NCBI RefSeq assembly: GCF_030013205.1
Contig: NZ_CP122648.1
Length of the DNA stretch: 64,000 nt
Direction: 5' to 3' (one strand)
Source: Escherichia coli
GTDB taxonomy: Bacteria; Pseudomonadota; Gammaproteobacteria; Enterobacterales; Enterobacteriaceae
In this document: in pieces, positions 1 to 64,000 of the stretch
Position numbering within the stretch: position 1 is the first letter of the stretch
How the letters are laid out: each line of letters starts with the position of its first letter
Notes under the pieces: generated by a model
The model's input: only the letters and a program-made list of their open reading frames with translations
Told to the model about the DNA's origin: nothing
Database searches by the model: none
Program-made: the position numbers and the translations under genes

Positions 1-273
1 CAAAAAAGTGAGCTGTACGGTTAGCGCGCCAACCACGGAAAAAATCAGCAGACTAATGGCATCTTTGTGATTGTTAATAATAGAAAAGATTTTATCGCCA
101 TGAACAAATGACAGCGTCAGCAGAATCAAACCGGCGAATATCAAACGCGTCATAGTCAAAAACTGCGACGACATCTGGCTTTGCTCCATGATGTATTGCG
201 CGCAGACCCCTGAACTTCCCCACAACACGGCGGCAATCAGAACGTTCAGCATCCCCTTTCTGGTGGAACCCAT
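1..273 (-). CDS. yicL: EamA/DMT-family inner-membrane transporter YicL, N-terminal ~91 codons only (gene runs off window start)
   Basis: Minus-strand translation from ATG at 273..271 reads [31 protein letters not shown]...; absent from ORF track because no stop lies in the window; position next to setC fits E. coli synteny. Confidence 0.8.
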
Positions 274-383
274 TTTTCCCTCTGCATACTGTTTTGTCGT
301 TTATGTATGCAGGCATGATAGCAAAAATGGCGAGGATGGCTCTGTTTGCGCCACGCCGATTTTTCTTAGCTCAGACTGGTGAG

Positions 384-1568
384 CTAAATATCTTTAATAA
401 ACAGCAGGCAAATCATCGCAATACCCAGCATTCCTATCGCCAGCCAGAACAACGCGTGGTAGCTCCAGATTTCAACCATAATTCCGTCAACAGAGCCGGC
501 GATAATCCAGCCGACGCGTGAAGTATTTGCATATAACGTTGTCGCAGAGCCTATTTTTTCAGGCATCAGGTCCTGAAAATAAAGCATGCCGATACCACAG
601 AGAATACCAAGGAAGATGGCATTTAGAATTTGCAATTCCAGCTCAACTACCGGAGTCGTCGCCATGAGTACGCTGGCGTAAAAATACATACCACTCACGA
701 TAGCAATGAGCATTAATAGTCGCTTGCCAATACGTTTCATGTAATAGCCTGCGATTAACATCATCGGAATTTCCAGACCGGCAGCAATACCAATCATTTC
801 TCCAGCCAGTTTATCGGTTAGATGCAGTTCATCAATAATAAATAGCGGCATATTTATCATGTAGAGATTATTCGCCGCCCACATCATTGAACAAACCACG
901 AAAAGTAGCCGTGTATCCCGCTTTCTATGGATGGAGGGTAAAATTTCTACGGGTTGGGTAACGACAGGAATATTTCTTTGTATTGATGGCAAAAACAACC
1001 AGACTATCAGCCCGCAAACAACAAATGCGATGGCTGCGGTGAGATACATCACTTTAAAACTAAATCCCATTGCCAGCTCATAAGCGAGCGGTGGCCCGAT
1101 AACCCAGGCAAGCGAGATCTGAGCACGTAAAAATGTACTGAACATGACCGTCTCACGGCCTGTTCTGTCGGCGTGTTCACGGGCGAGGGCGAACATTTGC
1201 GGGTTTGCAGTGGAAGCAAAACTACTCAGAAGTACGCCCGTAGAGAGGAGAATGAAGTAGTTGCGATTCCACGCAAAAAGCGTGCAGGCCAGCACTCCAA
1301 ATAAGCAACATAGCAGAATCAGTAATTTACGGTCGCCTTGTTTATCGGAGTGCCTTGCCAGAAATTGACTGACCAGAATTCCCATAATAGCGCTACCGGT
1401 GAAGAAAAAACCTACCATTATAGGACGAGCTTTCAGTTCATCTGCGAGGAATATACTTAAGGTGGGAGTCTGGAGAGCGCCCGCAATACCAGTCAGAAAG
1501 GCGACAAGTAAAAATGCCGCGGCAGTGAGATCAAGTATTTTTGATGGAGTGGTAGCCGTTTTTTGCAT
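384..1568 (-). CDS. setC: MFS sugar efflux transporter SetC (394 aa)
   Basis: 394-aa polytopic membrane protein from ORF track; recognised as SetC/YicK from sequence and from position adjacent to selC. Confidence 0.85.
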   Translation of the reverse strand: MQKTATTPSKILDLTAAAFLLVAFLTGIAGALQTPTLSIFLADELKARPIMVGFFFTGSAIMGILVSQFLARHSDKQGDRKLLILLCCLFGVLACTLFAWNRNYFILLSTGVLLSSFASTANPQMFALAREHADRTGRETVMFSTFLRAQISLAWVIGPPLAYELAMGFSFKVMYLTAAIAFVVCGLIVWLFLPSIQRNIPVVTQPVEILPSIHRKRDTRLLFVVCSMMWAANNLYMINMPLFIIDELHLTDKLAGEMIGIAAGLEIPMMLIAGYYMKRIGKRLLMLIAIVSGMYFYASVLMATTPVVELELQILNAIFLGILCGIGMLYFQDLMPEKIGSATTLYANTSRVGWIIAGSVDGIMVEIWSYHALFWLAIGMLGIAMICLLFIKDI

Positions 1569-2204
1569 TCTTCTGAATCACCGGGCGACAAAATATAACT
1601 GAGTTACAAATAAGTACCAGTCGAATGAGTATTGTATTAAGAATTTTTGAGTATCGCTGATACAACCAGAAAGCAATGCTAGCGCAATATTATAGGGCCA
1701 GCAATTGAGATTATTAGCAAAAGCATGTTAAGAATTAATCACCGAATTTATATATTAATTATAGTAAGGCAATGAGCTATTTTTGATAGTAAAAATAAAA
1801 CAAGTTGATTTGATATATTAAATGAAAAAATTAATCTTGATGACAGTCTGATTATTGGTGAAGTTTACAGGTCAGTTTTTTTCGCCAGCGGTTAAAGGAA
1901 TAGAATAGTCGTATAAAAAAGGGTGTTATGGAGCGTGTAAAACAATATCTTCACCTTAATGGCGATACAGTTGGCTGTGAGCCAGCAGGGGGCAAATCAC
2001 CTGCAAATAAACACGGCACATGCTGGCGCGCATATCGCGGATGCGTTCGAGGACAGAAGAACCGACAGGCGGATTCTTCAGCAGCTCATCGTCCATCACA
2101 AAACCTTTGACCAGGTATTTCTGAAGCCGATTGAATATTGAGCAGTAGAAAATATCTGGATTGACAGTATTACGAGGGGTTGGAGAACGTATGAAGAGGC
2201 AAAT

Positions 2205-2299
2205 TGGCGGAAGATCACAGGAGTCGAACCTGCCCGGGACCGCTGGCGGCCCCAACTGGATTTGAAGTCCAGCCGCCTCACCGGAGACGACGATCTTCC
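2205..2299 (-). tRNA. selC: tRNA-Sec (selenocysteine, anticodon UCA)
   Basis: Reverse complement reads GGAAGATCGTCGTCTCCGGTGAGGCGGCTGGACTTCAAATCCAGTTGGGGCCGCCAGCGGTCCCGGGCAGGTTCGACTCCTGTGATCTTCCGCCA, the 95-nt E. coli selC sequence with long variable arm and CCA end. Confidence 0.95.
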
Positions 2300-2563
2300 G
2301 CGCCTCGATTGCTACATGGAGGCGGGGCGCATTATAGCTACTTCCTTGAGTTTCTACATCCCCCAGATCAGTTTTTTCCGCCTAATACACGCAGCGTATT
2401 ATCACGAAAGCATTATAATTCATATAAAACCCATATTTTACAATGATATATGAGCGGAATTAACGCTACCACGATCACATAAAACAAGAATCATAAATTA
2501 ATAACCAGATATCGGAATATTCGCTCTCACAGGGATGGTTTACAAAATGCGTTATCGGTCTCA

Positions 2564-2568
2564 GCACC
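2564..2568. repeat. 5-bp target-site duplication GCACC, left copy, flanking IS2
   Basis: GCACC immediately outside the IS2 terminus at 2569; identical pentamer at 3900..3904. Confidence 0.85.
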
Positions 2569-2579
2569 TGGATTTGCCC

Positions 2580-3485
2580 CTATATTTCCAGACATCTGTT
2601 ATCACTTAACCCATTACAAGCCCGCTGCCGCAGATATTCCCGTGGCGAGCGATAACCCAGCGCACTATGCGGATGCCATTCGTTATAATGCTCGAACGCC
2701 TCTGCAAGGTTCTTTGCTGCCGTTAACCCGTCTGGTTTGGGCATGATACTGATGTAGTCACGCTTTATCGTTTTCACGAAGCTCTCTGCTATTCCGTTAC
2801 TCTCCGGACTCCGCACCGCCGTGTTCTTCGGTTCAAGTCCCAACATCCGGGCGAACTGGCGTGTTTCATTAGCCCGGTAGCATGAACCATTATCCGTCAG
2901 CCACTCCACTGGAGACGACGGAAGATCGTTGCCGAAGCGGCGTTCCACCGCTCCCAGCATGACGTCCTGTACTGTTTCACTGTTGAAGCCGCCGGTAGTC
3001 ACCGCCCAGTGCAGTGCCTCACGATCACAGCAGTCCAGCGCGAACGTGACACGCAGTCTCTCTCCGTTATCACAGCAGAACTCGAACCCGTCAGAGCACC
3101 ATCGCTGATTGCTTTCTTTCACGGCCACTCTGCCTGTATGTGCCCGTTTCGATGGCGGTACAGCAGGTTTTCGCTCAAGCAACAGCGCATTCTGGCGCAT
3201 GATCCGGTAAACACGTTTGGCATTGATCGCAGACATACCATCAAGTTCTGCCTGTCTGCGAAGCAGCGCCCATACCCGACGATAACCATACGTGGGCAGC
3301 TCTCCGATAACATGGTGTATACGGAGAAGCACATCCGTATCATCAGTGTGACGACTGCGGCGGCCATCCATCCAGTCATCGGTTCGTCTGAGAATGACGT
3401 GCAACTGCGCACGCGACACCCGGAGACAACGGCTGACTAAGCTTACTCCCCATCCCCGGGCAATAAGGGCGCGTGCGCTATCCAC
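2580..3485 (-). CDS. insD: IS2 transposase OrfB (InsD) frame, 301 aa; expressed as OrfAB fusion by -1 frameshift
   Basis: ORF track protein [30 protein letters not shown]... with DDE integrase-type core; recognised as IS2 InsD. Confidence 0.9.
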
Positions 3486-3808
3486 TTTTTTGCCCGTCCA
3501 TATTCAACGGCTTCTTTGAGGAGTTCATTTTCCATCGTTTTCTTGCCGAGCAGGCGCTGGAGTTCTTTAATCTGCTTCATGGCGGCAGCAAGTTCAGAGG
3601 CAGGAACAACCTGTTCTCCGGCGGCGACAGCAGTAAGACTTCCTTCCTGGTATTGCTTACGCCAGAGAAATAACTGGCTGGCTGCTACACCATGTTGCCG
3701 GGCAACGAGGGAGACCGTCATCCCCGGTTCAAAGCTCTGCTGAACAATTGCGATCTTTTCCTGTGTGGTACGCCGTCTGCGTTTCTCCGGCCCTAAGACA
3801 TCAATCAT
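3443..3808 (-). CDS. insC: IS2 OrfA (InsC) HTH protein, 121 aa
   Basis: [41 protein letters not shown]...; start placed at the internal Met of the 136-aa track ORF to give the 121-aa InsC. Confidence 0.85.
3485..3491 (-). promoter_or_regulatory. Programmed -1 ribosomal frameshift heptamer A-AAA-AAG at the insC/insD overlap
   Basis: Minus strand reads GCA AAA AAG TGG in the InsC frame; the -1 frame continues GTG GAT AGC... which is the InsD N-terminus (MDSARAL). Confidence 0.7.
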
Positions 3809-3899
3809 CTGTTCTCCAATGACTAGTCTAAAAACTAGTATTAAGACTATCACTTATTTAAGTGATACTGGTTGTCTGGAGATTCAGGGGGCCAGTCTA

Positions 3900-3904
3900 G
3901 CACC
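3900..3904. repeat. 5-bp target-site duplication GCACC, right copy, flanking IS2
   Basis: GCACC immediately after the IS2 end at 3899. Confidence 0.85.
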
Positions 3905-3927
3905 CCTATAGCATCAAGGAAAAGCAG

Positions 3928-5310
3928 ATGAAGAGTGAAGTGTTGTCCGTTAAAGAGAAAATTGGTTATGGCATGGGAGACGCCGCCAGCCACATTATTT
4001 TCGATAACGTAATGTTATATATGATGTTCTTTTATACCGATATTTTTGGCATTCCTGCCGGATTTGTCGGAACCATGTTTTTGGTCGCTCGTGCACTGGA
4101 TGCGATTTCCGATCCTTGCATGGGGTTGTTGGCCGATCGAACGCGCTCTCGCTGGGGTAAATTTCGTCCGTGGGTACTGTTTGGCGCACTGCCATTTGGG
4201 ATCGTCTGTGTACTGGCCTATAGCACGCCAGATCTCAGTATGAACGGCAAAATGATCTATGCAGCAATTACTTACACCCTACTTACCTTACTTTATACCG
4301 TCGTCAATATCCCTTACTGCGCATTGGGTGGTGTAATCACCAATGACCCGACTCAGCGTATCTCGCTGCAATCCTGGCGTTTTGTGCTGGCGACCGCGGG
4401 AGGCATGCTCTCTACTGTTCTGATGATGCCACTGGTTAATTTAATTGGCGGTGATAATAAACCACTCGGTTTCCAGGGCGGTATCGCGGTCCTTTCCGTG
4501 GTGGCATTCATGATGCTGGCATTTTGTTTCTTCACCACTAAAGAACGCGTTGAAGCACCACCTACAACGACGTCTATGCGGGAAGATTTACGTGATATCT
4601 GGCAAAACGACCAGTGGCGGATTGTCGGTTTACTAACCATTTTCAATATCCTGGCGGTGTGCGTACGCGGTGGGGCGATGATGTATTACGTCACATGGAT
4701 TTTGGGTACGCCGGAAGTGTTTGTCGCTTTTCTCACCACTTATTGCGTGGGTAACCTGATTGGTTCCGCACTGGCAAAACCGCTGACCGACTGGAAATGT
4801 AAAGTCACTATCTTCTGGTGGACGAACGCCCTGCTGGCAGTGATTAGCCTCGCGATGTTCTTTGTTCCTATGCAGGCCAGCATCACTATATTTGTCTTCA
4901 TCTTCGTGATTGGTGTGTTGCATCAACTGGTGACACCTATCCAGTGGGTAATGATGTCCGATACCGTCGACTACGGCGAGTGGTGCAATGGTAAACGCCT
5001 GACCGGGATCAGTTTTGCTGGCACGCTGTTTGTGCTCAAACTGGGGTTGGCCTTCGGCGGCGCTCTTATCGGCTGGATGCTGGCTTATGGCGGATATGAT
5101 GCGGCAGAAAAAGCGCAGAACAGCGCCACGATTAGCATCATTATTGCGCTATTCACGATTGTTCCGGCGATCTGTTATTTGCTGAGCGCGATTATCGCTA
5201 AACGCTACTACTCACTCACGACGCACAATCTGAAAACCGTTATGGAACAGCTGGCCCAGGGCAAACGCCGTTGCCAGCAACAATTCACCTCTCAAGAAGT
5301 GCAGAACTAA
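3928..5310 (+). CDS. yicJ: GPH-family (glycoside-pentoside-hexuronide:cation symporter) transporter YicJ, 460 aa
   Basis: 460-aa membrane protein MKSEVLSVKEKIGYGMGDAASHIIFDNVMLYMMFFYTDIFG...; directly upstream of yicI as in E. coli. Confidence 0.9.
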   Translation: MKSEVLSVKEKIGYGMGDAASHIIFDNVMLYMMFFYTDIFGIPAGFVGTMFLVARALDAISDPCMGLLADRTRSRWGKFRPWVLFGALPFGIVCVLAYSTPDLSMNGKMIYAAITYTLLTLLYTVVNIPYCALGGVITNDPTQRISLQSWRFVLATAGGMLSTVLMMPLVNLIGGDNKPLGFQGGIAVLSVVAFMMLAFCFFTTKERVEAPPTTTSMREDLRDIWQNDQWRIVGLLTIFNILAVCVRGGAMMYYVTWILGTPEVFVAFLTTYCVGNLIGSALAKPLTDWKCKVTIFWWTNALLAVISLAMFFVPMQASITIFVFIFVIGVLHQLVTPIQWVMMSDTVDYGEWCNGKRLTGISFAGTLFVLKLGLAFGGALIGWMLAYGGYDAAEKAQNSATISIIIALFTIVPAICYLLSAIIAKRYYSLTTHNLKTVMEQLAQGKRRCQQQFTSQEVQN

Positions 5311-5319
5311 GGAACGGCA

Positions 5320-7638
5320 ATGAAAATTAGCGACGGAAACTGGTTGATTCAACCTGGCCTCAATTTGATTCACCCGCTTCAGGTGTTCGAGGTTGAACAG
5401 CAGGGTAATGAAATGGTGGTCTATGCTGCCCCCCGTGATGTGCGTGAACGAACCTGGCAGCTTGATACGCCTTTATTTACGCTGCGCTTTTTCTCCCCAC
5501 AGGAAGGTATTGTCGGTGTACGGATTGAGCATTTTCAGGGGGCGCTGAATAACGGTCCTCATTATCCGCTCAATATTTTGCAGGACGTGAAGGTCACAAT
5601 CGAAAACACAGAACGTTACGCTGAGTTTAAAAGTGGCAACTTAAGCGCGCGTGTCAGCAAAGGTGAGTTCTGGTCACTGGATTTTCTGCGCAACGGCGAA
5701 CGTATTACCGGTAGTCAGGTGAAAAATAATGGCTACGTGCAGGACACGAATAATCAACGAAATTATATGTTTGAGCGGCTGGATCTTGGCGTTGGCGAAA
5801 CAGTTTACGGTCTGGGAGAGCGCTTTACTGCCCTGGTGCGCAATGGCCAGACGGTAGAGACCTGGAACCGGGACGGCGGCACAAGTACTGAACAGGCGTA
5901 TAAAAATATTCCGTTCTATATGACTAACCGTGGTTATGGGGTACTGGTCAATCATCCTCAATGCGTCTCTTTTGAAGTGGGATCGGAGAAAGTCTCCAAA
6001 GTGCAGTTCAGCGTTGAGAGTGAATATCTCGAATACTTTGTTATCGACGGCCCGACGCCGAAAGCGGTACTTGATCGTTATACCCGTTTTACTGGTCGTC
6101 CGGCGCTGCCGCCCGCGTGGTCCTTCGGCCTGTGGCTAACCACTTCATTTACCACCAACTACGACGAAGCGACGGTAAACAGCTTTATCGATGGTATGGC
6201 GGAACGCAATCTGCCACTGCATGTTTTCCACTTTGACTGTTTCTGGATGAAAGCCTTCCAGTGGTGCGATTTTGAGTGGGACCCGCTGACTTTCCCGGAC
6301 CCGGAAGGGATGATCCGCCGCCTGAAAGCGAAAGGGCTAAAAATCTGCGTCTGGATTAACCCCTATATCGGGCAAAAATCCCCTGTCTTTAAAGAGTTAC
6401 AAGAGAAAGGCTATTTACTCAAACGCCCGGACGGTTCGTTATGGCAGTGGGATAAATGGCAGCCAGGTCTGGCGATTTATGACTTTACCAATCCGGATGC
6501 CTGCAAATGGTACGCCGACAAACTGAAAGGTCTGGTCGCGATGGGCGTTGATTGCTTTAAGACCGACTTTGGCGAACGTATTCCAACCGATGTTCAGTGG
6601 TTTGACGGTTCCGATCCGCAGAAAATGCATAACCATTATGCGTACATCTACAACGAACTGGTGTGGAAAGTGCTCAAGGAAACCGTTGGCGAGGAAGAAG
6701 CCGTCTTGTTTGCTCGCTCGGCCTCCGTTGGTGCGCAGAAATTCCCGGTACACTGGGGTGGTGACTGTTACGCTAACTACGAATCAATGGCGGAAAGCCT
6801 GCGCGGTGGTTTGTCTATTGGCCTTTCAGGTTTTGGTTTCTGGAGCCACGATATCGGCGGCTTTGAGAATACCGCTCCGGCGCACGTTTACAAACGCTGG
6901 TGCGCGTTTGGTTTGCTCTCCAGCCATAGCCGTTTACATGGCAGCAAATCTTATCGTGTGCCGTGGGCCTACGATGATGAGTCCTGTGATGTGGTGCGCT
7001 TCTTCACGCAACTGAAATGCCGCATGATGCCGTATCTGTATCGTGAAGCTGCTCGTGCGAACGCGCGGGGTACGCCGATGATGCGGGCCATGATGATGGA
7101 GTTCCCGGACGATCCGGCTTGTGATTACCTTGACCGTCAATACATGTTAGGCGACAACGTGATGGTTGCTCCGGTGTTCACTGAAGCGGGCGATGTGCAG
7201 TTCTACTTGCCGGAAGGTCGCTGGACACATCTGTGGCACAACGATGAACTCGATGGTAGTCGCTGGCATAAACAGCAGCACAGCTTCCTGAGTCTGCCCG
7301 TTTATGTGCGTGATAACACCCTACTGGCGCTGGGCAACAACGAGCAACGTCCCGATTACGCGTGGCACGAAGGCACGGCATTCCAGCTCTTTAATCTACA
7401 AGACGGGCATGAAGCCATCTGTGAAGTGCCCGCTGCTGACGGTTCCGTTCTTTTCACCCTGAAAGCGGCGCGTACTGGCAACACGATTACTGTGACTGGT
7501 GCGGGCGAGGCGAAGAACTGGACACTGTGCTTGCGCAATGTTGTGAAAGTAAATGGTCTGCAAGGTGGTTCGCAGGCTGAAAGTGAGCAGGGACTGGTGG
7601 TGACTCCTCAAGGGAATGCGCTGACAATTACGTTGTAA
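5320..7638 (+). CDS. yicI: Alpha-xylosidase YicI (glycoside hydrolase family 31), 772 aa
   Basis: 772-aa ORF with GH31 hallmarks (WIDMNE-like region ...KTDFGERIP...); recognised as YicI. Confidence 0.9.
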
Positions 7639-7651
7639 TCTATTGAAGAAT

Positions 7652-7683
7652 GCCGGATACGAATGGTTTTGTGTCGTATCCGG
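7652..7683 (+). terminator. Stem-loop (GCCGGATACG ... CGTATCCGG) just after the yicI stop; REP-like or terminator hairpin
   Basis: Perfect 9-10 bp inverted repeat 14 bp after the yicI TAA; no strong U-tract. Confidence 0.45.
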
Positions 7684-7932
7684 TAAATAATCTCACATCT
7701 GGTAATAAATATTTCTTCCATCGTATTTGCGAGCATGATCACGATTATTCATCACGAAAATGTGATCTGTGCCGAAAAATATCTATTAACCGCCCCGTTT
7801 TGTTTTATACATGTCCGGACTACGGACAGATTTTAGTATTGTTGTGAAATTATTCTGCTTTATATTTACCCTCAGAGATGGCAACTGAAGCTCTTCCACA
7901 TGGGGCTTCTTAATCTGTGATAAGGGTAAAAA

Positions 7933-9486
7933 ATGCAAATGATTACCTCGCGACAAAACAGATTATTACGATTCCTTTTACCACGAAGGGAATATACGAC
8001 TATTGTTACGATTGCCGGCTATTTAAATGTTTCGGAAAAAACCATTCAACGTGATTTACGTTTACTTGAGCAATGGCTGGAACAATGGCGAATAACCGTT
8101 GAGAAGCGTGCTGGCGCAGGTGTGATGTTAGACTCGAAGAATATTACTGATTTGCTGCATCTTGATCATTTGTTGGGAGCAGAATGTGAAGAGATTGATG
8201 GTGTAATGAATAATGCCAGGCGCGTTAAAATAGCGTCGCAGTTATTAAGTGAAACACCGAATGAAACGTCGATCAGTAAATTGTCAGAGCGCTATTTTAT
8301 CAGTGGAGCCTCTATTGTTAATGACCTGAGAGTGATTGAGTCCTGGCTTGCGCCGTTGGGGTTATCATTGATCCGAAGCCCAAGTGGTACGCATATTGAA
8401 GGTAGTGAAGGGCAAGTCCGACAGGCAATGGCATTACTGATTAACGGCATTATTAACCATAATGAGCCGCAAGGTGTCGTGTATTCACGTCTGGATCCCG
8501 GAAGTTATAAAGCATTAGTCCATTATTTTGGAGAAGAAGAGGTGTTATTTGTCCAGTCATTGTTACTGGATATGGAAAATGAATTAAGTTGGTCTTTGGG
8601 AGAGCCTTATTACGTTAACATTTTTACTCACATCCTTATTATGATGTATCGCAACACGCACGGGAATGCGTTATCCAGAGAAGAAGATCAAACCAGGCAA
8701 TATGATGAAAATATCTTTAATGTTGCCAGTCAGATGATTCATAAGATAGAACAACGAATTGCACATACATTGCCCGATGATGAAGTCTGGTTTATTTATC
8801 AATATATCATTTCATCAGGTGTGGCGATTGATGGACAAAAAGATGTTAGCATTATTTCACATATGCAGGCCAGCAATGAAGCGCGTCTGATTACCTGGCG
8901 TTTAATTACGGTATTCAGTGACATCGTGGACTGCGATTTTAGTGAAGACAGCGCATTATATGATGGCTTGTTGGTTCATATTAAGCCGCTGATTAACCGA
9001 CTAAATTATCGCATTCATATCCGTAATCCATTGCTGGAAGATATTAAAGCAGAATTAGCGGATGTCTGGCGGTTGACGCAATATGTGGTGAATCAGGTAT
9101 TTAAAACCTGGGGTGAGAATGCAGTGAGCGAGGATGAAGTAGGTTACCTGACCGTTCATTTTCAGGCTGCGATGGAGCGGCAAATTGCCCGTAAACGTGT
9201 ATTACTGGTCTGTTCAACCGGAATCGGAACTTCGCATCTACTGAAAAGCCGTATTCTGCGAGCATTTCCTGAATGGACGATTGTTGATGTTATTTCAGCA
9301 GCGAATTTATCACAGGTTTTGCCTGACAATATCGAACTGATTATTTCGACCATTAATTTGCCTACAGTCACTATGCCGGTCGCTTATGTTACCGCTTTTT
9401 TTAATGATGCCGATATTAAGCGAGTCACTGAAATGGTGATTACGGAAAAATTACATCATGCGACATCTCGGGTCGTTGAAATTTAA
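7933..9486 (+). CDS. PRD-containing transcriptional activator (BglG/LicR/MtlR type) with N-terminal HTH and C-terminal PTS EIIB-like domain, 517 aa
   Basis: N-terminal winged-helix region (TIVTIAGYLNVSEKTIQRDLRLLEQ), central PRD-like regions, C-terminal LLVCSTGIGTSHLLKSRI (EIIB-Gat-like phosphorylatable Cys motif); heads a PTS operon. Confidence 0.7.
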   Translation: MQMITSRQNRLLRFLLPRREYTTIVTIAGYLNVSEKTIQRDLRLLEQWLEQWRITVEKRAGAGVMLDSKNITDLLHLDHLLGAECEEIDGVMNNARRVKIASQLLSETPNETSISKLSERYFISGASIVNDLRVIESWLAPLGLSLIRSPSGTHIEGSEGQVRQAMALLINGIINHNEPQGVVYSRLDPGSYKALVHYFGEEEVLFVQSLLLDMENELSWSLGEPYYVNIFTHILIMMYRNTHGNALSREEDQTRQYDENIFNVASQMIHKIEQRIAHTLPDDEVWFIYQYIISSGVAIDGQKDVSIISHMQASNEARLITWRLITVFSDIVDCDFSEDSALYDGLLVHIKPLINRLNYRIHIRNPLLEDIKAELADVWRLTQYVVNQVFKTWGENAVSEDEVGYLTVHFQAAMERQIARKRVLLVCSTGIGTSHLLKSRILRAFPEWTIVDVISAANLSQVLPDNIELIISTINLPTVTMPVAYVTAFFNDADIKRVTEMVITEKLHHATSRVVEI

Positions 9487-9512
9487 TGTCAGAATTTTAT
9501 GAGGTATGACGA

Positions 9513-9983
9513 ATGGACATAACAAAAATCCTGAATACGAATCGCGTTATTTTAGATATGCAAGCGACGAATAAAGCGGAGGCGATTGAAGAATTAACTA
9601 ATCTTCTCAAAAAAGATGGTGCGATCGATTGTCGGGAAACCTTTATTAAAGATGTCTGGCAGCGCGAAGCGGAAGGCTCGACTGGTTTTGAAAATCATAT
9701 TGCGATCCCGCATGGTAAATCTTCTGCGGTAATTAATACCACGCTGGCTATCGGGCGTACCCGGCAGGATATTCCCTGGGAAACACTGGATGGCAGTAGC
9801 GTACGCTGTATTATTTTATTTGCGGTACGTCTTGAAGATCAAAATACCACTCATATCCGTTTACTTTCCCAGGTCGCGGGCGCGCTTGCAGATGATGACA
9901 TCATAGCGCAATTGCTGGTTGAGACGAGCCCGCAAAAAATCATTGATCTCTTTAGTCAGTATGCACAATCCGATGTCTACTAA
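9513..9983 (+). CDS. PTS EIIA component, fructose/mannitol (type 2) family, 156 aa
   Basis: ...GFENHIAIPHGKSSAV... conserved phospho-His region of EIIA-2 domains. Confidence 0.75.
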   Translation: MDITKILNTNRVILDMQATNKAEAIEELTNLLKKDGAIDCRETFIKDVWQREAEGSTGFENHIAIPHGKSSAVINTTLAIGRTRQDIPWETLDGSSVRCIILFAVRLEDQNTTHIRLLSQVAGALADDDIIAQLLVETSPQKIIDLFSQYAQSDVY

Positions 9984-10000
9984 ATAACAGGGAGTATCTC

Positions 10001-10315
10001 ATGAATATTGTCTGTGTTGCCGCCTGCACGGCGGGTATTGCTCACACCTATATTGCTCGTGAAAAGTTAATTAAAGGGGCAAAAGCACTGGGCCACACCA
10101 TTAAAGTTGAAACCCAGGGAACCATTGGTACAGAAAACGAATTGCAGGCGGCAGAGATCTCTGCTGCTGACGTCGTGATTCTTGCTGTGGATGTGAAAAT
10201 AAAAGGAGAAGAACGTTTTACCAATAAACGCATTGTGCGAGTAAAGACAGAGATCGTCATTAAATCGCCCGTTCAATTTCTTGAAAAGGTCGAAAAATCA
10301 CTGGGAAATAAATGA
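10001..10315 (+). CDS. PTS EIIB component, fructose-like family, 104 aa
   Basis: MNIVCVAACTAGIAHTYIAREKL...: N-terminal CxxCxxGIAHT phospho-Cys motif typical of fructose-type EIIB. Confidence 0.75.
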   Translation: MNIVCVAACTAGIAHTYIAREKLIKGAKALGHTIKVETQGTIGTENELQAAEISAADVVILAVDVKIKGEERFTNKRIVRVKTEIVIKSPVQFLEKVEKSLGNK

Positions 10316-10339
10316 TCCTTATACTGGAGGGATCTTAAT

Positions 10340-11431
10340 ATGAAAGAAAATAAAATTCCGGTTTCACAGGAAATTAAAAAACATTTATTAACCGGCATCT
10401 CGTGGATGATACCCCTTATTGTGGCCGCCGGGATATGTATTGCGTTGGGGCAAGTTCTTGGCGGTACAGATGTTGGTGAAAAAACAGGAACAATCCCGTG
10501 GATGCTTAATCAGATTGGCGGCTGGGGAATGGGGCTGATTGTGCCGCTGATTAGCGCGGCAATTGCCTATTCTATTGCCGATCGTCCCGGATTTGCCCCG
10601 GGCCTGATTGTCGGCTTTCTCTGTGGGCAAATCCATACCGGATTTATTGGCGGTATGTTGGGTGGTTTCCTGGTGGGCTACACCATTTTGCTACTTAAAC
10701 GCTATATTCGCCTGCCGCAGTCGATGCAAGGACTCATGCCAATCATGGTGTTGCCGGTATTAAGCACCATTATCGGTGGGCTGTTAATGATGACGCTGAT
10801 TGGTAAACCCATCGCCTGGTTACAAGAAGCACTGATTCATTTGCTCGAGTCGATGCAGGGCGGATCGCGCTTCCTGATGGGGGCCATACTTGGCGCGATG
10901 GCAACCTTCGATTTCGGTGGTCCGGTCAACAAAACCATGTCGCTGTTTTCCGATGGCTTGCTGGTCAGTGGCGTCTACGGACCAGAAGCCGTGAAATTTG
11001 TCGGCTCAATCATCCCTCCGTTTGGCATCACACTTTCGTTCTTACTGACACGCCATAAATACACCCGTGCGGAGCGCGAGGCGCTGAAAGCCGCGTTTCC
11101 GATGGGGATCTGCATGATCACTGAAGGAGTCATTCCGATCGCCGCGCGTGACCTGTTGCGAGTAGTGGGATCTTGTGTGGTGGCATCGGCGGTCGCGGGC
11201 GGCTTAATCATGGTGTGGGGCGTGGAGAGTCCGGTTCCACATGGCGGCATGTTTGTTGTGCCTCTGTTCACCCATCCTCTGCTGTTTTGCCTGGCGCTGG
11301 GTATAGGCACGGTGATTTGTGGCGTGATGCTTTCACTCTGGAAGAAACCGGTAACGGAACGCGACGAAGAGTTTGACGAACTGAGCGATCAAAAGCTGAA
11401 AGATGAAGAGATCACTTTCACCCTCGAATAA
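10340..11431 (+). CDS. PTS EIIC permease component, fructose-like family, 363 aa
   Basis: Polytopic membrane protein immediately downstream of EIIA/EIIB; Gly-rich TM helices typical of EIIC-Fru. Confidence 0.7.
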   Translation: MKENKIPVSQEIKKHLLTGISWMIPLIVAAGICIALGQVLGGTDVGEKTGTIPWMLNQIGGWGMGLIVPLISAAIAYSIADRPGFAPGLIVGFLCGQIHTGFIGGMLGGFLVGYTILLLKRYIRLPQSMQGLMPIMVLPVLSTIIGGLLMMTLIGKPIAWLQEALIHLLESMQGGSRFLMGAILGAMATFDFGGPVNKTMSLFSDGLLVSGVYGPEAVKFVGSIIPPFGITLSFLLTRHKYTRAEREALKAAFPMGICMITEGVIPIAARDLLRVVGSCVVASAVAGGLIMVWGVESPVPHGGMFVVPLFTHPLLFCLALGIGTVICGVMLSLWKKPVTERDEEFDELSDQKLKDEEITFTLE

Positions 11432-11442
11432 CCGGAGGCCCT

Positions 11443-12294
11443 ATGTTTGCCGATATGAAAAGTATGGTGATGAAAGCCTGGCATGAACATTACGCCTTGC
11501 TGGCGATCAACTGTATGAATCTGGAAAGTGCTCGCGCAGCTATCCGCGTGGCGGAGAAGAATCGCGCTCCGATCATTCTCAATCTCTATCAGGGGCATCT
11601 GGCGCATTTTCCTGCACCCGTCGCGGCGGCAGTGGTTAAAACGCTCGCGGAATCTGCCTCAGTACCGGTCACTCTGGCGCTTGATCATGGCAAAAATCCG
11701 GACTGTATTCGTCAGGCGTTTCGTGCTGGTTTCAGCGGATTAATGATTGATGCTTCTGCTTTTCCCCTGGAGGAAAACGTGCGCCAGACCAAGGCGGTGG
11801 TGGAACTCGCCGCCAGCGCGCAGCTCTGCGTTGAAGGCGAACTGGGCCATCTGGCAGATGCGCCGCGTTACGACCAGGCCGCCAATGCAGACATGATGAC
11901 GCAACCCACTGATGTGGAAGCGTTTATCGCGCAGACAGGCATTGATCTACTGGCCGTCTCGGTAGGCACGGCGCACGGCATGTACGCGCCTGGTGTTGTA
12001 CCTGCTATTGATTTTCAGCGTCTGGCGGAGATTTTCCACTGCTCGAGCGTGCCTCTGGCATTACATGGTGGTAGCGGTACGCCGTTCGATCAGCTCCAGC
12101 TCTGTACGACTCTGGGGGTAGCAAAAATCAACGTGGGGGCGGCCATTTTTGAACGGGGGAAATCCGCGCTCCTGCATACCCTCTGTCACGATATATCCAT
12201 TGAACTGGTGGACGCGCTGAAAGCTATGGAACTGGCCTTCGAAGAAGCGATTACACCGTATTTACAGGCGAGCGGCTCTATCGGCAAAGCCTGA
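11443..12294 (+). CDS. Class II ketose-bisphosphate aldolase (GatY/KbaY/FbaA family), 283 aa
   Basis: Contains LDHG, GTAHG and HGGSG motifs of class II zinc aldolases. Confidence 0.75.
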   Translation: MFADMKSMVMKAWHEHYALLAINCMNLESARAAIRVAEKNRAPIILNLYQGHLAHFPAPVAAAVVKTLAESASVPVTLALDHGKNPDCIRQAFRAGFSGLMIDASAFPLEENVRQTKAVVELAASAQLCVEGELGHLADAPRYDQAANADMMTQPTDVEAFIAQTGIDLLAVSVGTAHGMYAPGVVPAIDFQRLAEIFHCSSVPLALHGGSGTPFDQLQLCTTLGVAKINVGAAIFERGKSALLHTLCHDISIELVDALKAMELAFEEAITPYLQASGSIGKA

Positions 12295-12374
12295 TTCATT
12301 TTCTGTCATGGCCTTTATGCCAGTGCAATAACGCACCGGCAGGGCGGACTACACGCTGAAACTGGAGATTTAAC

Positions 12375-13235
12375 ATGTTAGTTTCGATGAAAGAATTACT
12401 GCAACCTACCCGCCAGCACGGCTTTGCCATTGGCGCATTTAATGTGGCGGATAACTGTTTCCTTCGCGCAGTCGTGGATGAAGCAGAAGCGACAAATACT
12501 CCGGCGATTATTGCCATCCATCCCAGCGAACATGATTTTGTGGGCGATGCCTTTTTCGCTCACGTTCGCGAAATTACCCAGCGTAGTCCGGTCCCGTTTG
12601 TACTGCACCTCGATCATGGTGCCTCTGTAGAGCATGTTTTGCGTGCGATTCGCTGCGGATTTACCTCAGTAATGATCGACGGTTCGCTGCTGCCGTATGA
12701 AGAAAACGTGGCGCTGACCGCAGAAGTGGTTCGCCTCGCTCACGCGGTTGGAGTGTCGGTTGAGGGTGAACTGGGAACCATCGGACAAACAGGAACGTCG
12801 GTAGAAGGTGGTGTTTCACAAGTGACCTACACAGATCCGGCGCAGGCCGCCGATTTTATTGCTCGTACAGGTGCCGACACTCTGGCTGTGGCGATTGGTA
12901 CAGCGCATGGCATCTATCCAAAAGGGATGCAGCCGAAGCTGCAAATGGACATTTTGCGCGACATTGCCGGACGTATTGATATTCCGCTGGTGCTACACGG
13001 TGGTTCGGCAAACCCGGACGCGGAGATTGCTGAATCAGTTACGCTCGGCGTCGGCAAAATCAATATCTCCAGCGATATGAAATACGCCTATTTCCAGAAA
13101 GTGCGTGAAATTCTCGCTAAAGAGAGCTGGTGGGACCCGAACGTCATCTATCCGGATGCGATTAACGCGGCGCGGGAAGTCATTCGCCACAAAATGAAAC
13201 TGTTCGGTTCGCTCGGTAAAGCATCACTGTACTAA
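12375..13235 (+). CDS. Class II ketose-bisphosphate aldolase paralogue (GatY/KbaY family), 286 aa
   Basis: LHLDHG, GELG, GTAHG, LHGGS motifs; second tandem paralogue. Confidence 0.75.
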   Translation: MLVSMKELLQPTRQHGFAIGAFNVADNCFLRAVVDEAEATNTPAIIAIHPSEHDFVGDAFFAHVREITQRSPVPFVLHLDHGASVEHVLRAIRCGFTSVMIDGSLLPYEENVALTAEVVRLAHAVGVSVEGELGTIGQTGTSVEGGVSQVTYTDPAQAADFIARTGADTLAVAIGTAHGIYPKGMQPKLQMDILRDIAGRIDIPLVLHGGSANPDAEIAESVTLGVGKINISSDMKYAYFQKVREILAKESWWDPNVIYPDAINAAREVIRHKMKLFGSLGKASLY

Positions 13236-13240
13236 GCCAG

Positions 13241-13264
13241 AAGGGCGGGGTGACCCGCCTTTTA
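13241..13264 (+). terminator. GC-rich hairpin plus T-run between aldolase 2 and the kinase (possible intra-operon attenuator or partial terminator)
   Basis: GGGCGGG-GTGA-CCCGCCT followed by TTTT, 6 bp after the aldolase stop. Confidence 0.4.
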
Positions 13265-13282
13265 CGCAACAAGGAACGAGAT

Positions 13283-14215
13283 ATGCACTATCTGGGGTTG
13301 GATATTGGTGGGACCAAAATCGCCGCCGTCGTCATGGATGCGCATGGCTGGGAGATTCGCCGTTACCGCTGCCCGACGCAAAAGTCGACATATCAACAAT
13401 TTGTCTCATGCGTTGTGGCGTTTATCGAGCAGATTAGGCGGGACGTTCAACGACCGATGCTGACAGGGATCGCCTTACCCGGCAGTATCTCGCCACTCAC
13501 TGGCCTGATTAAAAACGCGAATATTCAGGTGATTAACGGTCATGCGTTACAGGCTGATTTGCAGCAATTGCTTGGGCAACCGGTGGTGATAGCCAATGAT
13601 GGTAACTGTTTCGCGCTATCAGAAGCTTGCGACGGTGCCGGGCAAGATTATGACGTGGTATTTGGTATTACGCTTGGTACGGGCTGCGGCGGTGGCATTG
13701 CCATCAAGCAACGACCGTTTATAGGGGCCTGGGGAAATGCTGCCGAATGCGGTCATATCACGTTGCCAGGCTATACGGAGCAGGAAGATGGTCCATCAGT
13801 CAGTTGCTATTGCGGCAAACACAACTGCGTGGAGTCGTTTGTTTCCGGCAGCGGTTTTAGTGAACGCTATCAACAGATGACTGGTAACTTGCTCACTCCT
13901 GCGGCGATTGTCACCCTGGCACAACGTGGTGATGCTTGTGCCATGCAGCAGGTGGCACGTTTTCGCCAACAGCTTGCCCGCACGCTGGCAACCATCGTTA
14001 ACGTTGTTGACCCTGGCGTGATTGTGATCGGCGGCGGGCTTTCGAATGTGGAACTGCTTATCACCGCTCTGAACGCAGAAGTTGCTCCACTGGTTTTCAC
14101 CGATCAATTCACCACTCCCATTGTAAAAGCACAGCACGGCGACAGTAGCGGAATGCGTGGCGCTGCCTGGCTTGCTATGCGCAACGGAGAAGCCAATGAA
14201 ACGTTCACAAATTAA
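13283..14215 (+). CDS. ROK-family sugar kinase, ~310 aa
   Basis: MHYLGLDIGGTKIAAV... N-terminal ATP motif and CYCGKHNCVESF zinc-binding ROK signature; start moved to the ATG with AAGGAA Shine-Dalgarno rather than the upstream GTG of the track ORF. Confidence 0.75.
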   Translation: MHYLGLDIGGTKIAAVVMDAHGWEIRRYRCPTQKSTYQQFVSCVVAFIEQIRRDVQRPMLTGIALPGSISPLTGLIKNANIQVINGHALQADLQQLLGQPVVIANDGNCFALSEACDGAGQDYDVVFGITLGTGCGGGIAIKQRPFIGAWGNAAECGHITLPGYTEQEDGPSVSCYCGKHNCVESFVSGSGFSERYQQMTGNLLTPAAIVTLAQRGDACAMQQVARFRQQLARTLATIVNVVDPGVIVIGGGLSNVELLITALNAEVAPLVFTDQFTTPIVKAQHGDSSGMRGAAWLAMRNGEANETFTN

Positions 14216-14876
14216 TTATGTTATTGATAAAGCACATGCCATTGCGCAGACCTTCCGCGTTTGTTTGCCAGAGTTCGCCTATTTTACGGTGGATGACTGG
14301 CTGCAGCTGGAACGGGATAACTGGCAAGAAGTGGTCGACTTACAGCTCGGTTGGGATATCACCGATTTTGGTCGTGGTGATTTCAACCAAACGGGACTAA
14401 CACTGCTAACGATGCGCAACGGCGCGCTGGGGTCGGCGGCATATCCAAAACCGTATGCTGAGAAAATGTTGCAGATCCAACAAGATCAGCAGACTCCTTG
14501 GCATTTTCACACCCACAAAATGGAAGATATCCTCAATCGGGGCGGTGGAGACTTATGCATGCAGTTGGCCTGGGCCAACGAAGCCAATCTCTGTGATGAT
14601 CAACGAGTCATTACCGTGAGTGTTGATGGTCAGCGGCGTACCATGAAACCTGGTGAAACGCTGGTGCTAAAGCCGGGGCAGGGCATTTGCCTGCCGCCGC
14701 GTCTGTATCATCGCTTCTGGGCGGAAAAAGCGTTTGTTCTCGGCTGGGAAATTTCGATGGTAAATGATGACCAACATGATAACCATTTTCTTGAGCCGGG
14801 AGGACGTTTTCCGGCGATAGAAGAAGATGAACCGGTGAAATGGTTATTGTGTAGTGAGTATGCTGTTTTGCGGTAA
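14196..14876 (+). CDS. Cupin-fold sugar isomerase, D-lyxose/D-mannose isomerase-like, ~226 aa
   Basis: Size and His-rich segment (WHFHTHKMEDI) resemble cupin-type D-lyxose isomerases; start taken at the ATG preceded by GGAGA; overlaps the kinase stop. Family assignment is from memory. Confidence 0.5.
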   Translation: MKRSQINYVIDKAHAIAQTFRVCLPEFAYFTVDDWLQLERDNWQEVVDLQLGWDITDFGRGDFNQTGLTLLTMRNGALGSAAYPKPYAEKMLQIQQDQQTPWHFHTHKMEDILNRGGGDLCMQLAWANEANLCDDQRVITVSVDGQRRTMKPGETLVLKPGQGICLPPRLYHRFWAEKAFVLGWEISMVNDDQHDNHFLEPGGRFPAIEEDEPVKWLLCSEYAVLR

Positions 14877-14885
14877 TAGCGGGGA

Positions 14886-14909
14886 CGCTAACGTTGATAT
14901 CCGTTAGCG
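14886..14909. terminator. Palindromic hairpin (CGCTAACG-TTGATATC-CGTTAGCG) between convergent island operon and yicH
   Basis: Perfect 8-bp stems with an 8-nt loop in the 42-bp spacer; could act bidirectionally. Confidence 0.45.
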
Positions 14910-14918
14910 CCCGCGTAT

Positions 14919-16628
14919 TTACTGCACCGGCTCCGTCGATGTAACTTCGCCACTGGAAACGACGCCTGCATTCATGGTTTGAGTCACTTGCTGCTTTGTG
15001 GCGTTCACGGCATGCAATTGCCCGCTAACCGTAGGTTTCAGCGGGACATTGGCCTGAATATCGCCACTGGCAGTAAGCTGAATATTGCCGTCGCCAGTCA
15101 ACGGTAATTCAGGCCATCCCCACTGTTGCAAAATATTCACCGGCACACCGCGTCCATTCAGGCTGATATGGGTCTGACGTTGTGGCGTTTGTGAAACACT
15201 GGCGGTGGCTTCCAGAATGCCTTTTTCAGTAAATGCACTCAGTTCGCTGATATTCACCGTGCTGCTGTTGGCGGTCAGCGCCAGCGATGGGCGACGAACA
15301 TCAACACGATTGAATGTCGCGGCGGCGGCATTCAGATTCGCCGAACCACTCCAGACGCCCCATTTATGATCGGTAACCAGCGTCAGGTTGGCACCGTAAC
15401 CATCGAGCGCGGTGAGCTGCCACGGGAAGTCAGGGTCGATATCAATGATCAGATTGCGGCTGGCGCTAAATCTCTTCAGTTGCAGGCTGTTTAACCAGCC
15501 GGGTGTCGTTTCCATCCACAACTGTTGCCAGTTTTTCGGCAAGGTATATTCCAGCCCGGCAATTGCCGCATCATCAAGGATCAACGTTTTCCCGTTGCGC
15601 AGCCAGTTCCCGGACGTTCTGACCATGCCCCCTTCCCAGCGGCTGGTGAACTGGCGCAGTGCTACGCCCTGCGGGGAAAATTCTGCGTTTATAATCAGAT
15701 CAAATAAATGCAGCGAGCCATAAATAAACTCGCTAGCGTTCATCGACAGTTTGCCTTCCTGTGTCTGCCAGTCATCTTTACTGAAGGTCATGTTGCGCAA
15801 GCTGAGATCGAGGTCGGTCACCGCCCAGTCCGGACCTTGCAAACGAGCATCGATCACTTCCAGGCGACCAATCTGCAACGACGGGACAGAGCGTAATGGC
15901 GCAAAGAAGTCGGTTAGCGATTTTTCGCTTTGTAGACGGATATCCGCCAGCCGCAGATTTTCCACTTGCCAGCTGCCGTCGGCGTTACGCTGCGCGTTTC
16001 CGGTTAATGTCCCGCGGGCGATGTCGGCACCCAGGTTAGTCAGCGTAACGCGATCGTTATCAATACTGCCTTCAATCAGTACATTGGTGGCAGGAACATC
16101 ATTGAGCGAAAGCGATCCGGCACTAAACTGAATCTGCGCCTTCGTACCCAGCACTTTACCGGCTTCTGGTGACCACGGAACCACGCCGCCATTTACCCGC
16201 TGCGCGCTCAGTTTCCATTCGCTATTCGGGCTATTAAACGCCATATCACGCAGTTGCAGACGATCGGCTTTGAACGGTAGCGGCGCGGTCTGGTCGGTGA
16301 GATTCAGCGTCCCGTTTTCCAGCAGGATGGTATCGACATGGCGTGGTTCGGTCAGTTGCCGACTGCTTAGCGCAATGTCGACACTTTTTGCCACCAGGGT
16401 CGCGGGCTGACCATCACGGCCGAACGTGACGTTCTCCAGCACGATATGAGATGGCGCGGAAAAACGGTGATCCATCGCCCCGAAGGCCAGATGATAGTCG
16501 CTATTCTCGGAAACCCATGCGCTGATATGTTCTGCTCCCCAGCGGGTTTGCAGAAGAAAATAGAGGCCAGCGATCACCACTAACAGAGCGATGAAAATGT
16601 AGAGAAGCAGCTTCCCAATAAATTTCAT
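14919..16628 (-). CDS. yicH: AsmA-family protein YicH, 569 aa
   Basis: N-terminal signal-anchor MKFIGKLLLYIFIALLVVIAGLYF; start taken at the internal Met of the 577-aa track ORF. Confidence 0.85.
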   Translation of the reverse strand: MKFIGKLLLYIFIALLVVIAGLYFLLQTRWGAEHISAWVSENSDYHLAFGAMDHRFSAPSHIVLENVTFGRDGQPATLVAKSVDIALSSRQLTEPRHVDTILLENGTLNLTDQTAPLPFKADRLQLRDMAFNSPNSEWKLSAQRVNGGVVPWSPEAGKVLGTKAQIQFSAGSLSLNDVPATNVLIEGSIDNDRVTLTNLGADIARGTLTGNAQRNADGSWQVENLRLADIRLQSEKSLTDFFAPLRSVPSLQIGRLEVIDARLQGPDWAVTDLDLSLRNMTFSKDDWQTQEGKLSMNASEFIYGSLHLFDLIINAEFSPQGVALRQFTSRWEGGMVRTSGNWLRNGKTLILDDAAIAGLEYTLPKNWQQLWMETTPGWLNSLQLKRFSASRNLIIDIDPDFPWQLTALDGYGANLTLVTDHKWGVWSGSANLNAAAATFNRVDVRRPSLALTANSSTVNISELSAFTEKGILEATASVSQTPQRQTHISLNGRGVPVNILQQWGWPELPLTGDGNIQLTASGDIQANVPLKPTVSGQLHAVNATKQQVTQTMNAGVVSSGEVTSTEPVQ

Positions 16629-16716
16629 GGTCTTCCATCCCGTGAAATGCACATAAGGGAGTTATGCACGATTTACGCGCAATCCTCAAGGCGGGAATGG
16701 TGAAAGAGGTGAGACT

Positions 16717-16741
16717 GCGGCGGTAATTATCTTACCGCCGC
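16717..16741 (-). terminator. Hairpin (GCGGCGGTAA-TTATC-TTACCGCCGC) downstream of xanP
   Basis: 10-bp inverted repeat 8 bp beyond the xanP stop. Confidence 0.4.
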
Positions 16742-16748
16742 CAGTGAA

Positions 16749-18140
16749 TTACTGTTTTTCTGGTGGGAAAATCAGATTCAGCACGATGGCAGTAATACCG
16801 CCCGCGGCGATCCCGGAGGAGAGCAGGTTTTTCAGCCACTCAGGGGCAAACTGCAAAATCAGCGGCTGCTGAGAGACGCCCAGACCAACCGCCAGCGACA
16901 GCGCGATAATCAGAATCGCCCGACGGTTCAGCGGCTCACGAGACACAATGCGCACACCGGAGGCGGCGATGGTGCCAAACATTACAAGCGTTGCGCCGCC
17001 CAGAACCGGTTCTGGAATATGTTGTACAAAACCGCTCACTGCCGGGAACAGACCCAGCACGATCAACATCAGCGCGACGACAAAACCGACATAGCGGCTG
17101 GCAACCCCGGTCAACTGGATCACTCCGTTGTTCTGCCCGAAGCAGGAGTTCGGGAAGGTGTTAAACACCGCCGAAACAAACGAGTTCAGGCCGTTTGCTA
17201 GCACGCCGCCTTTCAGGCGTTTCATGTACAGCGGACCGGACACTGGCTGTTCGGAAACGTCAGAGGTCGCCGTGATATCGCCAATGGTTTCCAGTGAAGT
17301 GATCATAAAGACCAGCATCAGGGGTAGCAGCAGACTCCATTCGATGCCAAGACCGTAATAGAGCGGCGTTGGTACCATAATCAGTTCTTGCGTCATCGGT
17401 TCGTTGCTTTCTGGCAACATGCCCATAAACCACGCCAGCGCATATCCGGCCGCCATCGCAATCACCAGTGAGGCCACGCGCAAATATGGGTTACGCTGAC
17501 GGTTAAGCAGGATAATTAAGGCTAAGACCACGCCCGCCAGCAGCAGATTTTTCGGTGCGCCGAAGGTGTTATCGCTCATGGCTGCGTAACCGCCGCCAAT
17601 GGACGTTAACCCAACCTGAATTAGCGACAGGCCGATAATCATCACCACAACGCCAGAAACTAGCGGCGTAATAATGCGGCGCGCCAGATGCAGAACGCGG
17701 GAGATCACCATCTCAGTGCAACTTGCCAGCATCAACGTGCCGAACAAAGCCGCCATCATGGTAGGAACATCAGCACCACCGGTTTTCAGCGCGGTACCGC
17801 CCATAATCAGCGGGGCAACAAAGTTGAAGCTGGTGCCCTGAATAGACAACAGCCCGGAGCCAACCGGACCCCAGGCCTTAATTTGAATAATCGATGCCAC
17901 ACCGGAGGCAAACAGCGACATACTAATAATGTGTTGCGTGTCTTGTGCCGGTAAACCCAGCGCCTGGCAGATTAATAGCGCTGGCGTGATCACCGCAACG
18001 AACATCGCCAGCAAATGCTGACAGGCGGCAAACAGAGTTTGAGGAAGCGGCGGACGATCTTCAAGACGGTAAATCAGTTCGCTGTTTTGAGTCTGCGCAA
18101 CCGGTTGCGCATTTTCTGACTCGAGGGTGGAAACAGACAT
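16749..18140 (-). CDS. xanP: Xanthine:H+ symporter XanP (NCS2 family), 463 aa
   Basis: [35 protein letters not shown]...; start at the Met giving 463 aa. Confidence 0.9.
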
Positions 18141-18418
18141 CGAAAACAATCCCGTGGTAGCAAAGCGGGCATTTTAGCTGACCGAAAGAGAAAAGCAAAC
18201 GTTTGCTACGGCCTCTGCTAAATATTTAAATGAGATAAATGCACTTTTTTATATAACTTTTGGTATTTTTCTGCTTAAAATCCATGCCATTTGTTCATTA
18301 ACAGCTGAGAATTTGACCCAGGAAAGCATAACTCGATACCCGTCATAGTTCATAAGTTGCCACTGCGCGATGAAGTATGACGAGTATGAAAGAGTGATGC
18401 GGATACAAAGGAGTAACT

Positions 18419-19624
18419 ATGTTTCATCTCGATACTTTAGCAACGCTTGTTGCCGCAACGCTGACGTTGCTGCTCGGGCGTAAGTTGGTCCATTCCGTCT
18501 CCTTTTTGAAGAAATACACCATACCGGAACCTGTTGCGGGTGGTTTGTTGGTGGCGCTGGCGCTACTGGTACTGAAAAAAAGCATGGGCTGGGAAGTCAA
18601 CTTTGATATGTCCCTGCGCGATCCGTTAATGCTGGCTTTCTTCGCCACCATTGGCCTGAACGCCAACATTGCCAGTTTGCGTGCCGGTGGGCGTGTGGTT
18701 GGCATCTTCTTGATTGTGGTTGTTGGTCTGTTGGTGATGCAAAATGCCATTGGCATTGGTATGGCTAGCCTGTTAGGGCTTGATCCGCTGATGGGGCTGT
18801 TGGCCGGTTCTATTACGCTTTCCGGCGGTCACGGTACGGGCGCTGCGTGGAGTAAATTGTTCATTGAACGCTATGGCTTCACCAATGCGACGGAAGTGGC
18901 GATGGCCTGTGCGACGTTTGGTCTGGTGCTGGGCGGCTTGATTGGCGGTCCGGTAGCGCGCTATCTGGTGAAACACTCCACCACGCCGAACGGTATTCCG
19001 GATGACCAGGAAGTCCCGACGGCGTTCGAAAAGCCGGATGTGGGCCGCATGATCACCTCGCTGGTGCTGATTGAAACTATCGCGCTGATTGCTATCTGCC
19101 TGACGGTGGGGAAAATTGTTGCGCAACTTTTGGCTGGCACTGCTTTTGAACTGCCGACCTTCGTCTGTGTACTGTTTGTTGGCGTGATTCTGAGCAACGG
19201 TCTGTCAATGATGGGCTTTTACCGCGTCTTTGAGCGTGCGGTATCCGTGCTGGGTAACGTAAGCCTGTCGTTGTTCCTGGCGATGGCGCTGATGGGGCTG
19301 AAACTGTGGGAGCTGGCTTCGCTGGCGCTGCCGATGCTGGCGATTCTGGTGGTACAGACCATCTTCATGGCGTTGTATGCCATCTTCGTTACCTGGCGCA
19401 TGATGGGCAAAAACTACGATGCGGCGGTGCTGGCTGCGGGTCATTGTGGTTTTGGCCTCGGTGCAACGCCAACGGCAATCGCCAACATGCAGGCGATCAC
19501 TGAACGTTTTGGCCCGTCGCACATGGCGTTCCTGGTAGTGCCGATGGTCGGTGCGTTCTTTATTGATATCGTTAACGCGCTGGTGATTAAGCTGTATTTG
19601 ATGTTGCCGATTTTTGCCGGTTAA
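18419..19624 (+). CDS. gltS: Sodium/glutamate symporter GltS, 401 aa
   Basis: MFHLDTLATLVAATLTLLLGRKLVHSVSFLKKYTIPEPVAGG...; 401 aa. Confidence 0.92.
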   Translation: MFHLDTLATLVAATLTLLLGRKLVHSVSFLKKYTIPEPVAGGLLVALALLVLKKSMGWEVNFDMSLRDPLMLAFFATIGLNANIASLRAGGRVVGIFLIVVVGLLVMQNAIGIGMASLLGLDPLMGLLAGSITLSGGHGTGAAWSKLFIERYGFTNATEVAMACATFGLVLGGLIGGPVARYLVKHSTTPNGIPDDQEVPTAFEKPDVGRMITSLVLIETIALIAICLTVGKIVAQLLAGTAFELPTFVCVLFVGVILSNGLSMMGFYRVFERAVSVLGNVSLSLFLAMALMGLKLWELASLALPMLAILVVQTIFMALYAIFVTWRMMGKNYDAAVLAAGHCGFGLGATPTAIANMQAITERFGPSHMAFLVVPMVGAFFIDIVNALVIKLYLMLPIFAG

Positions 19625-19626
19625 AA

Positions 19627-20493
19627 ATGAAAAAGCGTCGGAAGGAACCGGAAACGCTACGTGAACACTGTCGCCATATTTTTGGTGACGAGCCGCCAGT
19701 GCTCTGTGTATGGGAAACGGAATTTGATTACGCAGATGCCGAACTCAAGGCGCTGGCGGCTAAAGAGTGGCAACAGATAGGCGAATGGGATTTGAGTGCT
19801 TACTATGTACTCAATCTCGTTTATAACGAACCGATGCAAATAGAGCTGTTTCGCTATCTGTTTCCGCTATGCCTGGCGCAATGGCATGAAACCGTTTTAG
19901 CTGGCGGTTATGGTGATCACTTCGAAGAATCCTTAATGAAGGCATTGCGTCGGCCCTATCTCTGGCAGGAGATGATGAATGCTTCCCAACGCCAGCAGGT
20001 ACGGCAATTTTTACTGGAAACCGCGTTGCAGCGTATGGATAACGAGCGTGGTTTCAATAATGTTCTTTGCTGGCTGGCGGTGTTCAATACTCTGGGCGGG
20101 GCCGCGCCGTTAATTCATTCTCTCTGGTCAAGCTGGTGGGTGCTGGATACGCCGGGAAAAGCGGTGTGTGCTATTCAGTATGCCGCGCATCTAATTTATC
20201 CCATAGAAGCCAATCCGTTATGGTCGCAAGAATGGTTAGGCTGGGGGCATCCATTAGGTCATAAAGATGGCTGGTCCTCTGAGAATCGCGCTTTTCTTCG
20301 CCAAATGTTAACACCTGAAATGATTGTGGCTGGCGTACAGGCAGCGGCTGAAATTCTGCGTGGTGAACCGGAAGGCGCAATGGCGGCGCGAATTGCGCAG
20401 GATGCGTATGAGGCAGTGGATATCATCACTATCCAGATTGAAGATTTACTGCGTGACTTGTCTTGTGATGAGTCTGGTCATGCGTTGGAGTAG
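19627..20493 (+). CDS. Hypothetical protein, 288 aa, no recognisable domain
   Basis: ATG 3 nt after the gltS stop; C-terminus overlaps the recG stop by 16 bp; E. coli-like codon usage; Trp-rich, no predicted TM segments. Confidence 0.6.
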   Translation: MKKRRKEPETLREHCRHIFGDEPPVLCVWETEFDYADAELKALAAKEWQQIGEWDLSAYYVLNLVYNEPMQIELFRYLFPLCLAQWHETVLAGGYGDHFEESLMKALRRPYLWQEMMNASQRQQVRQFLLETALQRMDNERGFNNVLCWLAVFNTLGGAAPLIHSLWSSWWVLDTPGKAVCAIQYAAHLIYPIEANPLWSQEWLGWGHPLGHKDGWSSENRAFLRQMLTPEMIVAGVQAAAEILRGEPEGAMAARIAQDAYEAVDIITIQIEDLLRDLSCDESGHALE

Positions 20494-22559
20494 CGTTCTG
20501 TTTCTGGCATCCAGCGTTCTATCAGGGCTTTTGCCTGTTGTGGGTAACGTTCGTGAATATGTCGCGCCAGGCGCTGAACTTCCGGGATCATCGCCTGGTC
20601 GCGCAGTAAATCCGCCACTTTAAACTCAGCATTACCCGTCTGACGCGTACCTAACAGTTCACCCGGTCCGCGAATCTCTAAGTCTTTCTGTGCAATCACA
20701 AAACCGTCGTTGCTGTCGCGCAGCACTTGCAGCCGAATTTGCGCGGTTTTGGAGAGCGGCGTTTTGTAGAGCAGCACGCAGTGAGAAGCCACCGCACCAC
20801 GACCTACACGCCCGCGAAGCTGGTGTAACTGCGCCAGACCCAGACGCTCAGGGTTTTCGATAATCATCAGACTGGCGTTAGGCACATCAACACCGACTTC
20901 AATAACGGTAGTGGCAACCAGCAGGTGTAGTTCACCTTGTTTAAACGACGCCATCACCGCCTGTTTCTCGGCAGGTTTCATCCGCCCGTGTACCAGGCCG
21001 ACGTTCAGTTCCGGCAACGCCAGTTTCAACTCTTCCCAGGTAGCTTCCGCCGCCTGCGCTTCCAGTAACTCTGACTCTTCAATCAACGTACAAACCCAGT
21101 ACGCCTGACAACCTCCAGTCATGCAGGCGTGGCGCACGCGGTCAATGATGTCGGTACGGCGAGTATCAGGAATAGCGACCGTAGTCACTGGCGTGCGGCC
21201 TGGCGGCAGTTCATCAATGACCGAGGTGTCGAGATCAGCATACGCAGTCATCGCCAGCGTGCGGGGGATCGGCGTGGCGGTCATGATCAACTGATGCGGA
21301 TGGAAGCCTTGCTGCTGGCCTTTCTCCCACAATGCCAGACGCTGATGCACGCCAAAGCGATGCTGTTCGTCGATAATCACCAGCGCCAGGCCGTTAAACT
21401 GCACCTGTTCCTGGAAGATGGCGTGTGTTCCGACAATCATCTGCACCTGACCGCTGGCGATGGCTTCCTGCTGTGCCAGCCGCGCTTTACCTTTCTGCTT
21501 ACCGGCGAGCCAGCCCACTTCGATACCGAGCGGTGCAAACCAGTTACGGAAGTTATTGGCGTGCTGTTCGGCGAGTAATTCGGTTGGTGCCATCAATGCC
21601 ACCTGTTTGCCGTGGGCAATCGCACGCAGCGCGGCGAGGGCAGCGACCAGCGTTTTACCGGAACCTACATCGCCCTGTACCAGGCGCATCATCGGCGCAT
21701 CCAGCGCCATATCGCGCTCGATCTCCGCCACCACGCGTGCCTGTGCGCCCGTTGGCTTGAACGGTAAGGCTGCGAGGAGTTTATTTTTCAGCGCGTCATT
21801 GGCGCTAAGCGGCTGGGCATGGAAACGTTGTGCACCAGCGCGTAACGCCAACATGCTGAGGTTGTGCGCAAGCAGTTCTTCCAGAATCAGACGGCGTTGT
21901 GCTGGATGCTGCCCGGTTTCGAGATCGCTAAGCTGTAGCGTCGGCGGCGGGCGGTGCAAAGTGCGCAACGCTTCCGGTAGCGTCATCATTCCTTGTGACA
22001 GTTCCGGCGGCAGGAGTTCTTCAATGGCGCAGGTGTCGAGCAGATCCAGCGCCTGATCGGTTAATTTACGCAGCGTGGCCTGCTTTACGCCTTCCGTAGT
22101 TGGGTAAACCGGCGTGAGCGTTTCCTGTAATTCTGGCGTGCTGAGATCGCCCTGCACGCGGTATTCCGGGTGGATCATCTCCGCACCATATTTACCGCGC
22201 TTTGCTTCGCCATAAGCCAGTACACGGCGGCCCGTCGCCAGGCTATTTTTCATTGCCGCGCTGAAATTGAAAAAGCGCATGGTGAGAATGCCGGAACCGT
22301 CGCTGATCTGGCAGGTCATCATCCGCCGACCGCCGAAGGAGATATTGCAGTTCAGCACTTCGCCTTCCACCGTGGCATAAACACCCGGCAGTAGTTCTCC
22401 GATGGGGTAGAGATGGGTGCGATCTTCGTAGCGCAGGGGAAGGTGTAAGAGTAGATCCTGCACGGTATGCAGGTTGATTTTCGCCAGTTTGTTACTAAGT
22501 GCTGCGCCAACGCCCGTTAGGGAACTGAGTGGGACAGCATCTAACAGGCGACCTTTCAT
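20478..22559 (-). CDS. recG: ATP-dependent DNA helicase RecG, 693 aa
   Basis: MKGRLLDAVPLSSLTGVGAALSNKLAKINLHTVQDLL... with Walker A GDVGSGKT and DEQH box; start at the internal Met of the track ORF. Confidence 0.95.
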   Translation of the reverse strand: MKGRLLDAVPLSSLTGVGAALSNKLAKINLHTVQDLLLHLPLRYEDRTHLYPIGELLPGVYATVEGEVLNCNISFGGRRMMTCQISDGSGILTMRFFNFSAAMKNSLATGRRVLAYGEAKRGKYGAEMIHPEYRVQGDLSTPELQETLTPVYPTTEGVKQATLRKLTDQALDLLDTCAIEELLPPELSQGMMTLPEALRTLHRPPPTLQLSDLETGQHPAQRRLILEELLAHNLSMLALRAGAQRFHAQPLSANDALKNKLLAALPFKPTGAQARVVAEIERDMALDAPMMRLVQGDVGSGKTLVAALAALRAIAHGKQVALMAPTELLAEQHANNFRNWFAPLGIEVGWLAGKQKGKARLAQQEAIASGQVQMIVGTHAIFQEQVQFNGLALVIIDEQHRFGVHQRLALWEKGQQQGFHPHQLIMTATPIPRTLAMTAYADLDTSVIDELPPGRTPVTTVAIPDTRRTDIIDRVRHACMTGGCQAYWVCTLIEESELLEAQAAEATWEELKLALPELNVGLVHGRMKPAEKQAVMASFKQGELHLLVATTVIEVGVDVPNASLMIIENPERLGLAQLHQLRGRVGRGAVASHCVLLYKTPLSKTAQIRLQVLRDSNDGFVIAQKDLEIRGPGELLGTRQTGNAEFKVADLLRDQAMIPEVQRLARHIHERYPQQAKALIERWMPETERYSNA

Positions 22560-22564
22560 GGCAC

Positions 22565-23254
22565 TTACCCTGCAGCCTGCATAGTAGCCCACCAGTCGGC
22601 ATCAGCTTCGATCTCGCCTTGCTGATTGACGTGGGGATAAGGCAGGCCTTTGCGTTTTGCGACTTTCGCCAGCACCGGATAGCCGCCTTCAAACAACAGG
22701 CGTTGTTGCTCTGCTTCCGGCAACATGCTGTTTTCACGCAGGTACATGCCTGCATTTTGCCGCTGACGCTGGGCTTCGTAAAGAATGAGGGCTGAGGCAA
22801 CGGAAACATTCAGCGACTGCACCATGCCGATCATCGGAATGATGATGTCCTGATCCGCCAGGGCCAATGCTTCCTGCGTGATGCCCGTTTTCTCCTGTCC
22901 CATCAAAATGCAGGTCGGGCGAGTGTAATCAATTTCGCGGAAATCGACAGCGTTATCAGAAAGATGGGTTGCCAGAATCTGCATGCCCTGGCCTTTCAGA
23001 TGAGCGACGGCATCGCCAATGGTGCGGTGCGTTTTCACCTGTACCCAGCTGTTACTACCCGCAGCTGCCGAAGCCATGGTGCGCATCCGGCTACCAGGCC
23101 AGACAGCATGAACTTCATGTACACCAACAGCATCTGCGGTACGAATAATCGCAGAAACGTTATGAGGTTTGTGGACCTGCTCCATGCAGACGGTCAGATC
23201 AGGCTGCCGCCTGGCGAGCATTTCGCAGATACGTGCATAACGTGTTGGGTTCAT
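22565..23254 (-). CDS. trmH: tRNA (guanosine18-2'-O)-methyltransferase TrmH (SpoU), 229 aa
   Basis: MNPTRYARICEMLARRQPDLTVCMEQVHKPHNVSAIIRTADAVGV... Confidence 0.92.
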   Translation of the reverse strand: MNPTRYARICEMLARRQPDLTVCMEQVHKPHNVSAIIRTADAVGVHEVHAVWPGSRMRTMASAAAGSNSWVQVKTHRTIGDAVAHLKGQGMQILATHLSDNAVDFREIDYTRPTCILMGQEKTGITQEALALADQDIIIPMIGMVQSLNVSVASALILYEAQRQRQNAGMYLRENSMLPEAEQQRLLFEGGYPVLAKVAKRKGLPYPHVNQQGEIEADADWWATMQAAG

Positions 23255-23260
23255 AAAACA

Positions 23261-25369
23261 TTAATTTCGGTTTCGGGTGACTTTAATCACGTCTGGCATC
23301 ACGCGGATTTTGCGCATGATATTCGCCAGATGCACACGGTCACGGGCGGTCAGACGAATAAAGGCGCTGTAGACGCGACCATCTTTCTCTTCCGTATTCA
23401 AACTTTGAATATTCGAGGTGGTGGTGTTAATTGCCGCTGTCAGGTTTGCCAGCGCGCCCTGATGATTGAACATCTCCACCTTGATTTCGGTGATGAACTC
23501 CTGCGCCGTCTCTTTATCCCATTCCACAGCCATAAACTTCTCTGGCTCTTTCTGGTAGCCACGGATGTTACGGCAGGATTCATGGTGGATCACCAGACCT
23601 TTACCGGGGCTGACGTGGGCGATAATCGGGTCGCCAGGAATAGGGCGGCAGCATTTCGCAAAGGTGATCAGCACGCCATCGGCACCTTTAATGGGCAGAT
23701 GTCCGTGACTTTGGGTTGCCGGTGGAATGGAGGCGTCCCCATGTTGCAGATTTTTCGCGACCACCACGCTCATTGCGTTACCAAGGCCGATTTCAGCCAG
23801 CAGATCGTCAAGCGTTGCCAGCTTCATGCGGTCCAGCTCGCGCTGAATATTTTCCTGCGGGATTTCATTCAGCTTACGGCTACCACCCAACGCATGGTTG
23901 AGCAGACGACGGCCCAGGCTTACAGAATCATCACGCTTGAGGTTTTTCAGCAACTGACGAATTTTGGCGCGCGCTTTCGAGCTAACGACAAAGTTCAGCC
24001 ACGCGGCATTCGGGCGAGCGCCCGGTGCGGTAATGATTTCAACGGTTTGACCGCTAGTAAGCGGCTGCGACAGCGGGTAAGGCTGGCGGTCAACGCGTGC
24101 GCCCACGCAGGCATGACCGATATCGGTATGCACTGCATAAGCGAAGTCGACGGGCGTTGCACCGGCAGGCAGCTCGACAATTCGCCCTTCCGGTGTGAAA
24201 ACGTAAATCTCATCCGGGAAGAGATCGGATTTAACGCTCTCGATAAATTCAAACGAGCTACCGGCGCTCTGTTGCAGCTCCAGCAGGCTTTGCATCCAGC
24301 GCTGGGCGCGGATTTGTGCGGTAGTACTGGTTTCGCCGTGCTCTTTATAAGCCCAGTGCGCGGCAACACCCATCTCCGCCATCTGATCCATATCTTCGGT
24401 ACGGATCTGGACCTCAACCGGCACGCCGTGCGGGCCAATCATCGAGGTGTGCAAAGACTGATAGCCGTTCGCTTTTGGAATGGCGATATAGTCTTTCACG
24501 CGGCCCGGACGCGGCTTGTACAGGCTATGCATTTGCCCGAGCACGCGATAACAGGTGTCGGAATCATTGACGATCACGCGGAAAGCGTAGATGTCCATGA
24601 TTGAGTGAAAACGCTGCTCTTTGAGCACCATTTTGCAGTAAATCGAATAAAGATGCTTTTCGCGACCACTGACGCGGCACGGTATTCCCGCTTCCTGCAA
24701 ACGCCCTTCGATTTCAGAAAGAATCTTCTGGATCATCTCTTTACGGTTGCCGCGCGCGGCTTTCACCACTTCTTTGATTACGCGATAACGGTTGGGATAC
24801 AGCGCCTCAAAACCCAGCTCTTCGAGTTCGGTTTTAATGTGGTGGATACCTAAACGGTGCGCCAGCGGGCTGTAAATTTCGAGTGTTTCACGGGCGATGC
24901 GGCGACGTTTGTCCGGGCGAAGTGAGCCCAGCGTGCGCATGTTGTGGGTACGGTCGGCAAGTTTGATGAGAATGACGCGGATATCCTGCACCATCGCCAT
25001 AATCATCTTGCGAAAGTTTTCGGCCTGCGCCTCTTTCTTATCGCGGAACTTGAGTTTATCAAGTTTCGACACCCCCTCTACCAGCTCGGCGACGCTTTTA
25101 CCAAAAAGCTGTTCCATGTCCTGGTAGGTGGCGGGAGTATCTTCAATCACGTCATGCAGCAGCGCCGCCATAAGCGTTTCATAGTCGAGTTTCATCTCGG
25201 CCAGAATGCAGGCAACCGCCACCGGGTGCGTGATATAGGGTTCACCGCTTGAACGTGTTTGCCCCTCGTGAGCATCACGTGCAACGAGATACGCCTGCCG
25301 CAGACGCTTGATTTGGTCTTCCGGCAGGTAGGTTTGAATCAGTTGATTCAGGCTTTCAAACAGATACAA
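23261..25369 (-). CDS. spoT: Bifunctional (p)ppGpp synthetase/hydrolase SpoT, 702 aa
   Basis: MYLFESLNQLIQTYLPEDQIKRLRQAYLVARDAHEGQTRSSGEPYITHPV... HD and synthetase domains. Confidence 0.95.
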   Translation of the reverse strand: MYLFESLNQLIQTYLPEDQIKRLRQAYLVARDAHEGQTRSSGEPYITHPVAVACILAEMKLDYETLMAALLHDVIEDTPATYQDMEQLFGKSVAELVEGVSKLDKLKFRDKKEAQAENFRKMIMAMVQDIRVILIKLADRTHNMRTLGSLRPDKRRRIARETLEIYSPLAHRLGIHHIKTELEELGFEALYPNRYRVIKEVVKAARGNRKEMIQKILSEIEGRLQEAGIPCRVSGREKHLYSIYCKMVLKEQRFHSIMDIYAFRVIVNDSDTCYRVLGQMHSLYKPRPGRVKDYIAIPKANGYQSLHTSMIGPHGVPVEVQIRTEDMDQMAEMGVAAHWAYKEHGETSTTAQIRAQRWMQSLLELQQSAGSSFEFIESVKSDLFPDEIYVFTPEGRIVELPAGATPVDFAYAVHTDIGHACVGARVDRQPYPLSQPLTSGQTVEIITAPGARPNAAWLNFVVSSKARAKIRQLLKNLKRDDSVSLGRRLLNHALGGSRKLNEIPQENIQRELDRMKLATLDDLLAEIGLGNAMSVVVAKNLQHGDASIPPATQSHGHLPIKGADGVLITFAKCCRPIPGDPIIAHVSPGKGLVIHHESCRNIRGYQKEPEKFMAVEWDKETAQEFITEIKVEMFNHQGALANLTAAINTTTSNIQSLNTEEKDGRVYSAFIRLTARDRVHLANIMRKIRVMPDVIKVTRNRN

Positions 25370-25387
25370 GGGCGACCCGCTTTGTGA

Positions 25388-25663
25388 TTAACGACGACCT
25401 TCAGCAATAGCGGTAACGGCTTGTAATTCAGCGGCTTCCTGCTCTTGCTGTTCCTGGCGTTCGCGAACGTCGAGGATCTGGTTGTTGATCAGACCTTCTT
25501 CGATTTCGCGCAGCGCGATTACAGTGGTTTTATCGTTTTCTTCCGGTACCAGCGGATCCTTTCCGCCTACCTGCATCTGACGAGCGCGACGCGCGGCGAC
25601 CAGTACCAGGTCAAAACGGTTACCAATTTTCTCTACAGCGTCCTGAACAGTTACGCGTGCCAT
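25388..25663 (-). CDS. rpoZ: RNA polymerase omega subunit, 91 aa
   Basis: [43 protein letters not shown]... Confidence 0.95.
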
Positions 25664-25717
25664 ACTTAAAAAGCTCCACAGGTGAAGAAATGACTGGGCA
25701 TGATACTGAAATCAGGT

Positions 25718-26464
<747 letters not shown>

Positions 26465-26465
26465 A

Positions 26466-26505
<40 letters not shown>

Positions 26506-26506
26506 C

Positions 26507-28895
<2,389 letters not shown>

Positions 28896-29185
28896 GGTTA
28901 TCTCCCTAAAAATCTGTCTGGCAGGGTAGCGATTTGTACGCATTGTCACGATTGAGATTTTTTAAGGTGAGAGGAAATTGATAATTTTTAGTTATGTGAA
29001 ATCGTTGTTTTCTGTAGCGTAGATGCATTCTTCTGACTTCTTGTCTGAGAAAATACATAAGAAAAAGTAGGTTAAAACTGAGGGGTGGAAAAGAAAGGTG
29101 CAATGTTAGCCATTGTGTTCACTGCACCTGGACCTTGGCTTACGCATCGGGTGTCTCAATCAACAAAAAGAGTTTTTAGTTTCTG

Positions 29186-30010
29186 CTATTTTTTCTCTGT
29201 AATTTTTACACTGTTTTCCAACTGCTTGATGCTGACCTGCGGGGTCGGCAACTCCTCAGGCATGGTTCCGCCAAGTTCCTGAATGGTTTGCCTCACCTTG
29301 CTACCCACGTCAAAGTGTGTGGTATTAGCTTGCTGTTTTGAATTCACGCCATCCCGCTTGAGTTTTTCTTCTGTTTGGGTAGCTCGAAAGAGATTAGCCG
29401 CCAGTTCTGTTGAACCCATATGATCCAGGATCTTCTGACTCTTTTTCAGCCCCTTCCGCTGATGGATGGCTTTCTGATCTAATCCACCATACAGTCCCCG
29501 GTAACCATGATTCTGAAATATGGCGAAATCGATAGCTGTCGCTACCCCAGCTTGCTGCGCTGCCTCAACTAATTGTTTGTTATGTTCTTTCAACTCATTT
29601 CTCAGAAAAAGACGCTTTTCGTCTTCACGAAGTTGCCTGAAAGCTTCATCGTCAGCCAGCTCCTGCCGTCGGGTCTGGATAGCAAAATAAGTTTGTCCTG
29701 CCGCAATAACCGGTTTCGCAGGGTCGCCGTTTTGTACTACCAGGTAACAGGCATAGCGGGAGAGTACGATGTCTTTTAATGCTCTTTTGGCATTTGAGCC
29801 AATTTTGACCATATCGAGGATCTCCTCGAAATGGTCATCAATTGTGTGACCACTATTCAGACAAGCTTCTTTGGCGCGCGTTAATACAGGTATAAAGTGA
29901 CGATACTCTGAATAACCCAGTAGTTTTCCAAGTTGTCTTGCTGACCATTGTTCTGCTCCGTTTGCATTAATCAGCTTTATCTCTTCAAAAGGTTGATGAT
30001 GTTCGTTCAT
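29186..30010 (-). CDS. dinD: DNA-damage-inducible protein D, 274 aa
   Basis: MNEHHQPFEEIKLINANGAEQWSARQLGKLLGYSEYRHF...; LexA box lies upstream. Confidence 0.9.
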   Translation of the reverse strand: MNEHHQPFEEIKLINANGAEQWSARQLGKLLGYSEYRHFIPVLTRAKEACLNSGHTIDDHFEEILDMVKIGSNAKRALKDIVLSRYACYLVVQNGDPAKPVIAAGQTYFAIQTRRQELADDEAFRQLREDEKRLFLRNELKEHNKQLVEAAQQAGVATAIDFAIFQNHGYRGLYGGLDQKAIHQRKGLKKSQKILDHMGSTELAANLFRATQTEEKLKRDGVNSKQQANTTHFDVGSKVRQTIQELGGTMPEELPTPQVSIKQLENSVKITEKK

Positions 30011-30053
30011 TGCCCACTCCATGTGATATCGATTGCAAGGAAAGTAAGTCTAC

Positions 30054-30073
30054 AACTGTGTTTATATACAGTT
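30054..30073 (-). promoter_or_regulatory. LexA (SOS) box upstream of dinD
   Basis: AACTGTGTTTATATACAGTT matches the CTGT-N8-ACAG consensus, ~45 bp upstream of the dinD start. Confidence 0.85.
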
Positions 30074-30231
30074 GTAAGTATCTCACGTTCTCACTGCGCT
30101 GGGCAAAAAAACATCGCAAAATCTGGAGCAGGCACGCAAAACAGAATTGAATGTTGCGGGGAGGAAAAATGCCGCTCTGTTTGAGTGGGCGGCATTTGTG
30201 AAGGCTGAAAAGGAAGAATTGGCGTTACGAG

Positions 30232-31095
30232 TTATTCAATGTTCTGGATCTGCTCGCGCATCTGCTCAATCAACACTTTCAGCTCGATGGCAGAATTCGT
30301 CACTTCGGCATTGATAGATTTCGACGCAAGAGTGTTCGACTCGCGGTTGAACTCCTGCATCATAAAGTCCAGACGACGACCAACCGCTTCTTTTTTCTTC
30401 AGAATGTTGTAGGTCTCTTTGACATGCGCTTCGAGGCGGTCCAGTTCTTCGGCAACGTCAATTCGTTGTGCCAGCAGAACCAACTCCTGCTCCAGACGGT
30501 TGTTTTCCAGTTGCACCTGAGCATCTTCCAGCTTCGCGACCAGACGCTCACGTTGCCATTGCAGGATTTCCGGCATATGGGCGCGGACTTTGACCACTTC
30601 GGCGGTGACGCCTTCCAGACGCTGCTCGATCAATGCTTTCAGCGCCTGACCTTCGGTTTCGCGTGCGACGATAAAGTCGTCCAGCGTACCATCCAGCGCC
30701 GCGAGAATTTCAGCGGCAATCGCGTCGAGATCCTGCTCCTGGGCTGCCATTACGCCCGGCCAGCGCAGAATATCAACCGGATTTATTTCCCCTTCGTCGC
30801 TCTGCATTTTTACCCAGTTCGCGGCGGTTACCAGCTGTTTAGCCAGTTTTTCGTTGAGGATCAGCTCACCTTGTGCGCTAACATCTGGTTCATAGCGCAG
30901 GGTACATTCCACTTTACCGCGCGTCAGGCGAGAACGAATACGCTCGCGAACGACAGGTTCAAGGCTACGGAACTGCTCCGGCAGACGAAAGTAAGTTTCC
31001 AGATAACGCTGGTTTACCGAGCGCATTTCCCAGGTTGCGCTCCCCCATTCACCCTTGATTTCACGCCGGGCGTAGGCGGTCATACTGCGGATCAT
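30232..31095 (-). CDS. yicC: YicC-family protein (UPF0701), 287 aa
   Basis: MIRSMTAYARREIKGEWGSATWEMRSVNQRYLETYFRLPEQFRSLEP... Confidence 0.9.
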   Translation of the reverse strand: MIRSMTAYARREIKGEWGSATWEMRSVNQRYLETYFRLPEQFRSLEPVVRERIRSRLTRGKVECTLRYEPDVSAQGELILNEKLAKQLVTAANWVKMQSDEGEINPVDILRWPGVMAAQEQDLDAIAAEILAALDGTLDDFIVARETEGQALKALIEQRLEGVTAEVVKVRAHMPEILQWQRERLVAKLEDAQVQLENNRLEQELVLLAQRIDVAEELDRLEAHVKETYNILKKKEAVGRRLDFMMQEFNRESNTLASKSINAEVTNSAIELKVLIEQMREQIQNIE

Positions 31096-31221
31096 AGACG
31101 TTCCTGTTTATAAAAGGAGAGGTGGAAGGATTATAGCCATCGATGCCTTGTCAGGATAGGAATAACCGCCGGAAGTCCGTATAATGCGCAGCCACATTTG
31201 TTTCAAGCCGGAGATTTCAAT

Positions 31222-31938
31222 ATGCGTCCAGCAGGCCGTAGCAATAATCAGGTGCGTCCCGTTACCCTGACTCGTAACTATACAAAACATGCAGAAGGCT
31301 CGGTGCTGGTCGAATTTGGCGATACCAAAGTATTGTGTACCGCCTCTATTGAAGAAGGCGTGCCGCGCTTCCTGAAAGGTCAGGGCCAGGGCTGGATCAC
31401 CGCAGAGTACGGCATGCTGCCACGTTCTACCCACACCCGTAACGCGCGTGAAGCGGCGAAAGGTAAGCAGGGTGGACGCACCATGGAAATCCAGCGTCTG
31501 ATCGCCCGTGCTCTTCGTGCGGCAGTAGATTTGAAAGCGCTGGGTGAGTTCACTATTACGCTGGACTGCGACGTGCTTCAGGCTGATGGTGGCACGCGTA
31601 CCGCTTCGATTACGGGTGCCTGCGTGGCGCTGGCAGATGCGCTACAGAAGCTGGTGGAAAACGGCAAGCTGAAAACCAACCCGATGAAAGGGATGGTAGC
31701 CGCAGTTTCTGTCGGGATTGTGAACGGCGAAGCGGTTTGCGATCTGGAATACGTTGAAGACTCTGCCGCTGAAACGGACATGAACGTGGTGATGACTGAA
31801 GACGGGCGCATCATTGAAGTGCAGGGGACGGCAGAAGGCGAGCCGTTCACCCATGAAGAGCTTCTCACCTTGTTGGCGCTGGCCCGAGGGGGAATCGAAT
31901 CCATTGTAGCGACGCAGAAGGCGGCGCTGGCAAACTGA
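31222..31938 (+). CDS. rph: Ribonuclease PH, intact 238 aa
   Basis: [46 protein letters not shown]... through ...[15 protein letters not shown]; full length, unlike the truncated MG1655 rph-1 allele. Confidence 0.93.
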
Positions 31939-31945
31939 TTTTTAA

Positions 31946-31971
31946 GGCGACTGATGAGTCGCCTTTTTTTT
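31946..31971 (+). terminator. pyrE attenuator (intrinsic terminator hairpin plus T-run) in the rph-pyrE spacer
   Basis: GGCGACT-GATG-AGTCGCC followed by TTTTTTTTT, ~35 bp upstream of the pyrE ATG. Confidence 0.85.
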
Positions 31972-32003
31972 GTCTGTAGAAAAGTAAGATGAGGAGCGAA
32001 GGC

Positions 32004-32645
32004 ATGAAACCATATCAGCGCCAGTTTATTGAATTTGCGCTTAGCAAGCAGGTGTTAAAGTTTGGCGAGTTTACGCTGAAATCCGGGCGCAAAAGCCCCT
32101 ATTTCTTCAACGCCGGGCTGTTTAATACCGGGCGCGATCTGGCACTGTTAGGCCGTTTTTACGCTGAAGCATTGGTGGATTCCAGCATTGAGTTCGATCT
32201 GCTGTTTGGCCCTGCTTACAAAGGGATCCCGATTGCCACCACAACTGCCGTGGCGCTGGCGGAGCATCATGACCTGGACCTGCCGTACTGCTTTAACCGC
32301 AAAGAAGCAAAAGACCACGGTGAAGGCGGCAATCTGGTCGGTAGCGCGTTACAAGGACGCGTAATGCTGGTGGATGATGTGATCACCGCCGGAACGGCGA
32401 TTCGCGAGTCGATGGAAATTATTCAGGCCAATGGCGCGACGCTTGCTGGCGTATTGATTTCGCTCGATCGTCAGGAACGGGGGCGCGGCGAGATTTCGGC
32501 AATTCAGGAAGTTGAGCGTGATTACAACTGCAAAGTGATCTCTATCATCACCCTGAAAGACCTGATTGCTTACCTGGAAGAGAAGCCGGAAATGGCGGAA
32601 CATCTGGCGGCGGTTAAGGCCTATCGCGAAGAGTTCGGCGTTTAA
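32004..32645 (+). CDS. pyrE: Orotate phosphoribosyltransferase, 213 aa
   Basis: [43 protein letters not shown]... Confidence 0.95.
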
Positions 32646-32652
32646 AGAAACT

Positions 32653-32676
32653 CGCCGGATGAAAAGTCATCCGGCG
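32653..32676. terminator. Hairpin (CGCCGGATGA-AAAG-TCATCCGGCG) between convergent pyrE and slmA
   Basis: 10-bp inverted repeat between the two stop codons. Confidence 0.6.
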
Positions 32677-32681
32677 TCATA

Positions 32682-33278
32682 TTACTGCAACTGTGCGGCA
32701 ATTAGCGGCCAGCGGGCGTCAAAATCATCCGTCGGGCGGTATTTAAACTCGCTGCGGACAAAGCGTGACAGCATACCTTCACAGAAGGCCAGGATCTGGC
32801 TTGCCAGCAGGGTTTCATCGGTGGTGTAACCTTCACCCTCACGCATTCTCTTTTCGCGCAATACCTGACGCAACTGCGCTTCAATACGCTCGAACAGCTG
32901 GTTGATGCGCCCTTGCAGGCGATCCTGTTCAAACATTAGTGCATGACCAGTGAGGATGCGGGTCAGGCCAGGATTACGCTCACCAAAACCGAGAAGCAGC
33001 AACACAATCAGACGCAGGCGCGCTGTGGTGTCCTTCTCATCTTTCAGAATCAGATTGATGCGAGTAATCAGGCTATCTTCGATAAACTCAATCAGGCTAT
33101 CGAACATGCGGGTCTTACTGGGGAAGTGGCGATACAGTGCCGCTTCGGAAACGCCGACAGAGGCGGCCAGTTTTGCCGTCGTGATACGTTGGCTTCCATC
33201 GCTGGATTCCAGCATCAGCGCCAGAGACTGAAGTATTTCCTCGCGACGGTTCCTTTTCGCAGTTTGTTTTTCTGCCAT
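32682..33278 (-). CDS. slmA: Nucleoid occlusion factor SlmA (TetR family), 198 aa
   Basis: [52 protein letters not shown]...; start at the internal Met. Confidence 0.92.
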
Positions 33279-33384
33279 GTTACAAAATACCCCTGAAAAT
33301 AAGCACTTGCCAGGCGGCACCCACGCTATGACCGCAAACGAAATGTTTGCGGCTATGTTATGACGTTATTCGGATGCGTATGTG

Positions 33385-33843
33385 TTACTGACGACCAGAG
33401 TGACCAAAGCCGCCTTCACCGCGGTCGGTGGCGTCGAAATCTTCCACCAGATTAAATTCAGCCTGTACTACCGGAACAAAAATCATCTGGGCGATGCGTT
33501 CGCCAGGTTGAATGGTGAAGCTGTCCTGACCACGGTTCCACACGGAAATCATCAACTGGCCCTGATAGTCAGAATCGATCAATCCTACCAGGTTACCAAG
33601 CACGATACCGTGCTTATGTCCCAATCCGGAGCGCGGTAGCATCATTGCCGCCAGTGAAGGATCGGCAATATGAATCGCCAGCCCGGTCGGAACCAGCGTA
33701 GTGTCACCCGGAGCCAGTTCTACGGCGTCGTCGAGACAGGCACGCAGGTCAAGTCCGGCAGAGCCAGAGGTGGCATAAGTCGGGAGCGGAAATTCCTTCC
33801 CAACGCGCGGGTCCAGAATCTTAACGTCGATTTTTTTCATCAT
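33385..33843 (-). CDS. dut: dUTP diphosphatase, ~151-152 aa
   Basis: M(M)[35 protein letters not shown]...; first or second Met start. Confidence 0.93.
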
Positions 33844-35041
33844 AACGGGTCACGATCTCGTCGAGTAATAATTGGCCAAGGAGCTCTTTGCGCTCAAGCG
33901 GTAAGACTTTATCTCCGTCCTGCCAGAAAAGGTGTAATGCGTTGTTGTCGCTGTTAAATCCTTGAGTTGGCTGGGAAACATCGTTCGCGCAGATCAGATC
34001 AAGGTTTTTACGGATACGTTTTTGCCGGGCGTATTCTTCCACATTATTTGTTTCGGCGGCAAATCCAACGACGTAGGGTCGATGGTCTTTTAGTGCGGCA
34101 ACGCCTGCGACGATATCGGGGTTTTTAACCATTTTTATTGTTAATTCATCACCCTGCGTGGCCTGCTTTTTGATTTTCTCTGGGGCCACGGTAGCTGCGC
34201 GATAATCCGCCACGGCGGCACAGCCGATAAAAATATTTTGCTGCTGTACAGAAGCATTCACGGCCGCTTCCATTTCCAGCGCGGTCATCACATCAACACG
34301 TTTAACAAACGGTGGCGTCGGTAGTGAAACCGGACCTGATACCAGCGTGACGTTCGCGCCACGACGGGCAGCGGCGGCGGCGATAGCAAAACCCATCTTG
34401 CCTGAGCTGTGATTAGAGATATAACGCACCGGATCGAGCGGTTCACGCGTCGGGCCGGCGGTAATCATAATGTTCAGATGTTTCAGGTCGTTGACGGGCG
34501 AAAAATGCGCTACCGCCATATCAACAATGGTTAACGGATCGAGCATTCGCCCAGGGCCGATATCACCACAAGCCTGACTGCCACTGTCTGGCCCCCAGAT
34601 GAGCAAACCACGGGAAGCAAGCACCTCTAAATTATGCTGCGTGGCAGCGGCACGGTACATCTGCTGGTTCATGGCGGGGAGCACGGCTACAGGCGCAGGT
34701 GTGGCCAGACAAATCGTCGATACCAGATCATTCGCCATTCCGGCAGCAACACGGGCAATCAAATCTGCCGTGGCAGGGGCGAGAATCACTAAATCAGCCC
34801 ATTTACCCAGCTCAATATGGCCCATAGCGGCTTCGGCTGCCGGGTCCAGCAGACTGTCGGAAACGGGATAACCAGAAACCGCCTGCAAGCTAAGTGGGGT
34901 GATAAAGGCTTTTGCCGCTTCGGTCATGGCTACGCGGACGTCGGCCCCGCGATCGCGCAAACGACGCACCAGTTCAGGGGTTTTATAGGCAGCAATACCG
35001 CCGCTGACGCCGAGAACGATTTTTTTACCGGCCAGGCTCAT
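33821..35041 (-). CDS. coaBC: Bifunctional phosphopantothenoylcysteine decarboxylase/synthetase CoaBC (Dfp), 406 aa
   Basis: [37 protein letters not shown]...; start at the internal Met of the 430-aa track ORF. Confidence 0.93.
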
Positions 35042-35212
35042 GATGATTTTTCCTGTTAGGTGACACCAGAAGTTGGCGATTTTATCACAATACTTTTGTT
35101 GTCGTGCCTTCACCTGAGAATCACTTTGCGAGGCGCTTTCCAGGATTGAAAACTGGCCGTCGATTTAACGGAACGGCTATGACAGGATGCGAGCACCACA
35201 AAGGAGGTGAAG

Positions 35213-35881
35213 GTGAAAAACAATTCACAGCTGTTGATGCCGCGCGAAAAAATGCTGAAGTTTGGTATTAGCGCCTTAACGGATGTCGAGCTGCTGGCGC
35301 TATTTCTGCGTACCGGAACGCGCGGTAAAGATGTATTAACCCTGGCAAAAGAGATGCTGGAGAATTTCGGCTCTCTTTATGGCTTGTTAACCTCTGAATA
35401 TGAACAATTTAGTGGCGTTCATGGAATTGGCGTGGCGAAATTTGCCCAGTTAAAGGGGATTGCTGAACTGGCGCGGCGTTACTACAACGTGCGGATGCGT
35501 GAAGAAAGCCCTTTACTCAGCCCGGAGATGACGAGGGAATTTTTACAAAGCCAGCTCACGGGTGAGGAGCGGGAGATCTTTATGGTGATCTTTCTCGACT
35601 CCCAACACCGGGTTATAACGCATAGCCGCCTTTTTTCCGGCACGCTAAACCATGTTGAAGTCCATCCTCGGGAAATTATCCGCGAAGCGATAAAAATAAA
35701 TGCCTCGGCGCTGATCCTTGCACATAATCACCCTTCGGGTTGTGCTGAACCCAGTAAAGCGGATAAACTCATTACTGAACGGATAATAAAGAGTTGTCAG
35801 TTCATGGATTTACGCGTGCTCGACCATATCGTGATTGGGCGTGGAGAGTATGTTTCTTTTGCCGAACGCGGCTGGATTTAA
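35213..35881 (+). CDS. radC: RadC/YicR-family JAB-domain protein (UPF0758), ~222 aa
   Basis: ...[33 protein letters not shown]... HNHPSG JAMM motif; start at the second GTG with AAGGAGG Shine-Dalgarno (track ORF starts 6 nt earlier). Confidence 0.85.
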
Positions 35882-36076
35882 CCCGCTATGCGCGATCCTT
35901 CGGGATCTTTGTCTGTTCGGGACTTGAGCACATCGCTGAGTCAGCGTATACTACGCCACCTTTGAGAATCTCGGGTTTGGCATTTGGGCCTGGCAATCGA
36001 GAGTTCACATAGAACTGCGATGACCGGGCTGTAAAGCCTGACGAGGCGCCAATACCCCATACGAAGCTCGAGCTAA

Positions 36077-36334
<258 letters not shown>

Positions 36335-36351
36335 GTACTTAGAGGAAATAA

Positions 36352-36522
<171 letters not shown>

Positions 36523-36540
36523 TTCTCGCTTTGATGTAAC

Positions 36541-36568
36541 AAAAAACCTCGCTCCGGCGGGGTTTTTT
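36541..36568 (+). terminator. Probable intrinsic terminator after rpmG
   Basis: AAAAAACC...GC-rich stem...GGTTTTTT symmetric element about 20 bp after the rpmG stop. Confidence 0.6.
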
Positions 36569-36619
36569 GTTATCTGCTTGCCCCCATATTGACTGCATCT
36601 GTTCATTCCTGGAGATGCT

Positions 36620-37429
36620 ATGCCTGAATTACCCGAAGTTGAAACCAGCCGTCGCGGCATAGAACCGCATCTCGTTGGTGCAACCATTCTTCATGCGGTG
36701 GTGCGCAACGGACGCTTGCGCTGGCCGGTTTCAGAAGAGATCTACCGTTTAAGCGACCAACCAGTGCTTAGCGTGCAGCGGCGGGCTAAATATCTGCTGC
36801 TGGAGCTGCCTGAGGGCTGGATTATCATTCATTTGGGGATGTCTGGCAGCCTGCGCATCCTTCCAGAAGAACTTCCCCCTGAAAAGCATGACCATGTTGA
36901 TTTGGTGATGAGCAACGGTAAAGTGCTGCGCTACACCGATCCGCGCCGCTTTGGTGCCTGGCTGTGGACCAAAGAGCTGGAAGGGCACAACGTGCTGGTC
37001 CATCTTGGACCGGAGCCGCTTAGCGACGATTTCAACGGTGAGTACCTGCATCAGAAGTGCGAGAAGAAAAAAACGGCGATTAAACCGTGGCTGATGGATA
37101 ACAAGCTGGTGGTAGGGGTAGGGAATATCTATGCCAGCGAATCTCTGTTTGCGGCGGGGATCCATCCGGATCGGCTGGCGTCATCACTGTCGCTGGCAGA
37201 GTGTGAATTGCTGGCTCGGGTGATTAAAGCGGTGTTGCTGCGTTCGATTGAGCAGGGCGGTACAACGCTGAAAGATTTTCTGCAAAGCGACGGTAAACCG
37301 GGCTATTTCGCTCAAGAATTGCAGGTTTACGGGCGAAAAGGCGAGCCGTGTCGTGTGTGCGGTACGCCGATTGTGGCGACTAAACATGCGCAGCGGGCAA
37401 CGTTTTATTGTCGGCAGTGCCAGAAGTAA
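36620..37429 (+). CDS. mutM: Formamidopyrimidine-DNA glycosylase (Fpg), 269 aa
   Basis: [20 protein letters not shown]... N-terminal PELPEVE catalytic motif and C-terminal zinc finger CxxC...CxxC. Confidence 0.96.
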
Positions 37430-37438
37430 TTCATGCGC

Positions 37439-37460
37439 GCCGGATGGCATACCATCCGGC
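37439..37460. terminator. Hairpin (GCCGGATGG-CATA-CCATCCGGC) between convergent mutM and coaD
   Basis: 9-bp perfect inverted repeat in the 38-bp spacer. Confidence 0.6.
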
Positions 37461-37467
37461 ATAAACG

Positions 37468-39232
<1,765 letters not shown>

Positions 39233-39583
39233 AGTAAATAGCTGACTTATGGATGTGCTGGGGATTCTATGTATTTAGCTGTGGCTTTACCATTACTTTT
39301 CCCGTTTTTGACTTAAATAGCAATTTACCCGCCAATTCTTGCTGAACATCTATACTTTTTTTGTATTTTTATGCGATTCATTGATTTCTGCAGTACGTGC
39401 AGGAAGGAATCGCAGAGCAACAGTGAAAGAATATGGTTGCTAATGATTTTATTTGATTGATTTCTTTATTGAAAATCAACAATGTGCTTAAAAATCATTC
39501 GGGTCGGATTGCCGCGAAAGAAGTGATACACTAGCGCGTCAATATCAGTGCGGTATCAGTATTCAGGTAGCTGTTGAGCCTGG

Positions 39584-39595
39584 GGCGGTAGCGTG
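39584..39595 (+). promoter_or_regulatory. ops element (GGCGGTAGCGTG) within the JUMPstart leader of the waaQ operon; RfaH recruitment site
   Basis: Exact GGCGGTAGCGTG ~50 bp upstream of the waaQ start in the waaA-waaQ divergent region. Confidence 0.85.
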
Positions 39596-39644
39596 CTTTT
39601 TCTGCTTCACCTTAATCGGATAATCTCAACAAAAAGAGTTACTT

Positions 39645-40703
39645 GTGGATAAGCCATTTCGAAGAATTTTGCTCATTAAGATGCGTTTTCATGGGGATAT
39701 GTTATTAACTACTCCCGTCATTAGTTCGCTGAAAAAAAATTACCCTGACGCAAAAATCGATGTGCTGCTTTATCAGGACACCATCCCGATCCTGTCTGAA
39801 AATCCAGAGATTAACGCGCTCTACGGCATAAAAAATAAAAAAGCAAAAGCCTCAGAAAAAATTGCCAACTTTTTTCATCTCATCAAGGTATTACGTGCCA
39901 ATAAGTATGACCTTATCGTCAATCTTACCGATCAATGGATGGTTGCTATACTGGTTCGCTTATTAAATGCCCGTGTGAAAATTTCCCAGGATTATCATCA
40001 TCGGCAGTCTGCTTTTTGGCGTAATAGTTTCACTCATTTGGTGCCGTTGCAGGGTGGAAATGTGGTGGAAAGTAACTTATCCGTGCTGACGCCATTGGGA
40101 GTTGATTCGTTGGTGAAGCAGACAACCATGAGTTACCCGCCTGCAAGCTGGAAACGTATGCGTTGCGAACTTGATCACGCTGGTGTTGGACAAAATTATG
40201 TGGTTATCCAACCTACGGCGCGGCAAATCTTCAAATGCTGGGACAACGCCAAGTTTTCCGCTGTGATTGATGCCTTACATGCTCGTGGTTATGAAGTCGT
40301 TCTGACGTCCGGCCCAGATAAAGACGATCTGGTCTGCGTCAATAAAATTGCGCAGGGATGCCAGACGCCACCAGTAACGGCGCTGGCCGGAAAGGTGACC
40401 TTCCCGGAACTTGGTGCGTTAATCGATCATGCGCAGCTGTTTATTGGCGTTGATTCCGCACCGGCGCATATTGCCGCAGCAGTTAATACGCCGCTGATAT
40501 CGCTGTTTGGTGCGACAGACCATATTTTCTGGCGTCCCTGGTCAAATAACATGATTCAATTCTGGGCGGGAGATTACCGGGAAATGCCAACGCGCGATCA
40601 GCGTGACCGAAATGAGATGTATCTTTCGGTTATTCCGGCGGCAGATGTCATTGCTGCTGTCGATAAATTACTGCCCTCCTCCACGACAGGTACGTCGTTA
40701 TGA
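39645..40703 (+). CDS. waaQ: LPS heptosyltransferase III WaaQ (GT9), ~340-352 aa
   Basis: ...RILLIKMRFHGDMLLTTPVISSLKKNYPDAKIDVLLYQDT...; track ORF begins at a GTG; true start not resolved. Confidence 0.88.
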   Translation: MDKPFRRILLIKMRFHGDMLLTTPVISSLKKNYPDAKIDVLLYQDTIPILSENPEINALYGIKNKKAKASEKIANFFHLIKVLRANKYDLIVNLTDQWMVAILVRLLNARVKISQDYHHRQSAFWRNSFTHLVPLQGGNVVESNLSVLTPLGVDSLVKQTTMSYPPASWKRMRCELDHAGVGQNYVVIQPTARQIFKCWDNAKFSAVIDALHARGYEVVLTSGPDKDDLVCVNKIAQGCQTPPVTALAGKVTFPELGALIDHAQLFIGVDSAPAHIAAAVNTPLISLFGATDHIFWRPWSNNMIQFWAGDYREMPTRDQRDRNEMYLSVIPAADVIAAVDKLLPSSTTGTSL

Positions 40704-41824
40704 TCGTTGCTTTTTGTTTATATAAATATTTTCCCTTTGGCGGTTTGCAGCGCGATTTTATGCGTATTGCTCAGACAGTCGCCGCCCGAGGTCATCATGT
40801 TCGGGTTTATACCCAGTCGTGGGAAGGCGAATGTCCTGATGTATTTGAACTGATCAAAGTGCCGGTTAAATCGCATACCAATCACGGGCGCAATGCGGAG
40901 TATTTTGCCTGGGTGCAAAAACATTTACGCGAACATCCCGTCGATAAAGTCGTTGGATTCAACAAAATGCCGGGGCTGGACGTTTATTATGCCGCTGATG
41001 TTTGTTATGCCGAGAAAGTAGCGCAGGAAAAAGGCTTTTTCTATCGCCTGACGTCACGTTATCGCCATTATGCCGCCTTTGAGCGGGCAACCTTCGAACA
41101 GGGCAAGCCGACACAGCTGCTGATGCTGACAGATAAGCAAATCGCCGATTTCCAGAAACATTATCAGACTGAAGCGGAGCGTTTTCATATTCTGCCACCG
41201 GGGATTTATCCTGATCGTAAATATAGCCAGCAGCCAGCTAATAGCCGTGAAATCTTCCGTAAGAAGAATGGAATAACCGAACAACAATATTTATTGTTGC
41301 AGGTCGGTTCAGACTTCACGCGTAAAGGTGTCGATCGTTCCATTGAAGCACTTGCTTCGTTACCGGATTCGCTGCGCCACAACACATTGCTATATGTTGT
41401 TGGGCAGGATAAACCGCGAAAATTTGAGGCGCTGGCAGAAAAACGCGGCGTGCGCAGTAATGTTCACTTCTTCTCGGGGCGCAACGATGTCTCGGAATTA
41501 ATGGCGGCGGCGGATTTATTACTGCATCCTGCCTACCAGGAAGCGGCGGGAATTGTGCTGCTGGAAGCGATTACTGCAGGATTACCGGTACTAACAACAG
41601 CCGTTTGTGGCTATGCGCCTTATATTGTCGAGGCCAATTGCGGCGAGGCTATTGCTGAGCCATTCCGCCAGGAAACATTGAATGAGATTTTACGCAAAGC
41701 GTTAACGCAATTTTCATTGCGCCAGGCCTGGGCGGAAAATGCGCGACATTATGCTGATACACAAGATTTATACAGTCTGCCAGAGAAAGCGGCGGATATC
41801 ATAACGGGTGGTCTGGATGGTTGA
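40700..41824 (+). CDS. waaG: LPS glucosyltransferase I WaaG (GT4), 374 aa
   Basis: [43 protein letters not shown]... Confidence 0.93.
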
Positions 41825-42614
41825 ACTTAAAGAGCCGTTTGCCACGTTATGGCGCGGAAAAGATCCTTTTGAGGAAGTTAAAACTTTGCAGGGTGAGGTA
41901 TTTCGTGAACTGGAAACTCGCCGTACTCTGCGCTTTGAAATGGCGGGCAAAAGCTATTTTCTCAAATGGCATCGCGGCACGACCCTGAAAGAGATAATCA
42001 AAAATTTACTCTCATTGCGGATGCCAGTATTAGGCGCAGACCGCGAATGGAATGCGATTCATCGACTGCGGGATGTCGGCGTTGATACTATGTATGGGGT
42101 GGCATTTGGCGAAAAAGGCATGAATCCGCTTACCAGAACTTCATTTATTATTACCGAAGATCTGACACCAACCATAAGTCTGGAAGATTACTGTGCTGAC
42201 TGGGCGACTAACCCTCCAGATGTTCGCGTAAAGCGTATGCTTATTAAGCGTGTCGCGACGATGGTGCGCGATATGCATGCTGCGGGCATTAACCACCGTG
42301 ACTGTTATATCTGTCATTTCCTGCTGCACTTGCCTTTTTCCGGTAAGGAAGAGGAGTTAAAAATTTCGGTAATTGACCTGCACCGGGCGCAGCTTCGCAC
42401 GCGCGTTCCACGTCGTTGGCGCGATAAAGATCTTATAGGGCTTTATTTTTCTTCGATGAATATTGGCCTGACTCAGCGGGATATCTGGCGGTTTATGAAA
42501 GTGTATTTTGTCGCCCCGCTTAAAGACATTCTCAAGCAGGAACAAGGGCTGCTGTCGCAAGCAGAAGCAAAAGCCACAAAAATCAGGGAAAGAACGATTC
42601 GAAAATCGTTGTAA
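41817..42614 (+). CDS. waaP: LPS core heptose(I) kinase WaaP, 265 aa
   Basis: [54 protein letters not shown]... Confidence 0.93.
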
Positions 42615-42629
42615 TTTCCGGAGAGAAAT

Positions 42630-43646
42630 ATGAGTGCCCACTATTTTAATCCACAAGAGATGATCAATAAGACAATCATCTTCGATGAAAGGCCAGCGGC
42701 GTCAGTGGCATCATCATTCCATGTTGCTTATGGCATTGATAAAAACTTTCTTTTTGGTTGTGGTGTTTCAATCACGTCAGTTTTGTTACATAACAACGAC
42801 GTGAGTTTTGTTTTCCACGTTTTTATTGATGATATCCCTGAAGCCGATATCCAGCGTTTAGCCCAATTGGCGAAAAGCTATCGTACCTGTATCCAGATCC
42901 ATCTAGTAAATTGTGAACGGCTTAAGGCATTACCGACGACCAAAAATTGGTCTATTGCCATGTATTTCCGTTTTGTAATTGCAGATTACTTTATTGATCA
43001 ACAAGATAAGATCCTTTACCTGGATGCTGATATCGCCTGTCAGGGAAACTTAAAGCCGCTGATAACAATGGATCTTGCCAATAACGTTGCTGCTGTTGTT
43101 ACTGAACGCGATGCTAACTGGTGGTCGTTACGGGGTCAAAGTCTGCAGTGTAATGAACTTGAAAAGGGTTACTTTAATTCAGGTGTCCTGTTAATTAATA
43201 CACTAGCGTGGGCGCAGGAGTCCGTTTCTGCTAAAGCGATGTCGATGCTTGCTGATAAAGCCATCGTTTCCCGTTTAACCTATATGGATCAAGATATCCT
43301 TAATCTTATCCTGTTAGGGAAAATTAAATTCATTGATGCTAAATACAATACGCAATTTAGTTTAAATTATGAATTAAAAAAATCATTTGTTTGTCCAATT
43401 AATGATGAAACCGTATTAATTCATTATGTCGGCCCGACAAAACCCTGGCATTACTGGGCCGGTTATCCAAGTGCGCAACCTTTTATCAAAGCCAAAGAAG
43501 CATCGCCCTGGAAAAATGAACCGTTAATGCGGCCAGTTAACTCAAACTATGCTCGTTATTGCGCCAAGCATAATTTTAAACAAAATAAACCAATTAACGG
43601 GATAATGAATTATATTTATTATTTTTATTTAAAGATAATAAAATGA
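42630..43646 (+). CDS. waaO: GT8 outer-core alpha-glycosyltransferase, first after waaP (WaaO-like, Glc II transferase), 338 aa
   Basis: GT8 hallmarks YGIDKNFLFG, DxD region (LYLDADI) and TKPWHYWAGYPSA; positional equivalent of waaO. Confidence 0.6.
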   Translation: MSAHYFNPQEMINKTIIFDERPAASVASSFHVAYGIDKNFLFGCGVSITSVLLHNNDVSFVFHVFIDDIPEADIQRLAQLAKSYRTCIQIHLVNCERLKALPTTKNWSIAMYFRFVIADYFIDQQDKILYLDADIACQGNLKPLITMDLANNVAAVVTERDANWWSLRGQSLQCNELEKGYFNSGVLLINTLAWAQESVSAKAMSMLADKAIVSRLTYMDQDILNLILLGKIKFIDAKYNTQFSLNYELKKSFVCPINDETVLIHYVGPTKPWHYWAGYPSAQPFIKAKEASPWKNEPLMRPVNSNYARYCAKHNFKQNKPINGIMNYIYYFYLKIIK

Positions 43647-43662
43647 AATTGAGAAAAGTTAA

Positions 43663-44658
43663 ATGAATGAATTTATAAAAGAACGGTTTTCGTATTTAGC
43701 AGATAATAAAAAAGAAAACGCCCCAGAGCTAAATGTTTCCTACGGTATCGATAAGAATTTTTTGTATGGTGCTGGCGTTTCAATTTCTTCCGTTTTGATT
43801 AATAATTCAGATATTAATTTTGTCTTTCATGTTTTCACTGATTATGTGGATGATGATTATTTAAAGTCATTTAATGAAACAGCAAAACAATTTAATACCT
43901 CAATTATTGTATATTTAATTGACCCCAAATACTTTGCTGATCTGCCGACGTCACAGTTTTGGTCGTACGCGACATACTTCAGGGTATTGTCTTTTGAATA
44001 TCTGAGTGAAAGTATTTCCACACTGCTGTATCTGGATGCCGATGTTGTTTGTAAAGGAAGCCTGAAACCTCTCACAGAAATTATATTTAAAGATGAGTTT
44101 GCTGCGGTCATTCCTGACAATGATAGTACTCAGGCGGCATGTGCAAAACGCCTCAACATTCCCGAAATGAATGGACGTTATTTCAATGCAGGCGTTATCT
44201 ATGTCAATCTTAAAAAATGGCATGAAGCAAATTTGACACCGTATTTACTCAAACTTTTACGAGGGGAAACTAAATATGGCTCTCTTAAATATTTAGATCA
44301 GGATGCGTTGAATATCGCATTTAATATGAATAATATCTACCTTGCGAAGGATTTTGATACTATTTATACCCTGAAAAACGAACTTTATGATCGTAGTCAT
44401 CGAAAGTATCAGCAAACCATTACCGATAAAACAGTGTTGATTCACTATACAGGGATAACTAAACCATGGCATAGCTGGGCTGGATATCCGTCTGCATCAT
44501 ACTTTAATATCGCGCGTGAACAATCTCCCTGGAAGAAATATCCTCTTAAAGAGGCGCGGACTGTTGCAGAAATGCAGAAACAATATAAGCATCTGTTTGC
44601 CCATGGTGAGTATATTAAAGGCATAACTTCATTAATTAAGTACAAGCTTAAGAAATAA
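43663..44658 (+). CDS. waaT: GT8 outer-core alpha-glycosyltransferase, second paralogue (WaaT-like in R1/R4 nomenclature), 331 aa
   Basis: YGIDKNFLYGAG, LYLDADV, TKPWHSWAGYPSA; symbol assigned by gene order only. Confidence 0.5.
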   Translation: MNEFIKERFSYLADNKKENAPELNVSYGIDKNFLYGAGVSISSVLINNSDINFVFHVFTDYVDDDYLKSFNETAKQFNTSIIVYLIDPKYFADLPTSQFWSYATYFRVLSFEYLSESISTLLYLDADVVCKGSLKPLTEIIFKDEFAAVIPDNDSTQAACAKRLNIPEMNGRYFNAGVIYVNLKKWHEANLTPYLLKLLRGETKYGSLKYLDQDALNIAFNMNNIYLAKDFDTIYTLKNELYDRSHRKYQQTITDKTVLIHYTGITKPWHSWAGYPSASYFNIAREQSPWKKYPLKEARTVAEMQKQYKHLFAHGEYIKGITSLIKYKLKK

Positions 44659-44667
44659 ATTACTATT

Positions 44668-45360
44668 ATGATTACAAGTATACGCTATCGCGGCTTCTCA
44701 TTTTATTACAAAGATAATGATAATAAATATAAAGAAATCTTTGATGAAATACTGGCCTATAATTTTAAAACAGTAAAAGTATTACGTAATATTGATGATA
44801 CCAAAGTATCGTTGATTGATACGAAATATGGTCGCTATGTTTTTAAAGTCTTTGCCCCGAAAACGAAAAGGAATGAACGTTTTTTAAAATCTTTTGTAAA
44901 AGGTGACTACTATCAGAATTTGATCGTTGAAACCGATCGTGTCAGAAGTGCAGGTCTTACTTTTCCTAATGATTTTTATTTTCTGGCTGAGCGTAAAATT
45001 TTCAACTATGCCAGTGTTTTTATCATGCTTATCGAGTATGTCGAGGGCGTAGAGCTCAATGATATGCCGATTATTCCAGAAAATGTTAAAGCAGAAATTA
45101 AGGCTTCAATGGAAAAATTGCATGCCTTAAATATGCTATCGGGCGACCCACACCGGGGTAACTTTATCGTTAGTAAAGATGGTGTCAGGATAATTGACCT
45201 ATCCGGTAAAAGCTGTACGGCAGAGCGGAAAGCTCGTGATCGTCTGGCCATGGAACGTCACCTGGGTATTGCCAACGAAATAAAAGATTATGGCTACTAT
45301 TCAGTAATCTACAGAACCAAACTACGCAAATTTATTAAAAAATTAAAAGGCAAAGCGTAA
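44668..45360 (+). CDS. waaY: LPS core heptose(II) kinase WaaY, 230 aa
   Basis: Small kinase-like protein (…SGDPHRGNFIV…IDLSGK…) between outer-core glycosyltransferases, as in known waa clusters. Confidence 0.8.
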   Translation: MITSIRYRGFSFYYKDNDNKYKEIFDEILAYNFKTVKVLRNIDDTKVSLIDTKYGRYVFKVFAPKTKRNERFLKSFVKGDYYQNLIVETDRVRSAGLTFPNDFYFLAERKIFNYASVFIMLIEYVEGVELNDMPIIPENVKAEIKASMEKLHALNMLSGDPHRGNFIVSKDGVRIIDLSGKSCTAERKARDRLAMERHLGIANEIKDYGYYSVIYRTKLRKFIKKLKGKA

Positions 45361-45385
45361 ACCACACAGTCAAAACGGAACCAAC

Positions 45386-46414
45386 ATGGATTTATTAGCT
45401 GAGAGTATTACTGAAGTCGCTGTCTCTGGGGAAATTGCTAACACCGATCGTGTGTTAAATATCGCTTACGGTATTGACCGTAATTTTTTATTTGGTGCGG
45501 CCGTATCTATGCAATCAGTTGTTATGCATAACCCGGACCTTGCGGTTAAGTTTCATCTCTTTACCGACTACATTGATGAAGATTATCTACAACGTGTTAA
45601 CGCTTTTACCAGCAAAAATGCTAACGTTGAAGTAAGAATTTATAAAGTCTCCAGTGCCTTTATTGATATTTTCCCCAGCCTGAAACAGTGGTCTTATGCA
45701 ACATTCTTCCGTTTGGTTGCGTTCCAGTATCTGAGTGAAACTATTGAAAATCTGTTATATATCGATGCTGATGTCATCTGTAAAGGCTCATTAGCTGGAT
45801 TGCTTGATATTAATTTTGATGGCGATAAGTTCGCAGCTGTTATTAAAGATGTGCCTTTTATGCAGGAAAAACCAGCGAAGCGTCTGGCTATAGAGGGACT
45901 TCCAGGTAATTATTTCAACGCCGGTGTAGTATATCTGCAGCTTGAAGCATGGGCGAAAAATGATTTTATGAATAAAGCCATTGCTATGCTGGCAAGTGAC
46001 CCGCAGCATACGAAGTATAAATGCCTTGATCAGGATATTTTAAATATTCTGTTCTTTGGTCATTGTATTTTTATTAGCGGCGATTATGATTGCTTTTATG
46101 GCATTGACTATGAGTTAAAAAATAAAAGCGATGAAGATTATAAAAAGACCATTACCGATGATACTAAGCTGATTCATTATGTTGGCGTAACGAAGCCCTG
46201 GAACGACTGGACGAATTATCCCTGCCAGAAGTATTTTAATGAGGCTTATCAGGCTTCTTGCTGGAATGATGTGGCGTTTATTCCAGCCACGAATGAAAAG
46301 CAGTATCAAGTGAAATCCAGACATTTGAAAAGAAATGGTAAAATTGCATCTTCATTTTACTATTTCATGCTCTATTATAGTAAGAAAATAGCGCGTAAGC
46401 ATTTTTCCAAATAA
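45386..46414 (+). CDS. waaW: GT8 outer-core alpha-glycosyltransferase, third paralogue (WaaW-like), 342 aa
   Basis: YGIDRNFLFGAA, LYIDADV, TKPWNDWTNYP; symbol assigned by gene order only. Confidence 0.5.
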   Translation: MDLLAESITEVAVSGEIANTDRVLNIAYGIDRNFLFGAAVSMQSVVMHNPDLAVKFHLFTDYIDEDYLQRVNAFTSKNANVEVRIYKVSSAFIDIFPSLKQWSYATFFRLVAFQYLSETIENLLYIDADVICKGSLAGLLDINFDGDKFAAVIKDVPFMQEKPAKRLAIEGLPGNYFNAGVVYLQLEAWAKNDFMNKAIAMLASDPQHTKYKCLDQDILNILFFGHCIFISGDYDCFYGIDYELKNKSDEDYKKTITDDTKLIHYVGVTKPWNDWTNYPCQKYFNEAYQASCWNDVAFIPATNEKQYQVKSRHLKRNGKIASSFYYFMLYYSKKIARKHFSK

Positions 46415-46445
46415 TTATTAAGATTAATCATCCAGAGATTTTTTA

Positions 46446-47213
46446 ATGAACTTGCCCATTTATATTGTCTCACTTAAAAGAGATATTGAGCGAAGAAATA
46501 AAATAAATGATGTTTTTCATCGATTAAATATTAATTTTGATTTTTTTGATGCCATAGATGCTAAAGACCCTCAAAATAAAGAAATTATTGATAAAATGAG
46601 ATTAAGTGGTGTCGGCGCAGAAATGACTGATGGAGAAATTGCTTGTACATTAAGTCATCAGCTTATATATCAGGATATGATAGATAAAAATATAGAATGG
46701 GCAGTCATTCTCGAGGATGATGTTATCGTCAATGAGAAATTTAAAAAATTTCTGCAATATTTTAATCTTTCTGAAAAAGACAAGTTAAAACATAATAATT
46801 TGTATTTGCTTGGAGGACAGAAAGGATTACATGATTATCCGGTATTGGGGCAAAGCCTTTTTAGTAAAGTTAAGGTAAGTACTTGTACTTTTCGGCGTGT
46901 TAATTTCAATAAAAATAAAATTCGGCGTACATGTTCATATTTGATGAATAAAGATATGGCACAAAAGTTGCTCAAATTGACAAAGGATTATGGCACCTAT
47001 CGAGCTGATAGCTGGAAGTTAATGCATCAACATAATATTATAAAAGAGTTTTATTTAGACGAAATAATATTACATCCTATTTTAAATGAGTTTAATAGTC
47101 ATCTTGAAAGTGAAAGGCTATTAACATCGGAAAAAAAACAACCTAGAACAAGGCTTCAGAAAAGAATGAAGTTTATACGCTCCTGGATAAAGGTGGCTTT
47201 TTTTCTCTTTTGA
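46446..47213 (+). CDS. GT25-family LPS beta-glycosyltransferase (WaaV/WaaX-like; Lic2A/LgtB-like), 255 aa
   Basis: IYIVSLKRDIERR ... FFDAIDA ... TLSHQ ... ILEDDV motifs typical of GT25; cannot tell WaaV (R1) from WaaX (R4) by eye. Confidence 0.65.
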   Translation: MNLPIYIVSLKRDIERRNKINDVFHRLNINFDFFDAIDAKDPQNKEIIDKMRLSGVGAEMTDGEIACTLSHQLIYQDMIDKNIEWAVILEDDVIVNEKFKKFLQYFNLSEKDKLKHNNLYLLGGQKGLHDYPVLGQSLFSKVKVSTCTFRRVNFNKNKIRRTCSYLMNKDMAQKLLKLTKDYGTYRADSWKLMHQHNIIKEFYLDEIILHPILNEFNSHLESERLLTSEKKQPRTRLQKRMKFIRSWIKVAFFLF

Positions 47214-47252
47214 AATGAGATTGTTAATTTCAATTTGTTGTGAGATATTAAC

Positions 47253-48506
47253 GTGGAAGTAAAAATTGAGCAATTTCGAAATAATAGCTGTAATTTTATT
47301 TTTTTATTGTATTTAATCGGTTTGTTGTTTGTGCCAATTGATCTTAATATCACCACTAAAATAATTAATGCGACAGGTGCATTTTCTCTTTTCTTATTAA
47401 TTGTAAATAAAAAGCATAATTATAATAAAAATGTCATTATATTAATTCTTGGTTTACTTCTTTTGGGTGCAATGAACCTTATATGGTATGAATTTTATAA
47501 AACAGAAGATGTAGTATATAGAAATGCTTATCGAGGCTACCTTGAGTCTGGAAAACTATTAGTATTTAGCTCGTTGACATTTTTATTACTAAGTAAAAAT
47601 AAATTCAGGCAAAATGAAAAACTACATTTTATTTCAGCTATCTTAGTTCAAATAATCATGCTATGTAGAGCATATTATCAAGGGATATATTTGCATGCAG
47701 ACCGCATTCCCCTCTCCGCCATGAATGGGAATATTGGTCAGATGGGGGCAGCGACTATTGCGGCTTATGTGATTACATTTACAACTTTATATTCTTCAAT
47801 TGTATTCATAAAAATGCAATCGAAATATAAATGCTTTCTATTTTATGCTAACTTTGCTTTAAGCTTTGCAGCAGTAATGATGACAGGAACGCGTGCGGCA
47901 ATTTTCACATTCCCACTTATGATTATGGTCATATTATTTCTTCAGCATCGTGATCAAAAAGTGTTTTTATTTAAAGGATTGAGTGGTGTTTTTATATTGC
48001 TACTTGCTTGTGGTTTGATATTTAATAAGGAAATTGATAGGCGAATTAATTCATTAAAAGCTGATGTTATTTCATATGCTACAAAAAATAACAGTCAATC
48101 CTCGGTCGGAGCACGTTTTGCAATGGTTAATGCAGGAATTAAAGGAAGTCCTGATGGTTTTAATTGGCAATCTCTTGAGCAGCGTGCTGAAAAGATAAAA
48201 GCATTAAGTGCAGAAAATAATATTTATAGTGGAGCTTTATTATTCCTTGATGTACATATGCATAACGAAATTGTGGAATCTCTTTCCACGAAAGGAAAAA
48301 TTGGTCTTCTTGTTCTTATTATGTTCTATGTTGCAATGATCTATTACTGTATACGAGAGAAAAAATATATACTCTTGGTTTTCCCTGCTTCTATTATGTT
48401 ATTTGGCATTAGTGATGTCATTACACATGCTAAACCAATACCGGCATCGTGGATTGTGTGCCTCTTCCTGTCTATATCGTTTTTGAGTAAAAATGAACCA
48501 CAATAA
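47253..48506 (+). CDS. waaL: O-antigen ligase WaaL, ~417 aa, not the K-12 allele
   Basis: Polytopic membrane protein with a large periplasmic loop, last gene of the outer-core operon, convergent with waaC; track ORF starts at a GTG so the true start is uncertain. Confidence 0.8.
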   Translation: MEVKIEQFRNNSCNFIFLLYLIGLLFVPIDLNITTKIINATGAFSLFLLIVNKKHNYNKNVIILILGLLLLGAMNLIWYEFYKTEDVVYRNAYRGYLESGKLLVFSSLTFLLLSKNKFRQNEKLHFISAILVQIIMLCRAYYQGIYLHADRIPLSAMNGNIGQMGAATIAAYVITFTTLYSSIVFIKMQSKYKCFLFYANFALSFAAVMMTGTRAAIFTFPLMIMVILFLQHRDQKVFLFKGLSGVFILLLACGLIFNKEIDRRINSLKADVISYATKNNSQSSVGARFAMVNAGIKGSPDGFNWQSLEQRAEKIKALSAENNIYSGALLFLDVHMHNEIVESLSTKGKIGLLVLIMFYVAMIYYCIREKKYILLVFPASIMLFGISDVITHAKPIPASWIVCLFLSISFLSKNEPQ

Positions 48507-48553
48507 TAAAAGCGTTGACTAAGTAAGTGGGTATAATGCCCACTTACTATTTA

Positions 48554-49513
48554 TTAAATTAATGTGATTTTTTTATAAACAGCCGCTGCTTCTAAATTAT
48601 TTAAATTCATTAGCGGAGCCCTACAAACCACCTGATTCTTCCCATATCCGCCAATTAATCCCGGATCGGTTGGTCCATAAACCGTGATATTCGGTCTATC
48701 CAGTGCCGCCGTTAAATGGCTTAACCCCGTATCCACCGACACTACAAATTTAGCCCCGGCCAGTACGCGGGCAACGCCTTCCAGACTCATCTTCGGCAAT
48801 ACTTCAACATAAGCAAATCCTTCCGCCAGTCGTTTCGCCCGTTCTTCCTCATGCGGCGCGCCCCACGGAAGTTTAATCCGTATTCCTGAATCAGCCAGTA
48901 AACCAATCAATTCTCGCCAGTGTTCTTCCGGCCAGTGTTTATCATCACGGGTCGTCGCATGAAGAAATACGGCATATTCGCCAGCATCTGTAGGCAGGTT
49001 CGTCAGGAAATGTTGTGCGATAGCATAATCACCCTGGGTTTGCGGTTTGCTATAGCCCAAACTTTTGGCAAACAGTTCGCGGGTGCGTTCTACGGCGTGC
49101 TGCTGTTTTGCAATATGATGCTTACGATTGTAAAACAGGCTGGCTAACGGTTCTCGAACGGTTTGCCAGTCCATGCCATGCTTTACGCCATGCGCCAGAC
49201 GCGTCACCAGCGCCGCGCTTTTTACCAGCCCCTGAGCGTCGATAACTGCGTCATAGTTCTCTGCTTGTAGCGCTTCACGAAACGCTTTGCGTTCAGCTTT
49301 TATGGGGGCCGAGAACCAGGCTTTACGCCAGCGACGTATTGCCACAGGAATAACTCGCTCAACGGCGGCGTGCCAGGAAGGAATCTGTGCGAACCCTTCT
49401 TCCACCACCCAGTCAAACTTAATCCCTGGGATTGCCTGCTGGGCATCAGTGAGTGCGGGCAGCGTATGGAGAACATCGCCCATCGACGATGTTTTAACGA
49501 TCAAAACCCGCAT
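48554..49513 (-). CDS. waaC: LPS heptosyltransferase I WaaC, 319 aa
   Basis: MRVLIVKTSSMGDVLHTLPALTDAQQAIPGIKFDWVVEEGFAQIPSWH... Confidence 0.93.
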   Translation of the reverse strand: MRVLIVKTSSMGDVLHTLPALTDAQQAIPGIKFDWVVEEGFAQIPSWHAAVERVIPVAIRRWRKAWFSAPIKAERKAFREALQAENYDAVIDAQGLVKSAALVTRLAHGVKHGMDWQTVREPLASLFYNRKHHIAKQQHAVERTRELFAKSLGYSKPQTQGDYAIAQHFLTNLPTDAGEYAVFLHATTRDDKHWPEEHWRELIGLLADSGIRIKLPWGAPHEEERAKRLAEGFAYVEVLPKMSLEGVARVLAGAKFVVSVDTGLSHLTAALDRPNITVYGPTDPGLIGGYGKNQVVCRAPLMNLNNLEAAAVYKKITLI

Positions 49514-49516
49514 CCG

Positions 49517-50563
49517 TCAGGCTTCCTCTTGTAACAATAGCGCGTTGAGTTCTTCCAGTACGCGCTGGGGAGTAATGTCGATCAAGCTCTGGTGATAACC
49601 CTCCGCAGCGTCACCTTTACGCACTTTGTGATAGCCGGTAATCAGACGGATCACGCGCGCTTTATGGGATAGCGGTGGTGTGAAGTCCGGGCTACTCGGA
49701 CCATACAGGGCAACCAGCGGACGATTGAGCGCCGCCGCAACGTGCATCAGACCAGAATCGTTAGTAACAATGGCTTTACAGGCTGCAATCAGGATAACCG
49801 CTTGATCAAGCTGTGTTTCCCCCGCCAGGTTCCGGCACCATGCCTGCTGCTCGGTATTCAAAGCGGCAAGAATCTCATTGCCCGCTTCATGATCTTTCGC
49901 CGAGCCAAACAGAACCACCTGATAACCTTCATCAATCAGCTGCTTTGCCAGCTCCGCATAGTGGTAGTGTGGCCAGCGTTTTGCCGGACCAAACTCCGCA
50001 CCCGGGCAAAAGCCAATCATCGGACGTTCTGATGAAAGCGAAAATTGATTACAGGTATATGATTTTTCACCTTCGCTCACCTGCAACTGCGGCCATAACA
50101 ATGGCTGCGGCAGATCTTGTGCTGTACGCATAATGCCTTTGTCATAGGCCAGCGCGACATAGCGTTCCACCATTAGCGGCCAGGCTTCTTTATCGAGCAC
50201 GCGTACATCGTTAAGTAAACCGTAGCGCATCTCGCCGCGCCAGCCGGTGCGATGAGGAATACCCGCGAAGAAAGGCACTAATGCGGATTTGAAGGAGTTG
50301 GGTAAGACGTAGGCGCGGTCGTAGCGCTTTTCACGCAGACTATGACCCAGTTTGCGGCGTTCGCCGATTTCCAGCGCTCCGTGACCGAGAGGCATAGGAA
50401 TAGCTTCGTTAACTTCCGGCATCCGCGATAATAATGGACGGCACCATGCCGGTGCCATCACGTCGATTATCGCCTGGGGATAGCGCGCCTGGAGCGTGCG
50501 ATAGAGACTTTGCGACATCATCATGTCGCCAACCCAAGACGGGCCGACCACCAGTATTTTCAT
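49517..50563 (-). CDS. waaF: LPS heptosyltransferase II WaaF, 348 aa
   Basis: MKILVVGPSWVGDMMMSQSLYRTLQARYPQAIIDVMAPAWCRPLL... Confidence 0.93.
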   Translation of the reverse strand: MKILVVGPSWVGDMMMSQSLYRTLQARYPQAIIDVMAPAWCRPLLSRMPEVNEAIPMPLGHGALEIGERRKLGHSLREKRYDRAYVLPNSFKSALVPFFAGIPHRTGWRGEMRYGLLNDVRVLDKEAWPLMVERYVALAYDKGIMRTAQDLPQPLLWPQLQVSEGEKSYTCNQFSLSSERPMIGFCPGAEFGPAKRWPHYHYAELAKQLIDEGYQVVLFGSAKDHEAGNEILAALNTEQQAWCRNLAGETQLDQAVILIAACKAIVTNDSGLMHVAAALNRPLVALYGPSSPDFTPPLSHKARVIRLITGYHKVRKGDAAEGYHQSLIDITPQRVLEELNALLLQEEA

Positions 50564-50572
50564 GCAGAGCTC

Positions 50573-51505
50573 TTATGCGTCGCGATTCAGCCAGGTCATG
50601 TATTCCGTTACGCCTTCGGCAACGGTTTTGAACGGTTTGTCGTAACCCGCCGCGCGCAGATTTGTCAGATCTGCCTGAGTGAACGCCTGATAGCGGCCTT
50701 TCAGTTTATCCGGGAACGGAATGTATTCGATTTGGCCTTTCTTGTGATAAGCAAGCGTAGCATCTGCTACAGCCTGGAAGGATTCCGCACGACCAGTACC
50801 GAGGTTGAAGATGCCGGAAACGCCATTTTCCAGGAACCACAGGTTTACATCTGCCACGTCGCCTACGTAAACGAAGTCGCGTTTGAAGTTCTCGCTACCT
50901 TCGAACAGCTTCGGCGATTCACCGTTATTAAGCTGGGTGTTGAGATGGAAAGCGACGCTCGCCATACTGCCTTTATGGCCTTCACGCGGTCCATAAACGT
51001 TGAAATAGCGGAAGCCAACAATCTGCGAGTTCGCTTCTGGCAGGATTTGACGAACATATTCATCAAACAGGAATTTTGAGTAACCGTAGACATTCAACGG
51101 TTTTTCGTACTCGCGGGATTCAATAAAGTCGGAGGTGCGTCCGCCGTAGGTGGCTGCGGAAGAGGCATACAGGAACGGGATTTCGCGCTCCAGACAGTAG
51201 TGCAGCAGCTCTTTGGAGTATTGATAGTTGTTATCCATCATATACTTGCCATCCCACTCGGTGGTGGAAGAGCATGCGCCTTCGTGGAAAATCGCTTCGA
51301 CATCACCGAACTCTTCGCCAGCCATAATCTGGATCAGGAAGTCTTCCTTATCCATATAGTCCGCGATATCCAGATCCACCAGGTTCACAAACTTGGTGCC
51401 GTCTTTCAGGTTATCCACCACCAGAATATCGGTGATGCCTTTGTCATTCAGGGCCTTAACGATGTTGCTGCCGATAAAGCCCGCGCCGCCGGTAACGATG
51501 ATCAT
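50573..51505 (-). CDS. hldD: ADP-L-glycero-D-manno-heptose 6-epimerase, 310 aa
   Basis: [50 protein letters not shown]... Confidence 0.95.
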
Positions 51506-51718
51506 AACTGTAACCTTCGAATTATGGAGTCAGAGACAATCTCAGACACGAATGCTTCTATCATATCACTACACGGCGTTGGCTTCAGCCATTCGCCAAA
51601 AGTGAGATTGATGGACGTTATTTATCCTGAATTTTGCAGAAGTGTTAACGCGTCATCTCGTCGCGACCTATAAGTTTGGGTAATATGTGCTGGAATTTGC
51701 CCTGTCTGGAGAATCGCA

Positions 51719-52915
51719 ATGCGTGGAGAATTTTATCAGCAGTTAACCAACGATCTGGAAACCGCACGGGCGGAAGGGTTGTTTAAAGAAGAGCGCATTA
51801 TTACGTCTGCGCAGCAAGCAGATATCACTGTGGCTGATGGAAGCCACGTCATTAACTTTTGTGCCAATAACTATCTCGGACTGGCGAATCATCCGGATCT
51901 GATTGCGGCGGCAAAGGCGGGAATGGATTCTCACGGTTTCGGCATGGCTTCGGTGCGTTTTATTTGCGGCACTCAGGACAGCCATAAAGAGCTTGAACAA
52001 AAACTGGCGGCCTTCCTGGGGATGGAAGATGCGATTCTCTACTCTTCCTGCTTTGATGCTAACGGTGGCCTGTTCGAAACGCTGTTAGGCGCGGAAGACG
52101 CCATTATCTCCGACGCACTGAACCACGCGTCTATTATTGATGGTGTGCGTCTGTGCAAAGCTAAACGCTATCGTTATGCCAACAACGATATGCAGGAGCT
52201 GGAAGCACGTCTGAAAGAAGCGCGTGAAGCCGGTGCGCGTCATGTGCTGATTGCCACCGATGGTGTGTTCTCGATGGACGGCGTGATTGCCAACCTGAAA
52301 GGTGTTTGCGATCTCGCAGATAAATATGATGCCCTGGTGATGGTAGATGACTCACACGCGGTAGGTTTTGTCGGTGAAAACGGTCGTGGTTCCCATGAAT
52401 ACTGCGATGTGATGGGCCGGGTCGATATTATCACCGGCACGCTCGGTAAAGCGCTGGGCGGGGCTTCTGGTGGTTATACCGCGGCGCGCAAAGAAGTGGT
52501 TGAGTGGCTGCGCCAGCGTTCTCGTCCGTACCTGTTCTCCAACTCGCTGGCACCGGCCATTGTTGCCGCTTCCATCAAAGTGCTGGAGATGGTTGAAGCG
52601 GGTAGCGAGCTGCGTGACCGTCTGTGGGCGAACGCGCGTCAGTTCCGTGAGCAAATGTCGGCGGCGGGCTTTACCCTGGCGGGAGCCGATCACGCCATTA
52701 TTCCGGTCATGCTTGGCGATGCGGTAGTAGCGCAGAAATTTGCTCGTGAGCTGCAAAAAGAGGGGATTTACGTCACCGGTTTCTTCTATCCGGTCGTTCC
52801 GAAAGGTCAGGCGCGTATTCGTACCCAGATGTCTGCGGCGCATACCCCTGAGCAAATTACGCGTGCAGTAGAAGCATTCACGCGTATTGGTAAACAACTG
52901 GGCGTTATCGCCTGA
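51719..52915 (+). CDS. kbl: 2-amino-3-ketobutyrate CoA ligase (glycine C-acetyltransferase), 398 aa
   Basis: [59 protein letters not shown]... Confidence 0.95.
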
Positions 52916-52924
52916 GGATGTGAG

Positions 52925-53950
52925 ATGAAAGCGTTATCCAAACTGAAAGCGGAAGAGGGCATCTGGATGACCGACGTTCCTGTACCGGAACTCGGGCATA
53001 ACGATCTGCTGATTAAAATCCGTAAAACAGCCATCTGCGGGACTGACGTTCACATCTATAACTGGGATGAGTGGTCGCAAAAAACTATCCCGGTGCCGAT
53101 GGTCGTGGGCCATGAATATGTCGGTGAAGTGGTAGGTATTGGTCAGGAAGTGAAAGGCTTCAAGATTGGCGATCGCGTTTCTGGCGAAGGCCATATCACC
53201 TGCGGTCACTGTCGCAACTGTCGTGGCGGTCGTACCCATCTGTGCCGCAACACGATCGGCGTCGGTGTTAACCGTCCGGGCTGCTTCGCCGAGTATCTGG
53301 TGATTCCGGCGTTCAACGCCTTCAAAATCCCTGACAATATCTCCGATGATCTGGCTTCCATTTTTGATCCCTTCGGTAACGCCGTGCATACCGCGCTGTC
53401 GTTTGATCTGGTGGGCGAGGATGTGCTGGTCTCTGGTGCAGGCCCGATTGGTATTATGGCGGCGGCGGTGGCGAAACACGTTGGTGCACGTAACGTGGTG
53501 ATTACTGATGTTAACGAATACCGCCTTGAGTTGGCGCGTAAAATGGGTATCACCCGTGCGGTTAACGTCGCTAAAGAGAACCTCAATGATGTGATGGCAG
53601 AACTGGGCATGACCGAAGGCTTTGATGTCGGTCTGGAAATGTCCGGTGCGCCACCAGCGTTTCGTACCATGCTCGACACCATGAACCACGGCGGTCGTAT
53701 TGCGATGCTGGGTATTCCACCGTCTGATATGTCTATCGACTGGACCAAAGTGATCTTTAAAGGCTTGTTCATTAAAGGTATTTACGGTCGTGAGATGTTT
53801 GAAACCTGGTACAAGATGGCGGCGCTGATTCAGTCTGGCCTCGATCTTTCGCCGATCATTACCCATCGTTTCTCTATCGATGATTTCCAGAAGGGCTTTG
53901 ACGCCATGCGTTCGGGCCAGTCCGGGAAAGTTATCCTGAGCTGGGATTAA
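52925..53950 (+). CDS. tdh: L-threonine 3-dehydrogenase, 341 aa
   Basis: [50 protein letters not shown]... Confidence 0.95.
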
Positions 53951-53958
53951 CACAAACA

Positions 53959-53982
53959 AGGGCTGGTATTCCAGCCCTTTTT
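53959..53982 (+). terminator. Intrinsic terminator of the kbl-tdh operon
   Basis: AGGGCTGG-TATT-CCAGCCCT followed by TTTTT, 8 bp after the tdh stop. Confidence 0.8.
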
Positions 53983-54188
53983 CCTGAGGATAATCTGTTA
54001 AATATGTAAAATGCTGTCAGTAAAATAAAGAATGGGTAATTGCGCTGATCTCTTATATAGCTGTTCTCATTATCTCTCTACCCTGAAGTGACTCTCTCAC
54101 CTGTAAAAATAATATCTCACAGGCTTAATAGTTTCTTAATACAAAGCCTGTAAAACGTCAGGATAACTTCAGAGGTAGTCGGTAATTT

Positions 54189-55223
54189 ATGATGAACAGC
54201 ACCAATAAACTTAGTGTTATTATTCCGTTATATAATGCGGGTGATGATTTCCGCACTTGTATGGAATCTTTAATTACGCAAACCTGGACTGCTCTGGAAA
54301 TCATTATTATTAACGATGGTTCAACGGATAATTCTGTTGAAATAGCAAAGCATTACGCAGAAAACTATCCGCACGTTCGTTTGTTGCATCAGGCGAATGC
54401 TGGCGCATCGGTAGCGCGTAATCGTGGGATCGAGGTGGCGACGGGCAAATATGTCGCTTTTGTCGATGCTGACGATGAGGTCTATCCCACCATGTACGAA
54501 ACGCTGATGACCATGGCGTTAGAGGACGACCTCGACGTGGCGCAGTGCAACGCTGACTGGTGTTTTCGTGAAACGGGAGAAACCTGGCAATCCATCCCCA
54601 CCGATCGCCTTCGCTCAACCGGCGTATTAACCGGCCCGGATTGGTTGCGGATGGGGCTTTCTTCCCGCCGTTGGACTCACGTTGTCTGGATGGGGGTTTA
54701 TCGCCGCGATGTTATTGTTAAAAATAACATTAAATTTATTGCCGGATTACATCATCAGGATATTGTCTGGACAACAGAATTTATGTTTAATGCGCTGCGT
54801 GCGCGATATACCGAGCAATCGTTATATAAATATTATCTGCATAATACGTCAGTGAGTCGGTTGAATAGACAAGGGAATAAAAACCTTAATTATCAACGTC
54901 ACTATATTAAGATTACCCGACTGTTGGAAAAGTTAAATCGCGATTACGCAGACAGAATAGTGATTTACCCGGAATTTCATCAACAAATAACTTACGAAGC
55001 ATTGCGTGTTTGCCATGCGGTGCGCAAAGAGCCGGATATTCTTACCCGCCAACGGATGATTGCCGAGATATTTACTTCCGGTATGTATAAGCGCCTGATT
55101 ACTAATGTGCGCAGCGTGAAGGTGGGTTACCAGGCGTTACTGTGGTCTTTCCGCTTATGGCAATGGCGCGACAAAACGCGGTCGCACCATCGCATTACGC
55201 GTAGCGCCTTTAATTTGCGCTAG
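54189..55223 (+). CDS. waaH: GT2-family glycosyltransferase WaaH (YibD), 344 aa
   Basis: MMNSTNKLSVIIPLYNAGDDFRTCMESLITQTWTALEIIIINDGSTDNS... DxD motif VDADD. Confidence 0.88.
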   Translation: MMNSTNKLSVIIPLYNAGDDFRTCMESLITQTWTALEIIIINDGSTDNSVEIAKHYAENYPHVRLLHQANAGASVARNRGIEVATGKYVAFVDADDEVYPTMYETLMTMALEDDLDVAQCNADWCFRETGETWQSIPTDRLRSTGVLTGPDWLRMGLSSRRWTHVVWMGVYRRDVIVKNNIKFIAGLHHQDIVWTTEFMFNALRARYTEQSLYKYYLHNTSVSRLNRQGNKNLNYQRHYIKITRLLEKLNRDYADRIVIYPEFHQQITYEALRVCHAVRKEPDILTRQRMIAEIFTSGMYKRLITNVRSVKVGYQALLWSFRLWQWRDKTRSHHRITRSAFNLR

Positions 55224-56169
55224 CGTTAAGTTTTGCCGCTTCGGGCTGTTTGCCCCAGCCTTGCCACTGATGTTGGAAGTAAACGATCAGCGTGCTCTGG
55301 CTGATGCTTTCGCTTAATACTTCAAAGAAGCGATTAGCATAAACAGGTTCTATCGGTTTCTTCGGTTTGCACAGCTTCACGCCACGGAACGGATTACGCG
55401 GTGTGTCAGGCACAGTGTTTTTCGGCGGTGTAGACGTATCAACCTGCGGTTCATTCAGCAAGCTGCTGGCTTTCACCAGCGTAATGTCTGGCGGCAGGTT
55501 ATAAACCATCTGTTGTAGCACGCGTACCGTTGAAGGGTGAGGATGCCCAATGGCAATGGTTGAACCGTTGCGACGCGCCAGATCAATTGCGCGATTGAAC
55601 TGCACACGGATGTCCGCTTCATTTTGCGAATCGTCGAGGAACACTTTCCGTTTGATCACCTTCACGCCAGTGCCTTGCGCTGCGCGCATCGCCTGGGTAT
55701 TACCGATGGTTACGCTGTCGAGGAAGTAAAGATTGTAACGCTCCAGCGCCTGCATCACTTTCTGCATACCAAACAGGTTAGAGGTCATCTTGCTGCCCAT
55801 GTGGTTGTTGATCCCCACGGCATAGGGCACGTTATTGACCGCACTACGAATAATGCGCTCAATTTCGTCGCTGCTCATCTCCGGGCGTAGCGTATTTTTC
55901 TCCAGCGGCTGTTTACTCAGTGGTGCCATCGGTAGATGAATCAACACTTCGTGACCGCTGTTATGCGCTTTGGTCGCCATCTCTCTGGCGTGTGGTGAAT
56001 CGGGTAATACAGCGACGGAGATAGCGGAAGGCATCGCCAGCACCTGGTTTTCGTTGTGCGGGCGATACCCAAAATCATCAATGACGATGGCAAGTTTGCC
56101 AGCAATTACGGGGGAGGAGAGCGCCAACAGAGCGGCAAATGCAAGAACGTTACGACGAAATGGAAACAA
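55210..56169 (-). CDS. yibQ: Divergent polysaccharide deacetylase family protein YibQ, 319 aa
   Basis: MFPFRRNVLAFAALLALSSPVIAGKLAIVIDDFGYRPHNENQVLAMP... Confidence 0.88.
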   Translation of the reverse strand: MFPFRRNVLAFAALLALSSPVIAGKLAIVIDDFGYRPHNENQVLAMPSAISVAVLPDSPHAREMATKAHNSGHEVLIHLPMAPLSKQPLEKNTLRPEMSSDEIERIIRSAVNNVPYAVGINNHMGSKMTSNLFGMQKVMQALERYNLYFLDSVTIGNTQAMRAAQGTGVKVIKRKVFLDDSQNEADIRVQFNRAIDLARRNGSTIAIGHPHPSTVRVLQQMVYNLPPDITLVKASSLLNEPQVDTSTPPKNTVPDTPRNPFRGVKLCKPKKPIEPVYANRFFEVLSESISQSTLIVYFQHQWQGWGKQPEAAKLNASAN

Positions 56170-56172
56170 AAC

Positions 56173-57432
56173 TTATCTTCCCAACCACGGCTGTGGATTG
56201 ACCGCCTGACCCTGGCGGCGAATTTCGAAATAGAGTGAAGGCCGACCCTGACCGCCACTGCTGCCCACCAGTGCAATCGGCTGGCCCGCGCGAACCTGCG
56301 AACCAACGCTCACCAGTGCGCTCTGATTATAGCCGTAAAGACTCATGTCGCCTTTACCATGCTCAACCACCACCACCAGACCGTAGCCTTGCAGCCAGTC
56401 AGCCAGAATCACCCGACCGTCGGCAATTGCTTTAACTTCAGTACCTTCAGAGGCACCGATAACCATTCCTTTCCAGCGTAATTCGCCCTGTAGCTGCTCG
56501 CCATAGCGATGCAGCGTCGGCCCGCGAACTGGCCAGAATGCCTGACCACGCGGCGCACCCAGGCCACCAGTTCGGGACATCAGCGATTTTTCGCTTTCGG
56601 TCGGTTTGTAGGTGGTGCCTTTGCGCGTCGCTTCTTTCTGGCGGTCGCGAACCGCCTGGGCCTCACGCGCTTCTCGTTCAGCACGCGCTTTCGCCGCGGC
56701 TTCCGCACGGGCAATGCTGTTACGCAGACGGGATTCGTTGGCGCGCAGCTCGCTCAACTGTTGCTGACCTTGCTGGATGGAAGACTCCAGCCCTGCCAGC
56801 GTCTTTTTACGCTCGTTCAGCGCCTGGGTCAGCTTCGCCTGTTGGGCGCGCTGCTCATACAACAGCGTTTGTTGCTCGCTCTGTTTCTCTTCCAGCTCGG
56901 CGCGTTGCATAGCGACTTCTTCACGCGTTTGTTTCAACTGAGCAATGGTTTCTTGTCGCGCCTGGTTGAGATAGCCGAAATAAGCCTGTAAACGCTGTCC
57001 ACGCTGGCTTTCTTCACCGCTGAGAATCAGCTGAATACCGGTATGCTCGCCCTGACGGAATGCGGCATCCAGTTGTGCGGCGAGGCTGCGCTCCTGGGCG
57101 GCTTTTTGCTGCTCCAGTTTGGCAATCGACGCGTTCATCTCATCAATCTGTTTATTCAGTTGATTGAGCGTGTTTTGCGTTTCGCGCAGTTTGCGAGTGG
57201 CTTCCGAGATCGCTTCTTCCTGCTTTTTCAATTGTGCGAGCAGGCTTGCGCGTTGTTGTTGCTTTTGGCGTACCGCGCGCTCTTTCGCGGCGATATCGGC
57301 CTGAATAGATTTGAGTTGGTCACGCTCATCCGCGTGGGCGGAAAAGGCGCACAACAATACGCCAGCGCTAAGAACGCTGGCGTAGATGATGGGCCTGATT
57401 GCAAACCTGCGCGGTTTCACGGCCCGTGTCAT
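56173..57432 (-). CDS. envC: Murein hydrolase activator EnvC, 419 aa
   Basis: MTRAVKPRRFAIRPIIYASVLSAGVLLCAFSAHADERDQLKSIQ... coiled-coil plus C-terminal LytM domain; start at the internal Met. Confidence 0.92.
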   Translation of the reverse strand: MTRAVKPRRFAIRPIIYASVLSAGVLLCAFSAHADERDQLKSIQADIAAKERAVRQKQQQRASLLAQLKKQEEAISEATRKLRETQNTLNQLNKQIDEMNASIAKLEQQKAAQERSLAAQLDAAFRQGEHTGIQLILSGEESQRGQRLQAYFGYLNQARQETIAQLKQTREEVAMQRAELEEKQSEQQTLLYEQRAQQAKLTQALNERKKTLAGLESSIQQGQQQLSELRANESRLRNSIARAEAAAKARAEREAREAQAVRDRQKEATRKGTTYKPTESEKSLMSRTGGLGAPRGQAFWPVRGPTLHRYGEQLQGELRWKGMVIGASEGTEVKAIADGRVILADWLQGYGLVVVVEHGKGDMSLYGYNQSALVSVGSQVRAGQPIALVGSSGGQGRPSLYFEIRRQGQAVNPQPWLGR

Positions 57433-57465
57433 GGTATTAATCGCCTTTCCCCTCATGGGGAGGGA

Positions 57466-59010
57466 TTATTCCACGATGAACAGCGGCTTACCAGTCATCT
57501 CTTGCGGGATTTCCATACCCATCAGCGACAACATGGTCGGCGCGATGTCAGAAAGTTTGCCGCCTTCAACCGCTTTCACGTTCTTATCACCAACGTAAAT
57601 CAGCGGAACTGGCAGGTTGGTGTGTGCCGTGTGTGCCTGACCCGTTGCCGGATCGCGCATCTGTTCAGCGTTACCGTGGTCAGCGGTGATCAGCAGTTGT
57701 CCACCCACGGACTCAACCGCTTTCGCGACTTCTTCCACGCAGTGATCCAGCGCTTCAACCGCTTTAACCGCCGCTTCCATCACCCCGGTGTGACCTACCA
57801 TGTCGCCGTTCGGATAGTTACAGATAATGGTGTCGTATTTGCCGCTCTTGATTGCCGCAACCAGTTTTTCGGTCAGCTCTGCGGAGCTCATTTCCGGTTG
57901 CAGATCGTAGGTAGCCACTTTCGGTGAGTTGATCAGAATGCGATCTTCGCCTTTGAACGACTCTTCTACGCCACCGTTGAAGAAGAAAGTAACGTGGGCA
58001 TATTTTTCGGTTTCGGAAATACGCAACTGAGTTTTGTCGTTTTTCGCCATCCACTCGCCGAAGGTGTTAACCAGGGACGCTGGTGGGTAAGCAACCGCAG
58101 TTTTGATGTCAGCGGCGTATTCGGTCAGCATCACGAAATCGACGTTAACCACTTTCTTGCGCGCGAAGCCATCGAAATCAGCGTTCACGAATGCACGAGT
58201 GATTTCACGCGCGCGGTCAGCACGGAAGTTCATGAAAATCAGCGCATCGCCGTCTTCCATTGCCGCGTCTGGCTGACCTTCTGCACGAATAACGGTCGCT
58301 TTCACGAATTCGTCGTTTTCGTCGCGAGCATAAGCAGCCTGCAAACCAGCAACGGCGGTATCGGCCTGGAACTCACCCTGCGCCAGAGTCAGCAGGTCAT
58401 AAGCTTTTTCAACGCGATCCCAGCGGTTATCGCGGTCCATGGCGTAGTAACGACCAATGATGGACGCTACGCGGCCTTTACCCAGCGCGGCAAATTTCTC
58501 TTCGAATTTTTTCAGCGAGGATTCAGCACTGCGCGGCGGAGTGTCGCGACCGTCAAGGAATGCGTGCAGGTAGATTTTTTCTGCGCCGCGTTCAGCGGCC
58601 AGTTCTACCATCGCCATGATGTGATCTTCGTGGCTGTGTACGCCGCCTGCGGAGAGCAGACCCATAATGTGAACTGCTTTGCCTGCGTTTTTCGCTTTAT
58701 CTACCGCGCCAGTCAGTACCGGGTTAGCGAAGAAAGCGCGATCTTTGATTTCAACGTCCAGACGAGTCAGGTCCTGATACACGATGCGGCCGGCACCCAG
58801 GTTAACGTGACCTACTTCGGAGTTACCCATCTGACGGTCAGGCAGACCGACTTCCAGACCGGAAGCGTCGATCAGGGTATGCGGACGATTGGCCCACAGT
58901 GCATCCATTACCGGGGTTTTAGCACTAAAAATGGCGTTATCCTGCTGTTCTTCACGATAGCCATAGCCATCCAGAATCACCAGTACCATAGGTTTTTTAG
59001 AAACCGACAT
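57466..59010 (-). CDS. gpmI: 2,3-bisphosphoglycerate-independent phosphoglycerate mutase, 514 aa
   Basis: [44 protein letters not shown]...; the 562-aa track ORF has a spurious 48-codon upstream extension. Confidence 0.94.
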
Positions 59011-59254
59011 TGCGACAACCTCATACTCAAGAGTCAAAATTTGCGTAATTTTACTACAGCTGAATCGATAAAATAGCCTCTGAAGATCAAAATATACGAC
59101 CGCTCGCGGCAAGCCGATGCCAGATTTGCGCTTTTTTTTCGTCGTGCCCCGCAAAATTGCATTCCAGTTAACGCGCTGGCTGTATTTGCCGCACCGCGCA
59201 GGTATACTCCTTTCCTGGTTTTTTTAATCACTACGTCGGGAGTTGTTACCCCCC

Positions 59255-59686
59255 ATGCAAGAAATTATGCAATTTGTTGGCCGTCATCCCATACTGAGTA
59301 TCGCCTGGATCGCGTTACTGGTGGCGGTTCTTGTGACTACGTTTAAGAGCCTGACCTCGAAAGTGAAGGTGATTACTCGTGGTGAAGCTACGCGTCTGAT
59401 CAACAAAGAAGATGCTGTGGTTGTGGATTTACGTCAGCGTGATGACTTCCGTAAAGGCCATATCGCAGGTTCTATCAACCTGTTGCCGAGCGAAATCAAA
59501 GCCAACAATGTTGGTGAGCTTGAGAAGCACAAAGACAAACCGGTTATCGTGGTAGACGGTTCTGGCATGCAGTGCCAGGAGCCTGCAAACGCGCTGACGA
59601 AAGCTGGTTTTGCGCAAGTATTCGTGCTGAAAGAGGGCGTTGCTGGCTGGGCTGGCGAAAACTTACCTCTGGTGCGCGGCAAATAA
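59255..59686 (+). CDS. yibN: Rhodanese-domain inner-membrane protein YibN, 143 aa
   Basis: [53 protein letters not shown]... Confidence 0.9.
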
Positions 59687-59827
59687 TTTACCTGTCGTCT
59701 TTCATGATGCAGGCCGTTAGCTGCAATTAGGCCCCCAGCGACTTATTGTTATAAGCTTCTGGGGACACTCCATTTTGCAGCCGCCCTGCAACAAGAAATT
59801 TCAGGGTAAAAAAACAGGAGCTAAGTT

Positions 59828-60079
59828 ATGGCCAATGTTGAAATCTATACCAAAGAAACCTGCCCGTATTGCCATCGTGCGAAAGCACTGCTGAGCAGCA
59901 AGGGCGTGAGTTTTCAGGAGTTGCCGATCGATGGCAACGCCGCTAAGCGTGAAGAGATGATCAAACGCAGCGGTCGCACCACGGTTCCCCAGATTTTTAT
60001 TGACGCACAGCACATTGGCGGCTGTGATGACTTGTATGCATTGGATGCACGTGGTGGACTGGATCCCCTGCTGAAATAA
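59828..60079 (+). CDS. grxC: Glutaredoxin 3, 83 aa
   Basis: [83 protein letters not shown]. Confidence 0.96.
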
Positions 60080-60141
60080 CGTGTGAACGTTGGCATTACA
60101 TTGCGCAGTATTTAAGGACAACACTTAAGGGTTTTCTACAC

Positions 60142-60609
60142 ATGTCAGAACAAAACAACACCGAAATGACTTTCCAGATCCAACGTATTTATACCAAGGA
60201 TATTTCTTTCGAAGCGCCGAACGCGCCGCACGTTTTCCAGAAAGATTGGCAGCCAGAAGTTAAACTTGATCTGGATACGGCATCTTCTCAACTGGCAGAT
60301 GACGTTTACGAAGTGGTACTGCGTGTTACCGTAACGGCCTCCCTGGGCGAAGAAACCGCGTTCCTGTGTGAAGTTCAGCAGGGCGGTATTTTCTCCATCG
60401 CGGGTATCGAAGGCACCCAGATGGCACATTGCCTGGGTGCATACTGCCCGAACATTCTGTTCCCGTATGCTCGTGAGTGCATCACCAGCATGGTATCCCG
60501 CGGTACATTCCCGCAACTGAACCTTGCGCCGGTTAACTTCGATGCGCTGTTCATGAACTATTTGCAGCAGCAGGCTGGCGAAGGTACTGAAGAACATCAG
60601 GATGCCTGA
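60142..60609 (+). CDS. secB: Protein-export chaperone SecB, 155 aa
   Basis: [64 protein letters not shown]... Confidence 0.97.
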
Positions 60610-61628
60610 TGAACCAACGTAATGCTTCAATGACTGTGATCGGTGCCGGCTCGTACGGCACCGCTCTTGCCATCACCCTGGCAAGAAATGGCCACGAGGT
60701 TGTCCTCTGGGGCCATGACCCTGAACATATCGCAACGCTTGAACACGACCGCTGTAACGCCGCGTTTCTCCCCGATGTGCCTTTTCCCGATACGCTCCAT
60801 CTTGAAAGCGATCTCGCCACTGCGCTGGCAGCCAGCCGTAATATTCTCGTCGTCGTACCCAGCCATGTCTTTGGTGAAGTGCTGCGTCAGATTAAACCGC
60901 TGATGCGTCCTGATGCGCGTCTGGTGTGGGCGACCAAAGGGCTGGAAGCGGAAACCGGGCGTCTGTTGCAGGACGTGGCGCGTGAGGCGTTAGGCGATCA
61001 AATTCCGCTGGCGGTTATCTCTGGCCCAACGTTTGCGAAAGAACTGGCGGCAGGTTTACCGACGGCCATTTCGCTGGCCTCTACCGACCAGACCTTTGCC
61101 GATGATCTCCAGCAGCTGCTGCACTGCGGCAAAAGTTTCCGCGTTTACAGCAACCCGGATTTCATTGGCGTGCAGCTTGGCGGCGCGGTGAAAAACGTCA
61201 TTGCCATTGGCGCGGGGATGTCCGACGGTATCGGTTTTGGTGCGAATGCGCGTACGGCGCTGATCACCCGTGGGCTGGCTGAAATGTCGCGTCTTGGCGC
61301 GGCGCTGGGGGCCGATCCTGCCACCTTTATGGGCATGGCGGGGCTGGGCGATCTGGTGCTTACCTGTACCGACAACCAGTCGCGTAACCGCCGTTTTGGC
61401 ATGATGCTCGGTCAGGGCATGGATGTACAAAGCGCGCAGGAGAAGATTGGTCAGGTGGTGGAAGGCTACCGCAATACGAAAGAAGTCCGCGAACTGGCGC
61501 ATCGCTTCGGCGTTGAAATGCCAATAACCGAGGAAATTTATCAAGTATTATATTGCGGAAAAAACGCGCGCGAGGCAGCATTGACGTTATTAGGTCGTGC
61601 ACGCAAGGACGAGCGCAGCAGCCACTAA
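60609..61628 (+). CDS. gpsA: NAD(P)H-dependent glycerol-3-phosphate dehydrogenase, 339 aa
   Basis: [55 protein letters not shown]... Confidence 0.96.
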
Positions 61629-61707
61629 ACCCAGGAAACCTTTGTTACCGCTATGACCCGGCCCGCGCAGAACGGGCCGGTCATTATCTCATCGTGTGGA
61701 GTAAGCA

Positions 61708-62529
61708 ATGTCGTGTGAAGAACTGGAAATTGTCTGGAACAATATTAAAGCCGAAGCCAGAACGCTGGCGGATTGTGAGCCAATGCTGGCCAGTTTTTAC
61801 CACGCGACGCTACTCAAGCACGAAAACCTGGGCAGTGCACTGAGCTACATGCTGGCGAACAAGCTGTCATCGCCAATTATGCCTGCCATTGCTATCCGCG
61901 AAGTGGTGGAAGAGGCCTACGCCGCCGACCCGGAAATGATCGCTTCTGCGGCCTGTGATATTCAGGCAGTGCGTACCCGCGACCCGGCAGTCGATAAATA
62001 TTCGACTCCATTGTTATATCTGAAAGGTTTTCATGCCTTGCAGGCCTATCGTATCGGTCACTGGCTGTGGAATCAGGGCCGCCGCGCACTGGCAATATTT
62101 CTGCAAAACCAGGTTTCTGTAACGTTCCAGGTTGATATTCACCCGGCAGCAAAAATTGGTCGCGGTATCATGCTTGACCACGCCACGGGCATCGTTGTGG
62201 GTGAAACGGCGGTGATTGAAAACGACGTATCGATTCTGCAATCTGTGACGCTTGGCGGTACGGGTAAATCTGGTGGCGACCGTCATCCGAAAATTCGTGA
62301 AGGTGTGATGATTGGCGCGGGCGCGAAAATTCTCGGCAATATTGAAGTTGGGCGCGGCGCGAAGATTGGCGCAGGTTCCGTGGTGCTGCAACCGGTGCCG
62401 CCGCATACCACCGCCGCTGGCGTTCCGGCACGCATTGTCGGCAAGCCGGATAGCGATAAACCGTCAATGGATATGGATCAGCATTTCAACGGTATTAACC
62501 ATACGTTTGAATATGGGGATGGGATCTGA
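61708..62529 (+). CDS. cysE: Serine O-acetyltransferase, 273 aa
   Basis: MSCEELEIVWNNIKAEARTLADCEPMLASFYHATLLKHENLGSALSYMLANKL... hexapeptide repeats. Confidence 0.96.
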   Translation: MSCEELEIVWNNIKAEARTLADCEPMLASFYHATLLKHENLGSALSYMLANKLSSPIMPAIAIREVVEEAYAADPEMIASAACDIQAVRTRDPAVDKYSTPLLYLKGFHALQAYRIGHWLWNQGRRALAIFLQNQVSVTFQVDIHPAAKIGRGIMLDHATGIVVGETAVIENDVSILQSVTLGGTGKSGGDRHPKIREGVMIGAGAKILGNIEVGRGAKIGAGSVVLQPVPPHTTAAGVPARIVGKPDSDKPSMDMDQHFNGINHTFEYGDGI

Positions 62530-62543
62530 CGTCCTGTGATTGT

Positions 62544-62571
62544 GCCGGATGCGATGTAATCATCTATCCGG
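62544..62571. terminator. REP-like hairpin (GCCGGATG...CATC..ATCCGGC) between convergent cysE and trmL
   Basis: Imperfect inverted repeat in the 52-bp spacer. Confidence 0.5.
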
Positions 62572-62581
62572 CATACAGTAA

Positions 62582-63055
62582 CTAATCTCTCAACACCGCT
62601 CCCGGATATCCCAGCTGCCGCCAGGCTTCATACACCACGACCGACACCGCATTGGACAGGTTCATGCTGCGGCTGTCCGGCACCATTGGAATGCGAATTT
62701 TTTGTTCAGCGGGCAGGGCATCAAGAATGCTTGCTGGCAGGCCGCGCGTTTCCGGGCCGAACATCAGATAATCGCCATCCTGATAGCTTACGGCGCTGTG
62801 AGCAGGCGTACCTTTCGTGGTGAGGGCAAACAGGCGCTGGGGATTTTCTGCTTCGAGGAACGCGCGATAGTCATGATGACGCGTAACGGCGGTAAACTCG
62901 TGATAGTCCAGCCCCGCGCGGCGCAGGCGCTTATCGTCCCAGGCAAATCCCATTGGTTCGATGATATGCAGACGAAAGCCGGTATTAGCGCAAAGACGGA
63001 TGATGTTGCCAGTATTTGGCGGAATTTCTGGTTCGTAAAGTACGATGTTTAGCAT
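62582..63055 (-). CDS. trmL: tRNA (cytidine/uridine34-2'-O)-methyltransferase TrmL (YibK), 157 aa
   Basis: [54 protein letters not shown]... Confidence 0.93.
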
Positions 63056-63102
63056 ACTGCCCCCTTAGTGCGGGGGCAGGATAGCAGATATTCGTCTAAC
63101 CC

Positions 63103-64000
63103 TTAAGCTGCATTCCCTTTCGCCATCGGAGCCAGTGCCGCAGGCAACTCTTTATCCAGCCCCTGCACCAGCGAATCTTGCGTAATTTCGCTAATCGATT
63201 TCGCGCCAGTCAGCGTCATTGCCACTTTCATCTCTTTCTCGATCAGGTTCAGTAGATTGGCCACGCCCGCCTGGCCCGCTGTTGCCAGCGCATACAGGAA
63301 AGCACGACCCAGCAGTACGGTGTCGGCACCGAGCGCAATCATACGCACGACATCAAGCCCGTTACGAATCCCGCTATCTGCCAGAATGGCAATATCACCT
63401 TTCACCGCATCCGCAATAGCGGGCAATGCACGAGCGGAAGAGAGTACACCGTCCAGCTGGCGGCCACCGTGGTTAGAAACCACAATCCCATCAGCACCAA
63501 AACGTACTGCATCGCGCGCATCTTCCGGATCGAGGATCCCTTTGATCACCATCGGACCATCCCAGAAATCGCGGATCCACTCAAGGTCTTTCCATGAGAT
63601 GGACGGATCGAAGTTATTCCCCAGCCAGCCGATGTAATCTTCCAGTCCGGTCGGTTTGCCGAGGTAAGCCGAAATATTACCTAAATCATGTGGACGACCG
63701 TTCAGGCCCACATCCCACGCCCATTGCGGATGCGTCACCGCCTGCAAGTAACGGCGCATTGCCGCATTTGGGCCGCTCATACCCGAGTGTGCATCACGGT
63801 AACGCGCGCCCGGTGTCGGCATATCCACGGTGAAAACCAGCGTCGAGCAGCCTGCCGCTTTTGCTCGCTCCAGCGCGTTACGCATAAAGCCGCGATCGCG
63901 CAGCACATAAAGCTGGAACCACATCGGACGTTTAATGGCTGGAGCGACTTCTTCAATCGGGCAAACGGAAACCGTCGAGAGAGTAAACGGAATGCCATGC
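63103..64000 (-). CDS. lldD: L-lactate dehydrogenase (FMN-dependent), C-terminal ~300 codons; N-terminus lies beyond window end
   Basis: Frame is open to the window edge; C-terminal sequence ...[31 protein letters not shown]; the track ORF (63103..63924) simply starts at an internal Met. Confidence 0.9.

Follow-up and report, generated by a model that had tools for sequence, protein, structure and literature searches.

A conserved hairpin between the second aldolase and the ROK kinase of the frz operon in ExPEC: probably a leftover operon-end terminator, now an mRNA-stability barrier or a leaky attenuator

Among the mRNA decay terminators, stable stem-loops that lie just 3′ of the protected cistron in a polycistronic message, the one between pufBA and pufLMX of Rhodobacter capsulatus is an example. 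In E. coli, conserved protective 3′ structures tune the stoichiometry of operons through differential decay, for which malEFG serves as the model case (PMC5927463). Expression ratios are also known to be set by partial terminators within an operon, and for these the nearest ribosome matters: at a stop codon it protects about 10 nt downstream, a terminator hairpin needs 10–15 nt of free RNA beyond the stop codon, and the strong tR2 terminator falls from about 90% to less than 10% efficiency when a stop codon is placed 5 bp from its hairpin (Li et al., PMC4824070). In papBA, an operon of pathogenic E. coli, an intercistronic hairpin with a cleavage site immediately 5′ of it stabilises the downstream cistron. 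Here we compare with these systems a hairpin found between an aldolase gene and a kinase gene of E. coli.

The window, by which we mean the whole stretch of 64,000 nt that was analysed, is from the chromosome of an ExPEC-type E. coli. Its plus strand carries a run of eight genes. Five were identified from the ORF list, the PGAP annotation and the Pfam matches of their orthologs, namely an Mga/PRD-type regulator (7933–9486), PTS IIA (9513–9983), PTS IIB (10001–10315), PTS IIC (10340–11431) and a class II fructose-bisphosphate aldolase (aldolase 1, 11443–12294). They are followed by a class II ketose-bisphosphate aldolase (aldolase 2, 12375–13235, with its stop codon TAA at 13233–13235; PF01116 in orthologs), a ROK-family sugar kinase (13283–14215, starting at the ATG at 13283 according to PGAP and homology) and a cupin isomerase of the D-lyxose/D-mannose family (14196–14876; PF07385 in orthologs), whose first 20 nt lie within the 3′ end of the ROK gene. 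The successive intergenic spacers are 26, 17, 24, 11, 80, 47 and −20 nt long. In APEC O1:K1:H7 the eight genes are found in the order yicJ, yicI, the eight genes, convergent yicH and xanP, the last also on the opposite strand. From gene content, including a PTS of the fructose type, and from the location between yicI and yicH, we take this eight-gene locus to be the frz operon of ExPEC. That operon was reportedly described by Rouquet et al. in 2009, J Bacteriol 191:4427, and on the same two grounds ours would be the same operon. The identification is consistent with the passages on frz in PMC12928451 and PMC8777976, both of which cite Rouquet et al. 2009, and the passage in the latter has the genes "transcribed in one operon".

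The frz locus is associated with ExPEC and linked to fitness and virulence. Of 5426 complete E. coli genomes, 1605 carry it, as judged by matches at 95–100% identity to a 701-nt query centred on the hairpin region, with a single match per genome that was always on the chromosome and was annotated "ketose-bisphosphate aldolase | ROK family protein". The element itself is an intercistronic RNA hairpin at 13241–13262 on the plus strand, placed 5 nt after the aldolase-2 stop codon and 20 nt before the ATG of the ROK kinase. Folding and covariation among orthologs both give it as AAGGGCGGG-GUGA-CCCGCCUUU, the 5′ arm AAGGGCGGG occupying 13241–13249, the loop (GTGA in the DNA) 13250–13253 and the 3′ arm, CCCGCCTTT in the DNA, 13254–13262. 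The whole spacer with its borders reads TAA (13233–13235), GCCAG, AAGGGCGGG, GTGA, CCCGCCTTT, T, ACGCAAC, AAGGAA, CGAGAT and ATG (13283). Nine pairs make up the stem (six G-C, one G·U and two A-U), which can be extended by a tenth, G13240·T13263, and by two outer G-C pairs (13236/37 with 13266/67). The Shine-Dalgarno sequence of the kinase, AGGA at 13272–13275 on the plus strand, 7 nt before the ATG, is unpaired in the predicted fold, and its GGA is invariant across the alignment of ortholog spacers. The GTG at 13250 in the hairpin loop was ruled out as the ROK start, given that the PGAP start and the onset of homology both fall at ATG 13283; moreover, the ortholog spacers of 47, 48, 49 and 50 nt differ by non-multiples of three, so that this GTG is not a coding start.

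The hairpin is far more stable than expected for its composition. A 24-nt segment folds at −15.8 kcal/mol, compared to −6.6 ± 2.4 for its shuffles (z −3.8, with 0 of 200 shuffles as good), a 35-nt segment reaches −20.7 kcal/mol (z −4.8), and the hairpin is retained in both the MFE and the centroid fold of a 100-nt context. When all 26-nt windows of the 64 kb are folded on either strand, it ranks in about the top ten for stability. The antisense strand folds far less well (−12.8, z −1.2). The hairpin is single-copy, occurring at exactly one place in each of the 1605 E. coli genomes, and the core motif GGCGGGN4CCCGCC has one match in the window. Ortholog loci that carry the core motif have one match each at the homologous site, the sole extra match being inside the ROK coding region of locus L026, from the K. 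aerogenes/Raoultella group.

We tried several known element classes on the hairpin. A dispersed palindrome of the REP/BIME type was ruled out by the single copy, and the same feature separates the frz hairpin, which is also short (9–10 bp), from the dispersed REP repeats of malE-malF. Membership of a curated Rfam family was rejected, as no covariance model matched at E ≤ 1 on either strand of 7600–15000. A RAT target for an antiterminator of the BglG/LicT type was rejected on the domains of the regulator and on geometry: the precomputed Pfam lists for the 517-aa frz regulator and for its orthologs show HTH_11, Mga, PRD and faint PTS_IIB matches and lack the CAT RNA-binding domain, and the element, which is 5 nt from a stop codon and not in a leader, leaves no space for a RAT sequence overlapping its 5′ arm. 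The label "BglG family transcription antiterminator" that PGAP gives to this regulator is generic.

ROK kinase relatives were taken from representative genomes and, via protein homologs, from other assemblies. The eight-gene synteny is kept at 20 loci of seven hairpin lineages, from Escherichia sp., two Citrobacter, Phytobacter, Raoultella terrigena, R. planticola, Klebsiella aerogenes, Buttiauxella and several metagenomic contigs, and at all 20 of these frz loci the hairpin occupies the same place in the spacer of 47–50 nt between aldolase 2 and ROK. Its core, GGCGGG/CCCGCC, is nearly invariant, with Buttiauxella having GGGGCGRG/CUCGCCCC, and the outer stem varies with compensation (AAG/UUU, GAG/CUC, GGAAG/CUUCC, GCAG/CUGC). 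In a 12-sequence alignment standard pairs fill 94.5% of the cells, compared to 45–63% when the partners are slid by 1–3 columns, and four of the ten stem pairs show compensatory double changes. The covariation score of 0.28 was reached by none of 500 shuffles (0.13 ± 0.03), and RNAalifold independently predicted the same nine-pair helix. As with decay terminators, it is the structure more than the sequence that is conserved across orthologous operons. Variation within E. coli agrees with this pattern: 1440 of the 1605 genomes are identical over 35 nt and have the majority GUGA loop, and in the three variant genomes sampled only the loop differs within the hairpin, the stems being intact.

The GNRA, UNCG and CUUG families, which together make up 13 of the 256 tetramers, are unusually stable RNA tetraloops. 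The loops found at frz are GUGA (E. coli and Citrobacter), GCAA (a minority of E. coli; a double change from GUGA that is still GNRA), GGAA (R. planticola type), UUCG (Phytobacter and R. terrigena), UACG (K. aerogenes), CUUG (Buttiauxella) and AUGA (one E. coli variant). Six of these seven distinct loops belong to the three families when read on the sense strand and none of the seven when read on the antisense strand (binomial P ~1e-7). The pairing has the same polarity, with seven cells of sense-strand G·U, which would be A·C mismatches in the antisense, versus one of the reverse kind, and the sense fold is more stable than the antisense fold in 10 of 12 sequences and never less stable. Judged from these comparisons of sequences, the hairpin is under selection as a very stable structure of the sense transcript and is neither a chance fold nor a DNA palindrome. 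It would also illustrate how stability by itself can be the target of selection on a hairpin, one ultra-stable tetraloop being exchanged for another.

The surroundings of the orthologous operons differ in places. At the K. aerogenes/Raoultella loci (L020, L026 and L027, about 8600–12900) the frz isomerase and yicH are separated by additional genes for an RpiR/SIS regulator, a GH4 glycosidase and a PTS IIBC, and in R. terrigena (L017) frz is at another chromosomal site, adjoining a sugar ABC transporter.

Intrinsic terminators pair a GC-rich stem of about 5–14 bp with a U-tract of about 7–8 nt, usually with at least 5 U, and have to fold at some distance from the terminating ribosome. The frz hairpin is like them in its GC-rich stem (9–10 pairs, ΔG −15.8 kcal/mol), its stable tetraloop, the short A/U flanks that it has in E. 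coli (GAA...UUUU) and its position just after a stop codon. It differs from them in the U-tract, in the distance to the ribosome and in lying inside what the frz passage of PMC8777976 reports as a single transcription unit. In E. coli the residual U run, UUUU at 13260–13263 on the plus strand, is exactly four bases long and is followed by ACGCAAC; its first three U's are stem bases, and G13240 is a possible partner of the last. With the whole run paired to GAAG in the fully extended stem, the tail is ACGCAACA; counted from the end of the G-C core the tail is UUUUACGC, with 4 U. We judged terminator strength by U counts and by comparison terminators within the window: terminator-like sites elsewhere in it carry 5–8 T's versus four here, and a terminator scan with a threshold of at least five T in eight did not call the hairpin. 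Among the orthologs, the 8 nt past the stem hold 0–5 U. Over 8–10 nt, the tails are UCUUUCGU in Citrobacter, UUCGCAAU in Phytobacter (with UUUCGC near the stem), AAUCGGCA in K. aerogenes, UGACUGGC in R. planticola, CUGACGGG in a related metagenomic contig (meta_L027) and CAACAACA in Buttiauxella; the U-tract is missing from about half of the orthologous lineages, K. aerogenes and Buttiauxella have one U or none, and 3–5 U near the stem are kept in the E. coli, Citrobacter and Phytobacter lineages.

Unlike the U-tract, the geometry of the spacer is conserved. In all orthologs 3–9 nt separate the stop codon from the first paired base, too few for the hairpin to fold under coupled translation, while 18–24 nt separate the stem from the ATG and the Shine-Dalgarno sequence is always unpaired. 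Since the U-tract is not conserved, a function common to all orthologs cannot be canonical intrinsic termination. Moreover, with a stop codon 5 nt away, and by analogy to the repression of tR2 (PMC4824070), the E. coli hairpin, its four U's included, should be a mostly silent terminator while aldolase 2 is being translated. Some termination may nevertheless occur in the three lineages that keep 3–5 U. An earlier note on this DNA had described a hairpin with a GC-rich stem and TTTT close to the aldolase-2 stop codon and ahead of the kinase Shine-Dalgarno sequence, with which the sequence agrees, and had called it terminator-like. As a matter of shape the term is apt for E. coli, but it does not carry over to the conserved function, as the U-tract is lost in orthologs and the stop codon is 3–9 nt away.

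The history of the operon gives the hairpin a possible source. Used as a tblastn query against plasmid-labelled records, aldolase 2 led to Listeria monocytogenes NCTC7974 (NZ_LR134401.1; locus L039, 2735–7960), which has a colinear operon of six genes encoding a PRD regulator, IIA, IIB, IIC, aldolase 1 and aldolase 2, with amino-acid identities to frz genes 1–6 of 30, 48, 55, 54, 40 and 63%. The Listeria and frz aldolases pair one-to-one, with merely 33–39% identity in the cross-comparisons. A 63%-identical aldolase 2 in a Firmicute suggests, at the level of sequence, that the PTS-aldolase module was transferred across phyla. In Listeria aldolase 2 is the last gene, and five bases after its stop codon there is a canonical, bidirectional terminator, AAAAAAACUAAGAG-N8-CUCUUAGUUUUUUU, with an A7 arm, a U7 tail and a ΔG of −20.5, followed by a convergent gene. 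On a Pantoea megaplasmid the operon is shorter (regulator, IIA, IIBC, aldolase), and there too the aldolase comes last, followed by a hairpin and a convergent gene. The Listeria record, we note, is labelled a plasmid although it is 810 kb long and chromosomal in look.

The closest relatives of the ROK kinase outside frz are 62–66% identical and come from Klebsiella, Erwinia, Pantoea and Affinibrenneria, where the operon differs from frz and consists of PTS IIC, a GH38 alpha-mannosidase, an Mga/PRD-IIA regulator, a porin and the ROK gene. Such surroundings hint at a manno- or fructokinase activity of the frz kinase. The frz hairpin thus sits exactly where the homologous module stops elsewhere, and the kinase, with its kin in another operon, appears to be a movable part; this suggests an origin of the hairpin in the terminator that once closed the six-gene operon. 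Two side observations concern the same relatives: the ROK gene is the last or near-last gene of its operon (L018, L019 and L022–L025, about 1–7950), and in Affinibrenneria it is followed by a type I phosphomannose isomerase.

The suggestion in the earlier note that the hairpin marks the seam between two modules thus gains from the Listeria operon, which ends at aldolase 2 with a terminator, and from the location of the ROK kin, but within frz itself neither GC content nor divergence betrays a seam. At the hairpin we found no compositional seam (GC 0.524 versus 0.533), and the ROK and isomerase genes showed no phylogenetic incongruence with the upstream genes, giving the same ranking of taxa among frz orthologs. 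As the downstream genes diverge congruently, any fusion would predate the spread of frz among Enterobacteriaceae. The direction could also be the reverse, with Listeria having lost the kinase and isomerase rather than Enterobacteriaceae having gained them. Separately, there is a GC step within the operon (7933–14876), where the regulator, IIA and IIB have 41–44% GC (GC3 38–42%) and IIC onward 49–55%; it is the sole one and falls between IIB and IIC, away from the hairpin.

We suggest that the hairpin is probably a leftover operon-end terminator that now acts as an mRNA-stability barrier or as a leaky attenuator. Within this, the reading that we tentatively prefer, arrived at by analogy and by exclusion, is that of a vestigial terminator kept as an intercistronic barrier to decay. 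The ancestral six-gene module would have ended in an intrinsic terminator, downstream of which the pair of ROK kinase and cupin isomerase genes would have joined; after the fusion the U-tract would have eroded and RNA polymerase would have read through. The stem-loop would have been kept as a block to 3′→5′ exonucleases (PNPase, RNase II) following an RNase E cut in the distal segment, with the result that message for the regulator, PTS and aldolases would be longer-lived and more abundant than message for the kinase and isomerase. The residual UUUU of E. coli may add slight true termination, mainly when aldolase 2 is untranslated, since a ribosome terminating translation 5 nt upstream would sit over the 5′ arm. 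The frz hairpin shares with malE-malF, puf and the structures of PMC5927463 the arrangement of a stable stem-loop just 3′ of a cistron in a polycistronic mRNA, the operon status of frz being taken from a citing review. It is also like decay terminators in needing no U-tract, in its conservation in enterobacterial orthologs and in the higher level expected for the upstream segment. The structures of Dar & Sorek 2018 (PMC5927463) are, in contrast, mostly inside the downstream coding region, whereas the frz hairpin is intergenic.

A pause, leaky termination or 5′ protection of downstream RNA would account equally well for selection on a stable hairpin, and other explanations need to be weighed. 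At a leaky Rho-independent terminator or attenuator some polymerases would stop at UUUU and fewer kinase and isomerase transcripts would be made, perhaps under the control of aldolase-2 translation. The E. coli element, with 6–7 G-C pairs, a stable tetraloop and then UUUU, has the right composition for this, as do the Citrobacter tail (UCUUUCGU) and UUUCGC in Phytobacter; there is a true terminator at the homologous Listeria position, and partial terminators are known to set ratios within operons (PMC4824070). However, we regard this explanation as unlikely: the run of only four U's gives way to ACGC and was passed over by the consensus scan, the hairpin is kept in K. aerogenes, R. planticola-type loci and Buttiauxella though the U-tract is missing, the 3–9 nt between stop codon and stem is a distance that represses even tR2 (PMC4824070), and co-transcription of the operon is reported in the frz passage of PMC8777976. 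The hairpin might instead serve the downstream cistron, either by 5′ protection after an RNase E cut, as in papBA, or by shortening the path from stop codon to Shine-Dalgarno sequence for re-initiation. The conserved geometry (3–9 nt from stop to hairpin, 18–24 nt from hairpin to ATG, unpaired Shine-Dalgarno) would suit such a role, and E. coli operons offer documented cases of 5′ protective structures beside RNase E sites (PMC5927463). The resemblance to papBA extends to an intercistronic hairpin in an operon of pathogenic E. coli with segments of possibly different stability, but no cleavage site comparable to that of papBA is evident at frz, where a non-systematic look between stop codon and hairpin revealed no RNase E motif. 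As this role also has no precedent specific to the frz operon, and the homologous Listeria position is an operon end and so points to a 3′-end role, we think it quite improbable.

An outright fossil of the ancestral terminator, functionless and drifting neutrally, would sit exactly where this hairpin does, at the position where the six-gene module ends in Listeria and the shorter module in Pantoea, and erosion of the U-tract is what a relic would undergo. A relic should, however, also lose its pairing, which here stands at 94.5% with compensatory changes; with loops repeatedly swapped for other ultra-stable tetraloops, and with the stem spared in the three sampled E. coli variants, there is little to recommend neutral drift. 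Least credible of all is a function at the DNA level, as an operator for a dimeric regulator or as part of an internal promoter. The nearly invariant inverted repeat GGCGGG/CCCGCC is what such a palindrome would look like, yet G·U pairs are tolerated on the sense strand, the special tetraloops appear on that strand only, the sense fold is the more stable one, and the outer stem varies in sequence while keeping its pairing. In addition, a promoter scan found no promoter-like site for the kinase around 13000–13300.

Returning to the hairpin as a retained barrier to decay, the earlier note had proposed differential expression of the genes upstream and downstream of it. This is plausible, with covariation and tetraloop swapping indicating a function at the RNA level, of which polarity between the two sets of genes is the most plausible consequence, but the route would be another: given the weak U-tract, the proximity of the stop codon and the reported single transcription unit, differential expression is likelier to arise by mRNA decay than by termination. 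More speculatively, and with considerable doubt on our part, an exapted fossil terminator kept for its thermodynamic stability could form a translation-gated valve which, together with a second hairpin in another spacer, would yield three differently expressed segments. A ribosome at the aldolase-2 stop codon would then melt the hairpin and allow the kinase and isomerase to be made, and upon a lapse in translation the hairpin would terminate or seal the transcript. The class of element and the mechanisms considered here are not new, and the frz operon has already been described. The locus would be a clean, small example of a terminator repurposed when gene modules fuse, by mechanisms that are themselves already known. 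Conserved internal mRNA structures would help to explain how much transporter and aldolase is made relative to kinase and isomerase, and reporter and knockout designs at frz are likely to meet polar effects.

Other hairpins were seen in the window. The 80-nt spacer between aldolase 1 and aldolase 2 (12295–12374) contains a second conserved, imperfect inverted repeat, GCC..AUGCCAGuGC-N6-GCaCCGGCAGGGC, with its core at about 12313–12350; every frz ortholog examined has it at the corresponding position. On the sense strand it folds at −15 to −23 kcal/mol. The antisense fold is the better one in the window and in the majority of the orthologs examined, and is strongest, at −27 to −31.5, in Klebsiella and Raoultella. 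This repeat may split the frz message in three; alternatively, its role may be that of a DNA or antisense element.

At the end of the operon a further hairpin (14879–14914) lies between the isomerase stop at 14876 and the stop of the convergent yicH at 14919. It folds at ΔG −21.8 on the plus strand and −26.2 on the minus strand, has a weak T tail, GTATTTAC, and is likely a bidirectional operon-end terminator. Upstream, just past the stop codon of yicI, a hairpin at 7652–7684 (GCCGGATACG-N13-CGTATCCGGT) is the probable terminator of yicI and is followed by about 250 nt of AT-rich sequence that precede the frz regulator gene.

Follow-up and report, generated by a model that had tools for sequence, protein, structure and literature searches.

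A hairpin between the convergent frz operon and yicH of Escherichia coli as a candidate stem-loop of both 3' ends

Convergent gene pairs of E. coli are reported to end at bidirectional terminators that encode a hairpin, do not resemble intrinsic terminators and work independently of Rho; their hairpin is reported to set the position at which RNA polymerases collide head-on (bioRxiv 10.1101/2022.10.23.513370). REP hairpins present in 3'UTRs have been described as combined terminator and stabiliser elements (bioRxiv 10.64898/2026.03.23.713779). The frz operon of extraintestinal pathogenic E. coli, at whose end the hairpin studied here is located, has been summarised (PMC8777976), and it has been named as the genomic region 'yicH..yicI' with a length of 7,227 bp (PMC12928451).

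With the bidirectional terminators (Ju et al., 2019, as summarised in bioRxiv 10.1101/2022.10.23.513370), the hairpin between frz and yicH shares a short convergent spacer filled by a single palindrome, and RNA that folds into a stable hairpin whichever strand is transcribed and that lacks a canonical U-tract. Overlapping 3' ends, Rho independence and dependence on collision are described there for those terminators, whereas the frz-yicH site is known from its sequence; they were studied in K-12, while the frz-yicH hairpin belongs to a segment that varies among strains and is missing from K-12. Like REP elements, it is a stable extragenic palindrome between genes, and REP-type sequences occupy the isomerase-yicH spacer of Citrobacter and Kosakonia; unlike REP elements, it is present in a single copy and is unrelated in sequence to the REP consensus of the GCCGGATG type. 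A G+C-rich stem, a loop of no more than 8 nt and a position right after a stop codon recall canonical intrinsic terminators, as does the UAUUUUUAC found 3' of the stem on the frz strand of the common allele. However, in the 64-kb stretch of E. coli DNA that we analysed as a whole, and to which we refer as the window, the U-tract (AUUUACUG) is degenerate, it is absent on the yicH strand, and a consensus scan calls no terminator at this site.

We read the palindrome as an RNA stem-loop that the 3' ends of the frz operon (+ strand) and of yicH (- strand) probably have in common, and we assign to this reading a probability of roughly 0.65. It would then be an ordinary, previously unremarked hairpin of the terminator type, placed between convergent genes at the end of a known operon. 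The frz operon gains with it a defined 3' boundary element, a point that matters little beyond annotation.

The frz-yicH spacer and its hairpin

The segment called an island in the preliminary description is the known frz operon, which contributes to fitness in extraintestinal pathogenic E. coli. Strains CFT073 and BEN2908 are among its carriers, and its expression is reported for late stationary cultures limited in oxygen. According to the annotation of the + strand, which was taken from a RefSeq record identical to the window over 14400-15400, its genes encode a BglG/PRD-type regulator, the IIA, IIB and IIC components of a fructose-family PTS, a pair of class II aldolases, a ROK-family protein and a lyxose-isomerase-like cupin (Table 1). 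The last of these genes has a Citrobacter orthologue on which the Pfam family Lyx_isomer was found. A link of the same gene to z5688, the D-lyxose isomerase of O157:H7, was dropped for this locus since O157:H7 genomes show the K-12-type junction.

Table 1. Coordinates of the hairpin, its parts and the neighbouring features in the window.
Feature	Position	Strand	Basis or remark
Core stem, 5' arm, CGCTAACG	14886-14893		perfect complement of 14902-14909
Loop, 8 nt, TTGATATC	14894-14901		direct reading and fold
Core stem, 3' arm, CGTTAGCG	14902-14909		direct reading, repeat finder
Stem extension, 5' side, GCGGGGA, A14885 bulged	14879-14885		minimum-energy folds of both strands
Stem extension, 3' side, CCCGCGT	14910-14916		folds and allele alignment
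Full imperfect inverted repeat, 25-nt arms 14869-14893 and 14902-14926, 76% complementary	14869-14926		repeat finder
Weak U-rich tail, ATTTACTG, 4 U of 8, overlapping the yicH stop codon	14917-14924	+	
Last frz gene, sugar isomerase of the D-lyxose/D-mannose family, cupin	14196-14876	+	RefSeq annotation of the matching record
yicH, AsmA family protein, 569-codon ORF, convergent, stop codon 14919-14921	14919-16628	-	
yicI, stop codon 7636-7638	5320-7638		
frz cluster	7933-14876	+	ORF list and annotation
Hairpin of the left junction, immediately 3' of the yicI stop codon, GCCGGATACGA, 11-nt loop, TCGTATCCGGT	7652-7684		homologue of the K-12 hairpin

Between the stop codon of the isomerase gene (TAA, 14874-14876, + strand) and that of yicH (TAA on the - strand) lie 42 bp (14877-14918), which had been described as consisting almost entirely of a hairpin, and our analysis bears this out. 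The bases 14884-14912, read directly, are GACGCTAACGTTGATATCCGTTAGCGCCC (with their surroundings, 14880-14920, cggggaCGCTAACGttgatatcCGTTAGCGcccgcgtatttA); in them, two perfectly complementary arms of 8 nt enclose a loop of 8 nt. Five of the eight perfect pairs of this core stem are G-C, and the bulged extension adds approximately six further pairs. When traced to its full imperfect length, the repeat takes in both stop codons together with the last codons of both genes, and the hairpin begins only 9 nt past the yicH stop codon.

The RNA of the 42-nt spacer folds with -21.3 kcal/mol when transcribed from the + strand and with -22.7 kcal/mol from the - strand (z-scores of -3.75 and -4.74, respectively). 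A stretch of 56 nt that includes both stop codons reaches -30.2 kcal/mol (+) and -25.5 kcal/mol (-), with z-scores of -4.98 and -4.51. In each of these four cases, none of 200 shuffled sequences folded as well as the hairpin. This stable fold on both strands, and a placement that occupies the interval separating the stop codons of the two converging genes, support our reading of a 3'-end stem-loop shared by the two transcripts.

Taken by itself, a perfect 8-bp hairpin is not rare in 64 kb: the window contains 20 perfect 8-bp stems with loops of 3-10 nt, compared with 7.7 ± 2.6 in shuffled sequences. Since bare stems of this length are common, the significance of the hairpin rests on its placement in a convergent spacer of 42 bp, on its extension, and on its conservation with compensatory changes.

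Terminator features on the two strands

For the allele carried by the window, the consensus terminator scan left 14884-14912 uncalled on both strands. The stem has the properties of an intrinsic terminator, being G+C-rich and at least 5 bp long with a loop within the range of 3-8 nt, but a U-tract of at least 5 U in 8 nt, located 0-2 nt past the stem, is found on neither strand of the window. Past the extended stem, its + strand reads AUUUACUG (4/8 U) and its - strand UAUUACCG (3/8 U), and the longest fold of this allele sequesters the U residues of its tail. Only a second allele, the CFT073 type, has such a tract: on the + strand its tail reads TATTTTTAC / UAUUUUUA, with 6/8 U and a T5 tract on the frz strand. 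As neither strand of the window carries a good U-tract, the hairpin is not a canonical intrinsic terminator there. A score in the style of d'Aubenton-Carafa was negative throughout, with the + strand of the CFT073-type allele nearest to zero; as its formula is uncalibrated against current energy parameters, we place no reliance on it. What distinguishes the reported bidirectional terminators of convergent genes, namely a position between convergent genes and a hairpin on both strands, is present here, with z-scores ranging from -3.75 to -4.98. It is the absence of a call by the scan, together with the differences in the U-tract between the alleles, that leads us to regard the element as a stem-loop which the 3' ends of both transcripts probably share.

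From its structure, position, copy number, conservation and compensatory changes we infer that the hairpin would serve both termination and stabilisation of mRNA. RNA polymerase arriving from either side would transcribe one and the same stem of about -21 to -23 kcal/mol. The nascent hairpin would pause or terminate the enzyme within the 42-bp spacer, and this should limit antisense read-through into the opposite gene. Remaining at the 3' end after release, it could then shield the two mRNAs against 3' exonucleases, a protection that has been shown for REP hairpins (bioRxiv 10.64898/2026.03.23.713779). The common allele resembles an intrinsic terminator on the frz strand, with a stem followed by UAUUUUUAC, and the window allele, in which the stem is longer and the U-tract poorer, would be the weaker one. 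The yicH strand has no U-tract; hence, release on this strand would need either Rho or a head-on collision of polymerases.

The main alternative takes the hairpin as a one-way intrinsic terminator for frz only, with yicH ending by other means (e.g., through Rho) and the presence of the hairpin beside it being incidental. It differs from the shared stem-loop only in the use that yicH makes of the hairpin, and it draws on the strand asymmetry just outlined: the T-tract is found on the + side only, as TATTTTTAC in ~1,360 genomes and as TATTTAC in the window, and past the stem the - strand is C-rich (UCCCCGCUAUUACC) and has no U-tract. Nevertheless, only a few nucleotides separate the hairpin from the yicH stop codon, and its fold on the - strand is just as good; it stays beside yicH in strain CUPF09, from which frz has been deleted; and hairpins without a U-tract are reported to be bidirectional between convergent genes (bioRxiv 10.1101/2022.10.23.513370). 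We consider the one-way terminator unlikely, yet it is the best placed of the rival explanations.

Alleles and conservation of the stem

Among 5,426 complete E. coli genomes, 1,592-1,601 carry the hairpin, each in one copy, always on the chromosome and always at this junction. A second copy was found neither elsewhere in the 64-kb window, where there was a single match even when three mismatches were allowed, nor in the matched genomes, and a family of REP or MITE repeats was ruled out on the ground of this single copy in the window and in all 1,592 matched genomes. A permissive Rfam search of both strands of the region 7000-17000 gave no match at E <=1.

Two major alleles exist. After the stop codon, the window type (~240 genomes) reads taaTAGCGGGGA-CGCTAACG-ttgatatc-CGTTAGCG-CCCGCGTAT-TTA, and the commoner CFT073 type (~1,360 genomes) reads taaTAACGGGGAA-CGCTAGCG-ctgatatc-CGCTAGCG-TCCTTATTT-TTA; rarer variants comprise ~8 intermediate alleles of the window type (90-99% identity) and 136 of the CFT073 type (95-99%). 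The two major alleles are ~83% identical over 66 nt (a divergence of the spacer of ~17-23%), and the surrounding 1 kb is ~96% identical. Within the core stem, the only changes between them are A14891 to G and T14904 to C, which together convert an A-T into a G-C pair. In the consensus fold, the extension pair G14884-C14910 becomes A-U in the CFT073 type and G-U in CUPF09. The loop varies among the alleles (CTGATATC, TTGGTCTC), and the stem is kept. In MOD1-EC7003, a genome of an Escherichia clade, the T5 tail occurs together with the A-T stem, and the divergent strain CUPF09 has the loop TTGGTCTC and a perfect stem of 15 pairs.

Standard pairs occupy 89.6% of the pair cells, compared with 26-46% in controls with the 3' partners shifted by 1-3 columns. 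The covariation set consists of five distinct sequences with two or three independent changes, and with these five sequences the covariation score was reached by 18/500 shuffles and the percentage paired by 97/500. The compensatory pair changes of the two alleles, from A-T to G-C and from G-C to A-T, are the basis on which we favour selection on structure. A change that keeps the stem also keeps the DNA palindrome, and covariation does not strictly separate a role of the RNA from one of the DNA.

The hairpin has outlasted rearrangements next to it. In CUPF09 (NZ_CP182142.1, locus L008, 4417-4722), yicJ, yicI and the whole of frz are deleted and the hairpin still adjoins yicH; what is left there is a decayed stretch of ~60 bp from the last frz gene together with the hairpin, and tRNA-Sec lies ~300 bp from yicH. 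In AREA_502 (NZ_CP123325.1, locus L007, 1-200), an IS1 takes the place of the end of the last frz gene, with its terminal repeat abutting the hairpin (…GGAGTCATTACCGGGGAACGCTAGCG…).

These comparisons also bear on the view that the palindrome is neutral, has no function of its own and is kept by descent, possibly as the relic of an old repeat element. Around eight perfect 8-bp hairpins are expected by chance per 64 kb, the carriers among E. coli are all closely related so that conservation alone is weak, and genomes of the K-12 type do without the hairpin. However, the two core-stem changes complement each other even though the spacer has diverged by ~17-23% between the alleles, unrelated hairpins fill the same spacer in other genera, and the single copy speaks against a repeat family. 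We regard a neutral palindrome as distinctly improbable.

In all genomes of other genera that are syntenic at this place, the spacer between the isomerase gene and yicH, which is 32-595 bp long, holds at least one stable hairpin. The sequences of these hairpins are unrelated to that of E. coli and are mostly of the REP type: Citrobacter has the REP-type GCCCGGTAAGCG..CGCCACCGGGC, Kosakonia has CCCGGATGCGGCG..CGCCTTATCCGGG, and Phytobacter and Superficieibacter have arrays of CTCTCCCTCAGGGAGAGGG units. In Superficieibacter electus (locus L026) and Phytobacter ursingii (locus L019), tandem repeat arrays, whose unit contains the palindrome CTCTCCCTCAGGGAGAGGG, have enlarged the spacer to 558-595 bp.

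The trait that recurs at this convergent junction may hence be a hairpin rather than one given sequence. Tentatively, and with somewhat less confidence than doubt, the locus could be viewed as a place where hairpin modules turn over under selection for bidirectional termination of the collision type. Escherichia has a single-copy hairpin and Citrobacter and Kosakonia REP-type ones, and K-12-like strains would have taken over the yicI hairpin once frz and the frz-yicH hairpin had been deleted together. If turnover is the correct view, the two major alleles would be alternative solutions to one requirement: in the window allele the stem is longer and the U-tract poor, whereas the CFT073 allele has a shorter stem and a T5 tract. 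The locus also offers a small natural test case for the shares that stem and U-tract have in a terminator between convergent genes, a value that derives from the two compensatory alleles and from the non-homologous hairpins present at the same junction elsewhere.

The K-12 junction and the history of the frz segment

It had been proposed to compare the junction with that of K-12, and that the hairpin marks the right boundary of the accessory segment. The latter holds: the segment absent from K-12 has the hairpin as its final ~30 bp, and homology of K-12 to the window region 14400-15400 resumes at 14918, one base ahead of the yicH stop codon. The alignment did not, however, bear out insertion of an island at a terminator that already existed here. 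The K-12 spacer between yicI and yicH has 52 bp and a hairpin of its own, GCCGGGTACG-TCTGAGT-CGTACCCGGC (locus L001, 5964-5990), which has the same positional role between yicH and a convergent upstream gene but is a different, non-homologous element. Its homologue in the window follows yicI, at the other end of the segment (7652-7684), where it differs from the K-12 version by a compensatory change from a G-C to an A-T pair and by a longer loop. This left-junction hairpin is probably the terminator of yicJI, upstream of the frz regulator gene, and a related palindrome is also located 3' of yicI in Citrobacter youngae. A K-12-type junction with the yicI hairpin in the equivalent place is found in 3,815 of the 5,426 complete E. 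coli genomes, which have no frz-type hairpin, versus ~1,600 with the frz type; that so many genomes do without it counts against our reading.

The variable segment therefore extends from the yicI hairpin to the yicH stop codon (~7685 to ~14917) and carries its own hairpin at the right end. We rejected the notion that the K-12 junction is a simple splice of the two window junctions, as the 11 bp GAGATTGATGT that separate the K-12 hairpin from the yicH stop codon can be traced to neither side; the end points of the deletion consequently have an uncertainty of a few bases (left, ~7685; right, ~14917).

Relatives of the last frz gene outside E. coli were found in 30 genomes, and in 17-18 of them the gene adjoins a convergent yicH. 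These comprise the genome of a divergent Escherichia clade, eleven Citrobacter, Phytobacter, Kosakonia, Superficieibacter and another member of the Enterobacteriaceae. In C. youngae, the order is yicJ-yicI-regulator-IIA-IIB-IIC-aldolase-aldolase-isomerase-yicH-xanP-gltS-recG, which is that of the window except for the missing ROK gene. In E. coli, the ROK-family gene is situated between the second aldolase gene and the isomerase gene (window 13250-14215 versus C. youngae locus L039, 9091-10678), so that the gene content of frz varies between genera although the flanks are identical.

The preliminary description had raised insertion of the segment at a terminator, and the yicJ-yicI-frz-yicH-xanP order of C. 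youngae, together with the adjacency of frz and yicH in other genera, speaks against this direction of events. With a synteny common to several genera, a segment that was already present in the ancestor and later deleted from K-12-like lineages appears more economical, and thus likelier, than a gain. The ~7.2-kb segment would therefore be better seen as an ancestral enterobacterial cluster that was lost in K-12-like lineages than as an inserted island. What typically bounds a mobile island, i.e., direct repeats, a mobility gene and a variable location, was not observed: the two junctions share no word of at least 8 nt as a flanking direct repeat (the comparison gave only chance 6-7-mers, such as GTAAATA at 7683 versus its reverse complement at 14916), the annotated genes of the segment include no integrase or transposase, and the identical location and gene order in C. 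youngae count against a variable genomic location.

We consider it highly improbable that the palindrome acts at the level of DNA, be it by binding a regulator dimer symmetrically or by serving recombination or insertion where a mobile island ends: perfect 8-bp arms with a fixed spacing of 8 bp at the edge of a variable segment, and the IS1 that landed right beside the hairpin in one genome, would suit such a role, but the segment has neither mobility genes nor flanking direct repeats of at least 8 bp, the identical gene order of Citrobacter argues against mobility, the site is located at the 3' ends of both genes and far from any promoter, and the half-sites changed together between the alleles, which alters rather than preserves a recognition sequence.

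The frz-yicH hairpin is not the only palindrome in the vicinity. A second perfect hairpin, with a GCGGCGGT stem nested up to 10 bp, is present at 16717-16741 in the spacer between the xanP stop codon and the yicH start codon and is probably the xanP terminator. Further downstream, between gltS and recG, a 288-codon ORF for a hypothetical protein (19627-20493) occupies a place where K-12 has no gene. On the other side of the segment, the window carries a copy of IS2 (2560-3900; ORFs 2580-3485 and 3443-3853, - strand) between tRNA-Sec (2205-2299) and yicJ. It is absent from strain CFSAN018748, which otherwise matches fully around the hairpin. This IS2 ends ~27 bp ahead of the start codon of yicJ (3928), where it could alter the expression of yicJI, and an IS2 at yicJ is also found in ETEC strains from swine, e.g., ETEC1748.

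What the first reader, a model, noticed from the sequence alone, without database searches (positions are those of the whole stretch)
19627..20493. Uncharacterised 288-aa ORF tightly wedged between gltS and recG
An intact 867-bp ORF starts 3 nt after the gltS stop and its last 16 bp overlap the 3' end of convergent recG. I recall gltS and recG being adjacent in K-12 with no gene between them, so this looks like a lineage-variable single-gene insertion or a K-12 deletion. The protein has no motif I can place: no P-loop, no HTH, no signal peptide, no TM helices. It is Trp-rich with an N-terminal basic patch (MKKRRKEPETLREH). Codon usage is E. coli-like, arguing against recent foreign origin. The tight packing suggests co-transcription with the glutamate symporter.
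Basis: partly seen in the sequence, partly recalled or inferred. Interest (0 to 1): 0.55.

Follow-up and report, generated by a model that had tools for sequence, protein, structure and literature searches.

The report
Unannotated gene between gltS and recG
The ORF is a real, fast-evolving gene of unknown function that K-12 lost by deletion. Its distant relatives in Planctomycetes sit inside RNA-repair operons, which gives the first testable lead on what it does.

Summary
An intact 288-aa ORF lies at 19627-20493, 2 nt after the gltS stop, and overlaps the recG stop by 16 bp. It is a real gene, named 'Ybl159' in UniProt. It is present in 1917 of 5426 complete E. coli genomes and is under purifying selection (dN/dS 0.25). 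AlphaFold2 predicts a confident all-helical fold (pLDDT 89).

K-12 has a 168-bp spacer with hairpins and a REP-like segment instead, and a third allele has only a ~48-bp hairpin. Other enteric genera keep the gene beside recG, so it is ancestral there and K-12 carries a deletion.

No Pfam, NCBIfam, PADLOC, PHROG or PDB match exists. The family has about 442 clusters at 50% identity.

The new finding is that eight diverged Planctomycete-clade homologues sit inside RNA-repair operons (Hen1, Pnkp, two RlaP nucleotidyltransferases, an RNA ligase), several with overlapping start and stop codons. Two more follow a macro-NADAR fusion.

My best guess, at modest confidence, is a non-catalytic acidic binding protein that assists RNA-end repair and stands alone in E. 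coli. Function in E. coli is untested.

The parts
19627..20493 (+). Protein-coding gene (288 aa; UniProt name 'Ybl159', RefSeq 'hypothetical protein'; the common E. coli allele is WP_000747329.1)
   Evidence: ORF. Annotated as a CDS in RefSeq genomes. Homologues. dN/dS 0.25. AF2 pLDDT 89.
19622..19629 (+). gltS stop / ORF start junction (TAA-AA-ATG), with no intervening promoter-like or terminator-like site; probable co-transcription and possible translational coupling
   Evidence: Sequence and scan. A 1-nt stop/start overlap with gltS occurs in a 49%-identical homologue locus (L006).
20478..20493 (.). 16-bp convergent overlap of the ORF 3' end with the recG stop codon region; no terminator hairpin lies between the two genes in this allele
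   Evidence: The same overlap is seen in O157:H7 and in L011/L012/L015. The ORF-less alleles carry a GC-rich hairpin here instead.
19708..19728 (+). Conserved N-terminal motif VWExEFD (aa 28-34). F33 and D34 are nearly invariant across 56 diverse family members.
   Evidence: Alignments A1 and A2.
19837..19884 (+). Family signature Q-x-(D/E)-L-F-x-Y-L-F-P-x-C-L-x-x-W (aa 71-86), mostly within predicted helix H72-92. P80 is invariant; Q71 and W86 are nearly invariant.
20125..20163 (+). Conserved W167..W170-W171..G177-x-A179 block
20272..20286 (+). Conserved W216..N220 block at the start of helix H218-227
18419..19624 (+). gltS (sodium/glutamate symporter), the upstream flank
20478..22559 (-). 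recG (693 aa as annotated), the convergent downstream flank

Best explanation
SHOWN:
- The ORF is a real chromosomal protein-coding gene.
- It stood at the 3' end of recG in the common ancestor of several enteric genera, and it was deleted in K-12 and in roughly two thirds of complete E. coli genomes.
- It encodes an acidic, Trp-rich, single-domain all-alpha protein with a weak resemblance to helical-repeat (solenoid) proteins. Its family has no model in Pfam or NCBIfam.
- In a Planctomycete-dominated clade of the family, homologues sit among RNA-end repair genes in the pattern Hen1 - X - RlaP - (R2K ATP-grasp) - RlaP - Pnkp, or next to an Rnl-type ligase. Several have overlapping start and stop codons with these neighbours. 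Two further homologues directly follow a macro-NADAR fusion gene.

INFERRED (the mechanism I commit to):
- The protein is a non-catalytic binding or adaptor factor of the RNA-end damage response. The enzymes it travels with share a substrate (broken or modified RNA ends such as ribotoxin-cleaved tRNA) rather than a common fold. It therefore most likely recognises or presents that substrate, or the particle carrying it, to end-processing enzymes.
- In E. coli, where none of those operon partners is nearby, it would act alone or with enzymes encoded elsewhere, such as RtcB/RtcA.

The confidence given applies to this functional inference for the E. coli protein. That the gene is real, ancestral and lost from K-12 is about 0.95 certain.
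For: Gene reality and history:
- The ORF is present and annotated in 1917 of 5426 genomes.
- dN/dS is 0.25, against 0 for gltS and 0.04 for recG.
- The gene keeps its place beside recG in diverged enterics, where it is 49-66% identical while RecG is 92-94% identical.
- The junction has three alleles, and a possible ORF-start remnant survives in the deletion alleles.

Family and fold:
- A profile search finds 442 clusters at 50% identity, nearly all stand-alone proteins of about 280-330 aa.
- The same core residues (F33, D34, Y60, Q71, P80, W86, W170, G177, A179, W216, N220) are conserved across both clades.
- No His- or Asp-rich catalytic signature is conserved.
- All 56 sampled members are acidic: mean net charge -14, median pI 4.96.

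RNA-repair linkage:
- L025 reads Hen1 (TIGR04074, 729 bits) - X - Pnkp (TIGR04075, 1419 bits). L045 and L051 show the same arrangement.
- L024 reads RlaP - X - Pnkp; L023 reads RlaP - RlaP - X plus a Pnkp remnant; L020 reads X - RlaP - RlaP - ADP-ribosylglycohydrolase.
- L040/L064 reads Hen1 remnant - X - RlaP - R2K ATP-grasp - RlaP - Pnkp.
- L058 reads X - RNA ligase (PF09414), with two convergent RlaP genes.
- L048 and L052 have a macro (DarG-like) + NADAR fusion directly upstream.
- These homologues are only 45-65% identical to each other, apart from one pair at 85% (L023/L024). Their gene orders differ, and they are scattered through the clade. The linkage has therefore been kept over long divergence.
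- Start/stop overlaps of 4 to 14 nt join X to RlaP, Hen1 or Pnkp.
- RlaP adds 1-2 nucleotides to the 3'-OH of damaged RNA (PMC12776372). Pnkp and Hen1 heal, seal and methylate ribotoxin-cut RNA (PMC4411300, PMC3675462).
Against: - None of the sampled proteobacterial-clade members is next to any RNA-repair gene. That clade covers E. coli, other enterics, Leminorella, Cupriavidus and Zoogloeaceae, and the 64-kb window has no RlaP, Pnkp or Hen1 homologue.
- The E. coli protein is only 31-38% identical to the operon-embedded members.
- About two thirds of the informative non-enteric contexts are heterogeneous: housekeeping genes, transposases, or islands of small unknown genes.
- An acidic surface is not what a direct RNA binder usually has.
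- Nothing was tested biochemically.
Confidence: 0.35

Rival explanations
1. Immunity-like inhibitor. The protein is a stand-alone acidic binder that neutralises a basic, nucleic-acid-targeting toxin (a ribotoxin or a nucleic-acid ADP-ribosyltransferase). It would sit in repair operons as a first line of defence beside the damage-reversal enzymes, and survive elsewhere as an orphan immunity gene.
For: - Distribution is patchy and rare: only 15 hits among one-genome-per-species contigs with the patterns used.
- Presence is variable in E. coli.
- It evolves several-fold faster than its flanking genes.
- The whole family is acidic and always single-domain.
- Some members lie in islands or arrays of small unknown genes alongside HEAT_2 and Schlafen AlbA_2 proteins and transposases.
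- Neighbours such as ARH, macro-NADAR and R2K ATP-grasp belong to families linked to conflict systems (PMC4431377).
Against: - No recognisable toxin gene or polymorphic-toxin architecture is adjacent in any of the ~25 informative loci.
- There is no match to any Pfam immunity family or to PADLOC.
- The gene is not on phages or true plasmids.
- In enterics it has stayed at one housekeeping locus by descent rather than in a variable island.
- Its partner enzymes are chemically diverse, which fits a shared substrate better than one cognate toxin.
Confidence: 0.2
2. Unrelated role in Proteobacteria. The Planctomycete operon linkage does not transfer. The E. coli protein would be a generic helical scaffold with some other cytoplasmic role, dispensable enough to be lost often.
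For: - The proteobacterial clade is separate in the tree and never RNA-repair-linked in the sample.
- Its contexts are housekeeping: gltS/recG in enterics, gapA/yeaD in Leminorella, ssb/secA in Zoogloeaceae.
- Selection is relaxed compared with the flanking genes.
Against: - The same near-invariant residues are kept across both clades over the full length, which argues for one conserved molecular function.
- Homology is strong, with phmmer E-values near 1e-44 between the E. coli protein and the operon-embedded members.
Confidence: 0.28
3. Locus-specific accessory. The protein would modulate the glutamate symporter GltS (through translational coupling) or RecG (through convergent overlap and antisense effects).
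For: - The junctions are tight on both sides, with no promoter-like or convincing terminator-like signals.
- A stop/start overlap with gltS also occurs in L006.
- The 16-bp overlap with recG recurs in O157:H7 and in L011/L012/L015.
Against: - The gene persists without gltS in L011/L012, L015 and L016.
- In Leminorella, Cupriavidus, Zoogloeaceae and all Planctomycete-clade loci it has neither neighbour.
- Two thirds of E. coli genomes do without it while keeping identical GltS protein.
Confidence: 0.05
4. Decaying relic. The reading frame is still open in E. coli but functionally dispensable and on its way to loss.
For: - There are two independent ORF-less alleles in the species.
- GC3 is low and dN/dS is higher than in the neighbours.
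- The gene was added to RefSeq only on re-annotation, as its out-of-series locus tags show.
Against: - The ORF matches at 95% identity or more over at least 80% of its length in 1911 genomes. It is annotated as a CDS, not a pseudogene, in every sampled row.
- dN/dS of 0.25 still indicates purifying selection.
- The frame is kept across genera at 49-66% identity.
Confidence: 0.1

Closest known systems
Bacterial Pnkp-Hen1 (and Pnkp1-Rnl-Hen1) RNA repair operons with RlaP (PF10127) nucleotidyltransferases
   Same: Eight diverged homologues of this protein are encoded inside such operons, several with overlapping start and stop codons. There is precedent for extra non-kinase, non-methylase subunits in these systems (PMC4411300).
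   Different: The E. coli gene is not in such an operon, and no RlaP, Pnkp or Hen1 homologue lies in the window. The protein has no recognisable catalytic domain. I found no description of it as a component in the papers I could read (PMC12776372, PMC4411300). The key survey, Burroughs and Aravind 2016, was not available.
Archease-type accessory factors of RNA ligases (from general knowledge; abstract of PMC3973293)
   Same: It is a small non-ligase protein, sometimes in an operon with RNA-repair enzymes and sometimes encoded alone. This is the kind of role proposed here.
   Different: There is no sequence or fold relationship. Archease is a small alpha/beta protein (my own knowledge), whereas this is a 288-aa all-alpha protein.
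Immunity proteins of polymorphic or ribotoxin systems (Imm and SUKH families, colicin immunity proteins)
   Same: It is acidic, single-domain, sporadically distributed and fast-evolving, and sometimes lies in arrays of small unknown genes.
   Different: No cognate toxin gene is adjacent in any locus examined. There is no Pfam immunity-family match. In enterics it sits at a stable housekeeping locus.
HEAT/ARM/TOG/TPR-like alpha-solenoid proteins, including one AFDB entry labelled 'DUF1822 family protein'

Membership tests
Component of Pnkp/Hen1/RlaP RNA-repair operons | Gene lies in the same operon as Pnkp, Hen1, RlaP or an RNA ligase | tested here: not met
   In the window the neighbours are gltS and recG, and tblastn with Pnkp, Hen1, RlaP and ARH queries finds nothing in 64 kb. 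The feature is met only for Planctomycete-clade homologues: L020, L023, L024, L025, L040, L045, L051 and L058.
Component of Pnkp/Hen1/RlaP RNA-repair operons | Full-length homology to the operon-embedded protein | tested here: met
   phmmer E-values of 1e-44 to 1e-55 with 31-38% identity over the whole length. The near-invariant residues are shared.
Component of Pnkp/Hen1/RlaP RNA-repair operons | Physical or functional interaction with repair enzymes or damaged RNA | not testable with these tools
   Needs pull-downs, in vitro repair assays or complex structure prediction.
Toxin-immunity pair (polymorphic toxin or ribotoxin immunity protein) | Cognate toxin gene or toxin domain immediately adjacent | tested here: not met
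   No toxin-like neighbour was found by NCBIfam, Pfam or PADLOC in about 25 loci. Several neighbours remain unidentifiable, so absence is not absolute.
Toxin-immunity pair (polymorphic toxin or ribotoxin immunity protein) | Match to a described immunity family | tested here: not met
   No Pfam hit for the query or for 56 family members, and no PDB sequence hit.
HEAT/ARM/TPR alpha-solenoid repeat proteins | Repeat-family sequence profile match | tested here: not met
   No HEAT, ARM or TPR Pfam hit, even at E<=10 for the query.
HEAT/ARM/TPR alpha-solenoid repeat proteins | Structural similarity to solved helical-repeat proteins | tested here: inconclusive
   [not shown]
DUF1822 (PF08852) | Pfam model match | tested here: not met
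   No Pfam match. The only link is one Foldseek hit to an AFDB entry carrying that label.
Known anti-phage defence systems (PADLOC) or phage protein families (PHROGs) | Profile match | tested here: not met
   Zero families. No phage copies were found.

The most novel reading that the evidence does not exclude
This unannotated protein family would be a previously unrecognised, non-enzymatic core component of bacterial RNA-end repair and anti-ribotoxin systems. It would be the 'missing' recognition or adaptor subunit of Hen1-RlaP-Pnkp operons. Its presence in E. coli B, O157:H7 and many commensals, and its absence from K-12, would then cause a strain difference in tolerance to tRNA/rRNA-cleaving toxins or in RtcB-dependent repair.
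Probability: 0.3. Interest if true: 0.65.

Novelty: new variant of a known kind. Interest (0 to 1): 0.45.

Why it matters
The gene is intact in about a third of complete E. coli genomes, including BL21(DE3) and O157:H7, yet it is missing from K-12. It has no family model in Pfam or NCBIfam, and a search of the held full-text library by gene name or accession found nothing about it. Linking it to Hen1/Pnkp/RlaP operons gives the first concrete, cheap experiment for it: ribotoxin challenge of strains with and without the gene, plus pull-downs. It also points to an undescribed fifth gene in a class of RNA-repair operons whose biology is still being worked out; RlaP activity was reported only in late 2025. 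If the link is wrong, the result is still a clean case of an ancestral enteric gene lost twice within E. coli at a housekeeping junction.

Tried and rejected
Searches that found nothing:
- Sequence libraries gave no hit. These were Pfam on the query and on 56 family members, NCBIfam on E. coli and ten other members, PADLOC, PHROGs, and PDB by sequence and by profile.
- Mobile-element origin is rejected. There is no copy in IMG/VR viral contigs or GenBank phages. The three 'plasmid' hits look chromosomal: one carries recG, and the other two records are 4.8 Mb and 1.0 Mb long.
- An RNA element at the locus is rejected. Rfam finds nothing and there is no promoter-like site.
- Literature searches for 'ybl159' and WP_000747329 found nothing relevant. 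DUF6714 and DUF6869 are not in the library.

Things I could not complete:
- Burroughs and Aravind 2016 (NAR 44:8525) could not be read. I cannot exclude that the family is mentioned there.
- One context look-up failed on an uncertain start codon.
- The first attempt at a genome scan with the broad alignment failed for lack of a conserved stretch.
- The Pfam scan of 27 pooled neighbour proteins gave only per-family counts, so most hits could not be assigned to particular loci.

Hypotheses rejected:
- A chance ORF.
- A recent insertion.
- A gltS-specific or recG-specific accessory.

Full report
**1. Observation**

The window has an ATG-started ORF of 288 codons at 19627-20493 on the + strand. 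gltS ends at 19624, so the junction reads TAA-AA-ATG. recG, on the - strand, ends at 20478, so the two stop regions overlap by 16 bp. The protein has 13 Trp (4.5%), a basic N-terminus and a net charge of -17. GC content is 50.2%, equal to the window mean. GC3 is 0.495 against 0.62-0.65 in gltS and recG, so codon bias is weak. No sigma-70-like promoter site lies between gltS, the ORF and recG, and terminator-like matches do not exceed the number expected by chance. Rfam finds nothing there. The description is correct in every checkable detail.

**2. Is it a gene?**

Yes, on four grounds.
- RefSeq annotates it as a CDS ('hypothetical protein'; WP_000747329.1 is the common allele) in O157:H7 and BL21(DE3). 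UniProt/AFDB entries call it 'Ybl159'.
- Its RefSeq locus tags are out of series, which shows it was added on re-annotation.
- The window allele differs by 2.4% from the common allele. dN/dS is 0.25, against 0 for gltS and 0.04 for recG.
- Full-length homologues reach down to 29% identity, and a profile search finds 442 clusters at 50% identity. AlphaFold2 gives a confident all-helical model with pLDDT 89, pTM 0.88 and 15 helices.

**3. Population and evolutionary history**

The ORF is present in 1917 of 5426 complete E. coli genomes. A search spanning the junction shows three alleles.
- The ORF allele has a span of 1667-1669 bp.
- The K-12-type allele has a span of about 981-989 bp. Its 168-bp spacer is found in 1869 genomes.
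- The minimal allele has a span of 847-849 bp. It carries a single GC-rich hairpin between the two stop codons.

The K-12 spacer looks like the minimal allele plus an inserted segment that appears REP-like by eye.

Both ORF-less alleles begin, right after the gltS stop, with ATGAAGCGGCGG. This resembles the ORF start ATGAAAAAGCGTCGG and is suggestive of a remnant.

More decisively, the gene sits at the recG 3' end in other enterics. These are Superficieibacter (two species), Intestinirhabdus alba, 'Enterobacter sp. kpr-6' and several enteric metagenome contigs. Three of these loci lack gltS.

In those genomes the protein is 49-66% identical to the E. coli one, while RecG is 92-94% and TrmH 90-95% identical. 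The gene is therefore ancestral at this locus, evolves several-fold faster than its neighbours, and has been lost repeatedly. K-12 carries a deletion, not the ancestral state.

It is not on phages. The three 'plasmid' records that carry it look chromosomal: one includes recG, and the other two are 4.8 Mb and 1.0 Mb long.

**4. What family?**

None that has been described.
- Pfam (query and 56 members), NCBIfam (11 members), PADLOC, PHROGs and PDB by sequence and profile all give nothing.
- Foldseek against AFDB50 returns the family itself and a few uncharacterised proteins, one labelled DUF1822. One paper calls DUF1822 a TPR protein (PMC8195603).

Members are almost all stand-alone proteins of 280-330 aa. 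Near-invariant positions across 56 diverse members are F33, D34, Y60, Q71, P80, W86, W170, G177, A179, W216 and N220. No conserved His or acidic cluster suggests a metal or hydrolase site. All 56 are acidic, with mean net charge -14 and median pI 4.96.

**5. Genomic context outside the enterics (the new lead)**

In the Planctomycete-dominated clade, homologues are embedded among RNA-repair genes.

| Locus | Gene order (X = homologue) |
|---|---|
| L025 | Hen1 (TIGR04074, 729 bits) - X - Pnkp (TIGR04075, 1419 bits) |
| L045, L051 | Hen1 - X (- Pnkp) |
| L024 | RlaP - X - Pnkp |
| L023 | RlaP - RlaP - X, then a Pnkp N-terminal remnant |
| L020 (Ca. Kuenenia) | X - RlaP - RlaP - ADP-ribosylglycohydrolase |
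| L040 / L064 | Hen1 C-terminal remnant - X - RlaP - R2K ATP-grasp - RlaP - Pnkp |
| L058 | X - RNA ligase (PF09414), with two convergent RlaP genes |

L058 came from an independently chosen representative.

Start and stop codons overlap by 4 to 14 nt between X and RlaP, Hen1 or Pnkp. Two more loci (L048, L052) have a macro (DarG-like) + NADAR fusion directly upstream.

The RNA-repair-linked proteins are only 45-65% identical to one another, except for one pair at 85% (L023/L024, from the same metagenome-assembled genome). They have different gene orders and are scattered through the clade in a neighbour-joining tree. The linkage has therefore been maintained over long divergence. That makes 8 of roughly 24 informative non-enteric contexts. 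These genes are rare in any genome (my own knowledge), so I judge this far above chance, but I did not run a formal control.

From the literature:
- RlaP adds 1-2 nucleotides to the 3'-OH of damaged RNA (PMC12776372).
- Pnkp and Hen1 heal, seal and 2'-O-methylate ribotoxin-cut RNA (PMC4411300, PMC3675462).
- R2K ATP-grasp families have been linked to ADP-ribosylglycohydrolases and to conflict systems (PMC4431377).

**6. Contexts that do not fit**

The proteobacterial clade is separate in the tree and is never next to RNA-repair genes in my sample.
- Leminorella has the gene between gapA and yeaD.
- A Zoogloeaceae MAG has it after ssb and a retropepsin-like protease gene, which it overlaps by 4 bp.
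- Cupriavidus and a related metagenome group have it among small unknown genes and transposases, including what are probably two DUF6714 proteins.

Other Planctomycete-clade members lie beside housekeeping genes, transposases, or an island of small unknown genes. That island holds three tandem HEAT_2 proteins and a Schlafen AlbA_2 protein. The window itself has no RlaP, Pnkp, Hen1 or ARH homologue.

**7. Interpretation**

The enzymes that travel with this protein are chemically diverse: a nucleotidyltransferase, a kinase-phosphatase-ligase, a methyltransferase, a ligase, and ADP-ribose-removing enzymes. What they share is action on broken or modified nucleic-acid ends.

A conserved, non-catalytic-looking, single-domain helical protein that keeps company with all of them is most simply a binding factor of that pathway. 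It could recognise the substrate or act as an adaptor, and it could work without a fixed partner. That would explain why most members, including the E. coli one, stand alone. I give this 0.35 for the E. coli protein.

The rivals are:
- an immunity-like inhibitor of a nucleic-acid-targeting toxin (0.2). This fits the acidity, patchiness and rapid evolution, but no toxin neighbour was found in any locus;
- a role in Proteobacteria unrelated to RNA repair (0.28);
- a gltS-specific or recG-specific accessory (0.05). This is contradicted by loci that lack those neighbours;
- a decaying relic (0.1). This is contradicted by purifying selection and an intact frame across genera.

**8. Novelty and verdict**

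The sequence is already catalogued as a hypothetical protein, so the ORF itself is not new. Three things appear new within what I could check. The family has no model or literature. K-12 is a deletion allele of a three-allele polymorphism. Homologues are a recurrent extra gene in Hen1/RlaP/Pnkp operons.

I could not read the main comparative survey of RNA-repair systems, so prior mention cannot be excluded. I rate this a moderately interesting lead (0.45). It is solid as a gene and as an evolutionary story, and speculative as to function in E. coli.

Noticed in passing
window 7933-14876: A ~7-kb sugar-utilisation block lies between yicI and yicH. It holds a BglG/PRD-type regulator, a fructose-like PTS EIIC, two class II ketose-bisphosphate aldolases, a ROK fructokinase-like kinase and a D-lyxose/D-mannose isomerase. 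In K-12 yicH and yicI are only 52 bp apart, so this is a second strain-variable insertion or deletion near the finding.
   Followed up: partly
window 2205-3485: tRNA-Sec (selC) lies at 2205-2299 on the - strand. An IS2 transposase gene (TnpB, 724 bits) lies at 2580-3485 between selC and yicJ. This is an IS insertion next to a classic integration hotspot.
   Followed up: partly
window 22964-24604 (+): A 546-aa ORF runs antisense to trmH and spoT. It is most likely a by-product of the codon composition of the genes on the other strand rather than a gene.
   Followed up: no
window 22560-22592 (-): The mechanical recG ORF starts at a GTG 11 codons upstream of the annotated 693-aa start and overlaps the end of trmH. 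The annotated start (MKGRLL...) matches RefSeq RecG in length, apart from one substitution (K2T) near the start in O157:H7.
   Followed up: partly
window 20478-20520, compared with L002 and L063: The last ~12 codons of recG encode the same peptide (WMPETERYSNA) in the ORF-bearing and ORF-less alleles. They differ at many synonymous sites, so the haplotype break lies inside the recG 3' end.
   Followed up: partly
L040 5871-5960 and L023 4657-4755: Short remnants flank the homologue: the last 30 residues of Hen1 in L040, and residues 13-47 of Pnkp in L023. These RNA-repair operons are themselves being broken up in some Planctomycete genomes.
   Followed up: partly
L064 2366-3136 (= L040 7873-8664): An R2K-clade ATP-grasp gene (PF14243/PF18299) sits between the two RlaP paralogues of an RNA-repair operon. 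I did not see this combination in the R2K paper I read.
   Followed up: no
L052 1531-2655 and L048 1664-2530: A macro (DarG-like) + NADAR fusion gene lies directly upstream of the family member in both loci. Its ORF overlaps the mechanically called start of the family member.
   Followed up: no
[not shown]
   Followed up: no

Follow-up and report, generated by a model that had tools for sequence, protein, structure and literature searches.

The question raised by the rph-pyrE locus of the Escherichia coli strain studied here (assembly GCF_030013205.1) is whether it carries an intact gene for RNase PH in front of the pyrE attenuator, as the original prediction held, or the frameshifted gene known from laboratory K-12, and what the answer may tell about the background of the strain and the expression of its pyrE. 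RNase PH is a phosphorolytic 3'-5' exoribonuclease that matures the 3' ends of tRNAs. The K-12 allele rph-1 truncates this enzyme and lowers pyrE expression (PMC9997739; PMC5933015), and it is common to EMG2, MG1655 and W3110, while a K-12 strain without it, WG1, has been described as well (PMC9997739). In the following, the window denotes the whole stretch of DNA that was analysed, 64,000 nucleotides of contig NZ_CP122648.1, and the features of the locus are collected in Table 1. The answer we arrive at is that the locus is almost certainly a wild-type bicistronic rph-pyrE operon of the ordinary kind, in an E. coli that is not K-12.

The rph frame of the window comprises 717 nt and runs uninterrupted from its ATG at 31222 to a TGA at 31936-31938, as found both by direct reading and in the list of open reading frames; GGAG at 31211-31214 precedes the start codon, and position 32003, where the interval under study ends, is the last base before the ATG of pyrE. 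The NCBIfam RNase PH equivalog profile TIGR01966 matches the product with 380.8 bits (E = 1.9e-114) over profile positions 1-235 of 236, as compared with a curated cutoff of 141.5 bits, and residues 2-237 align with the structure of Pseudomonas aeruginosa RNase PH, 1r6l (E = 3.7e-104), so that chance can be excluded for the identity of rph. Further structure matches were obtained with 1oyp, 3b4t, 3dd6 and 1udn. Both the length of the product and its C-terminus are typical of Enterobacterales orthologs (238 aa), rph being of exactly this length in almost every one of some 100 species loci and having a C-terminus of the form ...GGIESIV.TQKAAL.N. Furthermore, the rph DNA is identical to rph of strain CFSAN061763, annotated as ribonuclease PH (WP_001247093.1). 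The frame, the full-length profile match and the alignment to 1r6l thus bear out the claim of an intact rph of 238 codons, and the gene, judged from its sequence, encodes a full-length RNase PH for which phosphorolytic activity is predicted.

Alignment with the rph region of MG1655 had been named beforehand as the test that could expose a frameshift towards the 3' end of the gene, and none was found. When 910 nt of the window were aligned to MG1655 (NC_000913.3), the sole indel was one extra G, the window reading CCCGAGGGGGAATCG and MG1655 CCCGAGGGGAATCG. The rph gene of MG1655 encodes 228 aa ending in ...ARGESNPL* and is annotated 'truncated RNase PH', which together with the alignment confirms the premise that MG1655 carries the 1-bp rph-1 frameshift. 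Deleting one G from the window gene in silico yields a product of the same length with the same ...ARGESNPL* ending, its tail identical to that of the MG1655 product, and it puts the TAG at 31907-31909, which precedes the normal stop by 29 nt, in frame. The gap between stop and hairpin differs correspondingly, the rph-1 TAG lying 34 nt upstream of the hairpin and the wild-type stop only 5 nt. With GGGGG at 31888-31892 rather than GGGG, the window falls outside the K-12 rph-1 allele class. The rph-1 locus of MG1655, W3110 and EMG2 has the same attenuator and flanking genes as the window, but differs from it in the run of four G, the frameshift, the 228-aa product and the stop codon placed 29 nt further upstream. 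Besides the 1-bp indel, rph differs from its MG1655 counterpart by 17 substitutions, 15 of them synonymous and two non-synonymous (A138, which is V in MG1655, and T216, which is I), and the predominance of synonymous changes indicates that the gene is probably under purifying selection.

Table 1. Features of the rph-pyrE locus, with positions in the window
Feature	Position	Strand	Basis
yicC-rph intergenic region, putative rph-pyrE promoter/leader	31096..31221	+	126 nt, all identical to MG1655
rph, intact RNase PH, 238 codons + TGA	31222..31938	+	ORF list, TIGR01966, 1r6l, MG1655 comparison
G5 run, site of the K-12 rph-1 deletion (G4 in MG1655)	31888..31892	+	MG1655 alignment
TAG, premature stop in rph-1, out of frame here	31907..31909	+	simulated 1-G deletion
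pyrE attenuator hairpin, 9-bp stem AAGGCGACT/AGTCGCCTT, loop GATG	31944..31965	+	terminator scan, folding
T8 tract of intrinsic terminator, first two T in stem base	31964..31971	+	scan and sequence
GAGGAG Shine-Dalgarno of pyrE, 7 nt before ATG	31991..31996	+	direct read; identical to MG1655
pyrE, orotate phosphoribosyltransferase, 213 codons + TAA	32004..32645	+	TIGR00336
Hairpin between convergent pyrE and slmA, putative terminator	32653..32676	.	terminator scan

The attenuator is likewise in place. Between rph and pyrE the terminator scan found AAGGCGACT-GATG-AGTCGCCTT followed by TTTTTT, and this hairpin alone folds with -14.3 kcal/mol (z = -5.6), a stability reached by none of 200 shuffles, while an 81-nt context folds into the same structure. 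The hairpin starts 5 nt past the rph stop, which brings its 5' arm within ribosome-footprint distance. The 65-nt spacer that separates the rph stop from the pyrE ATG (32004) shows no difference from MG1655, and since this is also true of the entire 126-nt region upstream of rph, in which TATAAT is found at 31182-31187, the attenuator characterised experimentally in K-12 is present base for base. The canonical pyrE attenuator hairpin and T-tract that had been predicted are hence supported by scan, fold and identity to MG1655 alike. A search of the whole window with all Rfam families at gathering thresholds gave no match over the rph-pyrE spacer, Rfam being apparently without a model for this attenuator; the matches in the window were tRNA-Sec and JUMPstart only, both outside the spacer. 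The pyrE gene itself scores 240.8 bits against TIGR00336 (cutoff 106.8) and differs from that of MG1655 at 13 nt and in a single residue (S61, which is G in MG1655), and the hairpin that follows it was placed on the minus strand by the terminator scan, with 10 pairs, 7 of them G-C.

The closest known system is the wild-type (rph+) rph-pyrE operon of E. coli outside the W1485 lineage, with which the window shares the gene order (yicC on the opposite strand, rph and pyrE in tandem, slmA convergent), the 238-codon rph with its C-terminus, the 65-nt spacer, the hairpin, the T8 tract and the pyrE Shine-Dalgarno sequence, as well as an identical upstream intergenic region. The locus shows allelic variation only, with 17 substitutions (2 aa) in rph and 13 (1 aa) in pyrE relative to K-12.

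The established model of translation-coupled attenuation for this operon is reportedly due to Bonekamp 1984, Andersen 1992 (Andersen, Poulsen and Jensen) and Jensen 1993. According to it, rph would serve pyrE as a leader frame in addition to encoding its enzyme, and a ribosome near the end of rph and close behind RNA polymerase would mask the hairpin's 5' arm, so that with the hairpin blocked transcription would continue into pyrE. When UTP is plentiful, the polymerase would instead outrun the ribosome, the hairpin would form and most transcripts would end before pyrE. In rph-1, where the ribosome would come off the mRNA 34 nt short of the stem, the terminator would form and pyrE would be under-expressed. 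The E. coli pyrBI leader attenuator follows the same logic and likewise relies on UTP-sensitive coupling of transcription and translation, a ribosome on an upstream frame blocking the terminator hairpin when low UTP slows the polymerase; the upstream frame of pyrBI is however a short dedicated leader peptide, whereas that of pyrE is the full-length enzyme gene rph.

Papers citing Bonekamp 1984 and Jensen 1993 state that transcription of pyrE starts at the rph promoters and that termination at the hairpin is set by how closely the rph-translating ribosome trails RNA polymerase, and these papers, PMC2784333 among them, treat UTP- and translation-dependent read-through as known for K-12. It should also be mentioned that MG1655 grown in minimal medium repeatedly gains an 82-bp deletion that places the stop codon beside the hairpin (PMC2784333; PMC5933015), and that moving the rph stop nearer to the attenuator restores growth (PMC2784333). 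Somewhat at odds with this, Conrad et al. (PMC2784333) found that up-regulation of pyrE was not clear in the expression data of strains with the 82-bp deletion. For the strain studied here, we infer ribosome occlusion, UTP dependence and growth phenotype from the K-12 literature and from the identity of the regulatory region. Since an intact rph lets its translation stop in the usual place, we expect normal expression and regulation of pyrE and none of the partial pyrimidine starvation known from rph-1 K-12. The 'translational coupling' of rph and pyrE in the original prediction stands in the sense that translation of rph is coupled to transcription at the attenuator, that is, as polarity control. 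It does not stand for the translation of pyrE, which is not what is coupled, as pyrE has its own Shine-Dalgarno sequence and starts 65 nt past the rph stop.

In the swine isolate EC571 (NZ_AP027436.1), whose rph region is 99.9% identical to the window, an IS200C element is found at 1136-1918, directly after the attenuator T tract (following TTTTTTTTGT) at approximately window position 31973. The element has TTGT on both flanks and puts about 0.7 kb between the attenuator and pyrE.

The sequence holds nothing that would contradict an ordinary operon. Some readings nevertheless depart from it. The ideas that the spot after the T tract is a recurrent insertion target rewiring pyrE in the porcine lineage, and that A138 and T216 give RNase PH altered properties, are very improbable to our minds, and neither bears on the window, whose rph-pyrE locus is simply the wild-type one. 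Also very improbable is the notion that the hairpin is a mere terminator of rph, pyrE being transcribed from its own promoter with no coupling to rph translation. This notion draws on the fact that intrinsic terminators often sit just past stop codons, and since they are common in that place at ordinary gene ends, the adjacency of terminator and stop codon does not by itself prove regulatory coupling; the hairpin and the T8 tract furthermore resemble a strong terminator. A simple sigma-70 consensus scan of low sensitivity revealed a promoter neither ahead of rph nor in the stretch from the hairpin to pyrE, a result that leaves room for a pyrE-proximal promoter, although the lack of a sigma-70-like site in the roughly 30 nt available after the hairpin counts, within the limits of so insensitive a scan, against one. 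Further objections are that in published K-12 genetics pyrE expression is governed by where the rph stop lies (PMC9997739, PMC5933015, PMC2784333), that the spacer of the window is identical to that of K-12, and that the arrangement is conserved between species.

This conservation was seen in a survey in which one genome per GTDB species was scanned for the conserved N-terminus of pyrE and the sequence upstream was analysed, giving 104 Enterobacterales loci with enough upstream sequence. An rph reading frame lies upstream of pyrE in 103 of the 104, and a hairpin with T tract is present in 102 of these 103 rph-pyrE loci. The stem starts 2-9 nt past the rph stop in all but one of the 102, most often after 4-5 nt, whereas anything from 57 to 191 nt separates the rph stop and the pyrE ATG in these loci, and it is this retention of both the gene order and the narrow gap (101/102) despite variable spacers that speaks against a plain terminator. 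Covariation was counted on a MAFFT alignment of 40 distinct segments reaching from the stop to the tail. Within the stem 94.4% of alignment cells are paired, which is if anything an underestimate, as MAFFT mis-registered a few hairpins with 3-nt loops, and changes on both sides are found at 4 of the 9 stem pairs, the loop-closing pair occurring as U-A, G-C and C-G. The observed covariation was reached by none of 500 shuffles, and controls with slid partners were all lower. Because the stop-to-hairpin gap is kept, the distance to pyrE is variable and the stem changes are compensatory, the constraint bears on the hairpin and on how close it stands to the rph stop, and not on the spacing to pyrE. 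Such a constraint fits what the coupling model predicts, and attenuation of pyrE coupled to the translation of rph is accordingly the reading we adhere to.

How far the intact allele can inform on the background of the strain depends on its frequency, which was counted by searching 5,426 complete E. coli genomes with 61 nt of MG1655 that have the deletion at their centre. The exact K-12 rph-1 61-mer was found in 168 of them, and all other sampled matches to the query span 62 nt, that is, the G5 state, which by this exact-allele count is present together with an intact rph in roughly 97% of complete genomes. Even TOP10, a K-12 derivative, has five G with K-12 flanks. We can conclude that an intact rph is what E. 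coli normally has and that it rules out no more than the MG1655/W3110/EMG2 lineage, and with about 97% of genomes in the G5 state and some K-12 strains rph+, it is weak evidence on background. The non-MG1655 background inferred at the outset from intact rph was correct, but the allele itself is only weakly diagnostic, as TOP10 and WG1 are rph+ too.

A non-K-12 background is better shown by the 17 rph substitutions, by differences in gene content and by an extended identity to porcine strains. The window keeps synteny with MG1655 at 3,780-3,838 kb with 94.6-98% identity, broken by several insertions and by a waa core locus that differs. A 1-kb region around rph is 100% identical to strain CFSAN061763, an independent complete genome, and window positions 20000-44999 (25 kb) match porcine isolates of ETEC and of O139:H1 (edema-disease type) at 100% identity. 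This 25-kb identity holds for at least 12 independently assembled swine isolates, and an identity of at least 99% to the stretch is found in only 41 of the 5,426 complete E. coli genomes. On the strength of these identities and of the divergence from MG1655, the window can be assigned with good reason to a natural, swine-associated E. coli lineage and not to K-12.

The same comparisons speak to the suspicion that the intact frame is an assembly or homopolymer artefact in a strain that is truly frameshifted. Such a suspicion arises from the site being a G5 homopolymer, and from two Enterobacterales assemblies, those of Kluyvera genomosp. 3 YDC799 and Leclercia adecarboxylata NCTC13032, in which rph frameshifts resemble long-read homopolymer errors, in Kluyvera at the very same run. 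However, the 1-kb region is identical in an independent complete genome and the 25-kb stretch in at least 12 swine isolates, the flanks of the site within rph carry the 17 non-K-12 substitutions, and G5 is the state of some 97% of complete E. coli genomes. With so many independent assemblies identical, we reject an assembly error in the G5 run, and a hidden frameshift is hardly credible.

As to the two assemblies just mentioned, each has several frameshifts in rph. The Kluyvera gene has four G at the run that is deleted in rph-1 and ends with the same ...ARGESNPL* tail, and we considered whether it might represent an independent recurrence of rph-1; it is probably artefactual, as a second frameshift is found near the 5' end of the same gene. 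The occurrence of multiple frameshifts within one gene suggests that in both assemblies these are long-read homopolymer errors and not real alleles.

It is equally hard to believe that rph, although in frame and with normal attenuation of pyrE, encodes an enzyme impaired by A138 and T216, the two non-synonymous differences from K-12, given that the same DNA is annotated ribonuclease PH (WP_001247093.1) in two other genomes, that the product scores far above the TIGR01966 cutoff over its full length, that P. aeruginosa RNase PH has alanine-type or variable residues in these aligned regions, and that 15 of the 17 substitutions are synonymous.

Several other differences from MG1655 were observed in the window. 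A 1.3-kb insertion on the minus strand at 2580-3853 lies between selC and yicJ, adjoined by the tRNA-Sec gene selC at 2209-2299, and contains overlapping reading frames of 136 and 301 aa, which by eye we take to be orfA/orfB of an IS2-type IS3-family element. Between yicI and yicH a 7.2-kb insert absent from MG1655 (7661-14918) carries genes for a PRD/Mga-type regulator, PTS EIIA, EIIB and EIIC, a ROK kinase and a D-lyxose isomerase in addition to two genes of the class-II fructose-bisphosphate-aldolase family, and it looks like an accessory sugar-utilisation island. A further insertion of 860 bp between gltS and recG, likewise absent from MG1655, holds a reading frame of 288 aa on the plus strand (19627-20493), for which no Pfam or NCBIfam match was found. 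In the region 39557-48615 a JUMPstart element (39557-39595) is found upstream of the waaQ operon, and the LPS core (waa) genes at about 42510-48615 differ from the K-12 type; in order and all on the plus strand, they comprise two GT8-like glycosyltransferase genes, waaY, a GT8-like gene and reading frames of 255 and 417 aa. Finally, approximately 1.28 kb of MG1655 containing htrL is replaced by about 60 bp at 51554-51615, and htrL appears to be absent from the window.

An intact rph-pyrE locus is an already known feature, and as it is the default of E. coli, no open question is advanced by finding it here. The locus matters only as a strain marker, setting the strain apart from the MG1655/W3110/EMG2 laboratory lineage, and the species survey confirms the classic coupling model on a small comparative scale and is no discovery. 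For the biology of the strain, the wild-type operon implies that RNase PH activity should be normal and pyrE normally regulated, as is the default in E. coli.

Follow-up and report, generated by a model that had tools for sequence, protein, structure and literature searches.

The outer-core segment of the waa locus (positions 42630-48506 of the window, the 64,000-nt stretch of Escherichia coli DNA analysed here) carries six intact genes on the + strand: waaO, waaT, waaY, waaW, a gene for a glycosyltransferase of family GT25 and waaL. The segment runs from the start codon (ATG) of the first GT8 gene to the final base of the waaL stop codon, and none of the six ORFs contains an internal stop. 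Upstream lie waaQ (39645-40703), waaG (40700-41824) and waaP (41817-42614), which make up the conserved 5' portion of the waaQ operon (39645-42614, + strand) and are delimited by their ORFs and by the annotation of a genome 99.98% identical here; their products share 98-99% identity with those of R1, R3 and R4 genomes, and no more than 72-90% with those of K-12. Downstream, waaL converges with waaC (48554-49513, - strand), which encodes heptosyltransferase I and was assigned by its ORF, by annotation and by a C-terminal comparison that also revealed a core-type-specific tail. The ORF map and the Pfam and NCBIfam matches agree with the originally predicted content of three GT8 paralogues, waaY, one GT25 gene and waaL between waaQGP and waaC. 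According to the ORF map and the annotation of near-identical genomes, the genes stand in the order waaQ-G-P-O-T-Y-W-X-L on a single strand, with waaL convergent with waaC, as is characteristic of R4.

The leader of waaQ contains a JUMPstart (ops-containing) element (39557-39595, + strand; Rfam RF01707, 55.2 bits, gathering score 35, E = 6e-10), which makes the operon a candidate for RfaH-dependent antitermination. A scan for terminator-like structures found a hairpin with a 12-bp stem (48522-48548, no strand assigned) in the 47-bp gap between waaL and waaC; with its T-poor tail, it is a candidate terminator. The waa locus is complete and uninterrupted, with no transposase between waaQ and waaC. 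Positions 3895-64000 of the window are 99.98% identical to ETEC6333 and the outer-core block is 100% identical; the first 3.9 kb are unlike this genome, holding IS2 in the window and a P4-like island in ETEC6333.

The three GT8 proteins (338, 331 and 342 amino acids) all match PF01501 and PF08437 with E values of 1e-72 to 1e-80, and carry the DAD (DxD) motif of the retaining, LgtC-like GT8 family at residues 132, 125 and 127, respectively. WaaO (42630-43646) scores 611.7 bits against NCBIfam NF011718 (cut-off 461) and shares 99.1% identity with its counterpart in an R4 genome, 97.3% with that of R1 and 51% with K-12 WaaO. NCBIfam names this protein a galactosyltransferase, in conflict with the glucosyl transfer described in the R1/R4 core literature. 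WaaT (43663-44658) is 100% identical to the R4 protein, 98.5% to that of R1 and 43% to K-12 WaaJ. WaaW (45386-46414) is homologous to LgtC (PDB code: 1G9R; E = 2e-17), and its orthologue is named UDP-galactose--(galactosyl) LPS alpha1,2-galactosyltransferase by PGAP; it shares 98.2% identity with the R4 and 93.3% with the R1 protein, the differences being situated at the C-terminus. Between WaaT and WaaW, waaY (44668-45360) encodes a heptose(II) kinase of 230 amino acids (PF06176, E = 1e-129; NCBIfam NF007684, 401 bits, cut-off 248).

The GT25 gene, waaX (46446-47213, + strand), is the R4-defining gene and encodes a putative beta-galactosyltransferase of 255 amino acids. PF01755 (E = 1e-51) covers residues 4-186 of the protein, with an EDD acidic motif at residues 90-92, and the solved GT25 proteins 8XC8 and 8XLZ match it with E = 5e-13, only the N-terminal ~100 residues being aligned. 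WaaX is identical at 251 of 253 positions to a 257-amino-acid allele with the UniRef name beta-1,4-galactosyltransferase (Q9ZIS2), the two substitutions being K76Q and P109S, and shows 99.2% identity to the protein of a genome that also yields the R4 amplicon. The linkage formed by WaaX is disputed across sources, the typing source and the UniRef name giving beta-1,4 and a review beta-1,3. The last gene, waaL (47253-48506, + strand), has a GTG start and encodes a protein of 417 amino acids. PF04932 (Wzy_C) matches its residues 200-355 with 31.5 bits, marginally below the gathering cut-off of 31.7, while the solved WaaL structure 7TPG matches it with E = 6e-8. The periplasmic-loop motif H[NSQ]x9Gxx[GTY] of the O-antigen ligases is present at residue 337 (HNEIVESLSTKGKIG), and the sequence TGTRA at residue 211. 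This WaaL is of the R4 allele, with 99.8% identity to that of the genome typed as R4 by its amplicon, 35% to R1 and 31% to K-12 WaaL, and no match to that of R3. NCBIfam offers no model naming WaaX or this type of WaaL (0 hits), so Pfam, the names of sequence clusters and the comparison with typed genomes supply the basis for naming them.

A genome-based typing that covers the R4 operon was published by Trofimova et al. 2025 (PMC13293308), and its primers were used here for in-silico PCR. Primers R4-F (46616-46634) and R1R4-R (46255-46274) match the window exactly and give a 380-bp waaW-waaX product, as expected for R4, and this was the only product obtained. The controls behaved as published, with 842 bp for E. 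coli 536 (R1), 1442 bp for MG1655 (K-12) and 1021 bp for O157 (R3), whereas the primers specific for R1, R2, R3 and K-12 have no site in the window within 3 mismatches. Neither the waaS, waaB, waaZ and waaU genes of K-12 (1442-bp waaY-waaU product) nor an R3 waaL gave any tblastn match in the window; the R3 arrangement (waaI-waaY-waaJ-waaD, with waaL on the waaC strand) is likewise absent, and the R3 GlcNAc transferase finds only a 24% match, within waaG. The R2 type, marked by a waaZ-waaK region (610-bp product) and having waaS, waaB and waaZ in common with K-12, was rejected on the missing primer sites and the absence of WaaS, WaaB and WaaZ, with R1, K-12 and R3 genomes as the positive controls. 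The originally predicted R1/R4 rather than K-12 organisation is thus borne out, and the choice between R1 and R4, which that prediction had left undecided, falls on R4, to which the primers and the alleles of WaaX and WaaL all point. We consider the locus to be almost certainly the waaQ operon of E. coli in its R4 core-type version; the core structure would follow as predicted from this genotype.

WaaX departs from the common R4 allele at its extreme C-terminus. A homopolymer of seven T residues (47198-47204, + strand), aligned with NZ_CP085063, stands where most genomes have eight, and the protein ends in ...AFFLF (255 amino acids) instead of ...AFFSLLK (257 amino acids). The gene is nevertheless intact and the shift is confined to the last codons, which disposes of the possibility, raised at the outset, that the GT25 gene is a pseudogene. 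Few genomes carry T7 (9 of 670 complete ones, against 661 with T8), and GT25 genes of Haemophilus and Neisseria are classic examples of repeat-controlled, phase-variable genes. Both the rarity and the altered C-terminus would suit an R4 genotype with an impaired WaaX, in which the frameshift weakens membrane association or activity, the beta-galactose branch is missing or only partially added, and the tract may switch by slipped-strand mispairing. However, the change is limited to the final four residues, in whose place stand two, and the GT25 domain and 253 of the 257 residues are intact. Five of the nine T7 genomes come from a single swine ETEC collection, and all T7 alleles, both 255-amino-acid variants included, share the Q76/S109 background, which speaks for a variant of one lineage or for a homopolymer error tied to the sequencing platform, not for frequent switching, and leaves recurrent slippage at the tract unsupported. 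Apart from this tract and a short A8 tract, the waaX coding region has no phase-variation repeat. It is very improbable that the T7 allele, found mostly in swine ETEC, represents a functional variant, or a switch prone to slippage, that alters or abolishes the beta-galactose branch; if it did, T7 strains would have a modified R4 core and a different phage-receptor or antibody profile.

An R1 type, in which the side-branch enzyme would be a WaaV adding beta-glucose and WaaL the R1 ligase, shares much with the locus: WaaO, WaaT, WaaY and WaaW are 93-99.6% identical to the proteins of the R1 genome E. coli 536, and the R1R4-R primer site is common to both types. Against R1, there is no site for the R1-F (waaV) primer within 3 mismatches, hence no 842-bp waaW-waaV product, no WaaV orthologue stands between waaW and waaL, and WaaL is only 35% identical to its R1 counterpart. 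The original prediction held that the GT25 gene decides between WaaV and WaaX; this proved to be mistaken, as the protein encoded at this position in E. coli 536, which sources call WaaV, is a GT2 protein of 327 amino acids with no detectable similarity to the GT25 protein of the window, its sole tblastn match there being the paralogue waaH (34%). Since WaaV (GT2) and WaaX (GT25) are unrelated, membership in GT25 by itself identifies WaaX and R4, and the lasting correction is that the CAZy family alone separates R1 from R4. At the sequence level R1 is ruled out, and we give it next to no chance. Just as improbable is an R1/R4 hybrid whose genome holds another waaV-waaL(R1) set at a different place, for although such a hybrid has been described (ECOR46) and the window spans no more than 64 kb of the chromosome, the locus is complete, uninterrupted and transposase-free from waaQ to waaC, neither waaV nor an R1-type waaL occurs anywhere in the window, and the median number of places matched per genome by the block in megablast is one.

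The R4 locus differs from that of R1 by a 2.3-kb replacement cassette (46340-48613, + strand, GC 30.5%) in an otherwise 98% identical locus. In blastn against E. coli 536, identity is 98.3% through 46339, there is no match until 48614, and identity is 97.7% from there on; the cassette is the sole part of the locus without DNA homology to R1. It contains the 3' end of waaW (the final ~25 codons), waaX, waaL, the intergenic hairpin and the final ~20 codons of waaC. The original prediction described the whole block as AT-rich, which holds (34.6% GC against 51.3% for the remainder of the window), and the lowest-GC stretch of 5877 bp in the 64 kb begins at 42701. GC content ranges from 30.2% in waaX to 38.0% in waaO, compared with 47-54% for waaA, waaQGP, waaC, waaF and hldD. 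The further suggestion, that this composition is consistent with a horizontal exchange of the cassette, needs correction, as the corresponding blocks of R1 (35.3%), K-12 (33.3%) and R3 (33.1%) are just as rich in AT; all these core types, R4 included, have blocks of low GC (33-35%), which is no evidence of a recent transfer here. Low GC is in keeping with a foreign origin, long past, of the variable region as a whole, whereas the actual trace of the exchange is the sharp break in R1/R4 homology at 46339/46340, with homology returning at 48614.

Outer-core assembly can be proposed by placing the features observed here (gene content, order, intactness, families, allele identity to R4 genomes and the in-silico R4 PCR) on the scheme of the R1/R4 literature, from which the sugar and linkage of each step and the order of steps are taken. 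Transcription would start upstream of waaQ and proceed through the JUMPstart/ops leader, presumably with antitermination by RfaH, and the enzymes of the operon would complete the outer core on the cytoplasmic side of the inner membrane. WaaG would transfer GlcI to HepII, and WaaO would add to GlcI the second hexose of the outer core, which in R1/R4 is GlcII. WaaT, by the role given to it in the description of the R1 pathway, would act as an alpha-1,2-galactosyltransferase placing GalI on GlcII, and WaaW, probably also an alpha-1,2-galactosyltransferase, would place GalII on GalI. WaaX, presumed to be inverting, would attach to GlcII the beta-galactose side branch that distinguishes R4 from R1, and WaaY would phosphorylate HepII. 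After MsbA has flipped the lipid A-core, the R4-specific WaaL would ligate undecaprenyl-PP-linked O antigen to it in the periplasm.

The whole block is present with 97.9-100% identity in 690 of 5426 complete E. coli genomes searched by megablast (12.7%, about one in eight), in agreement with the 12.3% published for R4. Of the remaining ~1840 genomes with a match, most, among them E. coli 536 and Nissle 1917, are matched only from waaO to waaW (63% of the query). The genetic and chemical definition of the R4 core dates from the 1990s, and available tools suffice to type it. The locus is an ordinary and already known one and holds nothing new; its assignment to R4 is useful in the typing of a strain that resembles swine ETEC, and adds no new biology. 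The core type sets the attachment site of the O antigen, the binding of core-specific antibodies and the adsorption of LPS-targeting phages.

Among known systems, the GT25 LOS beta-galactosyltransferases (Lic2A, LgtB, LgtE; 8XC8, 8XLZ) are distant relatives that have PF01755 in common with WaaX. The K-12 locus (waaQGPSBOJYZU; its waaL belongs to the rfaD-waaFC operon) shares with the window waaQGP, waaY and GT8 paralogues at 38-90% amino acid identity, as well as the low GC of the block; unlike the window, it has waaS, waaB, waaZ and waaU, no GT25 gene, and a waaL which lies on the waaC strand instead of at the end of the waaQ operon. The R1 operon (waaQGPOTYWVL, E. coli 536) has the same layout as the window, with waaL last and convergent with waaC, and the 98.3% DNA identity extends from waaQ to all but the final 75 nt of waaW, homology being found again within waaC; it differs by the GT2 waaV and a different waaL following waaW, and by the tails of WaaW and WaaC. 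The prototype of R4 is reportedly strain F2513 of Heinrichs et al. 1998, to which the window is tied indirectly, by the UniRef name of Q9ZIS2, by the published typing primers and by the agreement in population frequency. With the R4 waaQ operon (waaQGPOTYWXL) the window shares gene order, orientation, the GT25 waaX, the waaL allele and the 380-bp product, and it differs only in the shorter T tract at the waaX 3' end (T7 for T8, 255 amino acids rather than 257) and in the K76Q and P109S substitutions.

The outer-core LPS block at 42630-48506 is an ordinary, already known waa locus, a textbook example of the R4 type. The original prediction placed its limits exactly, since the ORF listing has six consecutive plus-strand genes in this interval, waaO (42630-43646), waaT (43663-44658), waaY (44668-45360), waaW (45386-46414), waaX (46446-47213) and waaL (47253-48506), none of which has an internal stop. 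Directly 5' of them lie waaQ, waaG and waaP (39645-42614), while on the other side a convergent waaC (48554-49513) is followed by waaF and hldD. WaaO, WaaT and WaaW are GT8 proteins, each with a GT8 C-terminal domain in Pfam and NCBIfam; WaaY matches PF06176 (E 1e-129) and WaaX, of family GT25, matches PF01755 (E 1e-51). The Pfam score of WaaL, a Wzy_C-type ligase, is marginally below the gathering cut-off (31.5 against 31.7 bits), but two further results support the assignment: the protein matches the WaaL structure 7TPG (E 6e-8) and carries the ligase motif HNx9GxxG at residue 337.

The premise that WaaV and WaaX are alternative identities of the GT25 gene was mistaken. In E. coli 536 (R1), the gene after waaW encodes a 327-aa GT2 protein, for which the name WaaV (beta-1,3-glucosyltransferase) was taken from sources, and then comes a different waaL. 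WaaV (GT2) and WaaX (GT25) belong to separate families, so finding GT25 here is enough to identify WaaX and hence R4. No similarity was found between the GT25 protein and 536 WaaV, whose sole match in the window is a GT2 paralogue, waaH, at 54189 (34%). WaaX is identical at 251 of 253 residues to a 257-aa protein named beta-1,4-galactosyltransferase in UniRef (Q9ZIS2), which is present on at least 1000 contigs. That the GT25 gene is a pseudogene is ruled out by its untouched catalytic domain.

WaaO, WaaT, WaaY and WaaW share 98-100% identity with the R4 genome (NZ_CP085063) and 93-99.6% with R1, and only 38-54% with their K-12 and R3 paralogues. For WaaL the identities are 99.8% (R4), 35% (R1) and 31% (K-12); the R3 WaaL matches neither this protein nor anything else in the window, and the same is true of the K-12-specific WaaS, WaaB, WaaZ and WaaU. 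In silico typing used nine primers with the expected product sizes of Trofimova et al. 2025 (PMC13293308). Exact matches to R1R4-R (46255-46274) and R4-F (46616-46634) lie on opposite strands and predict a 380 bp amplicon, the size expected for R4, while the type-specific primers for R1, R2, R3 and K-12 have no site in the window, even with three mismatches. The same script returned the published sizes in all four control genomes: 380 bp for NZ_CP085063 (R4), 842 bp for E. coli 536 (R1), 1442 bp for MG1655 (K-12) and 1021 bp for O157:H7 TR01 (R3). The R1/R4 rather than K-12 organisation is thus borne out, and the side-branch question that had been left between R1 and R4 is answered as R4 by the intact GT25 ORF, the amplicon and WaaL. 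waaQ, waaG and waaP share 98-99% identity with R1 and R3 genomes, against only 72%, 90% and 84%, respectively, with K-12, so two deep allele classes exist even in the "conserved" 5' part of the operon.

The block was rightly described as AT-rich: its GC content is 34.6%, versus 51.3% elsewhere in the window, and the 5.9-kb stretch with the lowest GC in all 64 kb falls at the same place. The further reading of this as a sign of exchange needs correction, since outer-core blocks of all core types examined are similarly low in GC (R4 34.5%, R1 35.3%, K-12 33.3%, R3 33.1%) and low GC therefore tells nothing type-specific. Judged from sequence comparison, the real trace of the putative cassette exchange is a sharp mosaic boundary. 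In blastn against the 536 locus, identity is 98.3% up to 46339, nothing aligns until 48614, and identity is 97.7% beyond. The type-specific cassette (46340-48613, 2274 bp, 30.5% GC) takes in the final ~25 codons of waaW, the genes waaX and waaL, a 47-bp intergenic region with a hairpin of 12-bp stem (48522-48548), and the final ~20 codons of waaC.

By megablast against 5426 complete E. coli genomes, 690 (12.7%) match the full block at 97.9-100% identity, in agreement with the published R4 frequency of 12.3%. A further ~1840 genomes, E. coli 536 and Nissle 1917 among them, form a second class. In most of these the match is limited to query positions 1 to ~3700, which span waaO, waaT, waaY and the greater part of waaW, and in a few to a short stretch; the size of this class agrees roughly with the published R1 frequency of 35.4%. 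Partial matches to the block also occur at three plasmid places, and one record labelled plasmid has the R4 waaX-waaL junction; mis-assembly, mislabelling or mobilisation of a waa fragment could account for this.

At 47198-47204, near the 3' end of waaX, the window has T7 where the common allele has T8, so that the protein ends in AFFLF (255 aa) instead of AFFSLLK (257 aa). T7 occurs in 9 and T8 in 661 of the 670 complete genomes carrying the region. Five of the nine T7 genomes come from one swine ETEC collection, and a Q76/S109 background is common to both known 255-aa variants. The simplest readings are that the allele is specific to a lineage or that the homopolymer was missequenced; an effect on WaaX function is possible but unlikely. 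Other homopolymers in the block are A8 at 47131-47138 (inside waaX) and T7 at 46541-46547 and 47299-47305.

A JUMPstart element lies in the waaQ leader (39557-39595) and, in line with established knowledge of JUMPstart/ops, would allow this long, AT-rich operon to be read through in an RfaH-dependent manner. If the enzymes act as their orthologues in the characterised R1 and R4 systems do, WaaG would add GlcI, WaaO GlcII, WaaT GalI and WaaW GalII, with WaaX placing the beta-Gal branch on GlcII; WaaP and WaaY would phosphorylate HepI and HepII, and WaaL would ligate O antigen in the periplasm. A DAD motif is present in the GT8 enzymes, which share homology with the retaining enzyme LgtC, and WaaX has matches among solved GT25 chains. 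In NCBIfam (equivalog NF011718) and PGAP, waaO (42630-43646) is called a lipopolysaccharide 3-alpha-galactosyltransferase, contrary to the addition of glucose (GlcII) at the WaaO step in R1/R4 cores, and this is likely an over-propagated product name. Sources differ on the WaaX linkage, which is beta-1,3 in one review and beta-1,4 in Trofimova et al. 2025 (PMC13293308) and UniRef.

A pig ETEC isolate is the most likely source: window 3895-64000 is 99.98% identical to swine ETEC6333, and 1-6000 aligns with 100% identity to record positions 64001-70000 of several other swine ETEC chromosomes. In a published survey 18% of ETEC were R4. The full arrangement of 1-6000 recurs in just 8 complete E. 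coli genomes, each of pig origin. Between selC tRNA-Sec (2205-2299) and yicJ an IS2 element (IS3 family; 2205-3895 with selC) has minus-strand ORFs at 3443-3853 and 2580-3485, whereas ETEC6333 has there a P4-like satellite island (integrase, HEPN protein, Psu, Ogr/Delta). A ~7-kb accessory sugar-utilisation insert separates yicI and yicH (7934-14877); the ETEC6333 annotation gives it a BglG-type antiterminator, PTS IIA/IIB/IIC, two bisphosphate aldolases, a ROK protein and a lyxose/mannose isomerase. An extra 288-aa hypothetical ORF (19628-20494) lies 3' of gltS and overlaps the recG 3' end. The gene htrL/yibB, found between rfaD and kbl in K-12 and beside rfaD in O157, is absent, and only 213 bp (51506-51718) separate rfaD from kbl, a spacing also seen in E. 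coli 536.
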